Notes: generated by a model from the letters alone, not told the origin. 64,000 bases of DNA from an uncultured Acidimicrobiia bacterium (GCA_963786955.1 CAWBAT010000004.1:800001-864000); one strand, 5' to 3'. Counted from the stretch's first letter, positions 1 through 64,000 are shown. Program-made: numbers and translations.

Positions 1-1000
1 CCTTCTGATCCAGGGTGATATCGAGTCTCCCACGATGCTCCATCGCTTGAACGGCATTCAAGAAGATGTTGATGATAATCCTTTCGACCAGCATAGGATC
101 TGTGTTGACGACAACCTGGCTCCGGAAATGTTTGATCACCTCAATCTCGTGTAGTTGTGGATCGTGCCTAAACCCTTGAATGACCGACTCCAGTAAATCG
201 TTGAGAGAGATCTGAGTCTTAGAGGGAGACATAGGCTTGGCATATTCGAGCAGATCCTGGACCGCATGATTGAGGCGGTCGACACGCTGCAAAATTTCAA
301 CCATCAGTTGTTGGCGAACTCCAGCAGGAAGATTGTTCTCAATCAAGACTTCGATGGCCCCACGAATTCCAGCCAAGGGATTGCGGATCTCATGGGCAAC
401 ACCTGCTGCCAGCTGTCCAATCTCTGCCAGCTTTTCCGTTCGAAACAGTTGCGCCTGAAACTGTTCGTTTTCGGCCGTTGCCTTGAGTAAAGCAGCTGTC
501 CTTTCCTGGACTTTAATCTCTAATTCATCATGCGCCTTTCTGAGTGCTTCACGAGACTGAGAACGTTCTGTAACATCTCGAATGATGGCTGTAACGAGAA
601 TTCCTTCTTCGGTTCTTAACGGGCTCAAACTGATTTCTACGGGAAACTCTGACCCGTCCCGGCGGCGGGCGATCAGCTCCATCCCGCTACCCATGGCTCG
701 CGTTGCGGGAGACGAATAGTATTTTTCGCGAACGATAATATGGGGCGCGCGGAAACGCTCTGGAACAAGTATTTCGATAGGCTGACCGACCAAATCTTCC
801 CGGCGATAACCAAACATTTCTTCAGTTTGTGAATTCACAAGAATAATGTTGCTGCGGCTATCGGCGATGATGATACCGTCTGGAGCCGATTCCAAAAGGC
901 CTTGAAAGAGCTCCTGGGAAAACCGCTGAGTTGAGCCGTCACCACTATGATGCGGTCCGGGCCGAAGCGTCTTTTCCGAATGGAGCTTTCGTTTACGGAT
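1..1000 (-). CDS. PAS-domain sensor histidine kinase (3' end runs off the window)
   Basis: Manual translation gives a PAS domain (LLESAPDGIIIADSRSNIILVNSQTEEMFGY...RRDGSEFPVEISLSP), H-box AHEIRNPL and N-box NIFLNAVQAM. Start uncertain: an in-frame ATC follows AAGGAGG. Confidence 0.9.
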   Translation of the reverse strand, partial: MRKRKLHSEKTLRPGPHHSGDGSTQRFSQELFQGLLESAPDGIIIADSRSNIILVNSQTEEMFGYRREDLVGQPIEILVPERFRAPHIIVREKYYSSPATRAMGSGMELIARRRDGSEFPVEISLSPLRTEEGILVTAIIRDVTERSQSREALRKAHDELEIKVQERTAALLKATAENEQFQAQLFRTEKLAEIGQLAAGVAHEIRNPLAGIRGAIEVLIENNLPAGVRQQLMVEILQRVDRLNHAVQDLLEYAKPMSPSKTQISLNDLLESVIQGFRHDPQLHEIEVIKHFRSQVVVNTDPMLVERIIINIFLNAVQAMEHRGRLDITLDQK

Positions 1001-1089
1001 AGTCCCTCCTTAAAAGGCTGCTAGCAAGAACTGTTGCGACATGGGCTATGACAAATCGTCTTGAAGTACAGGATCCATGTCAAAAGATG

Positions 1090-2560
1090 TCAATTGTCCG
1101 GCTCCCCCCATAATTTCGAAATCAGGCGGTCAGCGCATCTCTCTCCTCGATGAATGCAATCGGGGATACCAATGCCGGTAAACGCATTGCCGGCAAGCTG
1201 AAGAGTAGGAAATTTTTCCATTCGTGCTTCAATGTCTGCCACCAAGTCCAAGTGTCCAACTCGATACTGAGCCATGGACAAAGGCCATCGCTCGATCCTG
1301 AATAATATGGGGTTCGCCACTATTCCCAACAATTCTTTGAGATTCCGTTGGATCACCCGAAGAATTTCGGCATCTTCGTATTCGAACACTTTGGGGTGCA
1401 ACGCCCCTCCCATAAAAACTCGCAAGAGGGCAAATGCCTTCGGCGCTCGCCCTGCAAATTTTACATGGGAAAACGTACAGGCCAACATTTCCCGGCCTTC
1501 AATAGCAGGAACTACAAATCCAAATCCATTGATGGATTGGCGAATGTCCTCTATGCGATAAGCCAGATTCACTGTCGCTGTTGAGGCATACCGGATCATT
1601 TTCAGTTGCCGGGAAATCTCTGGATCGACTCCCTCCAACAGGTGGCCCGATCGATACGCTGGAAGGGCAAGACAAACAGCATCCGCTTCCATCTCCTTGC
1701 CATTTCCAAGTCGAACACCCCACAACTTCTGGAACGAGTCCCAGCGCAAAGAGACCACTTCCGCATTCAATTCAATCGCGCCGGCTGGAAGTTTCTTTTC
1801 AAGCGATTGAATCAATACGTTCATACCCTCCCGTAGCGAAGCAAACAAACCGTAGCGTGGACCGGAAACTTGAGCGTGGTTGTTGGAAGAGAGTTTCTTT
1901 CGCTGCTGGAGCATCCCGAAGATGAGGCTGCGATGTTGCTTTTCCATTTCCAGAAATCGAGGCATCGTTGCCCGAAGGCTTAGTTCCTCTGGATCGGATG
2001 TGTAAATTCCCCCCACTAAGGGTTGCGCCATTCTTTCGAGGGCTTCGCGTCCAAGCCTCCTGCGTACAAAGTTGGCAAGGCTTTCGTCTTCTCCTTCATG
2101 GGCCACCCTCCGTCGAGGCAGAACCAGGTCCGCTGCCATGCGAATCTTGCCAGCCCAGCTGAAAATGCGGTGTCGAGACGACCGGCCAGATCTTGGTTGG
2201 AGCCATTAAATAAAATCCATCCGGAACGGGAAGCAGTCTCCCTGCTCGAACGATGAAGGTCCTTCGGTGATTCTCGTTGGTGCCAATGAGCTGAGGTTCA
2301 ATTCCAATCCTCCGACATAGCTCCAGTCCCCAGGGTTTCTCGGTGATAAAAGAGTCGGGGCCTCCTTCCAGCAGGAATCCTTCCTGCTGGACGGTATGGA
2401 TCACGCCGCCTAAACGATCCGAAGATTCAAACAACCGCAGGTCAACAGCGACTTTCCGTCGCTGGCTTTCTTCCACGACTCGATGGGCGGCGGCAAGTCC
2501 CGAAATGCCCCCGCCAATAATAAGGATGCGGGGGCTTCGTTGATTGATTGGGAGATTCAT
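1090..2560 (-). CDS. hemY: Protoporphyrinogen/coproporphyrinogen III oxidase HemY, split by a frameshift near 2140-2190
   Basis: FAD motif IIGGGISGLAAA and EGGPDSF in ORF 2096..2560; C-terminal QYRVGH and GIGIPDCI in ORF 1090..2139. Confidence 0.9.
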
Positions 2561-2676
2561 GAGGAAGATGAGTATGAACCAGAGCGGGCCTAAGGGCTCA
2601 AGGAGATATAAAAGGAAAGCAAATTTTCTAGAGAAAACATCCAGGGTGATCTCCTATAAGACCGTCTCATGCTCTC

Positions 2677-3537
2677 CTAGCGAAGCGGAATTGCAGACAG
2701 TCCCTGGCTCGCACGTAATCCTCCTATCAGAAACAAAGCAAAGAAAATCGAATAGCCCACCTCACTCCATCCTATGATAGCAAAATCGAGTCGGGACCGT
2801 GACTTCGAACTCACTCGAAGCCCGCGAATTATGATGGGCACAAAAGCTAGAACTCCGAGGGGAGGCAGTTGTCTGAGGATCCATAAGAGCAGGAGAATGA
2901 CAATCATTCCCAGATGGTAGAAACGACAAGCTATCGCCATCCCAGCCGAATTCGACGGCAATTTTGATCTGAGTCTTACGTAACTTTGGACAACCGCTTT
3001 GACGTAAAAGATACTACTCACAAAGTATAGAATACACAGAATCCACAGCCAAAAGCCCACCGCTTGAAATTCGCCGGTTGCCACGTAATAGGCCATGGGT
3101 CCAGTCATCGTCAAACCGACGATCCCGGCTATTTCGCCTGACACCGTACGAACCTCTTTGCGTCGGACGAAATAACCAAATGCCAGAATAATTGGGATTC
3201 CCAGAAGACCGAAAATCTTTAAGCCTTTCACCTGATAATGAAAATACAGAACTGCAAAGCTTCCTGCACTGATTCCAGCATAGATGCAAAACCAAGCAAG
3301 ATGGCGTCTGATCCACTTGGCGCCTGGTGAAGATTCTTTAGGGGACAATAACTGAGCAAAAGGTTTCTGCGATAGAAAGGCGAAGGTGGTAGCGATCAAA
3401 AGCCAGAGCGTTTCGAGAGTGAGGTTGCCGGCAATGCCAACTCCAATTACAAATGGAATATAGAGCATTCCCCAGGCGCCATGCTCTTTTGGTTTGGGAA
3501 GGGTGAATTGAGAGCTGCTGGAATTACGATTTGGCAT
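2677..3537 (-). CDS. YwiC-like integral membrane protein
   Basis: N-terminal PKEHGAWGML motif, multiple TM helices, C-terminal IGWSEV. Confidence 0.75.
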   Translation of the reverse strand: MPNRNSSSSQFTLPKPKEHGAWGMLYIPFVIGVGIAGNLTLETLWLLIATTFAFLSQKPFAQLLSPKESSPGAKWIRRHLAWFCIYAGISAGSFAVLYFHYQVKGLKIFGLLGIPIILAFGYFVRRKEVRTVSGEIAGIVGLTMTGPMAYYVATGEFQAVGFWLWILCILYFVSSIFYVKAVVQSYVRLRSKLPSNSAGMAIACRFYHLGMIVILLLLWILRQLPPLGVLAFVPIIIRGLRVSSKSRSRLDFAIIGWSEVGYSIFFALFLIGGLRASQGLSAIPLR

Positions 3538-3579
3538 TCTGGCACTCTTAATTGGAAGTTTTCCCCCCGTCCCCTAAAA

Positions 3580-3685
3580 AGATGTGAAGGAATTGTAGCG
3601 GCGCTCTATGAGCGCAGACCAAGCCGTTGAAATGAAAAGAAGCCGGCGGTCACAGATAGCCGCTACAGCCGATTCTTTCACATCT
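3580..3685. repeat. TIR-bounded REP/MITE-like element
   Basis: Inverted ends AGATGTGAAGGAAT...ATTCTTTCACATCT enclose the inverted pair TGTAGCGGC...GCCGCTACA. Confidence 0.6.
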
Positions 3686-4030
3686 CCCCCATCATTCAGG
3701 GAATCAAGTTCACTTTATACCCTACTTCAATGAATCTTTGAAATGGATATAAGTGAGATGTGGGGAATCACCCAGAAATTTGTCAAATGCCCAAGTGGGT
3801 TCGCATCAATGGTTGCCTCTATCCATGGAAGTTCTTGAATTGATTGAACCGGGAAACGTTTTCCGTGTGGAGTAAGAATTGCCTTTTCACTATCGTCATT
3901 GAGTCAGAAAAGAAATGCCTTCTGACTCCGGTTTGCAGAGGGGGGGCCGCGTGACCATTTTCCCCTCCCCGGCACGCAGGTATAACCCCCTCTGCATTTC
4001 AATTCAGAATAAGGAGGAAAGATAACCTCC

Positions 4031-4267
4031 ATGAAGCCGCCCAACTGGATAATCAGGCTTATTTCCGTGGGAATCGGATTTATGGTCTTTTCTCTCGCCT
4101 TATTGTCGCCTTTGAAAGCGACTTCCCAGTTTACAAAGGAGACAGGGAAAAAGTGCGCAGATTGCCATTCAAAAGTTCCCAAGAAAGGTGACAAAGATCT
4201 TTACCTAACAGAACTAGGAAAGCAATTCAAGGAGAACGGTAACAAGCTTCCCGCAGAAAAAAAATAG
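4031..4267 (+). CDS. Small secreted monoheme c-type cytochrome
   Basis: Signal peptide, single CADCH, AAGGAGG RBS upstream. Confidence 0.75.
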   Translation: MKPPNWIIRLISVGIGFMVFSLALLSPLKATSQFTKETGKKCADCHSKVPKKGDKDLYLTELGKQFKENGNKLPAEKK

Positions 4268-4356
4268 GTTGCGTCACTTTGTTTCTGTGGAAAAGGCTGG
4301 GCTCTCGAAATTTAAGAGCATAGATCGCCTAACGCATCGTAGTAGGTTTATATCTC

Positions 4357-4385
4357 AAGGGCGACACAAAGTTGCCCTTTTTTTT
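4357..4385 (+). terminator. Rho-independent terminator
   Basis: AAGGGCGAC-acaaa-GTTGCCCTT hairpin followed by a T run, downstream of the small cytochrome gene. Confidence 0.65.
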
Positions 4386-4530
4386 GTATTTGCGTCAAAT
4401 CACCCAAAGCTAAGCATGGATTCACCTGTTCAAGAACTCAACAGGATATCCGCTTCATCAATGGAGTTCTTACTCTATTTTTTTCAATAAGTTGGCTAAA
4501 TGATCAATCTTATCTCCCCAAGGATACGGG

Positions 4531-4546
4531 TGGACGCTGGATTGCA
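4531..4546 (+). promoter_or_regulatory. Possible sigma-54 promoter
   Basis: TGGACG-CTGGA-TTGCA (GG-N10-GC) upstream of the multiheme operon; imperfect -24 box. Confidence 0.3.
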
Positions 4547-4608
4547 TTTCTCAACAGTGTTGGCGTCGTTTGAATCTGGCACTATGCGGGAACCCGCGGG
4601 ATATCCTC

Positions 4609-5901
4609 ATGATTATCGATTTCTTGGCTCTTCGCTCTTCTCGCCTTCGAATCCAATTCTTACGCCCATTCTATCTTGGCCTTATTTTCGCCGGGTTGCT
4701 TATGGCGCAGCCTGTTGCTGCCGGGGTAGCGGATGAAGATTGTTTGAATTGTCACGAGGACAAGGATTTGAAGGACAACTCGGACCGGTCTCTTTTTGTC
4801 GATAAGGTGCAGTTTGGAAATTCCATCCACGGTCGATCGGGCATCTCGTGTGTGAATTGTCACGCCGATCTAGAAAAAGTGAAGGATTTCCCGCATCCCG
4901 AAAAATTGGCAAAGGTGAACTGTTCTGGTTGTCATACTGAGGCGCAGCAGAAGTTTGAAAGGAGCATCCACGGTAAGGCCGTGACTGACAAGGGACTGGA
5001 GAGGGTTCACTGTCAATCCTGCCACGGATACCACGATGTGTTGGAGGGTCATAACGTCAACTCCCGGACGCACCCACTACAGCAACCCGCCACATGCGGG
5101 AGTTGTCACTTCGACGGCTCTTTCCAAGCCAAACACCGTGTGAACGCCAAAGATTTTCTAAACACAGTCCATGGAATTGCGCTCGTGAAGTATGGGCTCT
5201 CGAATAGCGCAACTTGTGTGACTTGTCACGGCTCCCATGAAGTAACAGACACCTCAGACCCAGAGTCGCTGGTTTCAAAGAAAAACGTTCCTGCGACCTG
5301 CGGGCATTGTCACGAAGGTATCTTGAAGGACTATCTGGAAGGAGTGCATGGACAGGATTTCCAGAAAGGCATCCGGGATGTCCCGGTGTGCACGGACTGT
5401 CACGGGGAACACCAGATTCTTTCGCCCCAGGACAAACAATCCAAGGTCTATGCAACGCACGTGGCTCTCACCTGCGCAAGATGCCATGATAATCAAGACC
5501 TCGCGCGCATCTATAACCTGCCAGCTCAGCGGCTTCGGTCTTTTCAAGGCAGCTTTCACGGAATCGCCTCTCATTTTGGCGAAACGCGTGTCGCCAGCTG
5601 TATCAGTTGTCATGGGTTTCATAATATCCGCCCGTCCAGTGATCCAAAATCCCCCATCAATTCCGCCAATTTACCCAAGACCTGTGGACAATGTCACGGA
5701 GGGGCCATCCAGCAACTGACACAGGTAAAAGTTCATGTGCTGGACCCAAAAGCCGCCAATTACGCTGGATTTATCATTCAAAATTTTTACTTTTATACGA
5801 TTTCCATTGTCATGGGCAGTTTTGTTCTCTACATCGCTGCCGACCTCAAGGCACGACTTTCCAAGAGATCCCAATCCCGACCCAAAGGAGGCGATGTTTG
5901 A
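4609..5901 (+). CDS. 11-heme c-type cytochrome with C-terminal TM helix (CbcL-like periplasmic part)
   Basis: 11 CxxCH motifs counted, N-terminal hydrophobic segment, C-terminal hydrophobic helix; start may be 4570. Confidence 0.9.
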   Translation: MIIDFLALRSSRLRIQFLRPFYLGLIFAGLLMAQPVAAGVADEDCLNCHEDKDLKDNSDRSLFVDKVQFGNSIHGRSGISCVNCHADLEKVKDFPHPEKLAKVNCSGCHTEAQQKFERSIHGKAVTDKGLERVHCQSCHGYHDVLEGHNVNSRTHPLQQPATCGSCHFDGSFQAKHRVNAKDFLNTVHGIALVKYGLSNSATCVTCHGSHEVTDTSDPESLVSKKNVPATCGHCHEGILKDYLEGVHGQDFQKGIRDVPVCTDCHGEHQILSPQDKQSKVYATHVALTCARCHDNQDLARIYNLPAQRLRSFQGSFHGIASHFGETRVASCISCHGFHNIRPSSDPKSPINSANLPKTCGQCHGGAIQQLTQVKVHVLDPKAANYAGFIIQNFYFYTISIVMGSFVLYIAADLKARLSKRSQSRPKGGDV

Positions 5902-6779
5902 CCTTGATCACGAAATTTCAGCCCCTTGGAGAAACCGAAGAGAGAGATTCGGCTAGATCGGCTGGTAAGCTGGAAATATCCCAAGTGCTCATCCGGGATG
6001 AGGAGGAATTTGTCCGGATGACCCTGGCCGAGCGACTCCAGCATGCCATTTTGATATCTTGTTTTGTGCTGCTGGTGGTGACCGGCCTGCCGCTTTTGAC
6101 CAAACCGGTTCCCGACACGAGCGGACTTTTCATTTTCGATTGGGGATTCAGATTGCGGGGAATTTTGCACCGAATTGCCGGAGTCGGACTGATTGCCGTC
6201 TCCCTCTTTCATCTCTACTACATCAGCTCTACCCAGAGGGGGAGAGAAATTTTTCTCGCATTGCTACCTCGATTGAAAGATGCGACCGACGCACTGCAAG
6301 CTTTCGGGCATAATTTGGGATTCTCCGAATGGTTACGCAGAAAGGGAATCCTGAAGAACTTCTTTGACCGGCACCCTTTCTGGCTTTTTGCCAAAGCGCC
6401 CCAGTACGGAAGATACAATTTCATTGAGAAATTTGAATATCTGGCCCTCATTTGGGGGAACTTTGTAATGATTTTTACGGGGTTTTTCTTGTGGACGACG
6501 AACCTCTCACTACAGCTTTTTCCCCTTTGGGTTTATGACATTTTCAAGATTGTCCATGGCTACGAAGCGATTTTGGCTTTTCTGGCCATTATCGTATGGC
6601 ATTTGTACAACGTGCATTTGAGTTCGGGGGTCTTTCCGATGAGCAAGGTATGGCTCAATGGAAAAATCACTGGAAGGGAATTACGTGAACAGCATTTCCT
6701 GGAATATCAATCTATTCTCGAAAATCGGCGGCGACAAGAAGAGCTTAAGAACCATTCGGACTTGGAATCGCTCTCATGA
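5898..6779 (+). CDS. FdnI/HydC-like diheme cytochrome b (partner of the 11-heme cytochrome)
   Basis: ERLQH, LHR, GRYNFIEKFEY, IVHGYEA and WHLY motifs; TTG start after AAGGAGG overlapping the upstream stop. Confidence 0.85.
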   Translation: MTLITKFQPLGETEERDSARSAGKLEISQVLIRDEEEFVRMTLAERLQHAILISCFVLLVVTGLPLLTKPVPDTSGLFIFDWGFRLRGILHRIAGVGLIAVSLFHLYYISSTQRGREIFLALLPRLKDATDALQAFGHNLGFSEWLRRKGILKNFFDRHPFWLFAKAPQYGRYNFIEKFEYLALIWGNFVMIFTGFFLWTTNLSLQLFPLWVYDIFKIVHGYEAILAFLAIIVWHLYNVHLSSGVFPMSKVWLNGKITGRELREQHFLEYQSILENRRRQEELKNHSDLESLS

Positions 6780-6803
6780 AGCACCGAAATAAGGACATCC
6801 ATT

Positions 6804-7043
6804 ATGCTTTTACCTCAGATCCCGGAAGGAGCAGCTCTTCGGATCTTGGGATTCACCGGGACACGCCGTTTGCGCCGGGACTTGGCGCAATTAGGAATCC
6901 AGATCGGGGACATTGTTCGTGTTCACCGTCATGTCCCGTTTGGCGGGCCGATCCTCCTGGAGCACTGCGGCACAAAGGTTGCATTGGGGAGGAGCCTGGC
7001 AGAACGAATCCGGGTAGAACAGGTGAATGGGGAATCGCCTTAA
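6804..7043 (+). CDS. feoA: Ferrous iron transport protein A
   Basis: LAQLGIQIG...PFGGPILL...KVALGRSLAERIRV, directly upstream of feoB. Confidence 0.9.
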   Translation: MLLPQIPEGAALRILGFTGTRRLRRDLAQLGIQIGDIVRVHRHVPFGGPILLEHCGTKVALGRSLAERIRVEQVNGESP

Positions 7044-8938
7044 TAGGACAACCTAATTCCGGGAAAAGCACCCTTTTCAACAGTGTTGCAGGCTATCGTT
7101 CAGTCACCTCTAATTTCCCCGGCGTCACCGTTCATTACACGAGTGGCCGGATCCGCTTCAATGGTCTGCTTTCCCAGCTCATCGACTTACCAGGCATCTA
7201 CTCGCTGACGGCGTCAAATCCAGCCGAAAGCGCCACCTGTGATTTTCTGCTGCAACAATCTCCGAATGCCCTCATCAATGTCATCGACAGCTCTGTTCTC
7301 TCGCGCAGTCTGGAGCTTACGTTGCAACTACTCGAGTTTGGGTATCCGATGGTTGTCTGCTTAAATATGATGGATGAAGCTCATCGGAAAGGCATCCGTA
7401 TTGATCCGCACAAACTCTCCGAGAAACTCGGGGTGCCGGTGATTGAAACGATTGCCGCCGAGGGCATCGGTATCCACCGCCTCTTCCAGGAAACCTTTCA
7501 GGTGATCGGCCGGAAACCAGCAGCAGGGACGGGAGTTGGGTTTGATCGGGACACCGAGACGATTATTGATGAACTGGTGCACCAGATTGTAAAGTTTCCA
7601 GACGTACACAGACGGTTACCACCCCGTCTTTTGGCCATCCGTCTGTTAGAAGACAATCCTCAACTGGCGGAGCAAAGCCTGACACTGCCAAAAGAACAGA
7701 TCGAGGCCGCCCGCCTCCAATTGGAAGCCAATCGCGGCAAACCAGCGGAAGAAGTGATTGAATCAGAGCGCCATGCCCTTTCCATGAAGCTTTTCGAGGA
7801 GGTAGCCAGCGTAAGCACTCCTCCACGGGACGTGCGCGAAAGCCTCGATGCCATTCTTACCCACAAAGTTTGGGGATATCTGATTCTAATCGGGATGCTG
7901 GTTTCTTTTTTTGGGATGGTCTACGGAGTCGGAATGCTCCTGGAGCGTCCAGTCCTGGGGGTGTTTGAGTGGGTGATCGCAGCTGCCGGCCGATGGATGA
8001 ATCCATCCGGATTACCGTTTGCGTTATCCAAAGGTCTCGTCCAAGGCGTTGCAGGCGGGGTCGCCATTGTTCTTCCCTACTTGCTCCCTTTCCTGATTGG
8101 CATGGCTGTCCTGGAGGATATTGGGTATTTGCCGCGAGTTGCTTTTCTCATGGACTCCTTCATGCACCGCATCGGGCTCCATGGGGTTGCTGTCATCCCA
8201 GCCATTCTCGGCTATGGCTGCAACGTTCCTGCGGTGATGGCCACGCGAATCCTCTCTTCCCCTCGAGACCGCTTCATTGCGGCTTTTATCTCTACCTTGA
8301 CGCCCTGTTCTGCGAGAATGACCGTCATCTTCGGATTGGTTGCTTTCTACCTCGGTCCTTTATGGGCCTTATTGATTTACGTCATTAATTTTGTAGTGAT
8401 CGCGCTTTCAGGAAGAATTCTCACTGCAATAATGCCGGAAAGCTCTCCCGGATTGATCCTTGAAGTCCCCCCTTACCGTACCCCGAAATTCTCTACTTTG
8501 ATGGGAAAGACCTGGTTGCGCATGAAGGAATTCGTCGTCGTTGCCTGGCCGTTGTTGATCGCGGGGAGTTTTTTGCTCAGTCTTGCTGAGTACTATCACT
8601 GGGACAAGGTGCTCAATGCCGGGCTGTCTCCGTTAACATCACTGCTTGGCTTGCCTGCGGCGGTTGGAACAACCCTGATCTTCGGGATTCTTCGGAAAGA
8701 ACTTTCAATGATCATGCTCCTGCAGGCGTTGGGGACAACCGATGTTCAATCGGTCCTATCCGTAGGACAGATTTTTGTGTTTACGATTTTTATTACCTTC
8801 TATATTCCCTGCGTAGCCACCATCGCTGCCCTCATCAAAGAAATTGGCTGGAGGATGGCCTTGGCAGTTGCTGTCTATAGCCTGTCCTCGGCCGTGCTGA
8901 TTGGGCTGGGTGGACGGCTCCTTTTCGCCGCGCTTTGA
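7027..8938 (+). CDS. feoB: Ferrous iron transporter FeoB (start probably displaced by an indel in a G run)
   Basis: G1 GQPNSGKST, NFPGVT, DLPG, NMMD, gate motifs GYGCNVPA and YIPCVA. Confidence 0.95.
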
Positions 8939-9015
8939 TATTGATCCAGGGATGGGTTATTCGATAACTTTTGCAATACTCTGCGGATAGCCTGGCGAAT
9001 CAATTTCCCCCTCCT

Positions 9016-9168
9016 GAAAGTGTAAAGCAATTGGCTTCGGTATCGATCTGCGAGTGTCCCCCTTGGTTAAGGGGGACTCCAGGGGGTTCGTCCACCAGGA
9101 CTTACGACCACCCCCTCGCCCCCTCCTTACCAAGGAGGGGAACCAATATTGAATTTCTTCAGACCTTC
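9016..9168. repeat. TIR-bounded REP/MITE-like element
   Basis: Imperfect inverted ends GAAAGTGTAAAGCAATT...AATTTCTTCAGACCTTC; internal hairpins GTCCCCCTT-ggtt-AAGGGGGAC and CCCCTCCTT-acc-AAGGAGGGG. Confidence 0.55.
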
Positions 9169-9278
9169 TCTGTCGTGTCCTTTGTCTGAAAGAGGTTCCC
9201 CTCCGGCAAATATCCTTATACCAAAGCGGGTTTTTGGTTATGATTTCACGACTTAATTAAACCTAAGAGGGGGAAATC

Positions 9279-10662
9279 TTGATGAAAATAAACCGACGAA
9301 ATTTTATTGCTTCTTCGGCGGCAGGAGTAGTTGGCGTTTCCACCACAGCAAAGAGTTTTGCCAACATTATGGGGGCCAATGATCGCATCTTGATGGGCTT
9401 TATCGGTCTGGGGGGAATGGGCCAGTACAATCTGAAGGATTTTCTCCAAATGAAGGACGTATCCGTGGCCGCAGTGTGTGATGTATGGGAACATAATCTG
9501 AGTGTGGCTTCGAAATTGACCGAAACCCAACCGTCCGGCAAAGCCAAGGGATATTCAGATTTTCGCAAGCTACTAGAAATGAAAGAGATCGATGCTGTCT
9601 TGATTGCGACTCCCGACCATTGGCATGCTTTTCCAACAATTCAGGCTTGCGAGGCAGGCAAAGATGTCTATATCGAAAAACCATTGGCCTACTGTATTCA
9701 GGAGGGCCGCAAGATGGTGGAGGCTGCTCGAAAGAATAACCGTGTGGTCCAGATGGGCACCCAGCAACGATCCGGTAAACATTACGCCGAAGCCTCTCAA
9801 CTGATCCGGGAGGGAAGATCGGCAATATTAGTCGGGTTGCCGCCTGGAATTACGGCAATGAGTCTCCTCTCGGCATCGGTAATCCTCCCGATGGAGACTC
9901 CTCCCGCCGGATTAAACTGGGACATGTATCTGGGAGCCGCACCCGTCGTCCCCTTTAATCCCAATCGCTTCATAGTGAATTTCCGTTGGTTTTGGGATTA
10001 TGCAGGCGGAATGATGACCGATTGGGGGGTCCACCATATTGACACCGTCCATATGGCCATGGGGGTAAAAGCTCCAAATTGCCGTGTGCACTTTCGGGCG
10101 GAAGTTCGTTCTGAGAGATAATCGCCAAACTCCCGACACTTTGGAAGTGACCTACGAATATCCCGAATTTATTCTGACTTATTCCAGCCGCTTTCTGAAC
10201 AATCGCAGCGCCCAAGGAAGGATCTACGGAATCGAATTCTTTGGAACGGACGGGACACTCTTCATTGACCGAGCCGGCTATGAGATCTACCCTGAGACAC
10301 GGAAAATTGACGAGGAGCCTGTCCCGCCTTATCTGAAAAAACTCAAGAACGACGAAAACCCCCCGAAGCCTTGGGAAAAGGAACGATCCGAACGTCTAGA
10401 ACGCACTCAGCTCGTTCAGGGCGAAGGGTCTGAACAACACATCTATCATGTGCGTAACTTTCTGGATTGCGTGAAGAGCCGGCAGCGTCCGGTCTCCGAC
10501 GTGGAAGAGGGGCACCGCTCGACGACGGCAGCCCATCTTGGGAATATCTCCTTACACGCCGGCAGAAAAATTCGTTGGGATGCCGAGAAGGAAGTAGTCA
10601 TCAACGATCCCGAGGCCAACAAGCTGCTCACTCGTGAATATCGAAAACCGTGGGAAGTCTAG
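9279..10662 (+). CDS. Tat-exported Gfo/Idh/MocA family oxidoreductase (frameshifted)
   Basis: RRNFI Tat motif, [31 protein letters not shown]; C-terminus in ORF 10084..10662. Confidence 0.9.
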
Positions 10663-10901
10663 CCAATTGTTGATGTTGAAGCCAAACACCAGGAGCGCGA
10701 GGAAATAATCTGTTTATGCTCGCCCCGAACAATGCAAATGAAGTTCCTAGGAAATCGAATGAGTCACAATCCCGACTAGGTGATGCCCTTCAACGACAGC
10801 TAATCCGAAGCCATTCAAATCCGCAGCGATTGGATGATATGATCTATCTCCTCACACAAGAGTCTCCGGCAATTTCGGCGAAGGCTTCCTATTCCTGTTT
10901 A

Positions 10902-11548
10902 TCAAAACCAAATCTCCATTTCTTGTTCCGGGCCGAAGAGATCTCGCATACGGAATCCCAGCTTCTTATAAACCCGGATGGCGCACAGATTTTCCACTTC
11001 AACGGAGAGCCAGACCCGGCGATATCCCTTTTCCCGGGCAAATTCCAACGTCACTTCGGTGAATTTCGTTCCAATCCCCTGATTCCGGTACTCTTGATCG
11101 ATAAAGATCGCAAATTCGGCCCGGGTAGGACTAACCGCGCAAAGAATCGTATGGCCGATCACTCGATCCTGATAGAGAGCCACCAAATTCTCCCCGCTTT
11201 TCTGGAGTTGTTCCAAGCCAACTGAGAATTCGATCGCGTCCTGTTGGCGGCAACCCTTGAGCGGCTCTCTTCGGTTCGAAGTGTTCATACATCTCGACGA
11301 GCTGTTCAAAGTTGCTTTTGGATAACTGGACTACTGCAATCTCCAGTCCCATTTTGGAGAAGAAAGATTTCAAGGGATGCGAAGTAACCGCTTAGCCTGA
11401 GACGGGCCGATTTCTTCCGTTCCGGTTGAATAGATCGAGTGATTCCTTTGCTCCAAAACCTGCTCCAATGTCTGCTGAGTCGCCTTGGTTCATATTCAAA
11501 TTTTCGGATCAGGCAGCCGTCCTCAAGAAAACCAATCCCAGTCTCCAT
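10902..11548 (-). CDS. GNAT family N-acetyltransferase (frameshifted)
   Basis: Acetyl-CoA motif YRNQGIGT and N-x-x-AIRVYKKLGF; N-terminal pieces lie in adjacent frames. Confidence 0.8.
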
Positions 11549-11728
11549 GAGTAGAATCGCAACTCAGTGTCCAAACCCGAGCGGATCGCTCCATTTTCTA
11601 AGTGCTTATTTGTCAGTGCAATTCTTAGATGAAGACAACAGCGTGGCGGGAATCAGTGTGTGGGCTCCCCCAATTTCTCAGACACGAAGGAGGGTTGAAT
11701 ATGAACAGCATCATTCAAAGGAGAGTAT

Positions 11729-13109
11729 TTATTCAAGATTGTGTTTCTTGACCTTGTAGCGCAACGTGTCGCGACTGATTTTCAGTAATTTCGCGGCTTT
11801 GGTCTTGTTGCTGTTGGCATACTGAAGAGCCTGTTGGATCAATTCTTTTTCGATAGCCTCCAATCCGGCACCTTCCGAAGGGAGCTTGATCAATGGTCTC
11901 CAGATACCCTGGATAAGGTCGTGGCTACGCTCGGATCCAGGATTCGGATGGGCAGTTCCGACACATCGATTGTTTCATGATCACCAGAATCATGGCCCGT
12001 TCGATGGCATTCTTGAGTTCGCGTACGTTACCTGGCCAGGAGTAGTTCATCAGCAATTTCATGCCCTCGGGTGTAATCCCTTGCACGTCTTTGCGGAACT
12101 GAATGTTATAACGCTGAATAAAATGTTCAATTAGGGCGGGAATATCCTCCTTGCGTTCTCGCAATGGGGGAATGACGATCGGGATGACGGATAGCCGGTA
12201 ATAAAGATCTTCCCGAAATTTGCCTTCGCTAACAACCGTTTCCAAATTGCAATTGGTTGAGGCCACAACCTGAACATTTACCGAGATATCCTTGACCCCT
12301 CCTACCCGTCGAAAGGTCTGATCTTCCAGAACCCGAAGAAACTTCGACTGCATGTTGATATGCATTTCGCTGATTTCGTCCAGGAAAACGGTCCCACCGT
12401 CAGCCATTTCAAAGACCCCCTTCTTCATGGTCTTGGCATCGGTAAAGGCTCCTTTCTCATAGCCAAAGAGTTCCGTCTCAATCAAGGTCTCTGGGATGGC
12501 GGCACAATTGAGCGCAAAAAATGGATTGTCCCGACGGGAACTCTCGTAGTGGAGCGCTCGGCTGACCAGGTCTTTTCCGGTTCCGCTTTCTCCCTGGACC
12601 AGCAACGTCGTTGTCCCAGACTGAGCGAGTCGCTTGATTAACACCAGCACATCGCGAATCGGCTTTGAGCGGCCAACAATATTCTCCAGACTAAAGCGAA
12701 TCTTGTTGGTCTTAAATGTCTGGGCTACCTGGGTTTTAAGGCGGAAAGTTTCTAGAGCGTTGCGAACAATGTTTTCAAGTTTTTCGAAATTGATGGGTTT
12801 CTCAATGAAATCATAGGCACCCAGCTTTAGGGCTTGAACCGCGACATCCACAACCCCAAAAGCCGTAATCATGATCACCGGCAGGACGGGATGGTTCTCT
12901 TTGATCTCTTTCAGCAACTCAATTCCGCTGCCATCCGGCAGCTTTATGTCGAGAGTCACGAGATCCGGTGTTTCCTGGCTAATCTTTCGCATGGCCTCCT
13001 GGATATCTTCGGCTTCCGAAACTTGGTAGCCCCAGGATCCTAGCTTTTGCTTCATCGACCATCGAATCAGCTTTTCGTCATCAACTATCAGTATGTTTTC
13101 GCGTGGCAT
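11729..13109 (-). CDS. Sigma-54-dependent response regulator, NtrC family (frameshift near 11975)
   Basis: REC domain, GESGTGKD, GAFTDA, FLDEI, WPGNVRE; Fis HTH (ISRDTLRYKVKKHNLE*) read manually to 11729. Confidence 0.92.
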
Positions 13110-13268
13110 AGTTCTCTTGCAGCCTTCTCCATCAACGAATTCGTCATCGATTCAATATTGGGTAACCTAGCCATTGCCGGGTTCTTCAGGAACTCAGCAA
13201 CCACCCCAGTTCACTCGAATATAGCCCAATGCAATTGTGGGAAGATAGCAATTTATTAAGCGAGGAGG

Positions 13269-14765
13269 TCAGCGGGACAGTGAGGGATGAAACACAGGGA
13301 TTAAAGGAAGCTCGATGATGAAACGGGCCCCCTTGTCGGGTTCGCTCTCTACCATGATTTGCCCGCCATGATTGAGAACAATTCGTTTGCAGGTTGCTAG
13401 TCCAAGACCCGTTCCGTGCTTCTTGGTGGTAAAAAAAGGGTGAAAGATTTTGCTTAGCTTGTCTTTGGGAATTCCGGGGCCATCATCTGCCACCTCTACT
13501 TGGATTTTGGAGTCGCCGAGACTCTTCACCTTTACGGTTACGATCCCGTTTGTTTCAATCGCTTCGATGCTATTTAAGATCAAATTCATGAAAAGCTGTT
13601 TTAGCTCGTTCTCATCGCCAATTAAAAATGGGATGCTTCCCAGGTGTTTCAGGCGCAGCGAGATCTTCTTTGAGTCTGCCAGCTTCTTCAGGAACGAGAG
13701 AATCTCTTTGAACAGCTCTACGAGATCGGTCCTCACGAAATCCGGGTTCCCGGGTTTCGAGAACGACAACAAGTTCATCACGCTGCGATCAATTCGCCTC
13801 ACTTCAGAGAGGACTTCGACCAGGATCGCACGGTGAGGATGATATTCCGGCAAGCTGTCGCAAATGATCTCGATCGCGCCCTTAATTCCCGCTAATGGAT
13901 TCTTAATTTCATGAGCCAATCCAGCCGTCAACTCCCCGATTGCAGAAAGCTTTTCCATCTGGGATAAATGCCGGTCCATCAGTTTCTGTTCAGTCACATC
14001 TTTAAGCACAGAGGAGAATCCGATCAGCTTCCCTTCGGGGTCTTTGATCGCCGTGCGAGTGAAGATGACATCAATGAGTTGTCGATCCTTGGTCAATCGT
14101 TGAGTTTGGTAACTGCGTAAGAAGCCTTCGTTGCGAGAGATCTTGGAGATTTGTTCGAGTTCTTTTCTTTCACTGAGATGTGGAGGCAGCAGGATATCCA
14201 AGGATTGTCCCAGCATTTCTTCCTCGGAATAGCCAAAGATCGCTTCTGCGCCTTTGTTCCAGGTGGTAATTCGCTCTCGTGCGATCGAGTGTGAAGATGG
14301 CATCTACCGAATTTCGCAGGATGCTCGCAAAAAACTGCTCTTTCTCCCGAATGACTGTCTCGAGTTCCCGGATCCGGCTCAAATCATGGCAAAGGATAAC
14401 CATCCCTTCCCGTGTCCATGGTCGGAAGGAACAACCGAAACCGAGAGTTTGACCGGAATTTCTCTACTCTCTTTTCCTCGAAGAAGCGTTTCGAAATGAT
14501 ATACCCCCTGGCGATCCTTCAAGGCAGTTGAGATCCTCTGCATCTCCTCTTCTCCTTCCGGTAGAAGCTCTCGAAAGGGTTTCCCAAGGATTTCCGCAAC
14601 CGAATAGCCCAGAAGTTCTTGTGCCCTTGGGATTGAGGGAATTTAGCAACCCTTCCGCGTCGAGGGAGAAGATGGCCTCGTCGACGACACACGACCCGGC
14701 AGTTCTCCTGGCAGATATCTTCTGAACTCGGGAAAGGAGAGTTCAATGGAGATGTCAACTTCCAT
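13269..14765 (-). CDS. Two-PAS sensor histidine kinase (frameshifted 5' part)
   Basis: AHEIKNPL, NSIEA, DDGPG and GTGLGL boxes; PAS fragments in ORFs 14170..14403 and 14464..14760; start approximate. Confidence 0.85.
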
Positions 14766-14877
14766 TGAATTGATCAGTTGGTCTCTCAGGCACGAATTCG
14801 CACCTTCATAAAATTGGGTATACTTCAAATCATGGAAACTATTTCTACCAACTGCATCACGCAAATGAGACTTCCGA

Positions 14878-15006
14878 AGTACTGCTATTCATAATTGCGG
14901 TGACGTATCTTAAGATAGGCGCCGCGTGGGGTCACGCGGCCTACAAAGTTGTAGGCCGGGTCACCGACCCGGCGTTACCGTTACCTTATTTACGAAAAGC
15001 ATTACT
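14878..15006. repeat. MITE-like element with REP-type hairpin (copy 1)
   Basis: About 27 bp imperfect TIRs (AGTACTGC...GGTGAC), internal GTAGGCCGGGTCACCGACCCGGC; inverted copy at 25143. Confidence 0.7.
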
Positions 15007-15214
15007 AAGCGGACCACTACCTGCTGAATTCTTCAGCACTTAATCTTCCAAAGCTAACCCCAATATGAAGACTGCTTGAGGTAAGGCGTACCCAGACCGT
15101 CATGTTCCCGTGGGGGATTTAGCGAGCCATTGGGTGAATTCGTCCAGGTCGGAAAAGACGTTTTTCTTCCCCGGCTGGGGAGGAACGGATTCCGGCAGGA
15201 AGAGAATAAGCGGT

Positions 15215-15736
15215 CTATTTGAGGGCTTCACGGCAAGAAGGGCAAAAGAGATTGGATTTTAGGTCAATCTGTTCTACCGAATTCGACGGGTGCATGACGC
15301 AGTCATAGGTGGAACAGTGATGTAGACCAAAAGTATGGCCCAATTCATGGATGGCTTCTTTTTCGCATCGGGCGTATAACAGATCGCGGTCTTCCGGCAA
15401 GCCGTAAAACCGCTGTCTCAACCGGCAAATGGAGATGAGAGCAGAACGGTTGCTCAGTTGAGCTTCTCCAAACACGAAGGTGAGAATGGGAATAAACAGA
15501 TCGACATCGCAAACACCCAAAAGCTTTGCCGAATCGCCATTGGTACAGTTCCGGATTTCTCCTAACAGGAGGGTAGAATAATATTGCTGTCGACCTGTAT
15601 GATAAGCAATGGCTGGGGCAATGACCTTCTTTTCCAGGCTGCATGGCATTTTCAACGTATCCGCTAAAGCCACCTGAAGCCAGGAGAGTATCTCAGAATC
15701 GACATCCCCGATACGAACGAGACGGATTTCTTGCAT
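15215..15736 (-). CDS. Archaemetzincin-family Zn metalloprotease
   Basis: HELGHTFGLHHC zinc motif followed by C-x4-CVM-x2-SNS and FCPSC; FVFGEA motif. Confidence 0.9.
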   Translation of the reverse strand: MQEIRLVRIGDVDSEILSWLQVALADTLKMPCSLEKKVIAPAIAYHTGRQQYYSTLLLGEIRNCTNGDSAKLLGVCDVDLFIPILTFVFGEAQLSNRSALISICRLRQRFYGLPEDRDLLYARCEKEAIHELGHTFGLHHCSTYDCVMHPSNSVEQIDLKSNLFCPSCREALK

Positions 15737-15774
15737 GGACTAATTCGCGGATCCTGCGCAACGATGAGCAGAAG

Positions 15775-17226
15775 TCAGTGCGGAAGACTGGCCCCCTCCT
15801 TTCGTTCTATATTCTCGGGTGATTGACCCTCCTCGCTCACTGGACCGGTTTCCCATCGATCGGCTCCTTTTGAGGCGGCCTCTCTTTTCAGTTCGTATCT
15901 CTTGATCTTGTTGTAGAGAGTCACCCGGTCAATCTCTAGCAGCCGGGCTGCTTGTGAAATATTCCAACCCGTTTCGGTCAATACACGTTGAATATGTTGG
16001 GCCTCGATCGCGGAAATTGAACGATTTCCAGGCAACTGAGGAGACCCATGAGTTTGCAGGGGAAGATCGGCTGGTTCGATCTCGCGCCCTCTGCAGACAA
16101 GGACAGCACGTTCTATGGCGTTCTGTAACTCTCTCACGTTTCCGGGCCAATCATACGCCATGAGCAATCCCATGGCATTGGGGGAAGCGCAAATTACCTG
16201 TTTGTTCATCGACACACTGTGTTTCCGAATAAAATGATCCGCTAAGAGCGGAATGTCTTCCCGACGCTCGCGAAGCGGCGGGATCGTGATTGAAAAGACA
16301 TTCAGCCGATAGTACAGATCCTCCCGAAATGTGCCTTTGGCCACCAGGTTCTCCAGATTCCGATTGGTCGCGGCAACCAGCCGGAAATCAACCGAGAGGG
16401 CCTCATTTCCGCCTACCCGGGTAATCTTCTTTTCCTCAATGACCCGCAAAAGATCAATCTGTGTCTTCAGACTGATATCCCCGATTTCATCGAGGAAAAG
16501 GGTCCCCCCATCAGCCATTTCAAACTTTCCTTTTCTCCGGTATTGGGCTCCCGTAAAGGACCCCTTTTCATGACCAAAAAGCTCGCTTTCGAGAATCCCC
16601 TCCGAAAGCGCGCCACAATTAACAACCAGGATGGGCATATATCGCCTGGGGCTATTCGCGTGGATCGCCCTGGCCACCAATTCCTTGCCTGTTCCACTTT
16701 CTCCCCGGATGAGGATCGTCGTGTCGGTGGCTGAAACCAGCATTACCTGCTCCAAGACACGTCGCATGGCGCCACTCCGTCCAACAATTTCGTGAAAACG
16801 GGACAATTCATCAATCTTTTCTCGCAATCGCAAGTTTTCAGAAAAGAGCACTCGTCGTTCTGCGGCATTCCTAACCAAGTGTTCCAGGTCATCCGGGTCG
16901 ATCGGTTTGACGACGTAGTCATAAGCACCTTGTTTCATGGCCTCCACCGCCGTTTCCACAGAGGCGTAAGCGGTCATCAGAATGATCGTGGAGTTCGGAT
17001 CAACCTTTCGTATCCTTTTTTGCAGCTCCAGCCCATCCATTCCCGGCATTTTAATATCCAGCAAATAGATATCCCATTGCTGTTGGGTGAGCTTTTCAAG
17101 AGCTTCCTTTCCTGATCCGGCCACATCAACTTGATAACCCTCTTCCTCAAACCAGCTCTTAAGAGAATCTCGCACACTCGCTTCGTCATCTGCGATTAAG
17201 ATCCGGATATTACTATTTTTTACCAT
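15775..17226 (-). CDS. Sigma-54-dependent response regulator, NtrC/AtoC family
   Basis: REC, GESGTGKE, GSFTGA, FLDEI, Fis HTH. Confidence 0.95.
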   Translation of the reverse strand: MVKNSNIRILIADDEASVRDSLKSWFEEEGYQVDVAGSGKEALEKLTQQQWDIYLLDIKMPGMDGLELQKRIRKVDPNSTIILMTAYASVETAVEAMKQGAYDYVVKPIDPDDLEHLVRNAAERRVLFSENLRLREKIDELSRFHEIVGRSGAMRRVLEQVMLVSATDTTILIRGESGTGKELVARAIHANSPRRYMPILVVNCGALSEGILESELFGHEKGSFTGAQYRRKGKFEMADGGTLFLDEIGDISLKTQIDLLRVIEEKKITRVGGNEALSVDFRLVAATNRNLENLVAKGTFREDLYYRLNVFSITIPPLRERREDIPLLADHFIRKHSVSMNKQVICASPNAMGLLMAYDWPGNVRELQNAIERAVLVCRGREIEPADLPLQTHGSPQLPGNRSISAIEAQHIQRVLTETGWNISQAARLLEIDRVTLYNKIKRYELKREAASKGADRWETGPVSEEGQSPENIERKEGASLPH

Positions 17227-17237
17227 GATGCACCTCG

Positions 17238-18893
17238 TTAGGCTTCCACTCCATGGGGTAATAACTCAGTATTCTTCTCGTGCTCGGCGTCCTGCTCATC
17301 CTTTGTTCTTAAGGGCAATCGTATGAGGAAGGCGGTCCCTTTGCCCGGACTGGACTGGACTTCAATGGTCCCGCTGTGCTGTTGAACAATGCCGTAAACC
17401 ACAGCCAAACCTAAGCCAACACCTTTTCCTTGTTCCTTGGTGGTAAAGAACGGTTCAAAAATATGTTTCTGGGTCTCTTCGTTCATTCCGATCCCATTGT
17501 CTTGGATGGTTACTTCCACAACTGACTTTTCCACGCATTGTTGGGTGCGAATTTCGAGGATACCTTCTCCTGCCGGCATGGCTTCACAGGCATTAATGAT
17601 GAGTGCAACCAGAGCCTGCCGAATCAGCTGTGCATCACAGAAGACCTGAGGAAGAGCCTCATCCAAACGTAACAAGGTCTGGAGGTTCATCAGGTCAATC
17701 TTGTGCTGAACGAGTCGCAGAGATTGTCGAATCAATTCATTCAAAGGATTCGGCTGGAGATTGACCGTGGTCTGCCGAGCAAATTGGAGGAGGTTCTTGA
17801 CAATTTCACCGCAGCGAGCCGATTCGCTGGCAATGACTTCGAGGTATTGAGTGGCGGTTTCAGCTTTTGGGAGAGTTCCCTTCTCATTTCTTATCTGTTT
17901 AAGCAGAAGCTTGGCATAGGTCAGAATCCCACTCAAAGGATTGTTGATTTCATGCGCAACGATGGCCGCCAACTTGCCAATGGAAGACATTCGTTCCGCA
18001 TAAACAATTTGCTTTTGTGCACTCTGGAGTTCTTCCGTCTTCTCGCGAATCCGGTTCTCTAGCGTTTTGTTCCATTCATCGAGCTGGCCTTTGGCACGCC
18101 GCAATTCCAGAACCATCTGATTAAATGAAGCCGCCAGCTGGCCAATTTCGTCCCGCGACGAGACCGGGATCAGTTCATCCAGATTCCCTGAGGCGACACG
18201 TTTTGTTCCCAGCGTGAGTTGCTTGACGGGCCGATAAACCATCAGCCAGATCGGTGCCCCGATCAACAATGGGATCGCAATGATCGCGAAGATAAAACTG
18301 ACCACGACACTCTGGGTTCCATCGGCGATGGCCTCGTCAACCTTGGCCATCGACATGGTCACATCTAATACGCCGAGCACTTGTTTATCGGGGGGATGAG
18401 CATGACAGTCGGAGTTGGTGCAACTCGGCTCATTCTCTATCGGGTTAATCAGCCCTAGATTCCGTTTTCCGCCCGATGCATTGTATATCCGCATCCGGTC
18501 GGGCCTTTTCAGACGGCGGAGAGGCTCCCCTTGAAAATGACAGGCCGTACAGGCTTCCGCCTGCTTGTCCACGAAGGTGCCCACCTCATTAGGATCGGTG
18601 GAATAACTGATTCTTCCATTCTCGTTATAAATGCGGATCTTGCCGATGCCGGGCTCCCCCCCGATCGTGCTAATAATGTGATAGACTTCATCGCGATGGT
18701 TCTGGAGCATGGAGTAGCGAGTACTTCGCTTAATGGTGTCGCTGATACGGTCGGCACTGACAAATACAGACTCCTCAAGATGCTGCCGGTGCAAACGAAC
18801 AACCTGCCTCCCCAACAAGACAAAGATCAAAAGCAAAACAACTACCAAGCAAATCGTGAGTCTAAGGCTGAGATTGAATGAACGGGTTGACAT
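17238..18893 (-). CDS. Membrane HAMP histidine kinase with a periplasmic heme c-binding sensor domain
   Basis: Two TM helices flank a domain with CTACH and CTNSDCH; HAMP; AHEINNPL; GVGLGL. Confidence 0.92.
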
Positions 18894-18930
18894 CCCGGTC
18901 TCTATCCTTCAAGCCAATGGCTTCTTTTAT

Positions 18931-20535
18931 CTATTCGCTTTGATGACAAAGTTGGCAGTCCTCTTTGGTGCTGAAAGACTTTTTCCCATCATGGCAGCTC
19001 CCACATTGGTCTTCCCGATGCATATCGATCTTCTTATCCAGACGAGAAGACTTCAGGCTCGATTTCAGGATTGCAAAGCGTTGAGTGTGGCAGAAACTGC
19101 AATCCGGCCGTTTCATGTCGATGTGTGAAGCATGACGAAAAGTGACTATTCCCAGGCTCCCCTCACCCTGCGGAAAAACGATGTCGTCGGGCAGTCTGAG
19201 TTGCTTCAACCCTTCGTCGGGACTGGGTGCTGCTTCCTTCCCGGAAGCGGACACGATTGCCGGGTTAGTTCGCAATAATATTCCGCTGACAGCCAACGAC
19301 ATGCTACCGAACAGGAAAACCCCTCCAAGGGCTAGAACCAACGTTGTGCTGCTCAATAGGGGCTGCTGTAACACAACGGGCGCTAAAAACTCAGGGGACA
19401 CTTCCTCTGATCCTTTTGAACTCTCCTCTGGAAAAACGGGCAATGTTTTTATGGCGATTCTGAACAGAAGGAAACCAAGTGCCACGATACTTAAGGTCAC
19501 GGATAGTTCAGTCCAGCTGGGAAAGTACTGCCGACCCAAAGCGCCTTCCATTCCCGAGATACTGATGTTCAATCGATTCATGACAAATCCCAGGATCACC
19601 AGCACAGAAGAAACAAAAAGGCTAAAATGGTTGTGCCTTATCCGCGGGATGGCGAGCAGGACAATGGGAGCGAGTATTCCCAACACGATTTCCGCCAGGA
19701 ACATTCGAGCTTCATAGGTCGGCTCAAAAATCTCGCTCAATACACCCCTTCCTCCCAAGTCCTGAAGCTTAAGAACGAAATAGACACTCAAAGCCACGAC
19801 AATGACTTTGGCCAAGTCAGCAAGAAGATCTATCTCCAGGCGCTTCCGGAATGCGCGGTAGCTCAGGAAGGACTCGAGAATCGTCATGGCACAACCCAGC
19901 GCGATCGCTGAGATGAAGAAAAATACCGGAAGAAACGATGAATACCAGAATGGATGGAGCTTGTGAGGCACAATCAAGTAGAGCGATCCCAGCGACGACT
20001 GGTGGAGCGTGGACAAGATCACACCCAATATGACCAAGGGAATCATCACTGACTTCACGATCTTAAACGGGAGTTCCCATTTCAAGTGCTGCAATAGCAT
20101 GGGACTAAATTCGAGGGCCAGCACCGTCGTGTAGAGGGTAACGCACCACCCCACTTCGAACATCACGGAACGGGGATTCCACATCACCAGTGGGTGCCAG
20201 ATACGGTAAGGCCTACCTAGATCAAAAAGCAGCGCAATGATGACCAACAAATATCCAAGGAAGGCCGTCAAGATGGTGGGACGTACGATCGGTTTGAACC
20301 GTCGGATGTTGAAAATGTAAACACAGGCGCTGATCGTGAATCCGCCCGCCGCCAGTGCCACTCCACAGAGAATGTCGAATCCAATCCACAACCCCCACGG
20401 AAAGCTGTCACTGAGAGCCGTACTGGCTCCCAAGCCTTGAGTAAAGCGAATATAGGCGCTGTAAAGCCCGCAGGCAAAAATGAAAGAGACCAGTACCCGC
20501 CAAAATGTCAGCTTAGGAAATGACGTCCTCTCCAT
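18931..20535 (-). CDS. HybB/NrfD-family membrane protein fused to a C-terminal triheme cytochrome c7-like domain
   Basis: PWGLWIGFD, DLGRP, SVMFEV and LSTLHQSSLG motifs; C-terminal CSFCH, CGSCH, CQLCH; start MERTSF at 20535. Confidence 0.88.
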   Translation of the reverse strand: MERTSFPKLTFWRVLVSFIFACGLYSAYIRFTQGLGASTALSDSFPWGLWIGFDILCGVALAAGGFTISACVYIFNIRRFKPIVRPTILTAFLGYLLVIIALLFDLGRPYRIWHPLVMWNPRSVMFEVGWCVTLYTTVLALEFSPMLLQHLKWELPFKIVKSVMIPLVILGVILSTLHQSSLGSLYLIVPHKLHPFWYSSFLPVFFFISAIALGCAMTILESFLSYRAFRKRLEIDLLADLAKVIVVALSVYFVLKLQDLGGRGVLSEIFEPTYEARMFLAEIVLGILAPIVLLAIPRIRHNHFSLFVSSVLVILGFVMNRLNISISGMEGALGRQYFPSWTELSVTLSIVALGFLLFRIAIKTLPVFPEESSKGSEEVSPEFLAPVVLQQPLLSSTTLVLALGGVFLFGSMSLAVSGILLRTNPAIVSASGKEAAPSPDEGLKQLRLPDDIVFPQGEGSLGIVTFRHASHIDMKRPDCSFCHTQRFAILKSSLKSSRLDKKIDMHREDQCGSCHDGKKSFSTKEDCQLCHQSE

Positions 20536-20627
20536 AATTCCTCCACAATGTAAGAGGGATAAGTCTTCGTGCTCATCAGAACCCGGCCAGTTCAAGCAAG
20601 AATTGCCGCCCCTGGCTGTAAGCGCGT

Positions 20628-21383
20628 TTACTCGGACCCGGAGCTTTTGGCAACCTTTTCGCGCCGGGCTGTTATCCACCAGATTCCGCCTAGAAGCACA
20701 TTCCCCAACAAGACGAAGTTGGGTATCTTCTGCAAAACGTGCCAAGTTAGCAGAGGCAACGGCTCCTTCTCAATTTGAGTGGGATAGCCTAACTCCCCCA
20801 AAGGGACATCCGAGATCAATAGAACCGAGGTTCCCCCCACTTCCTCAAGACCATAGATATGGTTTATGTACTTTCCTGACGGAGTGGATAATCGCCGGCG
20901 CGCTTCTTCAATCAATTCTTCCCGATTCCCAAATAGGGTGGCCTGCGTGGGGCAGGCTTCCGCGCAAGCCGTGGGAAGCCCTTGAGCCAGTCGGTCAGAG
21001 CAGAGGTCACATTTTCGCACTCTGGGAAGAACTTTATTCCATTCGTATTTCGGGATGTCAAAAGGACAAGCCACCATGCAATAGCGGCAGCCTATACATC
21101 GATCTTCATAGTAGACTACGGGTCCTGCCTCGGTCTTCCGCAGGGCGGCTACCGGGCAGACGGAGGCACAAGTCGGGGTCTCGCAATGCATGCACAGACG
21201 TCGGACGAATCGACCGTGGGTCTGTTTGACGACGGTATAAGTCTCCGCCGAAAGATTATCTTTCAGGAAATCGATGCTGGATGAAGGCAGGCTGTTTCTT
21301 TCTTTACAGGCTATGTAGCAAGCTCCGCAGCCGACACAGCGCGTGCTATCGAAGAGGATTCCTTTCTTCGTCGAATTGTCCAT
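20628..21383 (-). CDS. HybA/FdnH-like 4x[4Fe-4S] protein with C-terminal TM anchor
   Basis: CVGCGACYIAC, CMHCETPTCASVCP, CIGCRYCMVACP, CDLC...CAEACP; YGLEEVGGTSVL. Confidence 0.9.
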   Translation of the reverse strand: MDNSTKKGILFDSTRCVGCGACYIACKERNSLPSSSIDFLKDNLSAETYTVVKQTHGRFVRRLCMHCETPTCASVCPVAALRKTEAGPVVYYEDRCIGCRYCMVACPFDIPKYEWNKVLPRVRKCDLCSDRLAQGLPTACAEACPTQATLFGNREELIEEARRRLSTPSGKYINHIYGLEEVGGTSVLLISDVPLGELGYPTQIEKEPLPLLTWHVLQKIPNFVLLGNVLLGGIWWITARREKVAKSSGSE

Positions 21384-21431
21384 AGGGGCGTCCTTTGACG
21401 ATCGACACACCCCCTCCCGTCTGTTGAATAA

Positions 21432-21447
21432 TGCAACTTCCCTTCCA
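21432..21447 (-). promoter_or_regulatory. Possible internal sigma-54 promoter
   Basis: Minus strand TGGAAG-GGAAG-TTGCA about 50 bp upstream of the hybA-like start. Confidence 0.45.
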
Positions 21448-21634
21448 AAGCACGTTTTGTTGAAAATCAAATCAGTTCTTTTGGAAATGGCTGACGGGCC
21501 TTAGCTTGTCTTGCTTCTCGACCCTTGAAAGCAGTCCTTCGATGACAATTCCTAGAAGGAAAGTGGGGCAAAAAGCCAAACAGCTATTGGGGTTTCGAGA
21601 GATTTGGCCGAGTCAGCGTGAGGATACCGGGGCC

Positions 21635-22348
21635 TCACGCTGTTCTCATTTTGGATTGGTCATTGTGTAAGAATTCTCTGGTGAATTTATTCCAGGTGTC
21701 ATTGTCCATCAATTCCAATACTCCACTGGTGATTTCTCCTCCATCCTGGAGGACGATTCCCAGAGCGGTATTTTCAACCGGCCTCGACAGAATGAAGTCT
21801 TGAAGCCGTCTTGCTTCGGTCTTAAGCCAGGCTAACGCTTCCTCTGCAATCAACATTTGTCTAAGATTGCTCGCAAGATTGCGGGGACGCAAGGAACAGA
21901 GCCAGCCTTCACGATATGGATCCCTTGGGACCCTGCCGAGATCTTTGGAAAGCGCTTCATTGACCATTTCTACGACTCCATCGATGGGTGCTTTGAAAGT
22001 GGCTTCCCGTTCCCCTTGGCGGAGGGTGAAAAGATCATCACCGCGCCGGAATTCCTGCCCGACCCGAGGCAGTAGGAGCTTGTCTATTGTGCCCATGGCG
22101 TACTGAGCAAATGCATCGATCCCCACATTGGCAGTTCCGTCCAGATTAAGACTAAGCCAGGTATGACCGCGATCCGTATAGATGCCTCCTGGGAGAGACT
22201 TAACCGTATCAGGAAAGTTCCAAGGACTTCTTTGAGCTGGCTTGGGTCCAGAAGCCGCCTCTAGGCGTTTGAATTCTGATTTCTGTACGAGGGCGTCCAC
22301 CAGAATAAATGCTACGATCGTGAAAATAACAAATATGGCAACCATCAC
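21635..22348 (-). CDS. Membrane-anchored GcvH-like protein without the lipoyl lysine
   Basis: N-terminal TM helix; HTW, VGIDAFA, APIDG and DPYREGW motifs; ESVK replaced by RQGE. Confidence 0.8.
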   Translation of the reverse strand: MMVAIFVIFTIVAFILVDALVQKSEFKRLEAASGPKPAQRSPWNFPDTVKSLPGGIYTDRGHTWLSLNLDGTANVGIDAFAQYAMGTIDKLLLPRVGQEFRRGDDLFTLRQGEREATFKAPIDGVVEMVNEALSKDLGRVPRDPYREGWLCSLRPRNLASNLRQMLIAEEALAWLKTEARRLQDFILSRPVENTALGIVLQDGGEITSGVLELMDNDTWNKFTREFLHNDQSKMRTA

Positions 22349-23142
22349 AATCCTCCTTTCAGAAACAACGCAATCATCTTCCGTTGTTGATCGGGACTTA
22401 AAAAAGCAATGAAATTTTCGAAGGGCCTTCCGCCGTCAGGCAGTGTTGTTCCTAGATCGGCACTGGACTGGTCTATCAATTTGGCTAGCTCATGATTTAA
22501 GCGGCAATATTCATTTGCAGACCAGGCTTTGGCCTGTTCACCATAATGAAATTCTTTGAGGCTACTCTCCAAATTGTCTGGTCGCATGTACAAAGCCCAT
22601 CCTTCCCCATAAGGGTCTTGATTCATGAGGGAGGGAGACACCATGAGCTTTTCATTTCTCTTCTCAATGGTCCCTTTTATCGGGATAGGAACTTCCGTTT
22701 CGCCGGCCCCGTGGGCGATTCTCCAACAGGCATTCCCATTGGAAACCTGGGTTTCTGCAACGGGTAGCCCCACACTGTAAATCCTTCCAACCAAGCGTTG
22801 GGCAAAGTCATCCAGACCGATCCTCACTTTCCCTTCTTCCTCAACTCGCGCCCATACATGCGCTGGGTGCAAAAAAACATCCCCGATGTATTCCTGGCTG
22901 CCAAGCGGTACGGTATGCCTCGTTCCGTCGTGTCCTGGGCGGTGTCGGTGAGAGTCGGTTTCCCCAGCCGTGCACTGATTTTCTTTTGTCTCAAGCCATG
23001 CCTGGTAAAATGCACAATGTTCACAGTCATAATCACGATCGCAGAGCTTGAAATTGACCGTGCCAGACATCATCCAGATACATTTGAGAAGTCGAATTTC
23101 AGCTTGTTGACCCTGTCCTTCCTTTTTCCAATAATCGATCAT
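22345..23142 (-). CDS. GcvH-like protein with Cys-rich N-terminal domain, no lipoyl lysine
   Basis: CIWM-x8-C-x5-CxxC, then HVW, IGLDDFA and DPYGEGW; ESVK replaced by AHGA. Confidence 0.8.
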   Translation of the reverse strand: MIDYWKKEGQGQQAEIRLLKCIWMMSGTVNFKLCDRDYDCEHCAFYQAWLETKENQCTAGETDSHRHRPGHDGTRHTVPLGSQEYIGDVFLHPAHVWARVEEEGKVRIGLDDFAQRLVGRIYSVGLPVAETQVSNGNACWRIAHGAGETEVPIPIKGTIEKRNEKLMVSPSLMNQDPYGEGWALYMRPDNLESSLKEFHYGEQAKAWSANEYCRLNHELAKLIDQSSADLGTTLPDGGRPFENFIAFLSPDQQRKMIALFLKGGL

Positions 23143-23182
23143 GGTCACCCTCCTTCTCCAACAGATCTCAACCTCTACTAGG

Positions 23183-23197
23183 GCAAATGAAGTGCCA
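23183..23197 (-). promoter_or_regulatory. Sigma-54 (-24/-12) promoter
   Basis: Minus strand TGGCAC-TTCAT-TTGC, a consensus match about 40 bp upstream of the ATG at 23142. Confidence 0.8.
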
Positions 23198-23651
23198 TGT
23201 TTAAAGGCCCAGAAAAGTTCTTTCAAGAAGGTGTATCTAGTTGAATAAAAATGAGTTAGTAAATAGCTAATCCGAAGGTCTAAACGGGCTGCTGTTTATT
23301 TATTCAACGCCTCAAGTGGAGAGACTCCTCACAACTTGCCTTATCCAATGAAGAACTCAACACTTAGATCGGTGTATAATCTCTCAACACCGGGTGTTGA
23401 ATGAGACAACAGCGGATTCTATTTTCTGAAGCTGGAAGAGTTTAATCTGAAGCAGGGGATACTTTGTCAAATCACCCGCATGGTGGCAGCCTGTTCCCAA
23501 AGAAGATCTAAAGCCGAGGACGTTCCCCGGAGTAATTTCTTTATTTTGTGTAGGTTTGTTAATTAATTGAATTGACCGAAAGCGGTCATTAAATTGCCTT
23601 CGCCTATTCGTGAGCTAGAATTTGATTTGCCGGAGGAGTCACTCAACAGCT

Positions 23652-25144
23652 ATGAGCTCTGTTACGAATTGGATCCCGATGAAGTGGCCCTGTGGTCCCT
23701 TAGAGGTTGCACTCCGCCAGAGACAAGGAGCACTTAGCGAGGAATTGCGGCAGTCTCTTCAATTGTGGCTACAGCCGTCTTCACTAGCAATTGTTGAGAA
23801 GACTCCGGTCAATTGCCTTGTCATTCGTTGGGCTGCAGGGCTGCCTCAAGATGAGGAACAACAAAAAAGCCTCAAGCCACTGCTGGAAAAAGGGAAGGAG
23901 TTAGGGCTTTCTTTCGCTGGCGTGATCGAAGGAGCCGCCGATAAGCAAGCTGCTCTCAAAACTGCTGCCGATGCTGGTCTTTCAGCCATCATCTCGTCGG
24001 ATCCAAGTAAGCTTTCAGGCAAGCTCCCGATTATTGAATCGTATCAGCGTTCAACCTTGTCCAGCAAAATGACGAGCCCGTTGCTTGCCTGTGGCGACGC
24101 GCTTTGGCCGCGTCTGCGTTCTAGCGTCGCTGCCGACACAGACGCCGTCGTTGCCGGACCAACGGGAGTTCCTTGGGTGGATTCGAATGGATGGTACGTG
24201 CAGCTGGCCAGAACGCTAAGCCACGAAAAGCCTATCTGGTTGATGTTTGATCCTCCAAAAGCAACTTCCGTCCTTCATGGGGAATCCTATTTACTGGCGT
24301 TGGCCGACACGGAAGCTTACGGAGCTCGCTGGGCTGTTTCCCTGGATGACCAATTCAGGAGCGAGCTGGCGAGTCATAGTCCTTCAGCTCTCAAGAAATG
24401 GAAAGGCATCGCAGATGCTTTGTCTTTCTTCCAGAAACGACAAGAATGGAACTCCTTTCGCCCGAAAAGTGTTCTGGCTGTTGTTTCCGATTTTTCAGGT
24501 GCCAATGAATTCCTCAGTGGCGAAGTGTTAAATCTTCTGCGTCGAAGGCAGGTGGCCTTCAGCATTGTCGAGAAATCATCATGGACCGAAACTTCGCAGG
24601 GAGATGTTAAAGCTGTTTTATGGGTAGATCGGGAACCCGTGGGTAAAGACCACATGGCGGAGTTGCTGGGCTTTGCGGAAAAAGGGGGTTTGTTGATCGT
24701 TCCCAAGACGTGGGGGAAAATTCCGGGGACAGCCCAGGGGACCGAGCTAGATGATCGCTTTGAGATCTACAGCAAGGGAAGGGACGTGTGGCTGTGGCCA
24801 GGACAGAGACTGAAGACCCCTATGCGATGGCGGAGGAGGCTCACTTACTATTGAGCCGGCGGAACGATTTGTTTAGACTTTGGAATGCAGGATCTTTCAA
24901 CGGTTACTTAACCGCTTCCGCGGACAGGAAGAAAACTTTATTGCAATTGATTAATTATGCAGGACGAGATGCAGTAGATCTTTTGTCGGTATGGGTGAGG
25001 GGCAACTATTCGCAGACTAAGGTTTGGAGACATTGCAGTGATAATCCGGCGGCCCTGAACTCTGTGCCCATGCAGAATGGCCAGGAATATCATCTGCCTC
25101 CCATTGGTTATTATGTCGCGATTGAAATGGAGAACATGCTCTAG
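23652..25144 (+). CDS. Hypothetical protein (frameshift near 24780)
   Basis: Long ORF with GGAGG RBS, continued by ORF 24788..25144; no family recognised. Confidence 0.7.
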
Positions 25145-25287
25145 TACTGCATTTCATTAATGCGGTGACGTTAACGCCGGGTCGGTGACCCGGCCTACAA
25201 CTTTGTGGGCTTGGGGCTTTCTCAAAGCCCCAACCTCACGCGGCACCTGTCCTAAGATGAGTCACCGTAAGTACGAATCGCAATACT
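25143..25287. repeat. MITE-like element with REP-type hairpin (copy 2, inverted)
   Basis: TAACGCCGGGTCGGTGACCCGGCCTACAACTTTGT is the reverse complement of the core of 14878..15006; same TIR family. Confidence 0.7.
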
Positions 25288-25339
25288 TTAGAAGCAGTTC
25301 CAGGCTTCGCTCTTGTTGAGCTCTTAAGGAGAAATTCCC

Positions 25340-26536
25340 ATGCGAACGGAACTCAATCGAAGGGAATGGCTGACGACAGCCGGAAAATCCCTTGCCGGTA
25401 TCTATCTCGGCCGTACCCTGACGAGCTATGCATCAACGGCACCGACCGCTCCAGTGTCTGTCGCCAAATGTCCCAATTACGGGGATATCCTGGTTCCCAC
25501 TCTGGAAAAGATGTTCGATCAATTAGGGGGACTCGATAGACTCGTCAAGGGTAAAACGGTTGCCATCAAGCTGAACCTCACAGGGAATCCCAACCATCGG
25601 CTCGCTCACCTCCCTTTAGGACAGGCGCAATGGGTGCATCCCAAGATAGTCGGCGCAACGGTCTATCTTCTGGGTCAGGCAGGGGCTCGGCGGATCCGGT
25701 TGTTGGAGAGCCCCATGTCCACCAGTGAGCCTCTCGAAGAATTCATGCTCGCGGCCAATTGGGAGCCGCGCGAGTTCCTGAGTGCCGCTCCTCGGGTAGA
25801 ATTTGAAAACACGAATTATCTGGGGACAGCCAAGAAGTACACACGATTTCAGGTGCCGCGTGGAGGACTGCTCTTTTCAGCCTACGATTTGAATCATTCC
25901 TACGAAGATTGTGATGTTTTCGTGTCTATCGCGAAGCTAAAGGAACATCTGACGGCAGGCATCACGCTTTCCATGAAGAATTGCTTTGGCATCACCCCTT
26001 GCACGATTTATGGGGAAGCCGCCGGAGAGGACGAACCCAGTCTCACTCCCAAGGGCGGGCGAAGGCTATTCCATGACGGATTCCGGCAACCTTCAAAGTG
26101 CTCGCCTCCGGAAAAAGATCCTTCTGGTTCCCGTGAGGGAGGGTATCGCGTCCCCCGGGCAGTCGTCGATTTGGTGGCAGCACGGCCAATCCACCTGGCC
26201 ATTATTGACGGAATTGACACCATGACATCCGGAGAAGGTCCCTGGGCGCCGAATACCCGCCCCGTTAAACCCGGAGTGCTGATTGCCGGAACAAACTGCG
26301 TCACCACGGACGCCGTCGGTACGGCCATCATGGGATATGATCCCATGGCGGATCGGGGAATCTCTCCATTTGAAACTTGTGACAGCACTCTTCGCCTGGC
26401 AGAAGACATGGGCCTGGGAATTCGGGATCTCAACCGCATTGAGGTTCGGGGTGTCCCCATCCCACAGGCCAGATTCGACTTCAAGCCTTATCACAACTCT
26501 CCTTGGAATGTCGAAGATCTCGACTTCCGATGCTGA
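25340..26536 (+). CDS. Tat-exported DUF362 domain protein
   Basis: RREWL signal; IKLN, AKLKEH...TLSMKN and IIDGI...EGP motifs. Confidence 0.8.
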   Translation: MRTELNRREWLTTAGKSLAGIYLGRTLTSYASTAPTAPVSVAKCPNYGDILVPTLEKMFDQLGGLDRLVKGKTVAIKLNLTGNPNHRLAHLPLGQAQWVHPKIVGATVYLLGQAGARRIRLLESPMSTSEPLEEFMLAANWEPREFLSAAPRVEFENTNYLGTAKKYTRFQVPRGGLLFSAYDLNHSYEDCDVFVSIAKLKEHLTAGITLSMKNCFGITPCTIYGEAAGEDEPSLTPKGGRRLFHDGFRQPSKCSPPEKDPSGSREGGYRVPRAVVDLVAARPIHLAIIDGIDTMTSGEGPWAPNTRPVKPGVLIAGTNCVTTDAVGTAIMGYDPMADRGISPFETCDSTLRLAEDMGLGIRDLNRIEVRGVPIPQARFDFKPYHNSPWNVEDLDFRC

Positions 26537-26591
26537 TCCTTCTCCTGACAATTTGAGCGGTTCCAGAATCCGGAATTCAAAGAGGTGCGTC

Positions 26592-27711
26592 ATGTCTTAC
26601 TTTGAAAAGATGGATGGGTTGGGACATGAAGAATTGATTCTTTGCCGCATGCGAGAGGCCGGTTTACGCGCCATTATCGCCATCCACGATACGACACTCG
26701 GACCCTTCGCTCGGCGGAACAAGGATGTGGCCCTATTCTTCGGAAGGAGAGGCCATTACCGACGCTCTTCGGCTTGCCCGAGGCATGACTTACAAAGCAG
26801 CCGCGGCCGGGATTAAATATGGGCGGGGGAAAAGCCGTCATCATCGGAGATCCGAAGAAAGATAAATCGGAAGCTCTTTTTCGCGCCTTCGGCCGCTTCA
26901 TCGAAACACTCAAAGGGAGATTCATTACCGGAGAGGATGTGGGTGTCGACGTGAACGATGTCGAGTACATGTTCATGGAAACTCGATACGTCACGGGGCT
27001 ATCCAGAGCCCATGGAGGGGGAGGTGATCCGGCGCCCGTCACCGCTTTTGGAGTGCTTCAAGGGTATCCGGGCCTGCACTGAGGTGCGACTCGATACTAC
27101 CGAGTTGAAAAACATGTCTGTGGCGGTACAAGGTTTGGGAAATGTCGGTTTACATCTGGTCAAGCTGCTGAAAAACGAGGGCGCCCGCATCGTAGCCGCA
27201 GACATCGACATGGAAAAAGACACGGTATGCCAAAGCCACTTTAGACATTGAGATCGTCGAACCTGAGGAAATTTATAAGGTCGAAGCAGACATTTTTGCG
27301 CCTTGTGCCCTCGGCGCCGTCGTCAACGATAAGACCTTGGAACGGATGAAATTCAAGATCATCGCTGGGGCTGCCAACAATCAGTTGGAAGAAGACCGGC
27401 ACGGATTAGAACTCTATCATCGCAATATCCTGTACGCCCCCGATTACGTCATCAATGCCGGCGGGATGGTCAATGTCTTTGTAGAACTCGAAGGGTATGA
27501 TCGTGAAAGGGCCATGCGGATGAGCCGTGGCATCTATTACAATCTTCGCAAGGTCTTTCAGATTGCCAAGCGAGAAAATATCTCCACGAATCTGGCGGCA
27601 GACAAATTAGTGGAAGAACGCATTGCGATGATGCACCATCTGAAAGGGATTCATACTGGACAATCATTCAGTCGGTTTCATTGGGAACATCGGAGTGGCA
27701 GCTCCCGCTGA
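26592..27711 (+). CDS. Glu/Leu/Phe/Val (leucine) dehydrogenase, multiple frameshifts
   Basis: [39 protein letters not shown] and [11 protein letters not shown] spread over frames. Confidence 0.9.
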
Positions 27712-27912
27712 ACAGTGGTCCCGCTGGCGTTCGAACCACGGGTGAAATATTGCGCGTCAATAATGCGTCTGATTTGATTTTGCAGTAAGGAGATGATGCT
27801 TCGAATAATAAAAGCCAATCTCATGGCAATTTGAAAAGCCGTAGACTTCATAAAGCGCATCAACATGACTAGCCCACTTTCTTCGACCCGGGCGCACTAT
27901 TTCCAGTAACAC

Positions 27913-28734
27913 TCAAATCAGGCTAAAGAGTTCCGCAGTTTCGAGCGCCAATACCCCTTCCCAAGTCAAATCCTCCCAATTTCTCCATCGACGGCCTGGT
28001 TCCAACAATTGATAATCATAAGACCTCGTTTGCCCGCCGAACCGAATGGTATTTTGGCGATGAAAGTTTAAAGTCTTTTTGCCAAACGAGGCGCCGGACA
28101 AACCGATGACGCAATCAATCAGGCAACCCGACCCTTCTGGTAATGTCACGCTGAATCCAAAAATTTCCGCATAGTCTAGAAAAACCGACCGGAGGTGTTC
28201 GATGATTCTGGCGGCCAGGGCAAGTCCGCCGCACCGTTCTCCATGGAAGCGCTCCGCTTGACCTAAGATTGAAATCAACATGGCTTGCCGGCTGTCGGGC
28301 TGGCCGATCGATGCGCTTCTCGCAGAATGAATGGCATCGCGGCTGCGAAAATAGGGTTTTAGATCGATAATGGGTGTCCCTTCGATAAAGTCGAGCTGAT
28401 CGACCCAGACGATATTCCCTTCGACCCTTTCAATTCTTGCAGCGGTGAGTGCCAGTGGGTTAGGCCGGGTAGGAGAGCGAACGGCAAAAACTCCATGCAG
28501 CGTGGTCTCATCCTGAATGCGCACGCCTCGCGGTGTGACCTGCAATCGTTCCCGTCCCGCCTCATGCAACCAGGCGACTACCCACAAGTGACTGTGTTTT
28601 TCCAAGTGGCGGAGTCCAGGCTCATACTTTGGGAAAAGCTCTATCCGGGCGGGTACCCCAAAAGGTGGCATCAACTTCCCGTCTTTCACTTCGGAACAGA
28701 CTACACCAATCGGCGTGATTGTTTCAGGCTCCAT
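27913..28734 (-). CDS. TsaA/TrmO-like SAM-dependent methyltransferase fused to an FmdE-like domain
   Basis: GVFAVRSPTRPNP and GTPIIDLKPY; C-terminal FHGERCGGLAL...CLIDCV. Confidence 0.8.
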   Translation of the reverse strand: MEPETITPIGVVCSEVKDGKLMPPFGVPARIELFPKYEPGLRHLEKHSHLWVVAWLHEAGRERLQVTPRGVRIQDETTLHGVFAVRSPTRPNPLALTAARIERVEGNIVWVDQLDFIEGTPIIDLKPYFRSRDAIHSARSASIGQPDSRQAMLISILGQAERFHGERCGGLALAARIIEHLRSVFLDYAEIFGFSVTLPEGSGCLIDCVIGLSGASFGKKTLNFHRQNTIRFGGQTRSYDYQLLEPGRRWRNWEDLTWEGVLALETAELFSLI

Positions 28735-28875
28735 TAAACCTCCGATAATCCTTTCCCCCCACTGCTATGGCACTCTCGATGCGCAGTTGGCCCTGGGGGA
28801 CCAGCCGGGGTCAACGTCATCGGCTACAGCAAGGCATCTGAATCGATCCCATTAAACACCCGGTGGCGATTTCAG

Positions 28876-29538
28876 CTAATCGCGAATAGCTATGAGCTTC
28901 CGCAGGTCATCCGGCGACAACTCATCCAGACCTTCCACCACGAGATGCGCGGCATTCAGGGCCTCTCGAGAATGGCTGGTCAGTACTGCCAGGCATTTCA
29001 TTCCGGCTCGGCGGGCCGCCGCGACACCAGCCACAGAGTCTTCGATCACAAGGTTTTTTTCTGCCGGGATTTCCATGAGGCGCGCCGCTTCCAGAAAAAC
29101 AGCCGGGTCCGGCTTACCCGGCATGTTGGCGCCCGAAACAATGGCCTTGAAATAACTGCGGATCCCCATTTCGTTGACCAAAGCATCAATGTTAGCTTGT
29201 GGGGCCGAGGAGCCAATGGCTTGTAGAAACGACTCCCCGGCAAAACGATCGAGCCAAATCCTGACACCACTCATCGGCTGGACTCGCCCCTGAATGAGTT
29301 CCCGAAAGAGCCGCTCTTTTTCATCACTGATTGCAGACAGAAGTTGCGGATCGTGAGAATGACCCAGCAAAGTGGTCAACACTCCGGTGTTATTCATGCC
29401 GAAGGTTTTGCGAAAAAAATCATGGTCAAATGGAATTTGATAGGGTGCCAGCGTCTTCAACCAGGATTGAAAGTGAAATTCACCTGTATCGACTAGCACG
29501 CCATCCAGATCCCAGATCACTCCGTAGTGATTGTTCAT
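28876..29538 (-). CDS. HAD-superfamily phosphatase (beta-PGM-like)
   Basis: DLDGVLVD, GKPDP, EDS..G motifs. Confidence 0.9.
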   Translation of the reverse strand: MNNHYGVIWDLDGVLVDTGEFHFQSWLKTLAPYQIPFDHDFFRKTFGMNNTGVLTTLLGHSHDPQLLSAISDEKERLFRELIQGRVQPMSGVRIWLDRFAGESFLQAIGSSAPQANIDALVNEMGIRSYFKAIVSGANMPGKPDPAVFLEAARLMEIPAEKNLVIEDSVAGVAAARRAGMKCLAVLTSHSREALNAAHLVVEGLDELSPDDLRKLIAIRD

Positions 29539-29717
29539 TTCCCCTTCTTATAGTCATAGAGCCAGCGAGCCGTCGAGGTCCCGATATTCCGAGCAGAATG
29601 CCGTGCCTGCACTGGAATCAAAAGTTCTTCTCCGGGCTGTGGTTGTGGTGTTTTGCCTTCAATTTCAAATTCCATGTCTCCCTCCAAGACCACGACTTAT
29701 TCATCCGTACGCACCAT
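29535..29717 (-). pseudogene. Cupin-domain gene remnant
   Basis: Manual translation TDE*VVVLEGDMEFEIEG...PGEELLIPVQARHSARN with an in-frame TAA and no N-terminus; its stop overlaps the HAD ATG. Confidence 0.6.
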
Positions 29718-29740
29718 TAATAGTCAGGTTTGCCGGATTG

Positions 29741-30520
29741 TTAGTCCGTGCTCAACATGTATACCTCACGAAATTGATTTACAATGGTCCGTAGTTTGTC
29801 GTCCAACATCGACATGGCTCGCTCGGCAATGTTCTTGGGAATGCCCCCGTAAAAGGCTTCGGAGATCCCGCCAGCAATGCAGGCCAAGGTATCGGCATCC
29901 CCGCCGAGGGAAACGGCCAACCGGATTGCCTCTTCATAATTAGAAGAGTCGAGGAAGGCGGTAATCGCTTCCGGCACTGTCCGTTGACATGACTCGTTAA
30001 ATGAATAGGTCGGTCGAATATCCTCGATCGTGCGGCTGAGGTTGTAATTAAACCTGTCTTGGATAGCCTTGCGGATCCCATCCTTCGTTTCCCCTTGGCG
30101 CGCGAGAAAAATTGCCGTGGCCGTGGCCTGCGCCCCCCGAATGCCTTCTAGATGGTTGTGGGTCACTTCTGCACTTCGCTTTGCTTCGTATAGTACCTCC
30201 TCAAGGGAGCCAAAAGCGAACCCTACAGGGCTAACCCGCATTGCGGCACCGTTGCCCCAACTGTGGTAAGGCGCGCGCGAGCCGGATTGTACCCACTGCG
30301 AGAAACCACCACCGTAGCCACGATCGGGGTAAGTGAGCGTATACTCGTGAAACTTCTCGACGTAAGGAGATCCCGTAAGCAGACAATCCGCTACCGCGAT
30401 GGTAAGCACACTGTCATCGGTGAATGTGCTCTCCTCGACAAACAACGGGAAGTCTAGGATCTTTTCTCCCTGGAACTCATGGACAGATCCGATGATGTCA
30501 CCAGCAATGGCACCTAGCAT
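29741..30520 (-). CDS. ADP-ribosylglycohydrolase family protein
   Basis: GAIAGDIIGS, FTDD, SWGNGAAMR, GGDADT. Confidence 0.92.
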   Translation of the reverse strand: MLGAIAGDIIGSVHEFQGEKILDFPLFVEESTFTDDSVLTIAVADCLLTGSPYVEKFHEYTLTYPDRGYGGGFSQWVQSGSRAPYHSWGNGAAMRVSPVGFAFGSLEEVLYEAKRSAEVTHNHLEGIRGAQATATAIFLARQGETKDGIRKAIQDRFNYNLSRTIEDIRPTYSFNESCQRTVPEAITAFLDSSNYEEAIRLAVSLGGDADTLACIAGGISEAFYGGIPKNIAERAMSMLDDKLRTIVNQFREVYMLSTD

Positions 30521-30638
30521 TTCGTCTCACTCTCGGCCTCAGGGCAAGGTGGATAAGTTACAGCTTTGCCTACCGATGGGTACGCAGACTTAAAGCTGGG
30601 GTCGCCCCGCGATGCCAGGCCGAGCCCGAGAGACATTC

Positions 30639-30681
30639 CCCTGTCGCCCTCGGCGACTGTCCCCCCTCGATTGAGGGGGAC
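30639..30681. repeat. REP-like double hairpin
   Basis: CCTGTCGCC..GGCGACTGTCCCCCCTC..GAGGGGGAC; similar copy at 33854..33894. Confidence 0.6.
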
Positions 30682-30786
30682 TTTTGTGTAGCTTGCTGTT
30701 GTTAAGCTTCGCCGCTTCGAGAAGTTCCACCGGCGAGCTTCAACCGGCGCTCTCTCCGCGCTTCGATGTGAAAACAGGATGACAGC

Positions 30787-31404
30787 TTAAAGCAACGACA
30801 GGTCTGCCTTCGGTTCAAAGCCGGCGCCGGAACCTTGCCCATAGACACTCTCTAAATACGACCGAGCAATGACTGCAGCAGGTAAGCTGTTGCTGAGATC
30901 CATCCCCCGTGCCTTGAGTGTCTCGGTAACCCAAGGCGGGCTGACGACGTTGACCCTGATGCCTCGTGGCGCTTCCAAGGCAGCCGCTCTCACAAAGCCC
31001 TCCAGGCCAGCTGTCACGAGGCTGATCGCCGCCCCGCCAGGCATCGGCGAGCGAGAAAGTGTCCCGGCGGTTAATGTGAAAGATCCTCTGTCAGCAACAC
31101 TTGAAAGGCCGCAGCGGACAAGATTAACCTGCCCCATGAGCATATTTTTGAGGGAATAGTCGAAGTCCCTGTCGGAGAGCTTCGACAGCGGCGCAAAGGC
31201 CACATCGCCCGCGGAGGAAATCACCGCGTCGATCTTGCCCACGGCCCGGTACATGGCAGCAATTGACTTTGGATCTTGAATGTCCACTGCGATCGGCATG
31301 GTCCGGCGGGAGACTAGAACCAGCTCGTGACTGGGCCCTAGCGCTGCCACGATTGCGCGGCCAATCGTACCGGAAGCTCCAATAATCAGAATCCGCATTG
31401 ACAT
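30787..31404 (-). CDS. Short-chain dehydrogenase/reductase
   Basis: GASGTIG, IRVNVVSP. Confidence 0.88.
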   Translation of the reverse strand: MSMRILIIGASGTIGRAIVAALGPSHELVLVSRRTMPIAVDIQDPKSIAAMYRAVGKIDAVISSAGDVAFAPLSKLSDRDFDYSLKNMLMGQVNLVRCGLSSVADRGSFTLTAGTLSRSPMPGGAAISLVTAGLEGFVRAAALEAPRGIRVNVVSPPWVTETLKARGMDLSNSLPAAVIARSYLESVYGQGSGAGFEPKADLSLL

Positions 31405-31544
31405 CTCTTCGCTCGTTTAGCTTACCATTCAAACCGGCAACCGTGGAAATCGAAATCCCACCTAGCGCCAGTGTCTCCTGCAGCCTATTTCAACCGTCGG
31501 GTGAAACAAGCTTATTCGCTTTGACGCAGCGTTCGAAAACGACC

Positions 31545-31961
31545 TCACGATCGAGGCGCCAACAACCTTAGTGTAATGAGGAGCAACCCCAGGACAACCG
31601 CTCCAGCTGATTGGATGGCCGGGATGAGAAGAAAAGCAAGCCGCGTCCATTCTCCTGATCCCCGCCAGAACATCGGCGCGTAGAGGGCAATACCTGCGCA
31701 CAGACACAGGGACCCGCCGAAAAAAACAAGCTTTGTTCCACGAGTGGATGGCAAGTGGCCTACTGCTTCGAGAAGCACATAGGGCAGAAGCGGCAAGACG
31801 AGCGTTTCCCACATATTGCCAAGATGGTGGTGGTACAAAGCATTCAGACTGATAACGATGGAAAGGAGCCCGGCCAAGCGATGGGGCCACAAGCTCATCC
31901 GGGCAACGTTTTGAGCAAAACCGGCGTTGATTCCCTCATCGGATGACATCTTTAGAAGCAC
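31545..31961 (-). CDS. Hypothetical membrane protein
   Basis: About four hydrophobic segments; start uncertain. Confidence 0.45.
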   Translation of the reverse strand: MLLKMSSDEGINAGFAQNVARMSLWPHRLAGLLSIVISLNALYHHHLGNMWETLVLPLLPYVLLEAVGHLPSTRGTKLVFFGGSLCLCAGIALYAPMFWRGSGEWTRLAFLLIPAIQSAGAVVLGLLLITLRLLAPRS

Positions 31962-32087
31962 CTCTACAAACTGTATCTACCCGTAAAACAGCAACCATGA
32001 CCAATCGCGCCTCAGCAGTGGAGCTTACGGAAAAGGAGGGCTACGCGCGGCCCGGTGGAAGTCCTTGTTCTCCCGTGTTACTCGGAC

Positions 32088-32432
32088 TTACGGATGAAAG
32101 ATGATTTTCTGCGCCTGCACAGCATCGACAATCGCGAGCAGATACGCCTTTTGCTGTCCGGAAGAAGCAGCGCGAATCGTGTCCGCATCTTTTCTAAAGC
32201 CTTGGCGTGTCAGGAAATCACAGAAGCTCGCCAAAACCTCGCTTTCTCCAGAGTTAACTGTCGCCCGCAATTCCTCAAGGGACGGAAGCCAACAATTGCC
32301 ACACCGATAGGACGTGAAGATTTTGCGCGGTTCCGGATTCCAGCGAGGAATCACATGGGCGTCCGCACCTGAGCATGGGGTATGGCAAGTCGAACACAAG
32401 AGGAAGTAAGACTCAGGGGCTTCTTCATCCAT
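32088..32432 (-). CDS. Hypothetical protein with CxxC motifs
   Basis: CSTC and CGNC; ATG after GAGGG. Confidence 0.5.
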   Translation of the reverse strand: MDEEAPESYFLLCSTCHTPCSGADAHVIPRWNPEPRKIFTSYRCGNCWLPSLEELRATVNSGESEVLASFCDFLTRQGFRKDADTIRAASSGQQKAYLLAIVDAVQAQKIIFHP

Positions 32433-32593
32433 GCGAATTCCCTCGGTGATTGGTCTGAGGTCCAGTTTAGTATAGCAAACTTCGGAAGCTGGCTCGCTAG
32501 TAGCGGCAAGCAACGAGTCACAAGCTTCATCACAAAACGCGGTGAAAATTCTGTTGCAGCATTAAGCCCCCGCTTCTTTCCCGCCATTGTTCC

Positions 32594-32983
32594 TTATTTT
32601 TTCGAAACAGTGACGACCACTTGATCAGACCAATCCTCAATCGCTTCGTCAGCTGGACCTAGATGGTAAATATTTGCCTTGATGACGTAAGTACCCGCGT
32701 CTTTATATGAGTGCTTCAAGCCCTCGGAACAATCTGAACCCACCGGACCTTGCGGAGAAGATGAGTAGGGACCATCCCCCCAAAGGATCGAGTATCCGCA
32801 GCCTGCCCGGCCTTGATAATGTCCCCTGCCGAGTCGCACCAATCGCTCGGGCTCTATCACCTGGACAGCCAACGGGGCCGGGCCTGACAGCCTGTTTAGT
32901 TTCAGCCGGTCGTTGACGCCGGCATAATAAAAAGCGCAAGCCAGGGTACTCACCAAAAACACTAACGAAATTCTTAATTTCAT
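32594..32983 (-). CDS. Secreted protein with PKD-like domain
   Basis: Signal peptide; WGDG...HSYKDAGTYVI. Confidence 0.6.
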   Translation of the reverse strand: MKLRISLVFLVSTLACAFYYAGVNDRLKLNRLSGPAPLAVQVIEPERLVRLGRGHYQGRAGCGYSILWGDGPYSSSPQGPVGSDCSEGLKHSYKDAGTYVIKANIYHLGPADEAIEDWSDQVVVTVSKK

Positions 32984-33213
32984 ACTTTCACCTCGTCTTG
33001 GGTCCAACGCTGCAGTGAGCGGCAGCGCTGGAGACCTGTCCATACAGGTACGTTGTAACCGACAAGAAAAAAAGCAAAGCAATAAGAATTCGGTAAGTTG
33101 TAAGTTTCATCTGGCAATTTGGTTTAGCATTAGTCTTGATAGTACCAGGCGCTCATCACAATCAAGCTCAGCCGCAACAACCTAATTTGACGGGCATTCC
33201 ATGAAGCGATGGG

Positions 33214-33795
33214 TTAGGGCCATTCCACCGAATACACGGCAAATATCCGGCATGGCCCCGGCTCAGCGTTTTTGAATTGGCCTTTTTCCAATAAATGCTG
33301 TGCGTCTTCCAGAGAAGCCAGTAAACAATGTTGATTCGTTCCTACTTCTGTAGCCAACGAGTTGCATGATAGCGGGGAGCACTCTGCGCTTGTTCTCGCC
33401 GAAAAGGTGACGACATCGTAGCCCTCCAGACTTTTTCTTCGTGGCTCGATGACTTGAGTTGTGAACGACGCCTCTGGCTTGAAGGAGATCCATTGACCGT
33501 CGGCTTCATCGAATTCTAATTCATGAACCTCGTAGTAAAAAAGACTTGTCCCGGTTAGATAGATAGACTCTGCCTCAGATAGCTGCCGGATCGTGTCCGG
33601 AGAATCGAAAAACCAATAGCCATTGTGTTTCCAGTACTTGATGTAGTCGGCGAAGTCTTTGGATACGCAGTTGCTGACCAAGTAAACATCGATGACACGC
33701 TCGGCCTTTAACCATTCCGGCCGACTTATTACTCGCTTGGCCATGTATCCGGCTGGAATCATTTTGGCGCCAAACATGTACGAGAATGGCTGCAC
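33214..33795 (-). CDS. Hypothetical protein
   Basis: 193-aa ORF with protein-like composition (CSPLSCN); start may be 33762. Confidence 0.65.
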   Translation of the reverse strand: MQPFSYMFGAKMIPAGYMAKRVISRPEWLKAERVIDVYLVSNCVSKDFADYIKYWKHNGYWFFDSPDTIRQLSEAESIYLTGTSLFYYEVHELEFDEADGQWISFKPEASFTTQVIEPRRKSLEGYDVVTFSARTSAECSPLSCNSLATEVGTNQHCLLASLEDAQHLLEKGQFKNAEPGPCRIFAVYSVEWP

Positions 33796-33853
33796 CTCCT
33801 ACTTAAGGCGGAGCAAGGTGGGTCTGCCGATACCGAAAAAAGGGGGTCAACCT

Positions 33854-33894
33854 CCCTGTCGCCATTGGCACTGTCCCCTTTGTTTGAGGGGGAC
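33854..33894. repeat. REP-like double hairpin
   Basis: Same-orientation copy of 30639..30681. Confidence 0.6.
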
Positions 33895-33966
33895 GATTGC
33901 GCGGTGGCCCGGCTTCGCAGAGCTCAGCCCTCCAAGCAAGGTGCTGCGTCTAGACGCACGCCCGGC

Positions 33967-35049
33967 TTAAATCCCCAGTTTTTGCGCGGCCATTTGGGTC
34001 CCGAGTACTCGGGCACGAATTTTCTGAAATGCCGTCTCCCGGCTCGTCGAGGTATCATCCCCAAAAGGAGAAAATCCGCAATCGTCCGTCGTGCCCAGTT
34101 GTCCCAGGGGAATGAATTCGGCGGCTTCGAGCACTCGATCTCTGACTTCCTCGGGGGTCTCTGCTTTTGGGTTGATCGGATCGATCACGCCGACAAAAAT
34201 CTTCTGGTCCGGCCTGGCGCTTTCTTTGATGACCCTCAAGACCCTGGAACGAGAGGTCTCACTCGCAAGCTGGATATAGAAATTTCCAACCTTCAGCTCA
34301 AACAAGAGAGGTAACAGCTCTGCATAATCCACGTCTGCGCTGTGTGTGGAGTCTTGATCGCCCCCGGGGCAAGTATGGACTCCAATACGTTTGCGCTCTT
34401 CCGAGGAAAACCGGCTAAAGACGCGGTTGTTCAACTCGACAAAATTCTTCAAAAGTTTCTTGGAAGGATCGAGCTTTACCGAAAGCCGCCCTTCCGTGAA
34501 ATCAACTTGAACATTATAAGCCCCTCGCTCGAGACAGCGCCGGATATCGGTTTCGTTTTCGCTAACCAGATCGGCAACAAAGGCTTCCCGTGGATAGCCC
34601 TCCAGCCTCTGCTGTGGATACAAGAGACTCAGGGCGGAAGCTGAAATCACAGCCTGCTTGACGGGAACATGCGCATGTTTTCTAGCTTCCACTAGATATC
34701 CCTCGGCATAAGTTTTGTAACGAAAAGGACCTGCCGTGAGTCGCGGCAGCTGGCGGGTGTGCCCGTCAGCAAACGGGATCGTCACTCCGTCGGATGCGAG
34801 CGTGGTCAGTCCGTGAATGGGGTAGGTTGCAAAGCTGGGCTTGGTCTGCTCGCCGTCGGTGATGACGGGGGAACCCGTGGCTTCGAAAAGCCGGATGGTG
34901 TCACGAACCGCATCGTTGTAAAACGAATTCACTTCCTTCTGGGTGATATGCCCGGCGTTGAAAGCTTGGACAGCTTCGATCAGTTTTTGCGGTCTGGGAA
35001 TACTGCCTATAGGTTCAGTGGGGATTGGCATGAATTTAATCCTCCGCAT
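33967..35049 (-). CDS. Cobalamin-independent methionine synthase II family (MetE C-terminal-like) protein
   Basis: IGSIPRP, TDGEQ, zinc ligands HTC...E...DCGF. Confidence 0.88.
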   Translation of the reverse strand: MRRIKFMPIPTEPIGSIPRPQKLIEAVQAFNAGHITQKEVNSFYNDAVRDTIRLFEATGSPVITDGEQTKPSFATYPIHGLTTLASDGVTIPFADGHTRQLPRLTAGPFRYKTYAEGYLVEARKHAHVPVKQAVISASALSLLYPQQRLEGYPREAFVADLVSENETDIRRCLERGAYNVQVDFTEGRLSVKLDPSKKLLKNFVELNNRVFSRFSSEERKRIGVHTCPGGDQDSTHSADVDYAELLPLLFELKVGNFYIQLASETSRSRVLRVIKESARPDQKIFVGVIDPINPKAETPEEVRDRVLEAAEFIPLGQLGTTDDCGFSPFGDDTSTSRETAFQKIRARVLGTQMAAQKLGI

Positions 35050-35156
35050 CGAAAAGGATGACGCCAGCTCAGGTGGGCTGGCCTAAAGAATTGATCTGTT
35101 TGTCAATTTTAGTTTGTAACCCGTCATTCATAAAGTTCGCTTTGGAGCAATGGGTG

Positions 35157-36224
35157 CTAGCAGATCCGGGGCAGTTGTTCACCGCTGAGCATATCGACGA
35201 TCCGGGTGGCGCCAATCCTGCTTTTCATCGTCACCAGTCCATTTTCTTCCGGGGTGACCTGTCCGATCCTGCTGGCTTCGATTCCAAGAGGGTGGGCTCT
35301 CATGAGATCGAGAGCCCGTTCGGCGTGCTCAGGAGCTACAAAACAAACGAACCTTCCTTCGTTGGCCACATAGAGCGGATCAAAACCCAGGATTTCACAG
35401 GCGCCCCGAACATCTTCCCGGGCCGGAATGGAGTTCTCATCGATGTGGATCCCAAGTTTCGCAGCTTCGGCAATTTCAACCAGGGCGCTGGCCAACCCTC
35501 CGCGCGTCAGATCTCGAAGACAATGGATTTCAAGTTCTGCCTCGAGCATGGAAAGCACGAGTCCGGAAACGGGCGCACAGTCACTCTCAATGGTGGTCTC
35601 AAACTCCAACCCTTCCCTGACCGCCATGATGGCAATCCCATGCCGGCCAATGTCTCCGCTGAGGAGAATCACGTCTCCCGGACGAATGCTCGCTGGTGAG
35701 ATGGTCCGGGGAGTTTCGAGGACGCCCACTCCGGCGGTATTAATAAAGATGCCATCTCCCTTTCCGCGGTCAACGACCTTGGTATCCCCCGTAATCAATT
35801 GAACACTCGCCTCTTCGGCTGCCCGTTTCATCGACTGGACCACACGCCAGAGCGTTTCCATGGGAAGTCCTTCCTCGAGGATGAACCCTGCGCTTAAATA
35901 AAGTGGCCGGGCCCCGCACATTGCCAGATCATTGACCGATCCATTGACGGCCAGGGTCCCGATGTCTCCTCCTGGAAAAAAGAGCGGCCGGACTACGTAA
36001 CTGTCGGTGGTAAAAGCGAGCTTCTGGGAACCTATCTGAAACACCGCGCCATCGTGGCGGGATTCCAGGAATGGGTTGCTGAAAAGTGGCAAAAACATCT
36101 TCTCGATGAGTTGGTGCGAGAGAGTGCCGCCGCCACCATGAGCGAGCAGGATGTGGGGATATTGGTCAATGGGGATAGGGCAAGAGAAGCCATTGGCCAA
36201 ATCGTTCGCAGAGTCAGGCTTCAT
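35157..36224 (-). CDS. hypE: Hydrogenase maturation protein HypE
   Basis: AHGGGG, TTDSY, GDTKVV, RDLTRGG, C-terminal PRIC. Confidence 0.96.
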
Positions 36225-37350
36225 GCGCTTCCACTTTCTGATGAGGAATCGAGCCCTCGTTTGGCCGGATTCGCCGGTAGCGATAGTAAGCGGCACAGGC
36301 TCCTTCGGAAGAGACCATGGTGGCTCCCAGCGGGTGTTCCGGCGTGCAGCGTGATCCAAACGCGGGGCACTCGAAGGGCTTCTTCACGCCCTGAAGGACC
36401 AACCCGCTGATGCACTCCGGGGATTCTTCAAAGGTTTGGTCCGCCACACCAAACCGGCGCTCGGCGTCAAAGTCAGCAAACGGATCCTGCAATCCTAACC
36501 CACTATGATTGATCTGCCCCACTCCCCGCCATTTTCGATGAACGACCCGAAACACTTTTTGAATCAAGTTCTGGGCAACTGTATTCCCTCGTCTCTGCAC
36601 AGCTCGGCGGTATTGGTTTTCCACTTCAGCCCGCCCTTCTTCCAGCTGGCGGATGCACATGTAGATACCCTGAAGGATATCCAAAGGCTCAAACCCGGTG
36701 ACGACGATGGGCACGTGATATTTCTTCGCGATGGGCTCGTATTCCTCGTACCCCATCACGGTGCAGACGTGTCCCGCTGCCAGAAAACCCTGCACCCGGT
36801 TCGATGGGGAAGAAAGGATGGCCTCCATCGCCGGAGGCACCAGAACATGGGAAACGAGGATGGAAAAATTCTTGACCTGCTGCTGATGAGCCTGGAACAC
36901 GGCCATGGCATTGGCCGGAGCGGTCGTCTCAAATCCAACCGCAAAAAAAACCACTTGTCGTTCCGGATTCTCCCGTGCCAATCGCAAGGCGTCCAGAGGA
37001 GAATAGACAATCCGTACGTCACCCCCTTCCGCCTTCACGCTCAACAAATCCTTGGAATTGCCGGGCACTCGGAGCATATCCCCGAAAGAACAGAAGATCA
37101 CTCCGGGGCGCGAAGCAATCTCAATGGCTTTTTCGATGAGCTCCAAAGGAGTCACACAAACCGGGCAACCGGGCCCGTGCACCAGAGTGATCTGTTTGGG
37201 CAGTAATTCATCGATGCCGAATTTGACAATCGAGTGGGTCTGCCCGCCACACACCTCCATAATGGTCCATTCTCGCGTCGCCAAACGATGGATCATTCGC
37301 GCGTAGCGTTGAGCGGCCTCACCGTCCCGGTACTCATCGATGAACTTCAT
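36214..37350 (-). CDS. hypD: Hydrogenase maturation protein HypD
   Basis: [29 protein letters not shown]. Confidence 0.97.
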
Positions 37351-37613
37351 TTCACTTCCTTCTCCCCATTCTCCTCAAGTTCGGCTAATTCTCCCATTTG
37401 GCGCAAATATTCAAAGACCTGCCGAGCTTCGCCTTCATCGATGGTGTTAATCGCGAAACCCACATGAACAAGAACGTAGTCGCCCACCTGAGCTTCGGGA
37501 ACATAGGCCAAATTAATCAGTTTGACGATCCCACTGAAGTCCACTTTGCCGCTTCGAAGCAAGGGGTCTGAACCTTCAATGCTAAGGAGCTTCCCTGGCA
37601 CGGCCAGACACAT
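37347..37613 (-). CDS. hypC: Hydrogenase chaperone HypC
   Basis: MCLAVPG...[11 protein letters not shown]. Confidence 0.97.
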
Positions 37614-38058
37614 GTCAATGACTCCTTAATTATTATGCCGTTCTAAAAATATCATCTTTAGTTTGACCCACCCGAGAAGGCTTATCAAGTGTTCATTCCC
37701 CTCCCCAGTCGGGGAGAGGAATCAAGGGTGAGGGTTCCACAAACCGCAAAAACCAAATTTCGAATCTGCGGCTGCAAATTGGTTTCACGTCCGATAACCC
37801 AGGGCGGCATGGATGCGGTGCTCGTTATAGAATTCCACATAGGCTCGAATTTTACCTGGTGAGATTCGCCAAAGGTTTCACGGGCGCTGGGCCATATCTC
37901 TTTTTCTTTGATGGTTCGAATCTCTCGTTCGACATAAGCATTCTTATCCAGGGCGTTGTATCCGGTGTATTGGGCTTCGATTGCCCTAATGACGCAGACT
38001 CGCTGGGATTACCCTTCCGCTGCGCGAGGGATGCGATCAAAGACCCCGGCTGAACGCT

Positions 38059-40866
38059 CTATCGGTAGGACACGATTTCTGCGTAGAGGATTAGAAGGAT
38101 TAACAACAACCCGATCGTCAGCGCCGTGAAACCAAGCCGCCGCCAAAGCTTCACTGCCAGCGGGTTTGGTCGCGGCATCAGGAGCTTATCCAATTCACCG
38201 CTTTCTACAAGTTGCTCGTATTCCCGTGGCCGGTCCCGCTTGAATTCTTCGAGCGGAACTCCTTCCGTAAAGATGACCGTATCTATTGGGAACTTCTCGG
38301 GTCGGAAGTGGGTGTTGAAGAAATGGATGGTGAAGATGAATCCCACCGCAAGCAGCGCCTCGTCGCTATGGATGGTGGTAGCCACGTTAATCATCCAGCC
38401 CGGCATGAATCGTGTAAAGAATTCCGGAAACCAGAGCAAGAGACCGCTGGCCCCAATCACTGCCACGCCCCAGAAAACGGCAAAGTAATCGAACTTTTCC
38501 CAGTAGGTCCACCGCCCATAGGCCGGCCGTTCTCCTTTACCAAAAAACCACTTCACCGAGCCAATCAGTTCGCAGAGATCGTTGCGGTTGAACAGCATGC
38601 TCTCCTTGCCCAGGATGAACTGGCGCCATGTTTTGCGAGCCTCGCGCTTTTTGCGGACGAGATCACGAACATGGAAAGCGAAATAGCCGAAGGTAAGGAC
38701 GGCGCAGGTCCGGTGGATGAAACCCGCTGCTTCGAATCCACCGAGCAGCCGCGAGACCAGCTGTGCCCAGCCAGCATAGGAGAACTTCAGCATCATACCC
38801 GTAATTGCCAAGCCGAAGAAACTGACGATAACGGTCAAGTGCAGATTGCGGTGCAGTTTTTCAAAGCGCCGCACATAAACAGGGCTTTCTTCCACATGCG
38901 CCGCTTTGAGTTCGCGACGGTATTGCAGGGAGCGGGGCAACCACGCGATCGTGTGTGAACCGGAGATCAGCAGCGTACCCAGCAGGAGTGTGGTCATACC
39001 CCAAAAAGTGTAAAACAAAAACGGATATTTATGCGGATCATGATGTGTGGCGTGAGTCAGGTAGCCTGCAAATCGGCGGTGTGAACCCGGATGACATTTT
39101 CCACAGGTTGCCACAATGTTGGCGCGACTTAACCGGGATTTCTGATCGTCTACGCGTCGTATGTCGTGCGCTCCATGGCAGTCGTAGCACTTCGCTGTTT
39201 TGACGTATCCGAGTTTGGACACCTTCCCATGATACGTTTCGAAATAGGTGTCCGTGATGTCCTTGTGGCAGCGACCACACTGCTCCATGATATGCAGCTG
39301 GAAATCGGTGATGTCCGTGCGCTGAATCGTGTGCGCCGTATGACAGTCGCTGCAAGTCGGCTGGAGCTTCCCTGTTCTTGTTACCTCGGGCGAGTGGACA
39401 CTGCCAACGAACTGCTCATAAATGCCGCGATGACATTTTGAGCAGGTGGCAGCAATATTCTGAGGGTTAACGCTGGACCGCGGATCAGCTTTCGGCAGCT
39501 CATGGTGCGGCGTGTGGCAGTCGGCGCAGTCGGCTGTCACCGTCAGGCCGGCTTCGAGTAGACCTTTGCCGTGAATGCTCTCGCGGTAGTGTTCCAGGAT
39601 TTCGGTCTGCTGCCCTTTGTACCTTAAGGCCGCTTTTTGTCCCGTGCGATGGCACTGCGCGCACAGAGCCGGCACATTACGTGAGTAAGTAGGGGAATTC
39701 GATTGATTCTTGCTCAGCACATTATGTGTGCTGTGGCAGTCGGCACATCGCGGAGAATCCGGGCTGCCTTTGGCGCTGAGCGTTCCATGCGTGCTTTCCC
39801 GATATTGACTGACCGCTTCGGCATGACAGATGGAGCAATCCACCTGCGCAACCACAGTGGCACACGGCCTCGTCCCCGACGGCATGACTCCGGTGTGACA
39901 CTGCACGCAGGTGACTCGTGAGTGCCGCGAACCCGAGAGTTCTGCTGTCTTCACATACAAAGAAAAGGTCTGGCCGCCTCGCGTCACCGTCAAATCCGAT
40001 TTACCGTGGCAGCGCAGGCAGTCATGGTCCGACATACCTTGCGCGTAGAACACGCGACGAATCTTGTGCGGTTCATGACAATCAACGCAGGCTGGAATCA
40101 GATGGGACTGCTTTTCCCAGAGTTCCCCCCGGATCACTTTCTGATGAACCGCCTCGATCTGCGCGTGGCAGTGCATACAGGTCTTGGCGATATTTTTCGC
40201 GGCAATCGAAGAGCGCGGGTCGGTGTGCGGGAGCACGGAGTGAGAGGTATGGCAGCTGGTACACACTGCGGTTACGGTGAGCCCCCGCTTGAATAAGCCC
40301 TCACCGTGAATGCTGTCGGCATAGTTACCGAAGATATTGGTCTGGGGAATGTCGTGTGTAAGGCTGACCGGAGACCCTTCCCGGTGGCAGCGGCCGCACA
40401 ACTTCGGCACTTCTGTGACGGAAACGGATGAACCCGGAGTGGAGGGGCTCAGCAGATGATGCGTACCATGGCAGTCCTTGCAGGTAGGCGCAAGCTTATC
40501 CCCTCGGCTTAGTGCCTTACCATGCAAACTCTCATCATAATGTTTCTGCTGGTCTGCATGACAGTTGCCGCATTCCACCTTCGACAATTTTTCAGCGTGG
40601 GGCAGTTGCTTCGGATCGATGTCGGAATGACAGCTCGAGCACTCGAGCGAAGCATGCGGGGAGGCCTTTAACGCTGCTTCATCATAAGCCGGCGGCACGC
40701 CAGCTTCCCTTTTTCCCGTTCTCCGACCTGGGTCATGGCACCCAGCACACTCTTCTGATCCCGGGAGCGTTTTCGACTCTGGGGCAGCCTGGACAGAGAC
40801 TTGTAAGTAAAGGATCAGTAATAACTTAACCAATAACCACACTACCATTACTGCTCCCTTAGACAA
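38059..40866 (-). CDS. 19-heme c-type cytochrome fused to a diheme cytochrome b domain (CbcL-like)
   Basis: 19 CxxCH counted, then TM helices with HRNLH, IHR, GRWTYWEKFDY, IHSDEA, IHFF. Confidence 0.92.
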   Translation of the reverse strand: MSKGAVMVVWLLVKLLLILYLQVSVQAAPESKTLPGSEECAGCHDPGRRTGKREAGVPPAYDEAALKASPHASLECSSCHSDIDPKQLPHAEKLSKVECGNCHADQQKHYDESLHGKALSRGDKLAPTCKDCHGTHHLLSPSTPGSSVSVTEVPKLCGRCHREGSPVSLTHDIPQTNIFGNYADSIHGEGLFKRGLTVTAVCTSCHTSHSVLPHTDPRSSIAAKNIAKTCMHCHAQIEAVHQKVIRGELWEKQSHLIPACVDCHEPHKIRRVFYAQGMSDHDCLRCHGKSDLTVTRGGQTFSLYVKTAELSGSRHSRVTCVQCHTGVMPSGTRPCATVVAQVDCSICHAEAVSQYRESTHGTLSAKGSPDSPRCADCHSTHNVLSKNQSNSPTYSRNVPALCAQCHRTGQKAALRYKGQQTEILEHYRESIHGKGLLEAGLTVTADCADCHTPHHELPKADPRSSVNPQNIAATCSKCHRGIYEQFVGSVHSPEVTRTGKLQPTCSDCHTAHTIQRTDITDFQLHIMEQCGRCHKDITDTYFETYHGKVSKLGYVKTAKCYDCHGAHDIRRVDDQKSRLSRANIVATCGKCHPGSHRRFAGYLTHATHHDPHKYPFLFYTFWGMTTLLLGTLLISGSHTIAWLPRSLQYRRELKAAHVEESPVYVRRFEKLHRNLHLTVIVSFFGLAITGMMLKFSYAGWAQLVSRLLGGFEAAGFIHRTCAVLTFGYFAFHVRDLVRKKREARKTWRQFILGKESMLFNRNDLCELIGSVKWFFGKGERPAYGRWTYWEKFDYFAVFWGVAVIGASGLLLWFPEFFTRFMPGWMINVATTIHSDEALLAVGFIFTIHFFNTHFRPEKFPIDTVIFTEGVPLEEFKRDRPREYEQLVESGELDKLLMPRPNPLAVKLWRRLGFTALTIGLLLILLILYAEIVSYR

Positions 40867-40907
40867 ATCTCTTGCGGACGTTTCGCCGCAATATCATGTT
40901 AAACAAG

Positions 40908-40923
40908 TGCAATTCTCTTGCCG
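40908..40923 (-). promoter_or_regulatory. Sigma-54 promoter
   Basis: Minus strand CGGCAA-GAGAA-TTGCA about 40 bp upstream of the 19-heme gene. Confidence 0.65.
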
Positions 40924-41247
40924 TTTTTTTCGGCCATTCTAGTCAGAGCCAACGACATCCAATGGCATCGGGAACTGACACGTCTCAGTTGGGCTCGAAG
41001 GTGGGGACAGGACTTCACATCTGAAAGCGACGAAGAGATACCTAATCTGAAAACCACAACAGTTCCACCAGCCTCCCCTGATTCCCGAAACCGAAAAGAA
41101 CTGCTTTCGCGACTGTTTACTTGCTTATTGCCGCCAGGACACGCTAGCGATGGCGGAACTTATCAACCTAATCGGTTGTGCAATTGAATTTCGGCTCTAA
41201 GTTGAATGCCTTCGACTAGACCTGTTGACAACTGTGGGCGCCCCAAC

Positions 41248-42441
41248 TTAGGGCATTTGCCGATAAGCTTGTCGAACAATTTCGACTTGTTCACGAAGAG
41301 CGGGGTGGGGACGAAAATCAGGTGGGGTTCCATGTGCATATCCGAAGAAGTCGCATCCGGATTCGTACCATTTTTTCCAAGTGTTGGGATCGCACAACCC
41401 TTTCACATCGGGCCGACCAATGATGGTAGTCATGACCCGTTGATTCGGTTTGCGGATCTTCAGGAGCCAATCCACCACGGCATCGGATGATTCCGCGATG
41501 AGTTGGTCACATTCGTTGACCATCGGATGGTCGACCCACATCGGTTCCGCCGGTCTGTAAAATGGCACATTGAAGTTCGCTTTGGTTTCTGGGTTGCCTT
41601 TGTGCATGGCTTCCTGGATGCGATGGAATTGCCGGGCCATAACTTCCCGCTTGTACTTCAGGCTTTCCTCCGGGCTGATCTCGGATGCTTTCTCCGGCAT
41701 GTCCCGCCCGATAATTTCCCGGAACGGATTTTTGACGAAAGCTGATGGCTGCACCGGGAAATCATTGCAATCGTATTTCCCATAATTAAAGCAGTCAAAA
41801 TTGATCCAGTCGACAGGATAGAGGCGCAAGAACTCGGTGATGCGGGCGCAGAGCAAATCTGTCCAAGGACTCTCGGGCGCCAAAAGTCCTACCTCGTTAT
41901 GGTTTCGAGTGGTGGGAACGAGCCAGTCGGAGCGGATATTGCTCATGCAAAGGTCCATAGCAATGCAAAAATAGCCGCAAAACGGCAGATTCGCCTTTTG
42001 CGCCATTTTAAACAGCCTGGGAAACAAATCTCTGCCGGGTCCCGGAGCTACAGGCCCGAGTTTTGTCGGATAATAGGCGTATCCACAATAGGAATAACCC
42101 TGTAAGAAAAAGATGTTCACGCCGAAATCCCGATGCCATGCAAAGTACTCCTCAGGGTCAATGAAGGCCCAGTCCTGGGGCATGGCTGGCGTCATTACGA
42201 CTCGGTCTCCCTTGCGAGCGATAAAATTCAGGTCGCAGCAAAACAACTTGATCGGTTTTCCGCCGCTAGGCAAATCTTTCGCGTTAGGCAGTAATTGCAC
42301 TGACGGTTTCTTGCTTATTGCGGTCACGGCAGATTCGCTGGGAGCAGAATTTAGAGCCGCAGCCGTGCCAACAGCGAGCCACGATGATTTCTTCAGAAAC
42401 TTTCGGCGAGTCTGGCTTCCATCATTCATAGGAATCTCCAA
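41248..42441 (-). CDS. Tat-exported protein, possible glycoside hydrolase-like TIM barrel
   Basis: RRKFLK; GYAYYPTKLG and YPVDWINFD resemble GH29/GHL-type barrels. Confidence 0.55.
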   Translation of the reverse strand: MEIPMNDGSQTRRKFLKKSSWLAVGTAAALNSAPSESAVTAISKKPSVQLLPNAKDLPSGGKPIKLFCCDLNFIARKGDRVVMTPAMPQDWAFIDPEEYFAWHRDFGVNIFFLQGYSYCGYAYYPTKLGPVAPGPGRDLFPRLFKMAQKANLPFCGYFCIAMDLCMSNIRSDWLVPTTRNHNEVGLLAPESPWTDLLCARITEFLRLYPVDWINFDCFNYGKYDCNDFPVQPSAFVKNPFREIIGRDMPEKASEISPEESLKYKREVMARQFHRIQEAMHKGNPETKANFNVPFYRPAEPMWVDHPMVNECDQLIAESSDAVVDWLLKIRKPNQRVMTTIIGRPDVKGLCDPNTWKKWYESGCDFFGYAHGTPPDFRPHPALREQVEIVRQAYRQMP

Positions 42442-42452
42442 GATTTCTCAGT

Positions 42453-42636
42453 GAAGGTGCGATGCTCTATTCTTTGTGGGACTGCATCCCTCACCCGGTC
42501 CTGATGGACCACCCTTCTCCCGCAAGGGTGAATTCTTGTGCGGGTGCGGAGCTATAAATAGGCCGCCCCTAACGGGACTGGAGAGAATGAGGGAACCGAC
42601 TGCGGTCATAGAGCATCGCTATTTCTTCACACCTTC
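42453..42636. repeat. TIR-bounded REP/MITE-like element
   Basis: GAAGGTGCGATGCTCTAT...ATAGAGCATCGCTATTTCTTCACACCTTC with internal CCCTCACCC-type hairpins. Confidence 0.55.
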
Positions 42637-42686
42637 GGAAGACAGGGGTGCCCAATGTCGGGTGAGGGGCTGATGTCAAGATCCAA

Positions 42687-45035
42687 TCAATTGTTCATCT
42701 TCTGCAAGGCTCCTGCCGCGGCAACAATTTGCCCAAAGGCAATCCCACCATCATTGGGAGGAACTCGCTGATGCCAGTATGGGCGAAAACCTTCCGAACG
42801 CAGCCGCTCAATCGTCCGTTCGCTCAAATACTTGTTCTGGAAGCAGCCTCCACTCAGCACGACCCGTTCCTGTGAAATGCGCCTCGCGATGGAGATAATG
42901 ATCTCAACCAAGGCATTGTGAAAGGCCGCCGACAAACTTCCGATCGACTTCCCTGTCTTCACACCTTTAAGAATAGCGAGGACAAGTGGCTCCCAGTCTA
43001 TCACAATCAACCCATTCCGGGTTACCGATGCCCGGTCCATGATTTCATGAACTGCCGGGAGTTCCGCAGTGGTCAGCCGGTAAGGGAGAGGGGACTCGTC
43101 GGCAGCCGTTTCGGCCAAGGCGAATTCCATCTCCATCGCAGCCTGGCCTTCAAAGGTGATCGACTGGCGCAAGTCCATTAATGATGCCACCGCATCGAAT
43201 AATCGTCCTACACTGGAAGTCCAGGGGGAGTGGATGCCGTCCGCGAGCATCTGACGCAAGACATTATTGCTGGCTTTTGGTAAACTGCCTGACAGGAGCC
43301 AGTTCCTGCAAGTCGGAAAGGTTTCTCTCCGTAAATCTCAAAAAGGACACCCAGGGCGGTTCGCCTGCGGCTCTTTGACGGCGCGTTCCCCACCGGGCAG
43401 ACGGAACTTTCGAAAGCTAGCAACCCGCCGAAACCCGCACTGATCTGCCAAAAGAAATTCTCCACCCCAAACAGTCCCATCCAGTCCATACCCTGTGCCG
43501 TCCCAGGAGACTCCGAGCACTGCCCCTTCCAATCCATTCTCAGCCAGGCAGGAAACCACATGAGCGTAGTGGTGTTGCACGGAAACGACTTTCTTGCCGG
43601 ATGCCATGGCAAATCGGGTAGAGACGTAATCGGGATGAGAATCTGCCACAATCACTTCGGGATCCGAGCGGTAGAGCTGCTTGAAAACTGTTGATGACGT
43701 TGTGAAAGGCATTCACGGCTTCTTTGTTCTCCAGGTCCCCAATATGCTGGCTGATGAAGACGTTCTCACGCACGGTCATGGCGACGGTGTTCTTTAAGTG
43801 CCCACCCACCGCCAGCATCTTGGGTACTGGTTTCGAGAGTCGCAAGGGCAGCGGAGCATAGCCCCGGGCACGCCGCAATATCAGCTCGCGACCCATCATC
43901 ACTCGAGCGATGGAATCGTCGACGTGGCGTACAATCGGCCGGTTATGGACCAGGAAGAAGTCAGCGATAGCTTCCAACCGTTTGAGTGCTTCCTGTTCAT
44001 CAATGCAGATCGGCTCATCCGAGAGATTGCCGCTTGTCGCCACAACCGGAACCTTAAGCTCCCGTGTTAACAGGTGATGCAACGGAGTGTAAGGGAGCAT
44101 GATTCCAAGATACGGATTGCGCGGAGCCACGGAAGGAGAAAATTCACCCGCGGATTCTGTTCCTGGATTTTATTTTGTCGAGCAGAACAATAGGGGATTC
44201 GGGTGAGAGGAGCAATCGTTCTTCCAGCGCCGAAACATGACAAAAGTTTTTTACGGCATCGAGCGATGAACACAAGAGCGCAAACGGTTTCTCTTCACGG
44301 TGCTTGCGGGCTCGCAGGCGGCTCACCGCCTCGTCGTTCGTCGCATCGACAATCAATTGAAACCCGCCAAGCCCCTTCAGGCCGAGGATTTTTCCTTTAC
44401 GAACAACCGCACAGGCATCCAGCAAAGCCTGATGATGTAACCCTAAGACCTTCCCCTTGGGGTCCCACAGCTTGAGGTGAGGACCACATTCAGGACAGGC
44501 TGTAGGCTGCGCATGGAACCGGCGGTCAAGCGGGTCCTCATATTCTTTGCGGCATTGCGGGCACATTGCGAAGGCTTTCATCGAGGTATGGATACGATCG
44601 TAAGGGAGAGCATTGATGATCGAAAAACGAGGGCCACAGTTTGTGCAGTTGGTAAAAGGGTAGAGGTAGCGGCGATCGTTGGGATCGAATACGTCACGCA
44701 AACAATCCTGGCAAGTCGCGATGTCAGGCAAAACCAGAGTCAGGTTTTCTCCCTGATGGTCGCTGTGACGAATCTCAAAAACTCCGGAAGAAAAGAGGGT
44801 CCAGGCGGGTCGATTCAAGACTCTGGATCGAAGCAGCGCGAGGTTTTTCTTGCTCCAGGCGGAGGAGGAAAGTGTCTAGGACCCCGCCTCGCCTTCAACC
44901 TCGATGAATACCCCTTGTGGAGAGTTGAGCACCCAGCCACAAAGATTCATCTCGTGTGGCGAGACGATACACAAAGGGCCGAAATCCTACCCCTTGAACG
45001 GCCCCCCGGATGACAATATGAGCCCGTTCGATCAC
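42687..45035 (-). CDS. hypF: Carbamoyltransferase HypF (several frameshifts)
   Basis: GAVQGVGFRP, zinc fingers (CTNCGPR, CPECGP), TSGN, HHYAH, DGTGYG and PPNDGG across fragments. Confidence 0.93.
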
Positions 45036-45685
45036 GACGATGCGGATTGTTCCTTGAGCCAATGGCACCATTCAAGAATACCCGCACCGGTTGTGCAGGA
45101 AGTCTCGAATACTCTCAAGGAAGGATTAATATTGAGGGCATTCTGCTTCAAGGCTTCCAGGTTGCAGTTCACATAGGGAAGTAGATCGATTTTATTGATG
45201 ATCAAAATGGAAGCATGGCGAAACATTCCCGGATATTTAAGGGGTTTGTCATCCCCCTCCGTCGTACTGACCACAACTACTTTGAGCGCTTCGCCCAGAT
45301 CATAGTTCGCTGGACAAACCAGATTCCCGACATTTTCAATGACCAGGAGATCCAGTTGATGCAGGTCCATCTGGGCCATGGCGTCCTGGACCAACCGCGC
45401 TTCCAAGTGGCACCCCCCGTTCGTCACGATCTGGATCACGGGCACCTGGTAACGGGCCACACGTTGAGCATCAAAATCCGTTTGCACATCCCCTTCGATG
45501 ACGCCGATTCGGAGACGACCCCGCAGAATACCCAGGGTTTGCTCCAGTATGCTTGTTTTTCCAGAGCCCGGTGAACTGACCAAGTTGATCGAAAACACGC
45601 TATGCTGTTTCAATGCCGAGCGATTCAGTTGCGCGATCTCGTCATTTTTCTCCAGGACTTTTCGTTCGATGGTGATGATGTTCAT
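45032..45685 (-). CDS. hypB: Hydrogenase nickel GTPase HypB
   Basis: SPGSGKT, GCHL, ENVGNLVCP, NKIDL. Confidence 0.96.
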   Translation of the reverse strand: MNIITIERKVLEKNDEIAQLNRSALKQHSVFSINLVSSPGSGKTSILEQTLGILRGRLRIGVIEGDVQTDFDAQRVARYQVPVIQIVTNGGCHLEARLVQDAMAQMDLHQLDLLVIENVGNLVCPANYDLGEALKVVVVSTTEGDDKPLKYPGMFRHASILIINKIDLLPYVNCNLEALKQNALNINPSLRVFETSCTTGAGILEWCHWLKEQSASS

Positions 45686-46045
45686 TGAGTCTCCGACCCA
45701 TTCTCAGCCATTTCGATCTCAACTACCTGGAGTTCCGTGCCAGAGATGAGCTTAATATCGTGGCTCCCGCACTCCGGGCAGAGGAAAAGGGGACCTTTAA
45801 TCTTGGAGGTTTCCCCACAATCCGCACAATGCAACTGCGTCTCAACTCGTTCGATATTGAGTCTTAGCTTGTCTCAGAGACGTATCGCTGGTGATGGCGG
45901 AAAAACAAAAATCGAGCGACTCCGGCACAACTCCCGACAACCCGCCTAATCGAACCTTTATGGACTGAACTTCGGCGGAGCAGGTCTCCGGAATAGATTC
46001 ACGGACAATATCCAGAATGCTTTGAGCAATGGATAACTCGTGCAT
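45682..46045 (-). CDS. hypA: Hydrogenase nickel chaperone HypA (frameshifted)
   Basis: MHELSIA; two CxxC motifs in the shifted frame. Confidence 0.9.
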
Positions 46046-46068
46046 GATCAGGCGGCCATTCCGTTCAT

Positions 46069-46557
46069 CTATACAATAACACGGGACGTGGTAACACCGG
46101 CTATCGAATTCAATAAGGAATGGACCAACTGAGTGATTCGAGGGAGAGATTCCGCCACCGCCGGGGAAAGTTCTGTGCGCAGAGATTGTATCTCGGCAAT
46201 CGAAATCGTGACGAGATAGATTTTAGGGAGTGGACCCAGCAGCACCGCTGATTCGATAAGATCTCTCAATCCAATATCATGAGCGCTGAGCGCGCGGGGA
46301 AAGTCCGAGGCAAAGCGCGGTTCAATGATACGCAGGGATCCGGCCGGCTGGCCGTCCATCGTCGCATCGATCATGACGATCGTTTCATAGTCGGAAAAGT
46401 AAGAGAGAAGATGGAAGCCACCCGTACCGCCATCAACCAAAGTAACAAAGGGCGGGAGTTTTTCGCGCTCAAGTTCATGAATCGCGTGAACTCCCACCCC
46501 TTCATCTCCCAACAAGTAATTTCCGATGCCTAAGACAAGAATTTCAGGTTTAGCCAT
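46069..46557 (-). CDS. Hydrogenase maturation endopeptidase (HyaD/HybD family)
   Basis: GIGNYLLGDEGVG, DGGT, SAHDIGL. Confidence 0.93.
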   Translation of the reverse strand: MAKPEILVLGIGNYLLGDEGVGVHAIHELEREKLPPFVTLVDGGTGGFHLLSYFSDYETIVMIDATMDGQPAGSLRIIEPRFASDFPRALSAHDIGLRDLIESAVLLGPLPKIYLVTISIAEIQSLRTELSPAVAESLPRITQLVHSLLNSIAGVTTSRVIV

Positions 46558-46641
46558 GATCGAAGAAAGTCACGTTTGCGGTTTTCAAGCAGCCGCGACC
46601 ATCGCAAAAAGCATGGCGGTCTTGGCTGCCACTAGGAATCA

Positions 46642-47320
46642 TCAACTGTTTCGCTTTTCGATAAACTTCCAGCCTCCGGCCATGGAAGAAAACACTCCTC
46701 GTCCTTCTACATAATCGTGGTAGAAGACCAGGTAAACATGCACTATGGAAAATATAATAAAAAACCACATCATCATGTGGTGCCACTGGCGCACAGCGAA
46801 ATCGCCTCCCATCAACGGGACGATCCAGGCAAACAAATGCGGCAGCCAGGCCTTACTCATGGCGGAGTACATCGCCGAATCCCGTCAGACTTTGAAACAC
46901 AAACGCCAGAAAAGTCAGAAAGTAGGTGAGCCCTGCCAAGCGTGTTGTGCCCGATGGAGTCAATGGGTTTGGCACTGGATTGGAGGATGTCCACTTTAAG
47001 GACTTCCACCAATTCCTTCCACTGGCTCCGCTTTCAAGGGGATGAAGAAATGCCAGCGGGCATAGCGTGTTTCCGACAAATCCCCAATAGATCCGGAAGA
47101 GAAAGTTAAAGAAAAAGATGAACGCGGCCACAAAATGGAGAAACCGGACCGTCCCGAACCAATAGCCGAAGGCCGCTTCTCCGCCAACCTGGAGGGATAG
47201 GGGACGGCCAATGACGAAGCCGGTCGCGATCAAGACGCCCACGCAAAGGGAATTGATCCAGTGGTAGAAGCGGACGGGCAGTTCCCAGACATAAACTCTC
47301 TGCATTGTCGTCGTTCCCAT
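46642..47320 (-). CDS. hyaC: [NiFe]-hydrogenase cytochrome b subunit (frameshifted)
   Basis: VWELPVRFYHW, RFLHF, RQWHH..MW, HVY. Confidence 0.9.
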
Positions 47321-47329
47321 AAACCCCTC

Positions 47330-49048
47330 CTAAAACGTGTTGAGGTGATGGACTGTGCTGCCTTTTTCGTCGTACAGGTGCACGGCACAAGCCAGGCAGG
47401 GATCGAAGGAATGAATCGTTCTGAGCACCTCCAGGGGTTGCTCGGGATTATGAACCGGAGTCCCGATCAGCGAGGCTTCGTAGGCTGACATTTGCCCGAG
47501 GTGGTCCCGGGGAGAAGCATTCCACGTGCTCGGAACGACCAGCTGGTAGTTGGCAATCTTCTTGTCTTTAATCACGATCCAATGAGCCAGTGCGCCTCGG
47601 GGAGCCTCAGAAAGCCCAACCCCTTCGGCCACCGCCGGCCAGGTGTCTGGTTCCCACTTGGCATCGTTAAAGGTCCGCGTATCGCCATTCTTGATATTGC
47701 TGATGAGCTGGTCGAAGAACTCATTGGACCAATGTGCGATCAGCCGGGTTTCCAACCCGCGCGCGGCGGTTCTGCCAAGCGTCGAGAAAAGAGCCTCGAC
47801 AGGAACGTTTAGCTTCTTCAGGGCTTCATTCACCACTTCCTTGACATCTTCCCGACCAGATGCATAAGCAACGAGCAACCGGGCCAGGGGACCGACTTCC
47901 ATGGCATGTTCATTCCAACGCGGGGTTTTCAACCAACTGTATTTTTGTTGAACATTCAGCTGCTCGTAAGGAGGTTTAGGGCCTGTGTATTTTAGTTTGG
48001 TTTCGCCTTCCCATGGATGTCTGGCGATTGTGTTTTCCCCGGAATACTCATACCATGAGTGGGAGATGTATTCTTGAATCTCCTTGCGGTTCTTGCCATC
48101 CACGGGCAAGACTTCTTTCAGATTCCGATCGAGGATGACTCCACGCGGAAACTTAAACTTGGCAGGTTCAGAGTAGCCATTAGTGGGCAGATCGCCATAC
48201 GCCAGGTAGTTCTTAAGACCTCCACCAATCGCCCCCCAATCTTTATAGAAGGAGGCTACCGCCATCAGATCCGGCAGATAGACCTGTTCGACGAACTCTT
48301 TGGCTTGATCCAGCAATTGTTTCACATGAGCCAATCGTTCAGCATTGATGGCATTCGACTCGTCCAGATTAATCGAGCAAGGTGCCCCTCCAACCAGATA
48401 ATTGGGGTGCGGGTTCTTTCCCCCGAAAATGGTATGAATCTTCACAATTTCTTTTTGCCACTCAAGAGCCTCCAGATAATGGGCCGTTCCGATGAGATTC
48501 ACTTCAGGCGGTAACTTATATGCCGGATGCCCCCAGTAGGCATTGGCGAAGATGCCCAACTGGCCGCTACTCACAAAAGCGGTCAGCCTCTTTTGGATAT
48601 CTGAGAAATACATTGGAGAACTCTTGGGCCAATTGGAAAGGCTCTGGGCAAGCTCCGACGTTTTCTTAGGGTCTGCTTTCAGCGCGCTCACCACGTCGAC
48701 CCAGTCCAACGCGTGAAGGTGGTAGAAATGGACGACATGGTCTTGCATATATTGCGTGCAGAACATCAAATTGCGGATCAGTTCGGCATTGGGTGGCACT
48801 GTAATCCCTAATGCGTCTTCCACCGTGCGCACCGACGCCAAGGCATGGACTGTAGTGCAAACCCCGCAGGCGCGCTCCGTGAAAGCCCAGGCGTCCCGTG
48901 GATCCCTGCCTTTGAGGATGATTTCAAAGCCACGGACCATGGTTCCTGAACTGTAAGCGTCAACGACTTTTCCATCCTTGACTTCCACTTCGATGCGAAG
49001 ATGCCCCTCAATTCGGGTAATCGGGTCAATCACGATTCGGTTAGCCAT
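47330..49048 (-). CDS. hyaB: Membrane-bound [NiFe]-hydrogenase large subunit (group 1)
   Basis: RIEGH, L1 ERACGVC, L2 FDPCLACAVH, cleavable C-terminal tail. Confidence 0.97.
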   Translation of the reverse strand: MANRIVIDPITRIEGHLRIEVEVKDGKVVDAYSSGTMVRGFEIILKGRDPRDAWAFTERACGVCTTVHALASVRTVEDALGITVPPNAELIRNLMFCTQYMQDHVVHFYHLHALDWVDVVSALKADPKKTSELAQSLSNWPKSSPMYFSDIQKRLTAFVSSGQLGIFANAYWGHPAYKLPPEVNLIGTAHYLEALEWQKEIVKIHTIFGGKNPHPNYLVGGAPCSINLDESNAINAERLAHVKQLLDQAKEFVEQVYLPDLMAVASFYKDWGAIGGGLKNYLAYGDLPTNGYSEPAKFKFPRGVILDRNLKEVLPVDGKNRKEIQEYISHSWYEYSGENTIARHPWEGETKLKYTGPKPPYEQLNVQQKYSWLKTPRWNEHAMEVGPLARLLVAYASGREDVKEVVNEALKKLNVPVEALFSTLGRTAARGLETRLIAHWSNEFFDQLISNIKNGDTRTFNDAKWEPDTWPAVAEGVGLSEAPRGALAHWIVIKDKKIANYQLVVPSTWNASPRDHLGQMSAYEASLIGTPVHNPEQPLEVLRTIHSFDPCLACAVHLYDEKGSTVHHLNTF

Positions 49049-50170
49049 TATTCATCTCCTTTCTTCGTATCCGAAGTGTTTCGGCTGCTCTCGATTTCCT
49101 CAAGGATGAGTTTGCGTTTTCGGATATTGGTCGAGATGGCGTGACCGGCAATACCGATCAATGTCCCAGCTCCCACAACGAGGCCGACTTTATCCGCTGT
49201 CGTCTCAATCCCGAACCCCGGGAAAGAAGCCAGGTGCTGATAGAACGGGCCGTTGTCCCAGAAATTGGCCTCGCTGCAGCCGATGCAGCCATGGCCGGAT
49301 TGGATTGGGAAACTGACGCCGTTGTTCCAACGCATCACGCCGCAGGCGTTGTAGGTGACCGGTCCGCGGCATCCCATTTTGTAGAGACAATAACCCGCGC
49401 TTGGCATTCTCATCATCAAAGGCCTGGACGAATAAGCCCGCATCATAGTTGGGCCTTCGGTAGCAGGTATCGTGAACACGCCGGGAATAGAAAGCCTTCG
49501 GCCGTCCAAGTCCGTCCAGTTGGGGGATACGCTCAAACGCAAGCAAATGAACGATCGTTCCCGCCATGACCTCGGCAATCGGTGGACACCCAGGAACGTT
49601 GATGATCGGCTTGCCGGAGACGAGTTTGTGAATCGGCGTTGCTCCCGTCGGATTGGGTTTGGCCGCCTGAATACAGCCATTCGAAGCACAGCTTCCCCAA
49701 GCCACAATCGCCTTGGCGTCGCTGGCAGCTTCTTTAAGAATATCGAGCGCCGTTTTGCCGGCAATACAGCAGTAAACGCCGTCTTCCTCGGTTGGCACCG
49801 AACCTTCAACCAGCATCAAGTATTGGCCCTTGAATTGAGTCATGGTCTTATGCAGAGCCTCTTCGGCCTGTTTGCCGGCCGCTGCCTGCAAGGTCTCGGT
49901 GTAATCGAGGGAGACTTTGTCCAGAATGATATCCGCGACGATAGGATGAGAAGAGCGAATGAAGGACTCACTACAACATGTACACTCCTGAAAATGGAAC
50001 CAGACAACAGGAAGGCGCGGCTTCTTATCGAGGGCTTCCACGACCTTTGGGAGCATGGTGGATTCGATGCCAGCAGCAGCAGCGATCCAGCCGCAAAACT
50101 GCAGGAAATCGCGTCGTGAGTAGCCTAGCATTTGAGCCTGTTCCCAGATAGTAAGGGGTTTATCGCTCAT
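49048..50170 (-). CDS. hyaA: Membrane-bound [NiFe]-hydrogenase small subunit (frameshift near 49400)
   Basis: SRRDFL Tat motif, [29 protein letters not shown]-terminal TM anchor. Confidence 0.95.
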
Positions 50171-50214
50171 CGAGACCTCCTTCAATATTTGATGTGGAGA
50201 CACTCATTCCCGGT

Positions 50215-50469
50215 CTAGTTGATTTGCTTTACAAAATCAGGGTCGAGTTCGTCATTGAGATCTTGAGATCTGATCCGGTCGATCGTGATCTTGGCTTCAA
50301 TGATGACCCGATCTCCGAGATGAGCGTCCTGAAGATTCTCAGCAGTGATATCCAGCAAGTTCGAATGCTTTAGGGCGATCTTGGTCAGACAATGCCCCCC
50401 CTTTTCGAAGATCTCAACGACTTCCCCCGGAAGTGAAAGAAGATGGGTCTGACCTGGCTCGATCACCAT
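50215..50469 (-). CDS. Small protein with a weak HypC/OB-fold-like pattern
   Basis: LSLPGEVVEI...HLGDRVII; lies between the sigma-54 promoter and the small-subunit gene. Confidence 0.5.
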   Translation of the reverse strand: MVIEPGQTHLLSLPGEVVEIFEKGGHCLTKIALKHSNLLDITAENLQDAHLGDRVIIEAKITIDRIRSQDLNDELDPDFVKQIN

Positions 50470-50532
50470 GGCAGCAATGAATTGTTGTCGTGAATTGATT
50501 GGATCCCATTCCAACTGGCTGAAGCTACTTAA

Positions 50533-50547
50533 GCAAATCGATTGCCA
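50533..50547 (-). promoter_or_regulatory. Sigma-54 promoter of the hydrogenase operon
   Basis: Minus strand TGGCAA-TCGAT-TTGC. Confidence 0.75.
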
Positions 50548-50598
50548 CTAAAATGGACTGGAAAAGTGAATAGAATATAAGGTTTGAGATCCGGCAGG

Positions 50599-50636
50599 TA
50601 ACGGGAATCCGTTAGGATGTTTGCGGAATTCCGTTA
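50599..50636. promoter_or_regulatory. Tandem palindromic activator-binding sites (candidate UAS)
   Basis: TAACGG-GAAT-CCGTTA and TTGCGG-AATT-CCGTTA 22 bp apart, upstream of the sigma-54 promoter. Confidence 0.55.
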
Positions 50637-50997
50637 GTCATAACGCCCCTTGTGACGGGGGAGAGAAAGAGGAAATCCTGCTTTAGCTAGCAGTACGGAA
50701 GCTGTTTCAACGAAACGAGGTGGAGCGGGCGCTCCGGCCTGCACAAATGTTGTAGCGGCGGTCTGTGACCGTCGTGTTCTTTTCATTTCAATGGATTCGT
50801 CGGCCTTCCTTTGGCACAGGCCATCGTCCCCCCTTGCACAAGGGGGGGAGCTGTGAGCGGGAGTCTGTGCCCGCGGAAAAGCCCACGATGAATGCAGAAA
50901 ACGCTTTCATCGTGGCTTCCAAAGCTTTGCGATTCCCATGGTAAGGTGGAGCGGGGGACAGCTGGCCCACGTGCTCGTTCTACCCAAACAATCAGCA

Positions 50998-51982
50998 CTA
51001 ACAAGGATCCGTGTGGTTTTCCAACCCATACTTTTTCAATTTGTCGCGGAGGGTGGAGAGGCTGAGGCCGAGAACTTTGGCGGCCTGGCTGCGGTTACCG
51101 CCCGTTTCCTGGAGGGCCTGCTTCAGCAAGTTGACTTCGAGGCAGGTGATGACGTCATTGAATTGAAGCGATTCTTCCATGAAACATTTCGTGCAAGCCT
51201 TGACCAGAAGCTCGACAGGATGGCCGTCGTGAAGCTCGGGAGGGAGATCCTGCAGGTTAATCTCGCTGAGTCGCAAACAGTGCCAGCCGTTGCATAATGT
51301 TTCTGAGTTCGCGGACATTCCCCGGCCAATCATAATGGGCCAATGCCTCTTGGGCCTCCGGCGACACAGAGAGGGCTTTGCCAGGCGCGAACCGTTTCAA
51401 AAAATGTTGTAACAATAAGGGGAGGTCTTCGCGCCGCTCACGCAACGGAGGAATTTGAACCGGGAAAACATTGATCCGGTAATAGAGATCCGCCCGAAAG
51501 GAACCGTGCTCCACCATTTCTTTCAAGCTTACTTTGGAGGCTGCAATCAAACGAACATCAATCGGGATGGTCGCAGATCCTCCAACCCGAAGGACTTCCT
51601 GCGATTCCAAAACGCGGAGCAATTTGGATTGCGTGGGCATAGGAACATCGTCGATGTCGTCAAGGAACAGGCTTCCCGTATGGGCAAGCTCAAACAACCC
51701 CTTCTTTTCGCTCACGGCACTGGTGAAGGATCCTCTTTCGTGACCGAAGAGCTCACTTTCGAGCAGATCATGAGGCATCGCCGAAAGGGCAATTTTGACA
51801 AATGGGCGATCACTCCTCGGGCTTGCCCTGTGGATGTAATCGGCAAAGAGCTCTTTTCCGACGCCTGTTTCGCCTATCAACAATATCGTGCTGTCGGATG
51901 CGGCAATGGCTTCGACGCGGGATAAGATCAAACGCATCTTCTCGCTTTGGGTGACGATGGCAAGAGATGGAAGGGGCTTCAT
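50998..51982 (-). CDS. Sigma-54 enhancer-binding protein without an N-terminal sensor domain (frameshift near 51290)
   Basis: Begins almost directly at the AAA+ domain: GETGVGKE, GSFTSA, FLDDI, WPGNVRE; HTH in ORF 50998..51333. Confidence 0.85.
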
Positions 51983-52167
51983 GACCGGACCTTCTTTAGG
52001 GAACCTTAGGCACCCAAGATCCATAGGAGACGATGTCTCACACTACATGACTGGCAGGAGGAAGTCAATCGATCGACTAAGCAAGCGGAAGGGAAACAAA
52101 GGACCTCGTGATTGCCGTAGGCCGGGTCCGTCGGCCCCGCGGAATGGTATCTCAACTGCTTCCCGAA

Positions 52168-52767
52168 TTACACAACAGGTCTCTCTTCACCCTCACTTCG
52201 AACCATGGCTTCCAAAACCATCCTCGGACAGATGGCTCCGTGGATGTAATCCACCAAGCTCGTCGCGACGGCACGGATGCGCTTCTCCACAGAACTGTCC
52301 AGGCACCGCCCTTCTTTGTCGAAAAGTTGCTGTACATTGGCGACGGACACAAGGCTCGGAAGGACGATGGCACCGACATGGGAACACACGCTGCGGAGGT
52401 GTTCCAAAGATTTGATGGCTCCAATCTGTCCGGCTGCCACACCAAGCAAGGAAATAGGCTTGCCTGCCAGCACACTCGGGAAACCCAAGTTTTCAATCGC
52501 CAGCTTGATCACGCTGCTGAAGCTTCCGTGATACTCGGGAGTGGCCAGGACAACCCCTGTAGCGCCCTTGACGGACTCCCGGAAACGCTCGCTGGAATTA
52601 TCCCGCGACGGGGTGCCGGGAAAAGGAAGGTCGTACTCTGCGAGATCGATGGCCTCCACATCCACATCTTTCTGCTTCGCGAACTCACTCAACACTACCG
52701 CCAGCGCCATGGAAGTGTAATTCTTCGGCCTCACGCTCCCGCAAATCGTCACAATTTTAATTGGCAT
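52168..52767 (-). CDS. NADPH-dependent FMN reductase
   Basis: GSVRP, TPEYHGS, GKP. Confidence 0.88.
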   Translation of the reverse strand: MPIKIVTICGSVRPKNYTSMALAVVLSEFAKQKDVDVEAIDLAEYDLPFPGTPSRDNSSERFRESVKGATGVVLATPEYHGSFSSVIKLAIENLGFPSVLAGKPISLLGVAAGQIGAIKSLEHLRSVCSHVGAIVLPSLVSVANVQQLFDKEGRCLDSSVEKRIRAVATSLVDYIHGAICPRMVLEAMVRSEGEERPVV

Positions 52768-52895
52768 AACCCTTCCTTTCACTCTCGGAGAAATGGCGTG
52801 TTTCTGCGTGCGTTCAAATCCGTCACACCTCCATCATGCTCGCATAGAACAGTCACTGTCAAAGGAGTTTCCTCGCTCAGCAGTTTCCCCTGGTT

Positions 52896-53279
52896 TCATC
52901 TCATACCGATCAGCCAGTTCGTGATGAACGCCGAAAGTGGCAGATAGATAGTCTCTGAAATGATGCCTGCCATGGCCTCTTTCCAAGAGTAGCCGGGGCC
53001 AATCGCATTCCCAAACTCTCCAACGACGAACATGACCCACCAGGCAAAGGCATAGAGGAGCCAGTGGCTGCTAAATGAATTCCGGGCAACATAGAAAATA
53101 AGCACAAAGGCAAACGCCGTCCCTGTTTTGGAGACAAATATACTCAAGAGAAATCGAGCAGGGGAGACATTTGAGGGCGGCTTCAGGTCAGTAAGAACCG
53201 TGAACAGACTGTATACCAGAAAAGGGACGATATAGATGATGGCTAATACAGTGAGCATACTCAGGATAATACGTAGCAT
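52896..53279 (-). CDS. Hypothetical membrane protein (about 4 TM)
   Basis: Hydrophobic ORF starting at MLRIIL. Confidence 0.6.
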   Translation of the reverse strand: MLRIILSMLTVLAIIYIVPFLVYSLFTVLTDLKPPSNVSPARFLLSIFVSKTGTAFAFVLIFYVARNSFSSHWLLYAFAWWVMFVVGEFGNAIGPGYSWKEAMAGIISETIYLPLSAFITNWLIGMR

Positions 53280-53379
53280 GGGCACCTTACTTTCTGAGAG
53301 CCAAACGCGGAACGATCCTCTTTTCAAAACTCCACCCGAAGGATCTCCATGCAAACAGCAGAGAAGACCTTCGAACAGG

Positions 53380-54585
53380 TTATTTCTCTGATGACCGCAT
53401 CGGGAGCAAGCGAGCAACAACCCGGAATCCGAGGTAGGGGGTGCTGACTTCCGGCGGGAAAGTTTCACGGTAAGGAATGTAGAGGACAGCGGTGCTCGCG
53501 GTGTACCAAGATCCTCCTCGGACCACTCGAGTCCCGGTTAGGTCGGAACGATTCCGGTCATCATCGGCATAAGGATGCTCTCGGTTATAAGGACGATTGA
53601 GGGTACTGGTCCATTCGGAAACATTTCCAGTCATGTGGTACAGTCCATAGCGGTTGGGAACAAATTTTTCCCGAGAGAGTTGGGATCCGATCACAGTGAC
53701 TTCTGCTGTCGGATTTTTCTTCCAGTTATATTGGCTCACTTCCTGGTCGCTGACACTGGCACCTAAGGCATAATCAAAATTGTCCGGGCCCCTGGCTGCC
53801 TTCTCCCACTCGGCCTCACTCGGAAGTGAAAATATCCAGATTCCTTTTCCGTACTTCTTGCTCAGCCAGCGGCAATACGAATCCGTCTCAAACCAATTGA
53901 CGAGTACGACGGGTTGGTCAGCCTGACCAAATCGAGCGTAATCTCCATCCATGGGCTTTAGAAGCGCCGTCGCCCGACAGCCATTACCGGCTTTCCAATG
54001 CCTGCCTTCTTCTGTCCAGTTCTGGTCATTGCGATATCCGTCAGGATCATCTAGATACGCTTTGAATTCCGAATTGGATACTTCAAACAGAGACACATAG
54101 AATCCGGGCAACCAGACAAAGTGCGGCTCACGCGGATTCAGCCGGTCTCCAAACAAGACGTGCCCTGGCGGAATAAAGGCAAAGTCGGAGGCCGCAGCGG
54201 ATGGTCTTGGTGGCTGTTCGAGCGGCAAGGAACGAATGGTGAGCGTAAAAAGTCCATCCTGATCAGGTCCACTCCGATACCCGGCGATCGGTACAGGATA
54301 AAGAGCTGTCCCGTTTGGAAATTGTGCCTTAAGAAAATAATTTCCTTGCCGCAGCCAGGCACTTTCTCCATCGAAGCCGCTAACCGGTTTGGCTCCTTCC
54401 AGGTTTTTTCCCGCTTGTAATAACTCGACAGGAGCGTGAGCGAGATTGGAAACGATCAGCTTCGTCTCATTCTTTTGAAAATGCAATTGCTCTTCACGCT
54501 CACTGGCAACATAGCGCCATGCAAAATATCCACTGGCACCGAGCACAACAACGACCGGAAAAACGATAATCCAAAGTTTCTTCAT
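53380..54585 (-). CDS. FGE-sulfatase (SUMF1/NirV-like) domain protein with N-terminal TM
   Basis: PVVLVNW, LPSEAEWEKAAR, GNVSEW, RGGSW, GFRV. Confidence 0.88.
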   Translation of the reverse strand: MKKLWIIVFPVVVVLGASGYFAWRYVASEREEQLHFQKNETKLIVSNLAHAPVELLQAGKNLEGAKPVSGFDGESAWLRQGNYFLKAQFPNGTALYPVPIAGYRSGPDQDGLFTLTIRSLPLEQPPRPSAAASDFAFIPPGHVLFGDRLNPREPHFVWLPGFYVSLFEVSNSEFKAYLDDPDGYRNDQNWTEEGRHWKAGNGCRATALLKPMDGDYARFGQADQPVVLVNWFETDSYCRWLSKKYGKGIWIFSLPSEAEWEKAARGPDNFDYALGASVSDQEVSQYNWKKNPTAEVTVIGSQLSREKFVPNRYGLYHMTGNVSEWTSTLNRPYNREHPYADDDRNRSDLTGTRVVRGGSWYTASTAVLYIPYRETFPPEVSTPYLGFRVVARLLPMRSSEK

Positions 54586-54596
54586 TTTTCTAATAA

Positions 54597-54638
54597 GTAG
54601 GGGCGAAGCATCCGTCAGCTTGATGGATGCTTCGCCCC
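54597..54638. repeat. REP-like hairpin
   Basis: GTAG-GGGCGAAGCATCC...GGATGCTTCGCCCC. Confidence 0.55.
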
Positions 54639-54670
54639 GACAAAGTCACATGATTGATAATCGCCAATCG

Positions 54671-55503
54671 TTAGATGTCCTGCTCATTCATCGATCGGCT
54701 CGAAAGGTAGATCGGGAATATAACCCAGCACACAAGCCCGAGGACCAAGGCCAATAGGCTCGCCGTGTCTCCGCCCAGGAATTTTACTAGCGCCTGCGCC
54801 GGCTGGGCCAAAAATCGGCTTGCCATTGAGCACAATGAGACTGGCCACCCTCACCATATCTACCGGATTTCCCGCCAGCGAAAAAAAGATAAAGCGGTTG
54901 GCTATTCTTTCCTGAAGCAAAAACGTACCGCCAATGACCAGCAAGTCGTAGAAAAGCACAAAAAAGAACCAGAGAAAGAGCGTGATTCCAAACGCCTTTG
55001 CTTTCCTCTGGCTCCAGGCAGCCACCAAGGCTGACAAAGCCAGGAAAATCAATCCGAGGAGCATCGAAAGAAATTACGAGCAGGGGGTAACGCAGCACTC
55101 CTTCGGGTCCAGCCTTGACAGCGATGATCAGGCCACCGAGCCCAAAACCAATCAGGGTGGAGGTCAATAACGATGCAAAAAGTCCCGCCAGCTTCCCGAT
55201 GAGAATTTCCATTCGAGTGACCGGCTGGGCATACAATAAATCACCGGAGTTTTTTTCACTCGTGAAGCTCATGGTTCCCATCACAAGAGCGACCAAAGGA
55301 ACGATGTAGAGAACAAGATTCAATAAGCTGGCAGATGTCCTGAGAAAACCCTGGAACCCAACTGTACCGGCCGTGACGAGACCAAAATAAGCAATCGCCA
55401 CAACTAGCACCGCAAATGCCAAGGCAAAGATCAGTGTCCAACGATTGCGAATGTTTATCTTCAATTCAAGTCGTGCGATGTTGAAGATCGCATTAAAATC
55501 CAT
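54671..55503 (-). CDS. nosY: ABC transporter permease NosY (frameshifted)
   Basis: RNRW, SLLNLVLYIVPLVAL, NPVD..R; nos context. Confidence 0.88.
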
Positions 55504-55518
55504 TCAGAACTCCACTTT

Positions 55519-55590
55519 AAGGTCTAAGGTCAAAGGTCCAAGGTCCAAAGTAAAAGTTGAATGTCCAAGGTCCAAAGTCTAAGGTCCAAA
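55519..55590. repeat. Degenerate 7-bp tandem repeat (AAGGTCC)
   Basis: About 10 units: aaggtct aaggtca aaggtcc aaggtcc ... Confidence 0.75.
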
Positions 55591-56025
55591 GACTTCGGCA
55601 AACGTCATGACTGTTCCTTGAGTATCATGAGCCAGTTGTTCTGCTCGTGTTCTCTCCCGGAGTGCTACAATCCCGCCGCTCATAGGCGTTTTAAATTGAC
55701 TGGACCGTACAAAACTGGCCAGCTGCGCGGGTAACCAGCGCTTTGTCTCATAATCAACCGCAAAATAATACTGTGGAACATTTTGGCCAAGTTTCTTGGT
55801 GTGGAGGAATTCCTTCATGCACCCCAAATCGTCAAATTTGTACGCCTCGCCTTCTTTATCGATGAACTCGGCGGCATAACGTTTTTCAGAGATCGCCATT
55901 TTGCAGTAACTGCACATATCAGAAGCTTCAATTTCAACGGGATCAACCGCCTTCTGAAAGCAGGCTGCTAGGAATATTGCAATGACCGGAGCTATCCAGA
56001 GCGCAACCACCTTTTGCGGATTCAC
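55579..56025 (-). CDS. nosL: Copper chaperone lipoprotein NosL
   Basis: Lipobox LAAC, CSYCKM, FDDLGCM, TPM. Confidence 0.92.
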   Translation of the reverse strand: MNPQKVVALWIAPVIAIFLAACFQKAVDPVEIEASDMCSYCKMAISEKRYAAEFIDKEGEAYKFDDLGCMKEFLHTKKLGQNVPQYYFAVDYETKRWLPAQLASFVRSSQFKTPMSGGIVALRERTRAEQLAHDTQGTVMTFAEVFGP

Positions 56026-56027
56026 AT

Positions 56028-56939
56028 TCAGACCTTTTTCCGGACATAACTAAGATAGATATCTTCCAATGACAACTCTTCAGTCATAAATCGGGCCACT
56101 TGTGCTCCGGCAAATTCCATGGCCTTTAAAATGCCGAATCGGATTCCCGGGTCGGAAGTGATCAAGAGCGAATCTCCATCCCAGTTGGAGGTTTCTGCCC
56201 CTGCTTGCCGGGCCGTCTCGGCCCAGCGAGGATCCGGATTGCTCAGAACAACTCTCATCTTGCAGGTGTGCATCAGGTCTTCTCGCAATCCCGAGATGGT
56301 TTCCAGTGCAATCAGTTTTCCCCCAATCAGAATGGCGACACGATCGGCAAGCTGCTCCACGTCGGCAAGGACATGCGACGAAAACAAGATGGTTTTCCCC
56401 TCTCGCTTGAGATTGCCAAGAAATTCTCTGAATTGAATGGCTCCTTCTGGATCGAGGTTGACGGTGGGCTCGTCTAGAATGAGGACCGGCGTATCGGGAA
56501 GGCAGGCCACAGCCAGGCCTAATCGTTGGATCATTCCTCCCGAAAACTCACTGACCAATCGGTCGCTGAACCCATTGAAATGGAAGCGTGGGCTCGCGAC
56601 CAGTTGGTCGATTCGGGAGGGATTCACTTTTCTCAGCCGGCCATAGAACTGTAAGATTTCCCGTGCCGTCAGATTCTCATCAAAACTAACCCTTTGCGGT
56701 AAATAGCTAAGCCACCTGCGAGATTCCCGCGGCTGCCGAACCACATCAAAACCTTTGATCGTCATTTCCCCACCGGCGGGACGCGCTAACCCGGCCAAGC
56801 ATTTGAGAGTGGTGCTTTTCCCGCTCCCGTTAGGACCGAGCAGAGCAAAGGTCTCCCCTGCTGCGACTTCAAAGGAAACGGCATCGACCGCCGTGAATTC
56901 TCCGTAGGATTTGGTCAGCCTGTCTACTCGAATCATCAT
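56028..56939 (-). CDS. nosF: ABC ATPase NosF
   Basis: GPNGSGKST, FSGGMIQR, LDEP; nos context. Confidence 0.88.
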   Translation of the reverse strand: MMIRVDRLTKSYGEFTAVDAVSFEVAAGETFALLGPNGSGKSTTLKCLAGLARPAGGEMTIKGFDVVRQPRESRRWLSYLPQRVSFDENLTAREILQFYGRLRKVNPSRIDQLVASPRFHFNGFSDRLVSEFSGGMIQRLGLAVACLPDTPVLILDEPTVNLDPEGAIQFREFLGNLKREGKTILFSSHVLADVEQLADRVAILIGGKLIALETISGLREDLMHTCKMRVVLSNPDPRWAETARQAGAETSNWDGDSLLITSDPGIRFGILKAMEFAGAQVARFMTEELSLEDIYLSYVRKKV

Positions 56940-58339
56940 CGTCGGAGCCCCTTTCCAACGGCAACGACCCCGGTAAGCAGCATCGTCACGGACAGCACTG
57001 CCAATGGCAAATGGGCGGAACTCGAGGCTTGTTTCGTCTGTAAAGGGAGAGGGTATTCCATTGCCCGCATCAGGGGAGCTGAATCAATTTCCGCGGAACC
57101 CGTGATCACTGGAAAAGTCTTTTCAGCCATCGCCAGTGCTTGCGCGACGGGGCTATTTAAGTACAGTCGTAAACGAGGATAGTTCCCTTCCAAATATTCA
57201 AATATATTTTGAATCTTGTGGGGAACATCCCCCACCCCGTCACCATCCAAGTCATACCCGTCGTAATCACTCCAGAAATTTCCTTTGCCACCCTCCTGCC
57301 AGAAAGAAGCGGTCTTCTTTCCGACGAGCCGGAGCGGACTGAGGTTTTCTACAAATTGATTTTCCGAGAAGAGATTCTCCTCAGAACTGCTGAAAATCTG
57401 CATGGCGACGTCATTCTCTGCGATGATATTCTTTCGAAAAGTTGTGTGGCGGACTGCCTCCAAGAAAAGGCCAGTTGCGTTATCAATAATAAAATTGCCT
57501 TCGGCCAGGTTATCTTCGCAACCTTGGAAAAGAATCCCGAAAGAACTGAATCCCCGATTATGCATGAAGGCATTTCTCCGGAATTGAATGCCTCGCGAGT
57601 ACATAATGGCAGCGCCCGCTACATTGTGGGAAAAAACGTTTTCCTCAAATTGGTTATCGTCGGAATTCATGTAATGCAGGCCGTAACGTAATTGTGAAAC
57701 ATGGTTCTGGCGCATCACATTATGGGAACTGTTCTGGATATACATCCCGTCCCGTGTTTCCGTGATGGAGTTCCCTTCAATGAAATTGTTGGCTGAATTC
57801 CACAGATGAATACCGGCGCCGCGTTCTCCCATCTCCAGCTCAGACCTCCCCTGGATTCGGTTATGCCGGATGCGGTTTCCCGAAGAGTGGTAGAGGTAAA
57901 TGCCAAAGAGAATGTCTCGCAGTTCGTTGTTCTCAACTTGATTTCCGTTGCTCTTGAGCAGAATCCCGGAATCCTCGTTCCGCAGGTCATCGCCGCTATG
58001 TTCAACAATGACTCCGCGGATGATACACTTGGGAGCTAGCACCTCGAGCACGCTGCCTTTCCCGGAACCGCGCAAGATGGGCTTTTCGAATCCCTCTAAC
58101 GTCACTGTTTTGTCCAGCTTGATTTTCCCCGTATAGACCCCTGGAAAGATCTGGATCGTATCCCCAGGGCTTGCTGCGTCCAATGCGGCCACAACAGATT
58201 GGAAAGGGAGACTCATGCCGACCTTCAGAATTTCGGCCTGCACAGCCGGAGCGCAACTAAGCACCAGCAGACTCCACAAGAGGACTCTCTGTTGAGTGAC
58301 CCGAAACCACGCTAGGGTGATCCATGGAAAGAGTCGCAT
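56936..58339 (-). CDS. nosD: Nitrous oxide reductase maturation protein NosD
   Basis: Beta-helix repeats, RYGLHYM, GNFWSDY.GYDLDGDGVGD. Confidence 0.95.
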   Translation of the reverse strand: MRLFPWITLAWFRVTQQRVLLWSLLVLSCAPAVQAEILKVGMSLPFQSVVAALDAASPGDTIQIFPGVYTGKIKLDKTVTLEGFEKPILRGSGKGSVLEVLAPKCIIRGVIVEHSGDDLRNEDSGILLKSNGNQVENNELRDILFGIYLYHSSGNRIRHNRIQGRSELEMGERGAGIHLWNSANNFIEGNSITETRDGMYIQNSSHNVMRQNHVSQLRYGLHYMNSDDNQFEENVFSHNVAGAAIMYSRGIQFRRNAFMHNRGFSSFGILFQGCEDNLAEGNFIIDNATGLFLEAVRHTTFRKNIIAENDVAMQIFSSSEENLFSENQFVENLSPLRLVGKKTASFWQEGGKGNFWSDYDGYDLDGDGVGDVPHKIQNIFEYLEGNYPRLRLYLNSPVAQALAMAEKTFPVITGSAEIDSAPLMRAMEYPLPLQTKQASSSAHLPLAVLSVTMLLTGVVAVGKGLRR

Positions 58340-58403
58340 TCTTTCGACCTTCAATTAGGGTGGATGCAAGCGGGACAGCGCTAAAAAGATCCAGCCACTC
58401 CTG

Positions 58404-59096
58404 TTAGTGTGGTTCCGGTTTTCTGGAGAGGAAAATAGCCAGCAGCAAGAGCAATGAAAAGCCAACCAGTAAAAAAGAACCTGGGGCCGGGAGGCTATAG
58501 ATTGTGAAATTGGCAATCTGCTTCATGCCGAATAGTGGGGGCGTAAACGGCGGAACTTTAATGGCTGCCGCAGGATCGAGATTGTGCCCGTAAGAGTATA
58601 GCCGGTGATAGAAGCTCCAAAAAGAGAATAAGCCAAAGTAGGAAAAAAGAACAAAAACGTCAACGAGACTTGCCATCTTACCAATCACCATCGCTCTTAA
58701 TGACAGGATGGCGAGGATGCCGAGCACGAAGGGAAGCCAGGTAAATTCACTAAAATCACTCTCCAGCAAAGGTCTCATCCCAATATAGTGGTTGAGCGAA
58801 TTAATTTCCCGCAAATCATCGCGATTGGGAGTTTTTCCCCCTTCCAACTGATATGGGTAGATTTGTAATGCCAATCCATCCAGATACTGATTGGAGGTAA
58901 AAGTCATCGTCCAGAGCGGAAATAGAAAATTGCCAACCAACAGGAATACCGCGATTAAGATCACGAAGCGGCTTTTGAGATTGAGCGGCAGATCAAAGAA
59001 TGCCATGGCCTGATCCAATGCGCTTTTTTTTTCAGGATTTGTTCCCTGTGAGGACGCTCTCTCTAGGGGGTCCAACGGTACCCTTTTGCCTTCCAT
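58404..59096 (-). CDS. nosB: Clade II nos membrane protein (NosB-like)
   Basis: PLW...QY.DGL, INSLNHYIGM, YGHNLDP.A.IK..PF.PP; located between nosZ and nosD. Confidence 0.8.
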   Translation of the reverse strand: MEGKRVPLDPLERASSQGTNPEKKSALDQAMAFFDLPLNLKSRFVILIAVFLLVGNFLFPLWTMTFTSNQYLDGLALQIYPYQLEGGKTPNRDDLREINSLNHYIGMRPLLESDFSEFTWLPFVLGILAILSLRAMVIGKMASLVDVFVLFSYFGLFSFWSFYHRLYSYGHNLDPAAAIKVPPFTPPLFGMKQIANFTIYSLPAPGSFLLVGFSLLLLLAIFLSRKPEPH

Positions 59097-59114
59097 AGGT
59101 TTCTCCTGAAGAAA

Positions 59115-59158
59115 GCTGAACGTCAGAGGCCGGCCAAAGCCTACCCCTGGCGTTCAGC
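59115..59158. terminator. Stem-loop downstream of nosZ
   Basis: GCTGAACGTCAG...CTGGCGTTCAGC inverted repeat. Confidence 0.5.
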
Positions 59159-59177
59159 ACATATCGCGCGAATTTTC

Positions 59178-61035
59178 TTATTTCGGCTTAACTAACATAT
59201 ATCCTTGCATTTCCTGGTGTAAGGCTGAGCAGAAGTTTGTGCAATAGTATGGGAAGACTCCCGGTTTATTGGCCACGAACTCAATCGTCTTCGTTTCTCC
59301 AGGGTCGACCACTACATTGATATTGTAATCGTTTAAGCCAAACCCATGGAGTTCGTCCGTGGTCTGCTCGATGTTAGTGAGGTAAATGGTCACCTTGTCG
59401 CCCTGGTTCACTTCAAGCTTGTTGGGCTCAAAGCTGCTGCGCACCGCAACCATCTTCACTTTCACATCCGAACCGTTTCGTGCGACGTGAGGCATCTTTC
59501 ACATCCCAAATGGCGTTGGCGTTCTTGTTCTCATCTTTCGGGTAAACCTCAATAGGCTTCAGCTTGTCCGTCTTGATAATCTGGGCATAGTGTGGTTCCG
59601 GTTCGGTAAAGGCATCGTAAAGCAGTTTCATCTTCTCCCCGTTGATATCGATCAATTGAGACGACTCCGGCTGGGAAGGTCCAACATTCAAATGCCGGCC
59701 ATGGGAAAGTTTGTTGAGAGCCACAAGGTATTTCCCGGCGGGGTGAGCCGTATCCCCTTCGGCCGCGGCTAAGTGACCGATGTTATAAGTAACGGGAATT
59801 TTGTCGAGGACTTCCCAAGTTCCCAATTTCCATTTAGCAATGGCGCTTTCCACAAACAGACTCGTATAAGCATTGCCCTGGTCATCAAACTGGGTATGCA
59901 ATGGGCCCAGTCCGACGTTGACCTCGGCATCCTTGATTTTGTCGTAGTTGAGCACCGGGATGCCATCCTCATCACCCGTGAAATCTTTGTTTTGGATCGC
60001 CGTTTGAACCTTCTCGATATTAAATACCGTGGTGATGGACTGGAGTTTTCCACTAGCGATAATGTACTTTCCGTCCGGGCTGACATCCACGCCATGCGGG
60101 CTCTTAGCGCAGGGGAAAAGATACACCACTCCCGGCGCATCTTTCGGGTCAATGACCTTCACTCCGCCGATCATCTTGAACTTATTCTCTTTGATGGCCT
60201 TCTCGGCTTCATGCCAGTTCACTGCCACAACATAGTCGCGATCCTTCTGGGTCGAGGTGACTTCCAATTTTCCCGTCGCCCGCTCAGAGTTATAACAGGT
60301 CCAAAACCCCCAACCATTACTGGCCCCTTTTCCAGCATCGCCCAGGTCATAGTTGAATGGCGGCATCAGGACTTCCCATCCCAGGCTCATCTGTCCGGTC
60401 TTCGGATCGATGGCGATTCCAGCCACTACCCCTTTGTAAGTAGTGGCATATTGCTCGATGGGTGCATAGGTACCCCGAGGAAGCGGAATCGAAAAACGCG
60501 AACCCGCCAAAACGTACTCGGTATTCGGGGTTACAAACGAAGAGCAGTGATTTCCGGAAACATTCGGGATAGGTCCAAAAATCTGCTTCGTTTTAAAATC
60601 TCGCAGATCAATGCGCGCCATGCGGTTATTCGCATTATCACTGATGAACAACCAGCGGCCGTCATAATCTCCATTGGTTTCACTGATTGAAGGATGGTGT
60701 GCATCCCCCCAAGTGTATCCTCCCAACATCTCTTTCGAATCTTTATCAAACCCATAACCTGTAGCCGGATAGGGAGTGAATACCGGAATCGTGCTAATGT
60801 GCCGCATCGAAGGGATGCCCGCCACATAGACGTTTCCAGAATGTCCTCCGGAATAAAACAAATAATACTCATCCAAATCACCCGGCGCGACATAAGTTGC
60901 AATGGCCGCCTCTGCTGTCCCCCCCCGCTGAACTTGTGTCACTTTCTTACCGCAGTTCATGAGAGTAAACGCTAAAAACAGGAGGGCCCCGCCCCCCACC
61001 CACAGCCAGTTCCATTGAATTCTTTTTTGTCTCAT
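59178..61035 (-). CDS. nosZ: Clade II (Sec-type) nitrous oxide reductase (frameshift near 59490)
   Basis: SGGHSG, DAHH, KSPHG, GPLH, EPH; CuA motif HG...CTNFCSALHQEM; no twin-arginine signal. Confidence 0.96.
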
Positions 61036-61136
61036 ACCTTCTCCTTTCTCCTCAAATAATGGCCATATGAGCGCGGAAACACGGTTTCAATGAAGATGTC
61101 GCTTAGGATTACAAAGATGGGTATGTCTTCCGTATC

Positions 61137-62327
61137 TCAATGCTTTTGTGGCTGCAACTCTTTTTGTGCCAACTTCTTTTGATAAGCCGATTTCAGCTTT
61201 TCAACCGCTTCCCGCTTTTCCGCGTCCGTCAGCTGAATTTGCGTGGCCAGCACAACACTCATTGTTCCCGTGGGGTTTGCTAGAAAATCTTCCAATGTTC
61301 TTCCAAATCGGCGCTGGACATCGGCCACGGCATCAGACAGATCCGGACCGATCTTGGCAGCGGATTCAATGCCCAGCGTGCTGACTGAATGACAAACGAA
61401 GCAGCGGTGGGTCACAAAGAATGCTCCTTCGCCACTCATCATCTGCTTTTCTTTTTCCAACTCTTCGGCAGTGGGACGATCTACAGGTTGGGCTCCCGGA
61501 AGATATCGGGTGGGCACGGTCTTATCCTTCCAGCTGAGGATCAAGAGGGCCAAGGCCTGAGCATCCGAACTCGTGAATCCGAAATTGGGCATGACCGTCT
61601 CAGGGACAAGCGCTTTAGGGTTCTGAAGGTGTGCGACGTGCCAGGCAAAGGCCGACTTCACTCCGTACATGTGCGAATAGTCATATTGTTCAGGGGACTT
61701 GGCACCGACATTGGTCAAATCCGGTCCAATGACCCCTCCTCTGCCGTTGATGGCGTGGCAGGCCCGGCAACTTTTTTCACTGACTATTTGCTTAGCCCGA
61801 TTTAAGGCATCGGCTCCTTTGGTCTCACGATCATAGCGGTGACATTGATTACAATTCATCTGGAGCAAGATTTTCTTGTCTTTCACCGTGTAGCGCTCTG
61901 CAATGTCCTTACCCAGGACTGGTTCTTCCCAATGTTCCACCAGGCCATGAGCCGGCTTCCTATCGGTCGAATAACCCTGACCCCCATGACAAGATGTACA
62001 GCCGTATTCCTGAACGGGATGTTTTTGCAGAATCTCGCGCGGGTGAGTTCTGAAAGGGTGCGGCGCATTTTCCAGTCCCTTCCAGTCGATACCTTGATGG
62101 CAGGTAATACAGCGATCCACAATTCCCAGGTCTTTGGCCCAGATTTGCTGAAGCCCGCTGGGAATGAAGGCCGCTTTCTGCTGGCCAAACTTTTGGCTCA
62201 CCAGAGTCTTAAACTCATCTTGATAGTCTTTCCACTCCGGTTGGAAGTATCCCCAGCCAACAAAAACCATCACCAGCAGCGTGGCAGCTCCAAATGAGTA
62301 AAGCCAGATAAGGTCTTTTCGGTACAC
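61137..62327 (-). CDS. Membrane-anchored pentaheme cytochrome c of the Rieske/cytochrome b module
   Basis: CITCH, CTSCH, CNQCH, CRACH, CFVCH; GPDL...MP class I domains; GTG start after GGAG. Confidence 0.88.
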   Translation of the reverse strand: MYRKDLIWLYSFGAATLLVMVFVGWGYFQPEWKDYQDEFKTLVSQKFGQQKAAFIPSGLQQIWAKDLGIVDRCITCHQGIDWKGLENAPHPFRTHPREILQKHPVQEYGCTSCHGGQGYSTDRKPAHGLVEHWEEPVLGKDIAERYTVKDKKILLQMNCNQCHRYDRETKGADALNRAKQIVSEKSCRACHAINGRGGVIGPDLTNVGAKSPEQYDYSHMYGVKSAFAWHVAHLQNPKALVPETVMPNFGFTSSDAQALALLILSWKDKTVPTRYLPGAQPVDRPTAEELEKEKQMMSGEGAFFVTHRCFVCHSVSTLGIESAAKIGPDLSDAVADVQRRFGRTLEDFLANPTGTMSVVLATQIQLTDAEKREAVEKLKSAYQKKLAQKELQPQKH

Positions 62328-62359
62328 GACTGCTCCCTGATCGGTGAAATGGACAAAGG

Positions 62360-63676
62360 CTAGAACGTTCGTGGTATTTCCGGCCAGGCCTGCCAAGGCC
62401 AATAGAAATCCCAGTAAGGTCCTCGCATGAATGTCCCAACGATAGTCAAAATAGCAACACACAGCACAACAATCAGAAAAACAATAATCTGTCTCTTCCG
62501 TTCAGCGGCGAACCAGACTCCTACTGCAGAAGCTGGAGACTTGTCAAAGTACGGCCACAGAATCAATCCTAAGACGAGAATACCGGGTAACAGGACTCCT
62601 CCCAGGAGCGCTCCATTGACGGTAAAATGGCCGATTCTAAACGTGGTATCACTGACCAACTCCTGCAGCCAGAGGAAATACCAGGGAGCTTTTGCCGGAT
62701 TTGGAGTGATACTGGGGGTGGCTGGCTCCTCGAGCGGAGCTCGAAGTAGAAGTGTCAATAGAGACGTCAGAAGGAGCGTGCCGACCATGACAGCGGCAAT
62801 CCGACGGGTTACGTTGGGAGAGGATTGAACTGTGTGTAAATCCTCATCGATCAGGCTTGTTTCCACGTGAACCGTGGCACCCCGAGTAATTCCCAGCAAC
62901 GAATAGGTCTTGCTCTTGATCGGGATTGCTTTCTCTTTTTTCTGAGTCAGTGCCAGTTGGTCCGCGCAAGCCAGCCCGCCGTCTTTCCTCACTCTCCACA
63001 TGTGATACGAAAAGAGGAGCAGAACAATTAGAGGCAGAAAGAAACAGTGCAAGACGTAGAACCTCAATAGCGTGTTTTGGTCGATGGTGGACCCACCCAG
63101 CAACAGGAAACGCATCCACTCCCCGACGATGGGCGCAGAGCTGGCGATATTCGTCCCCACGGTGATGGCCCAATACGCCAGCTGATCCCAAGGTAGTAAA
63201 TAACCGGTAAACGAGAGGAAAAGTGTGACCAAGAGCAACACCACCCCGATCACCCAGTTTAAGGGCCGGTTTTGATTGGCTGCGGCTCCGTTCTTGTAGG
63301 CACCCGCCAAAAAAACCCTGACCATATGGAGAAACACAACAGCAACCATCAAATGGGCTGAGATTCGATGCAGGCCGCGCAGGAACCATCCAAACGAAAC
63401 CACGAACTCCAGATCCTTAACGGAAAGATAGGCGCGCTCAACCGAAGGAACATAGAGGAACATCAGAACAGTTCCCGTTAGCGTGAGAATCAAGAAAAGA
63501 ACGGCGGAGATAGTTCCTAGCCAAAACGAATAGCTCCAGGAAAGGCTTCGTTTGGTAATTTTTGCCGGAAACCAGTGGAGTAGAAAATTACGGACAATGG
63601 AATCACCGGCTTCCCGCTCACTCGAAGGTTGCCAGCTCCACTTGATTTTTTGCCAGGCAGTTTGTTTCGTTGGCAT
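62360..63676 (-). CDS. Cytochrome b of a Rieske/cytochrome b complex (b6 and subunit IV in one chain)
   Basis: [35 protein letters not shown]. Confidence 0.92.
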
Positions 63677-63723
63677 TGCTGCGATTCTCCTGTCGAGGTC
63701 CCGCCTGCCGGGAGATTCTTTTC

Positions 63724-64000
63724 TTAGACGGTCAGCCGGAAAGTACGCGGCACTTCAGTCGTGAGGTCGACGACCAATTGTCCGTCATCTGGTGATAGCT
63801 CAAGTTTGTGATACGCCAGTGGCCGAGGGGCCGGGCCGGAATAGTTGGTCCCGTCTCCAAAGTATTTAGAGCCGTGGCACGGACAGTGAAATTCTGCCTG
63901 CTCTTCAAACTCACGCCCCCCGAAGCTGACCTTCTTGGGCTTATTTAAACGTTCCATCTTAACGGTGCATCCCAAGTGCGTGCAGACAGCCGAAATGGCA
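63724..64000 (-). CDS. Rieske [2Fe-2S] protein (5' end beyond the window)
   Basis: VCTHLGC read manually at 63965-63990, [13 protein letters not shown]. Confidence 0.92.

Follow-up and report, generated by a model that had tools for sequence, protein, structure and literature searches.

A conserved seven-gene cluster joining GcvH-fold proteins, an Nhc/Hmc-like membrane module, a haem-c kinase and an archaemetzincin behind a sigma-54 promoter

Seven co-oriented genes at 15215-23142 (-) of the window (the whole stretch of 64,000 nucleotides analysed here) are conserved as a unit, with a conserved sigma-54 promoter directly before the two GcvH-like genes. The arrangement is widespread in bacteria, and no published description of it was found in the literature, in agreement with an initial annotation of this DNA that knew of no characterised system with this make-up. 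With a confidence that is about evenly balanced, the cluster can be regarded as one clade-specific form of a signalling-plus-electron-transfer cassette; the functions of the cassette parts are those that we infer. All seven genes lie behind a perfect TGGCAC-N5-TTGC element, and the intergenic gaps, in G1 to G7 order, are -4, 251, 92, 37, 11, and 38 nt. The features are the following:

G1, 22345-23142, minus strand: GcvH-fold protein, 265 aa (Pfam GCV_H, 79.7 bits)
G2, 21635-22348, minus strand: GcvH-fold paralogue, 237 aa (Pfam GCV_H, 68.4 bits)
G3, 20628-21383, minus strand: HybA/HmcB-like Fe-S protein (Pfam Fer4_11, 75 bits)
G4, 18931-20535, minus strand: HybB/HmcC-like NrfD subunit with c7 (Pfam NrfD, 101.8 bits; Cytochrome_C7, 40.9 bits)
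G5, 17238-18893, minus strand: sensor histidine kinase (Pfam HAMP, HisKA, HATPase_c)
G6, 15775-17226, minus strand: NtrC-type sigma-54 activator (Pfam Sigma54_activat, 233.9 bits; Response_reg, 119.4 bits; HTH_8, 53.7 bits)
G7, 15215-15736, minus strand: archaemetzincin (Pfam Peptidase_M54, 93.6 bits)
P1, 23183-23197, minus strand: sigma-54 -24/-12 promoter TGGCACTTCATTTGC, the sole match in the window
P2, 21433-21447, minus strand: possible second sigma-54 element TGGAAGGGAAGTTGC, 2 mismatches, tentative

The open reading frames, their domains and the single promoter match bear out the annotated picture of seven co-oriented genes behind a consensus sigma-54 promoter. As had also been stated for the cluster itself, genes for a hydrogenase, a molybdoenzyme, a nitrite reductase or gcvT/P are found neither within the cluster nor directly adjoining it. 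Both rpoN and cytochrome c maturation genes are encoded in the genome. Sediment metatranscriptome contigs, 90-99% alike, overlap parts of G7, G6, G5, G2, and the G4/G5 junction, which is a weak hint.

P1, at 23197-23183 (-), is the only TGGCAC-N5-TTGC match across 64 kb and is separated by 41 nt from the GGAGG/ATG start of G1 (23142). Taken alone it is weakly significant, with a chance expectation of 0.13 in 64 kb and at least one match in 13 of 100 shuffles; it is convincing because it is conserved in relatives. In the same-genus ortholog GGCA..TTGC is retained at the corresponding position, and the sigma-54 control proposed earlier is conserved more widely: of 80 loci, 49 have a strict element 5' of the GcvH-like gene, and a relaxed element is present in 24 of the 31 that lack a strict one (coding sequence, used as control, was positive in 8/72). 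Regarding P2, it lies 50 nt 5' of the hybA-like start and retains GG and GC despite its two mismatches. Similar elements can be found 5' of hybA in the same-genus genome and in loci L025, L028, and L031, and 5' of the kinase gene in L020, while none was found in the 15 other loci where one was sought; P2 may thus be listed as a weak, tentative second sigma-54 promoter shared with few relatives. No terminator or sigma-70 signals marking transcription units stand above chance.

Two genomes, G001 of the same genus and G006 of another genus in the same family, have the complete seven-gene order, and in G012 and G017 it is kept as far as the contigs extend; flanking genes are common only within the genus. 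All seven genes are also present in 11 further MAG loci, on one strand save in L061, where the two regulators occupy the opposite strand. The window's gene order recurs in L022, L025, L027-L030, L035, L036, and L099, and a different order is found in L038. Across Acidobacteriota the block is conserved in order, parts of it recur in several other phyla, and GcvH-like genes flank hybAB in three phyla with differing order (L038, L061, and the Acidobacteriota loci). With the GcvH-like gene as anchor, archaemetzincin, NtrC, and kinase genes each occur in 36 of 40 full-flank loci and HybAB in 8, the constant set being the kinase, NtrC, the archaemetzincin and the sigma-54 promoter before the GcvH-like gene, with HybAB optional. 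With HybB as anchor, 151 sampled genomes of the phylum gave 29 loci; all 29 have HybA upstream, and 22 have the di-haem kinase directly downstream. Anchoring on the archaemetzincin, metagenome loci flanked by at least 6 kb in each direction harbor NtrC, kinase, and HybB in 14/15 cases each and a GcvH-like gene in 11/15, counts which, like the preceding ones, overstate the support because related genomes are not independent. Either of the last two anchors gives hybA-hybB-kinase-NtrC-archaemetzincin as the commonest block. The order kept in relatives and the agreement of the three independent anchors in this gene-neighbourhood check support a conserved functional unit, as opposed to a chance neighbourhood.

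Regarding the membrane module, G3 exhibits 16 Cys in four [4Fe-4S] motifs and a C-terminal TM anchor, and G4 has about 10 TM helices and an 11th helix (eleven hydrophobic segments in all) followed by a periplasmic trihaem c7 domain (residues 464-532, window 18934-19146; CxxCH at 479, 511, and 527). In NCBIfam, G3 scores 254.4 bits as HmcB (cut-off 420) and 216.3 bits as HybA, and the best names for G4 are HmcC (351, cut-off 550) and HybB, all short of the equivalog cut-offs; G4 also matches TIGR04257 at 56.5 bits, over the cut-off of 40. G4 retains R89, Y99, D109, S129, E148, H184, and R329 of E. coli HybB, all conserved, whose roles are given in the accessible part of PMC8076601, and as judged from these residues the c7/Fe-S/NrfD module keeps the HybB quinone site and proton path. 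The three CxxCH are retained in 12/12 full-length fused G4 orthologs. This c7 fusion is confined to the window's clade, and in L163 c7 is a separate lipoprotein gene. The HybA-like protein G3 should be periplasmic, as its C-terminal anchor has a tail of positive charge and the c7 domain lies outside; this is at odds with the lack of a Tat twin-arginine signal in G3 and in 16/18 of its orthologs, the other two (Nitrospirae L038 and Desulfobulbaceae L061) having RRxFLK. The module had been called an orphan. No catalytic subunit was found beside HybAB in any locus examined, so this part stands, yet the term is overstated because NhcABCD and Hmc, as described in the available text of PMC8076601, consist of a cytochrome c, an Fe-S protein and NrfD with no further catalytic subunit. 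HybAB-c7 is a cytochrome/Fe-S/NrfD module of this Nhc/Hmc type, with c7 as its cytochrome.

The order of elements in G5 is TM, periplasmic PDC/PAS-like domain, TM, HAMP, HisKA, and HATPase. Its periplasmic part harbors two haem-c motifs, CTACH (CxxCH, window 18537-18551) and CTNSDCH (Cx4CH, window 18402-18422), which together with Met33 (sensor alignment numbering) are invariant in 21/21 sequences, one of them having CxxCH at the second site; the annotation of a haem-c kinase is thereby upheld. The AF2 model (pLDDT 85.4) matches in Foldseek the sensor domains of WalK, KinD, DctB, and CitA and the haem-c sensor GSU0935 (3b42, E 6.7e-4), and the match to PF21563 is sub-threshold (20.8, cut-off 27). 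The same di-haem kinase can be found with c7-less HybAB in L036, L038, and most HybB-anchored and archaemetzincin-anchored loci, and, with both haem motifs, without HybAB in L020, L042, L068, and L059. Therefore the kinase cannot depend on reading the c7 haems, and the earlier proposal calls for revision in this respect. The Desulfobacterota core has cytoplasmic PAS/GAF kinases and no HybAB. G6 has GSFTGA, a Walker A motif (GESGTGKE), and the receiver Asp.

G1 is a soluble GcvH-fold protein with an N-terminal C-x12-C-x5-C-x2-C (residues 21-43, window 23014-23082) and a C-terminal end made of a helix, a DGG loop (residues 230-241, window 22420-22455) and a further helix. Its AF2 core exceeds pLDDT 90, and the best Foldseek match is GcvH 1onl (TMt 0.90). 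D236, G237, and G238 are invariant across 18 sequences, and the four-Cys motif is conserved, although the N-terminal part bearing it is poorly modelled and matches no Pfam family. At the lipoyl column the true GcvH of the genome reads ESVKA, whereas G1 has Ala and G2 has Glu, so the pair is indeed devoid of the lipoyl lysine, as annotated. G2 has a predicted N-terminal TM helix (residues 2-21), then an H-like domain with the DGG loop; in its orthologs charge is absent before the helix and a K/R cluster follows it. The domain is placed in the cytoplasm because homologous TM-REC-GcvH fusions require that location. These fusions occur in Holophagae, where a membrane-anchored receiver-GcvH-like protein takes the place of NtrC and protease: an uninterrupted TM-REC-GcvH-like ORF (Pfam PF00072 and PF01597) lies 3' of the kinase gene in six genomes, in clusters that consist of hybAB, the kinase gene and this fusion alone and encode neither an electron donor nor an acceptor. 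Among fusion homologues, the best 120 clusters listed all have both domains, are named only "response regulator", and belong to Geothrix and Holophagaceae. The H-like domain therefore looks like a signalling output, as opposed to a metabolic carrier. This fusion and the position directly behind a conserved sigma-54 promoter speak against the earlier role of the GcvH-like proteins as modulators. The Cys motif is absent from G2 and the receiver fusions. With a GcvH-like profile, 1237 representative clusters were retrieved at E<=1e-30; two distant homologues, P0078 and P0079, are fused to ferredoxin-like domains, and in Desulfobacterota the neighbours are variable, often HdrL-like, HdrD-like (CCG), or NifU-like, and also MltF-like, Hdr-like neighbours being found in 18/80 and 10/80 loci.

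G7 matches NCBIfam NF033823 (archaemetzincin) at 168 bits, over the cut-off of 145, exhibits the motif HELGHTFGLHHC-x4-C-x-M-x16-CxxC, and has 2x7m, 3zvs, and 3lmc as PDB relatives. H130, E131, H134, H140, C141, C146, C165, and C168 do not vary among 20 sequences, and by its residues the archaemetzincin is catalytically intact. A complex of G7 with G1 is predicted with ipSAE 0.68, 0.65, and 0.70 over three runs, at least 81% of contacts being common and partner pLDDT at least 70; the best of three controls reached 0.00. In the calibration of the tool, the mark was reached by 116/157 solved complexes and 2/215 mismatched pairs, counts only roughly valid for G7/G1 because separately prepared alignments were used. 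Archaemetzincins are present in the PDB only under the protease's own names, and recall of a solved complex is therefore unlikely. The predicted interface joins protease residues 82-96, H130, E131, H134, and H140 to G1 230-241, including D236, G237, and G238, so that the conserved DGG loop is predicted to sit in the active-site cleft. DGG is found in 70/81 GcvH-like ORFs with an archaemetzincin nearby (missing in 11), in 15/27 ORFs with no protease in the locus, many of those contigs being cut short, and in 0/6 receiver fusions, whose clusters are without the protease. Family f39, where a protease match occurs in 1/9 genomes, includes five of the six genomes with the fusion form (G074, G089, G152, G164, G176); the sixth (G166, family f66) has a weak partial match (1.5e-14). 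The archaemetzincin gene adjoins that of NtrC in 24/29 genome loci and in 29/33 metagenome loci with at least 1.4 kb of flank on both sides. A GcvH-like gene within 8 kb was not found in 4/15 full-flank archaemetzincin loci, and genomes of loci with none nearby have a full-length G2-like gene elsewhere in 5/5 tested. The protease, also annotated as a modulator, can thus be recast as a partner tied to the NtrC gene and predicted to bind the GcvH-like protein.

Put together, the kinase would sense the periplasmic redox state or a haem ligand via its two c-haems and phosphorylate the NtrC-type activator, which would switch on the sigma-54 promoter before G1-G2; the second promoter before hybA probably responds too, making the system self-amplifying. 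The Nhc/Hmc-like cargo would link periplasmic carriers to the menaquinone pool by an electron path made up, in sequence, of c7, the four Fe-S clusters and the quinone site of NrfD. The lipoate-less GcvH-fold pair, facing the cytoplasm and with one member tethered to the membrane, may act as effectors or adaptors and not as metabolite carriers, because in Holophagae this domain is joined to a receiver and forms the regulator's output; among the products of the cassette, their candidate targets are the kinase or the side of the HybB-like subunit that faces the cytoplasm. By holding the C-terminal DGG loop in its cleft, the archaemetzincin may process the H-like proteins or be controlled by them, adding a proteolytic layer to the circuit.

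Three other readings have to be weighed. It is possible, though unlikely, that HybAB (with c7 here) is a sensor input wire and not a respiratory enzyme, passing electrons from quinol through NrfD, Fe-S, and c7 to the kinase haems, so that the kinase signals how oxidised or reduced the quinone pool is, with the GcvH-like proteins and protease downstream. This reading overlaps the favoured one, being compatible with its kinase-sensing, H-like-effector, and protease steps. In its favour, predictions put HybA, c7, and the kinase sensor in the periplasm, the Holophagae cluster offers no electron donor or acceptor, and the gene next after hybB is that of the di-haem kinase in 22/29 HybB-anchored and 14/15 full-flank protease-anchored loci, although this tight linkage fits both readings equally. 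Against the relay speak the two-motif kinases lacking HybAB, the cytoplasmic kinases of the Desulfobacterota core, and the full set of proton-path residues in HybB, as expected of an energy-coupled enzyme.

Equally improbable is an ordinary regulated respiratory operon, in which a two-component sigma-54 switch controls an Nhc-like cytochrome:quinone oxidoreductase and the GcvH-like proteins and archaemetzincin are helpers that take no part in signalling but serve the assembly or maturation of that membrane complex, e.g., of its signal-less Fe-S subunit. Precedents can be found in BccR, needed for CbcBA induction at low potential according to the accessible text of bioRxiv 10.1101/2021.04.15.440034, and in the Nhc-type complexes with no further catalytic subunit of PMC8076601, as far as its available part describes them; GcvH-like genes also accompany hybAB in three phyla in various orders. 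Yet kinase, NtrC, archaemetzincin, and GcvH-like genes are constant where HybAB is absent (HybAB in 8/40 full-flank loci), Desulfobacterota neighbours vary, and a HybAB helper is not expected as the sole output fused to a receiver domain. Much less probable still are GcvH-like proteins acting as redox or sulfur carriers that have cysteines instead of lipoate and connect cytoplasmic partners with the membrane module or Hdr-like enzymes by shuttling reducing equivalents. The conserved four-Cys motif of G1, the Hdr-like and NifU-like neighbours, the ferredoxin-like fusions, and the precedent of LbpA with sHdr, in the part of eLife PMC6067878 available, argue for it; G2 and the receiver fusions lack the motif, the NrfD subunit has no cofactor able to pass electrons to the cytoplasm, Hdr-like neighbours are inconstant, and the Cys domain has no Pfam match. 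The favoured reading remains that of a signalling cassette with electron-transfer cargo.

Among known systems, NhcABCD and HmcABC(DEF) of sulfate reducers, as far as the accessible descriptions go, are likewise built from a multihaem cytochrome c in the periplasm, an Fe-S protein with four clusters and an NrfD-like quinone subunit that has no cofactor. Unlike them, the cassette has only three haems, with c7 fused to the NrfD subunit via an extra helix, neither NhcD nor HmcDEF, an Fe-S subunit with no Tat signal, scores under the equivalog cut-offs (254 vs 420, 351 vs 550), and a module embedded among kinase, NtrC, protease, and GcvH-like genes. In Geobacter sulfurreducens, the sigma-54-dependent response regulator BccR induces the inner-membrane cbcBA quinone-to-periplasmic-cytochrome module from a -24/-12 promoter at falling redox potential (bioRxiv 10.1101/2021.04.15.440034, available part). 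By that description Cbc5 resembles the cassette in the outline of its working, but its cargo is unrelated (dihaem b CbcB and seven-haem CbcA vs Fe-S, NrfD, and c7 here), and the accessible description makes no mention of a GcvH-like gene or an archaemetzincin. E. coli hydrogenase-2 HybA-HybB belong to the same sequence families, G4 being 32% identical to HybB and G3 sharing the four-cluster pattern and C-terminal anchor of HybA; in contrast, HybO/HybC and the Tat signal are lacking here and c7 is fused to the membrane subunit. GcvH, LbpA, and GcvH-L share the fold of G1 and G2 and the HxW, DDFAQ, and PYGEGW surroundings, whereas G1 and G2 lack the lipoyl lysine, are under sigma-54 control, have an extra four-Cys head or TM anchor and the C-terminal helix, DGG loop, and helix, and their H-like domain also occurs as response-regulator output. 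The Geobacter chemoreceptors GSU0582 and GSU0935 have, like G5, a periplasmic PAS/PDC-like sensor with covalent haem-c motifs, but G5 has two motifs (CxxCH and Cx4CH) and is a histidine kinase, not a chemoreceptor. The family motif of AmzA (2x7m, 3zvs) and of human AMZ1/2 is found in G7. To our knowledge, no physiological substrate has been established for the archaemetzincin family. AfAmzA was inactive on many test substrates according to the available text of PMC3427221. Unlike these proteases, G7 has its gene fixed beside that of an NtrC-type regulator and has a predicted client.

The interval 15215-23142 on the minus strand of the window is filled by seven ORFs, G1 to G7, with junction gaps of -4, 251, 92, 37, 11 and 38 nt. 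Their domain assignments and two sigma-54 elements, P1 and P2, are given below in window positions.

22345-23142, minus strand: G1, GcvH-fold protein (Pfam GCV_H at residues 94-205, 79.7 bits)
21635-22348, minus strand: G2, GcvH-fold protein (Pfam GCV_H, 68.4 bits)
20628-21383, minus strand: G3, HybA/HmcB-like four-cluster ferredoxin (NCBIfam HmcB 254 bits and HybA 216 bits, both below the equivalog cut-offs)
18931-20535, minus strand: G4, HybB/HmcC-like protein (Pfam NrfD 101.8 bits; NCBIfam HmcC 351 and HybB 310)
within 18931-20535, minus strand: C-terminal c7 trihaem domain of G4 (Pfam 40.9 bits; TIGR04257 56.5 bits, above the cut-off of 40)
17238-18893, minus strand: G5, haem-c sensor kinase (HAMP, HisKA and HATPase, Pfam)
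15775-17226, minus strand: G6, NtrC-type activator (REC, sigma-54 AAA+ and HTH_8, Pfam)
15215-15736, minus strand: G7, archaemetzincin (NCBIfam NF033823 168 bits, above the cut-off of 145)
23197-23183, minus strand: P1, TGGCACTTCATTTGC, the sole such sigma-54 element in the window, with GGAGG-ATG 41 nt downstream
21447-21433, minus strand: P2, TGGAAGGGAAGTTGC, a weaker sigma-54 element, 50 nt before hybA (G3)

The pattern of P1 has a chance expectation of 0.13 in the window, at least one match arising in 13 of 100 shuffles. Among 80 loci with a G1-like gene, a strict element (TGG[CT]A[CT]-N5-T[TC]GC) lies upstream of that gene in 49, and a relaxed one (GG and GC fixed, at most two mismatches) in 24 of the other 31; among coding controls, the relaxed scan matched 8 of 72 stretches. 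The misses include several loci (L038, L055 and L061) in which other genes of the block precede the G1-like gene. Elements resembling P2 precede hybA in L025, L028, L031 and the same-genus genome, and the kinase gene in L020, but were not found in the remaining loci scanned; P2 is tentative evidence for self-activation. Scans of 14300-23700 for terminators (14 found, 9.6 expected) and for sigma-70 promoters (8 found, 8.3 expected) stayed at chance.

The cassette is flanked by a second PAS kinase/NtrC-like pair, an ORF of 410 aa and a DUF362 protein, and no hydrogenase, molybdoenzyme or nitrite reductase is encoded among the flanking genes. The pair lies directly downstream (11925-14303, minus strand) and comprises a histidine kinase with a PAS domain (13269-14303) and an NtrC-like protein of 394 aa (11925-13109) with REC, sigma-54 AAA+ and a partial lid; the latter has no HTH_8 match, is 94% identical in the same-genus genome and looks like an activator devoid of a DNA-binding domain. 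The 410-aa ORF (23622-24854, plus strand), for which no Pfam family was found, diverges from the cassette promoter region and is followed by the DUF362 gene (25340-26536, plus strand), both being kept beside the cassette only in the same-genus genome. Elsewhere in the window, a GFO_IDH_MocA oxidoreductase at 9279-10662 (plus strand) is split into two overlapping ORFs (9279-10121 and 10084-10662), which may reflect a frameshift or a sequencing error, and a FeoB ferrous iron transporter is encoded at 6776-8938 (plus strand), about 6 kb from the cassette.

Co-occurrence of the seven genes in other genomes is borne out by synteny from three independent anchors. With G1 as the anchor, strong orthologs (>190 bits) are present in five of 40 relatives, one of the same genus and four from other genera of the family; G001 and G006 have the complete set of seven in the same order, in G012 and G017 the order holds as far as the contig reaches, and G011 retains only fragments. 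A wider scan, with one genome per species, gave 403 relatives among 598 pattern matches, of which the best 80 loci were kept. According to their record titles, these belong to the Acidobacteriota (Blastocatellia, Pyrinomonadaceae and Thermoanaerobaculia), to many Desulfobacterota, and to Nitrospirae, Eisenbacteria, Zixibacteria and Stahlbacteria. In these best 80 of 403, tblastn detects, at no more than 9 kb from the G1-like gene, an archaemetzincin in 65, NtrC in 62, a kinase in 59, a second H-like gene in 26, and HybA and HybB in 18 each; for the 40 loci with full flanks, the archaemetzincin, NtrC and kinase reach 36 each, the second H-like gene 13 and HybAB 8. The usual order in Desulfobacterota is a kinase with a cytoplasmic PAS/GAF sensor, NtrC, archaemetzincin, a gap and the G1-like gene, with variable neighbors (HdrL-like in 18 loci, HdrD-like in 10, MTHFR in 8, NifU-like in 7, MltF/TraT-like in L053).

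When G4 is the anchor, 58 of 151 genomes sampled from the phylum have a match, and in the 29 best loci outside the source genome HybA is always directly upstream (29/29) and a di-haem kinase directly downstream in 22. G7 matches in 45 of the 151 genomes, NtrC being directly adjacent in 24 of the 29 best loci. On metagenome contigs (best 80 of 301 relatives), NtrC adjoins the protease gene in 29 of 33 loci whose flanks reach 1.4 kb or more in both directions; with flanks of 6 kb or more in both directions, NtrC, the kinase and HybB occur in 14 of 15 loci apiece and a GcvH-like gene in 11. For loci with no adjacent H-like gene, e.g., L203 and L215, a full-length G2-like gene is encoded elsewhere in all five genomes tested. 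Since the flanking genes are common only to the same-genus genome, the seven genes are the unit; the cassette is conserved, as is the sigma-54 promoter before its H-like genes, and, given the synteny counts, chance juxtaposition is rejected.

The cassette also occurs in decayed form: at L019 (G011:C97:1-7000) only about 56 residues of the hybA-like gene remain and hybB is spread over three frames, and L024 keeps only G1, hybB fragments and the protease. In L071, L084, L097 and L253, kinase/NtrC/archaemetzincin sets are doubled side by side or two H-like genes stand in tandem, which points to an expansion of the module through paralogs. Outside the family, the most similar HybB proteins (63-64% identical; L170 and L171, in G071 and G137) are encoded in the order gcvh2-hybA-hybB, and kinase, NtrC and protease genes are missing from their immediate surroundings; the protease and NtrC pair is present elsewhere in those genomes. 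Among sequencing runs, the best DNA sets carry 0.2-0.37 of the sampled words and two sediment RNA libraries 0.15 and 0.06; the matching run contigs are mostly 90-95% alike and are uninformative on starts, strand or level, and uncovered stretches carry no meaning.

The core of G1 adopts the hybrid-barrel fold of H-proteins and is modeled confidently (Foldseek match 1onl, TMt 0.90). At the column where true GcvH has its lipoyl-lysine (ESVKA), G1 has Ala and G2 has Glu, and their scores (78.3 and 69.4 bits) are below the NCBIfam GcvH cut-off of 117; the true gcvH of the genome is located on contig C6 (146 bits). A metabolic role as lipoyl carrier is rejected for both proteins, given the missing lysine. 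Together with the domain assignments, P1 and flanks devoid of a catalytic partner, the Ala and Glu residues confirm what the initial annotation had observed, namely the gene set, its promoter, the lack of a lipoyl-lysine and the lack of a catalytic subunit. Upstream of its core, G1 has a four-Cys head (C-x12-C-x5-C-x2-C, residues 21-43), of low confidence in the AF2 model, for which no Pfam family was found at E up to 10; an ESM Atlas search returned unnamed clusters only (0.90 and 0.87). The G1 tail consists of a long helix, a disordered loop with an invariant D236-G237-G238 and two short helices, and the DGG tail is common to G2. The latter starts with a transmembrane helix, uncharged before and followed by a K/R cluster, as in about 17 orthologs, a charge pattern that places its H-like domain in the cytoplasm. 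Lipoate-less H-protein homologues amount to 1237 representative clusters at E<=1e-30. Two distant G1 homologues of 420-440 aa, P0078 and P0079, have GCV_H fused to ferredoxin domains of the 2Fe-2S and 4Fe-4S types seen at the N-terminus of NuoG.

A different architecture is found in six Holophagae genomes (L163-L168), where hybA, hybB and a di-haem kinase gene are followed by one uninterrupted ORF of about 373 aa that combines a G2-type N-terminal transmembrane helix, a receiver (Pfam 95 bits) and a GcvH-like domain (58.7 bits), with neither an AAA+ activator nor an archaemetzincin in the six blocks. Both Pfam domains are present in all of the 120 best homologous clusters listed, from Geothrix and Holophagaceae, which are named "response regulator" only. 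Such a fusion implies that the H-like domain is cytoplasmic and is the output of the phosphorelay.

G7 has the archaemetzincin motif HEXXHXXGXXHCX4CXMX17CXXC with X16 instead of X17, and neither the catalytic residues nor the Cys4 set vary among 20 sequences; the protease is intact. G7 and G1, chosen as the most constant pair that lacks an explanation, were submitted to complex prediction in three runs with three controls. The ipSAE scores were 0.68, 0.65 and 0.70, compared with 0.00 for the best control, and the runs have at least 81% of contacts in common, with partner pLDDT of at least 70. In the calibration of the prediction tool, the mark was reached by 116 of 157 solved complexes and 2 of 215 mismatched pairs, counts that are only a rough guide for G7 and G1 because our own alignments were used for this pair. 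The models support, rather than show, binding of G7 to G1. On the G7 side the predicted interface includes the edge strand 82-96, H130, E131, H134, H140 and the Met-turn region 150-153, and on the G1 side residues 230-241, which form the invariant DGG loop that is disordered in the monomer model, together with the flanking helices. PDB entries for archaemetzincin contain it only as such, and a paper on Thi4 mentions it only as a structural neighbor of DUF6775 (PMC13325395). Considering the inactivity of AfAmzA on many test substrates, the authors of that study propose a triggered activity (PMC3427221).

Of 81 H-like ORFs that have a protease in the vicinity, 70 contain the DGG motif, compared with 15 of the 27 whose locus shows no protease, where many contigs end early, and none of the six receiver fusions, counts that are only suggestive because related genomes are not independent. 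Family f39, which includes five of the six fusion-form genomes, has a protease match in one of nine genomes, and the sixth (G166, family f66) has a weak partial match (1.5e-14). The motif follows the protease, albeit imperfectly.

Regarding the membrane module, G3 has the 16 Cys in four [4Fe-4S] motifs and the hydrophobic C-terminal anchor of HybA/HmcB, and in its orthologs the anchor precedes a strongly basic K/R-rich tail, implying a probably periplasmic Fe-S domain. A twin-arginine signal was not seen in 16 of 18 orthologs; the other two, from Nitrospirae (L038) and Desulfobulbaceae (L061), have RRxFLK signals, and their HybB is devoid of c7. No gene for a Tat-bearing catalytic partner is present in the cluster, and G3 departs in this from HybA/HmcB export. 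TatC (PF00902) was not found in the source assembly (93.3% complete), most likely owing to an assembly gap; as 39 of 41 relatives encode it, both same-genus genomes and cassette carriers among them, loss of Tat is rejected as the reason for a signal-less HybA.

G4 has eleven hydrophobic segments, and its basic loops fit a topology with the N-terminus inside and c7 outside. Alignment with E. coli HybB indicates that R89, Y99, D109, S129, E148, H184 and R329 are all kept, residues assigned to the quinone site, gate and proton path in a review of NrfD proteins (PMC8076601). G4 thus has an NrfD domain with the residues typical of HybB/NrfD-like proteins, namely Asp and Ser at the quinone site, the Arg of the gate and those of the proton path, in a module resembling Nhc/Hmc. 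A lipoprotein-type trihaem c7 gene directly before hybA in L163 is the unfused form of G4.

The periplasmic part of G5 has a PDC/PAS-like fold (model pLDDT 85.4), with best fold matches to WalK, KinD, DctB and CitA; the haem-c sensor GSU0935 (3b42) is also listed (E 6.7e-4), and the haem-c PAS-like sensor family PF21563 scores 20.8 bits, under its cut-off of 27. Its haem motifs, CxxCH and Cx4CH, are kept without exception (21 of 21 sequences), one sequence having CxxCH at the second site. G6 is a bona fide NtrC-type bEBP, with a receiver, an AAA+ domain with a GSFTGA loop and HTH_8, Walker motifs and the receiver Asp being present. Kinase and activator are both intact, and rpoN and the cytochrome c maturation proteins are encoded in the genome.

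These observations can be combined into one scheme, to which we give about even chances. The kinase would sense the periplasmic redox state or a haem ligand, and the activator would turn on P1 and perhaps P2; the membrane module may exchange electrons between periplasmic carriers and the quinone pool, the cytoplasmic H-like proteins would act as effectors or adaptors, and the archaemetzincin would engage their DGG loop. The relay put forward in the initial annotation, where HybAB-c7 feeds the kinase haems, is favored by the tight hybB-kinase linkage, but it cannot be general, since the same kinase is found without HybAB in L020, L042, L068 and L059 and c7 is missing from most forms; we regard it as unlikely. 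Similarly improbable is a plain regulated respiratory operon with the GcvH-like proteins and the archaemetzincin as assembly helpers: it has a precedent in Geobacter BccR/cbcBA (bioRxiv 10.1101/2021.04.15.440034), but leaves both the receiver fusion and the cores without HybAB unaccounted for. The two hypothetical genes of the cbcBA operon were considered as possible GcvH-like genes, a point on which the preprint passages are silent. A Cys-based carrier role for the GcvH-like proteins would suit the Hdr-like neighbors of some loci but misfits G2 and the receiver fusions, and is very doubtful.

Beyond the scheme of a kinase-controlled membrane module with H-like effectors, it can be speculated, though we would sooner bet against it, that a dedicated signaling pair of client and protease, made up of lipoate-less GcvH-fold proteins and archaemetzincins, exists in many bacterial phyla. 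The H-like domain would then be a protein-binding output module, made on demand from sigma-54 promoters or fused to a receiver, that docks on membrane redox machinery such as an NrfD-type quinone module and is switched on or off by archaemetzincin cleavage of its DGG loop. If true, this would provide the archaemetzincin family with its first physiological substrate and define a new class of response-regulator output.

The cassette unites three families without an assigned role, i.e., lipoate-less H-protein homologues, bacterial archaemetzincins and NrfCD modules lacking a catalytic subunit, and ties them to a haem-based sensor kinase. Its carriers are uncultured bacteria from sediment and soil as well as the cultivable Geothrix. 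We know of no substrate of archaemetzincins, and the relatives of the bacterial enzymes include human AMZ1/2. The cassette offers a directly testable candidate substrate for this orphan protease family and a putative new output domain for response regulators, and is a likely control point of electron flow between periplasm and quinone pool in anaerobes respiring metals and sulfur compounds. In a literature search covering openly accessible papers, no publication joining the parts of the cassette was found, nor any on archaemetzincin with sigma-54 or a response regulator, on GcvH as a response-regulator output domain, or, as relevant, on Geothrix NrfD with a histidine kinase or multiheme protein; among the archaemetzincin papers listed as matches, no title or abstract concerns regulation.

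With regard to known systems, the families of the parts and the logic of a regulated quinone module are already established, and what is new is the proposed GcvH-fold effector and its pairing with an archaemetzincin. As in Nhc and Hmc, a multihaem c domain, an Fe-S protein and an NrfD protein are encoded together without another catalytic subunit. However, the cassette has only three CxxCH instead of a nine- or sixteen-haem cytochrome, and no counterpart of NhcD or HmcDEF, i.e., no further membrane or CCG subunit, is present in the cluster. In BccR/cbcBA, as described in the preprint, the cargo is different, the dihaem b protein CbcB and the seven-haem c protein CbcA having a domain content other than that of the cassette.
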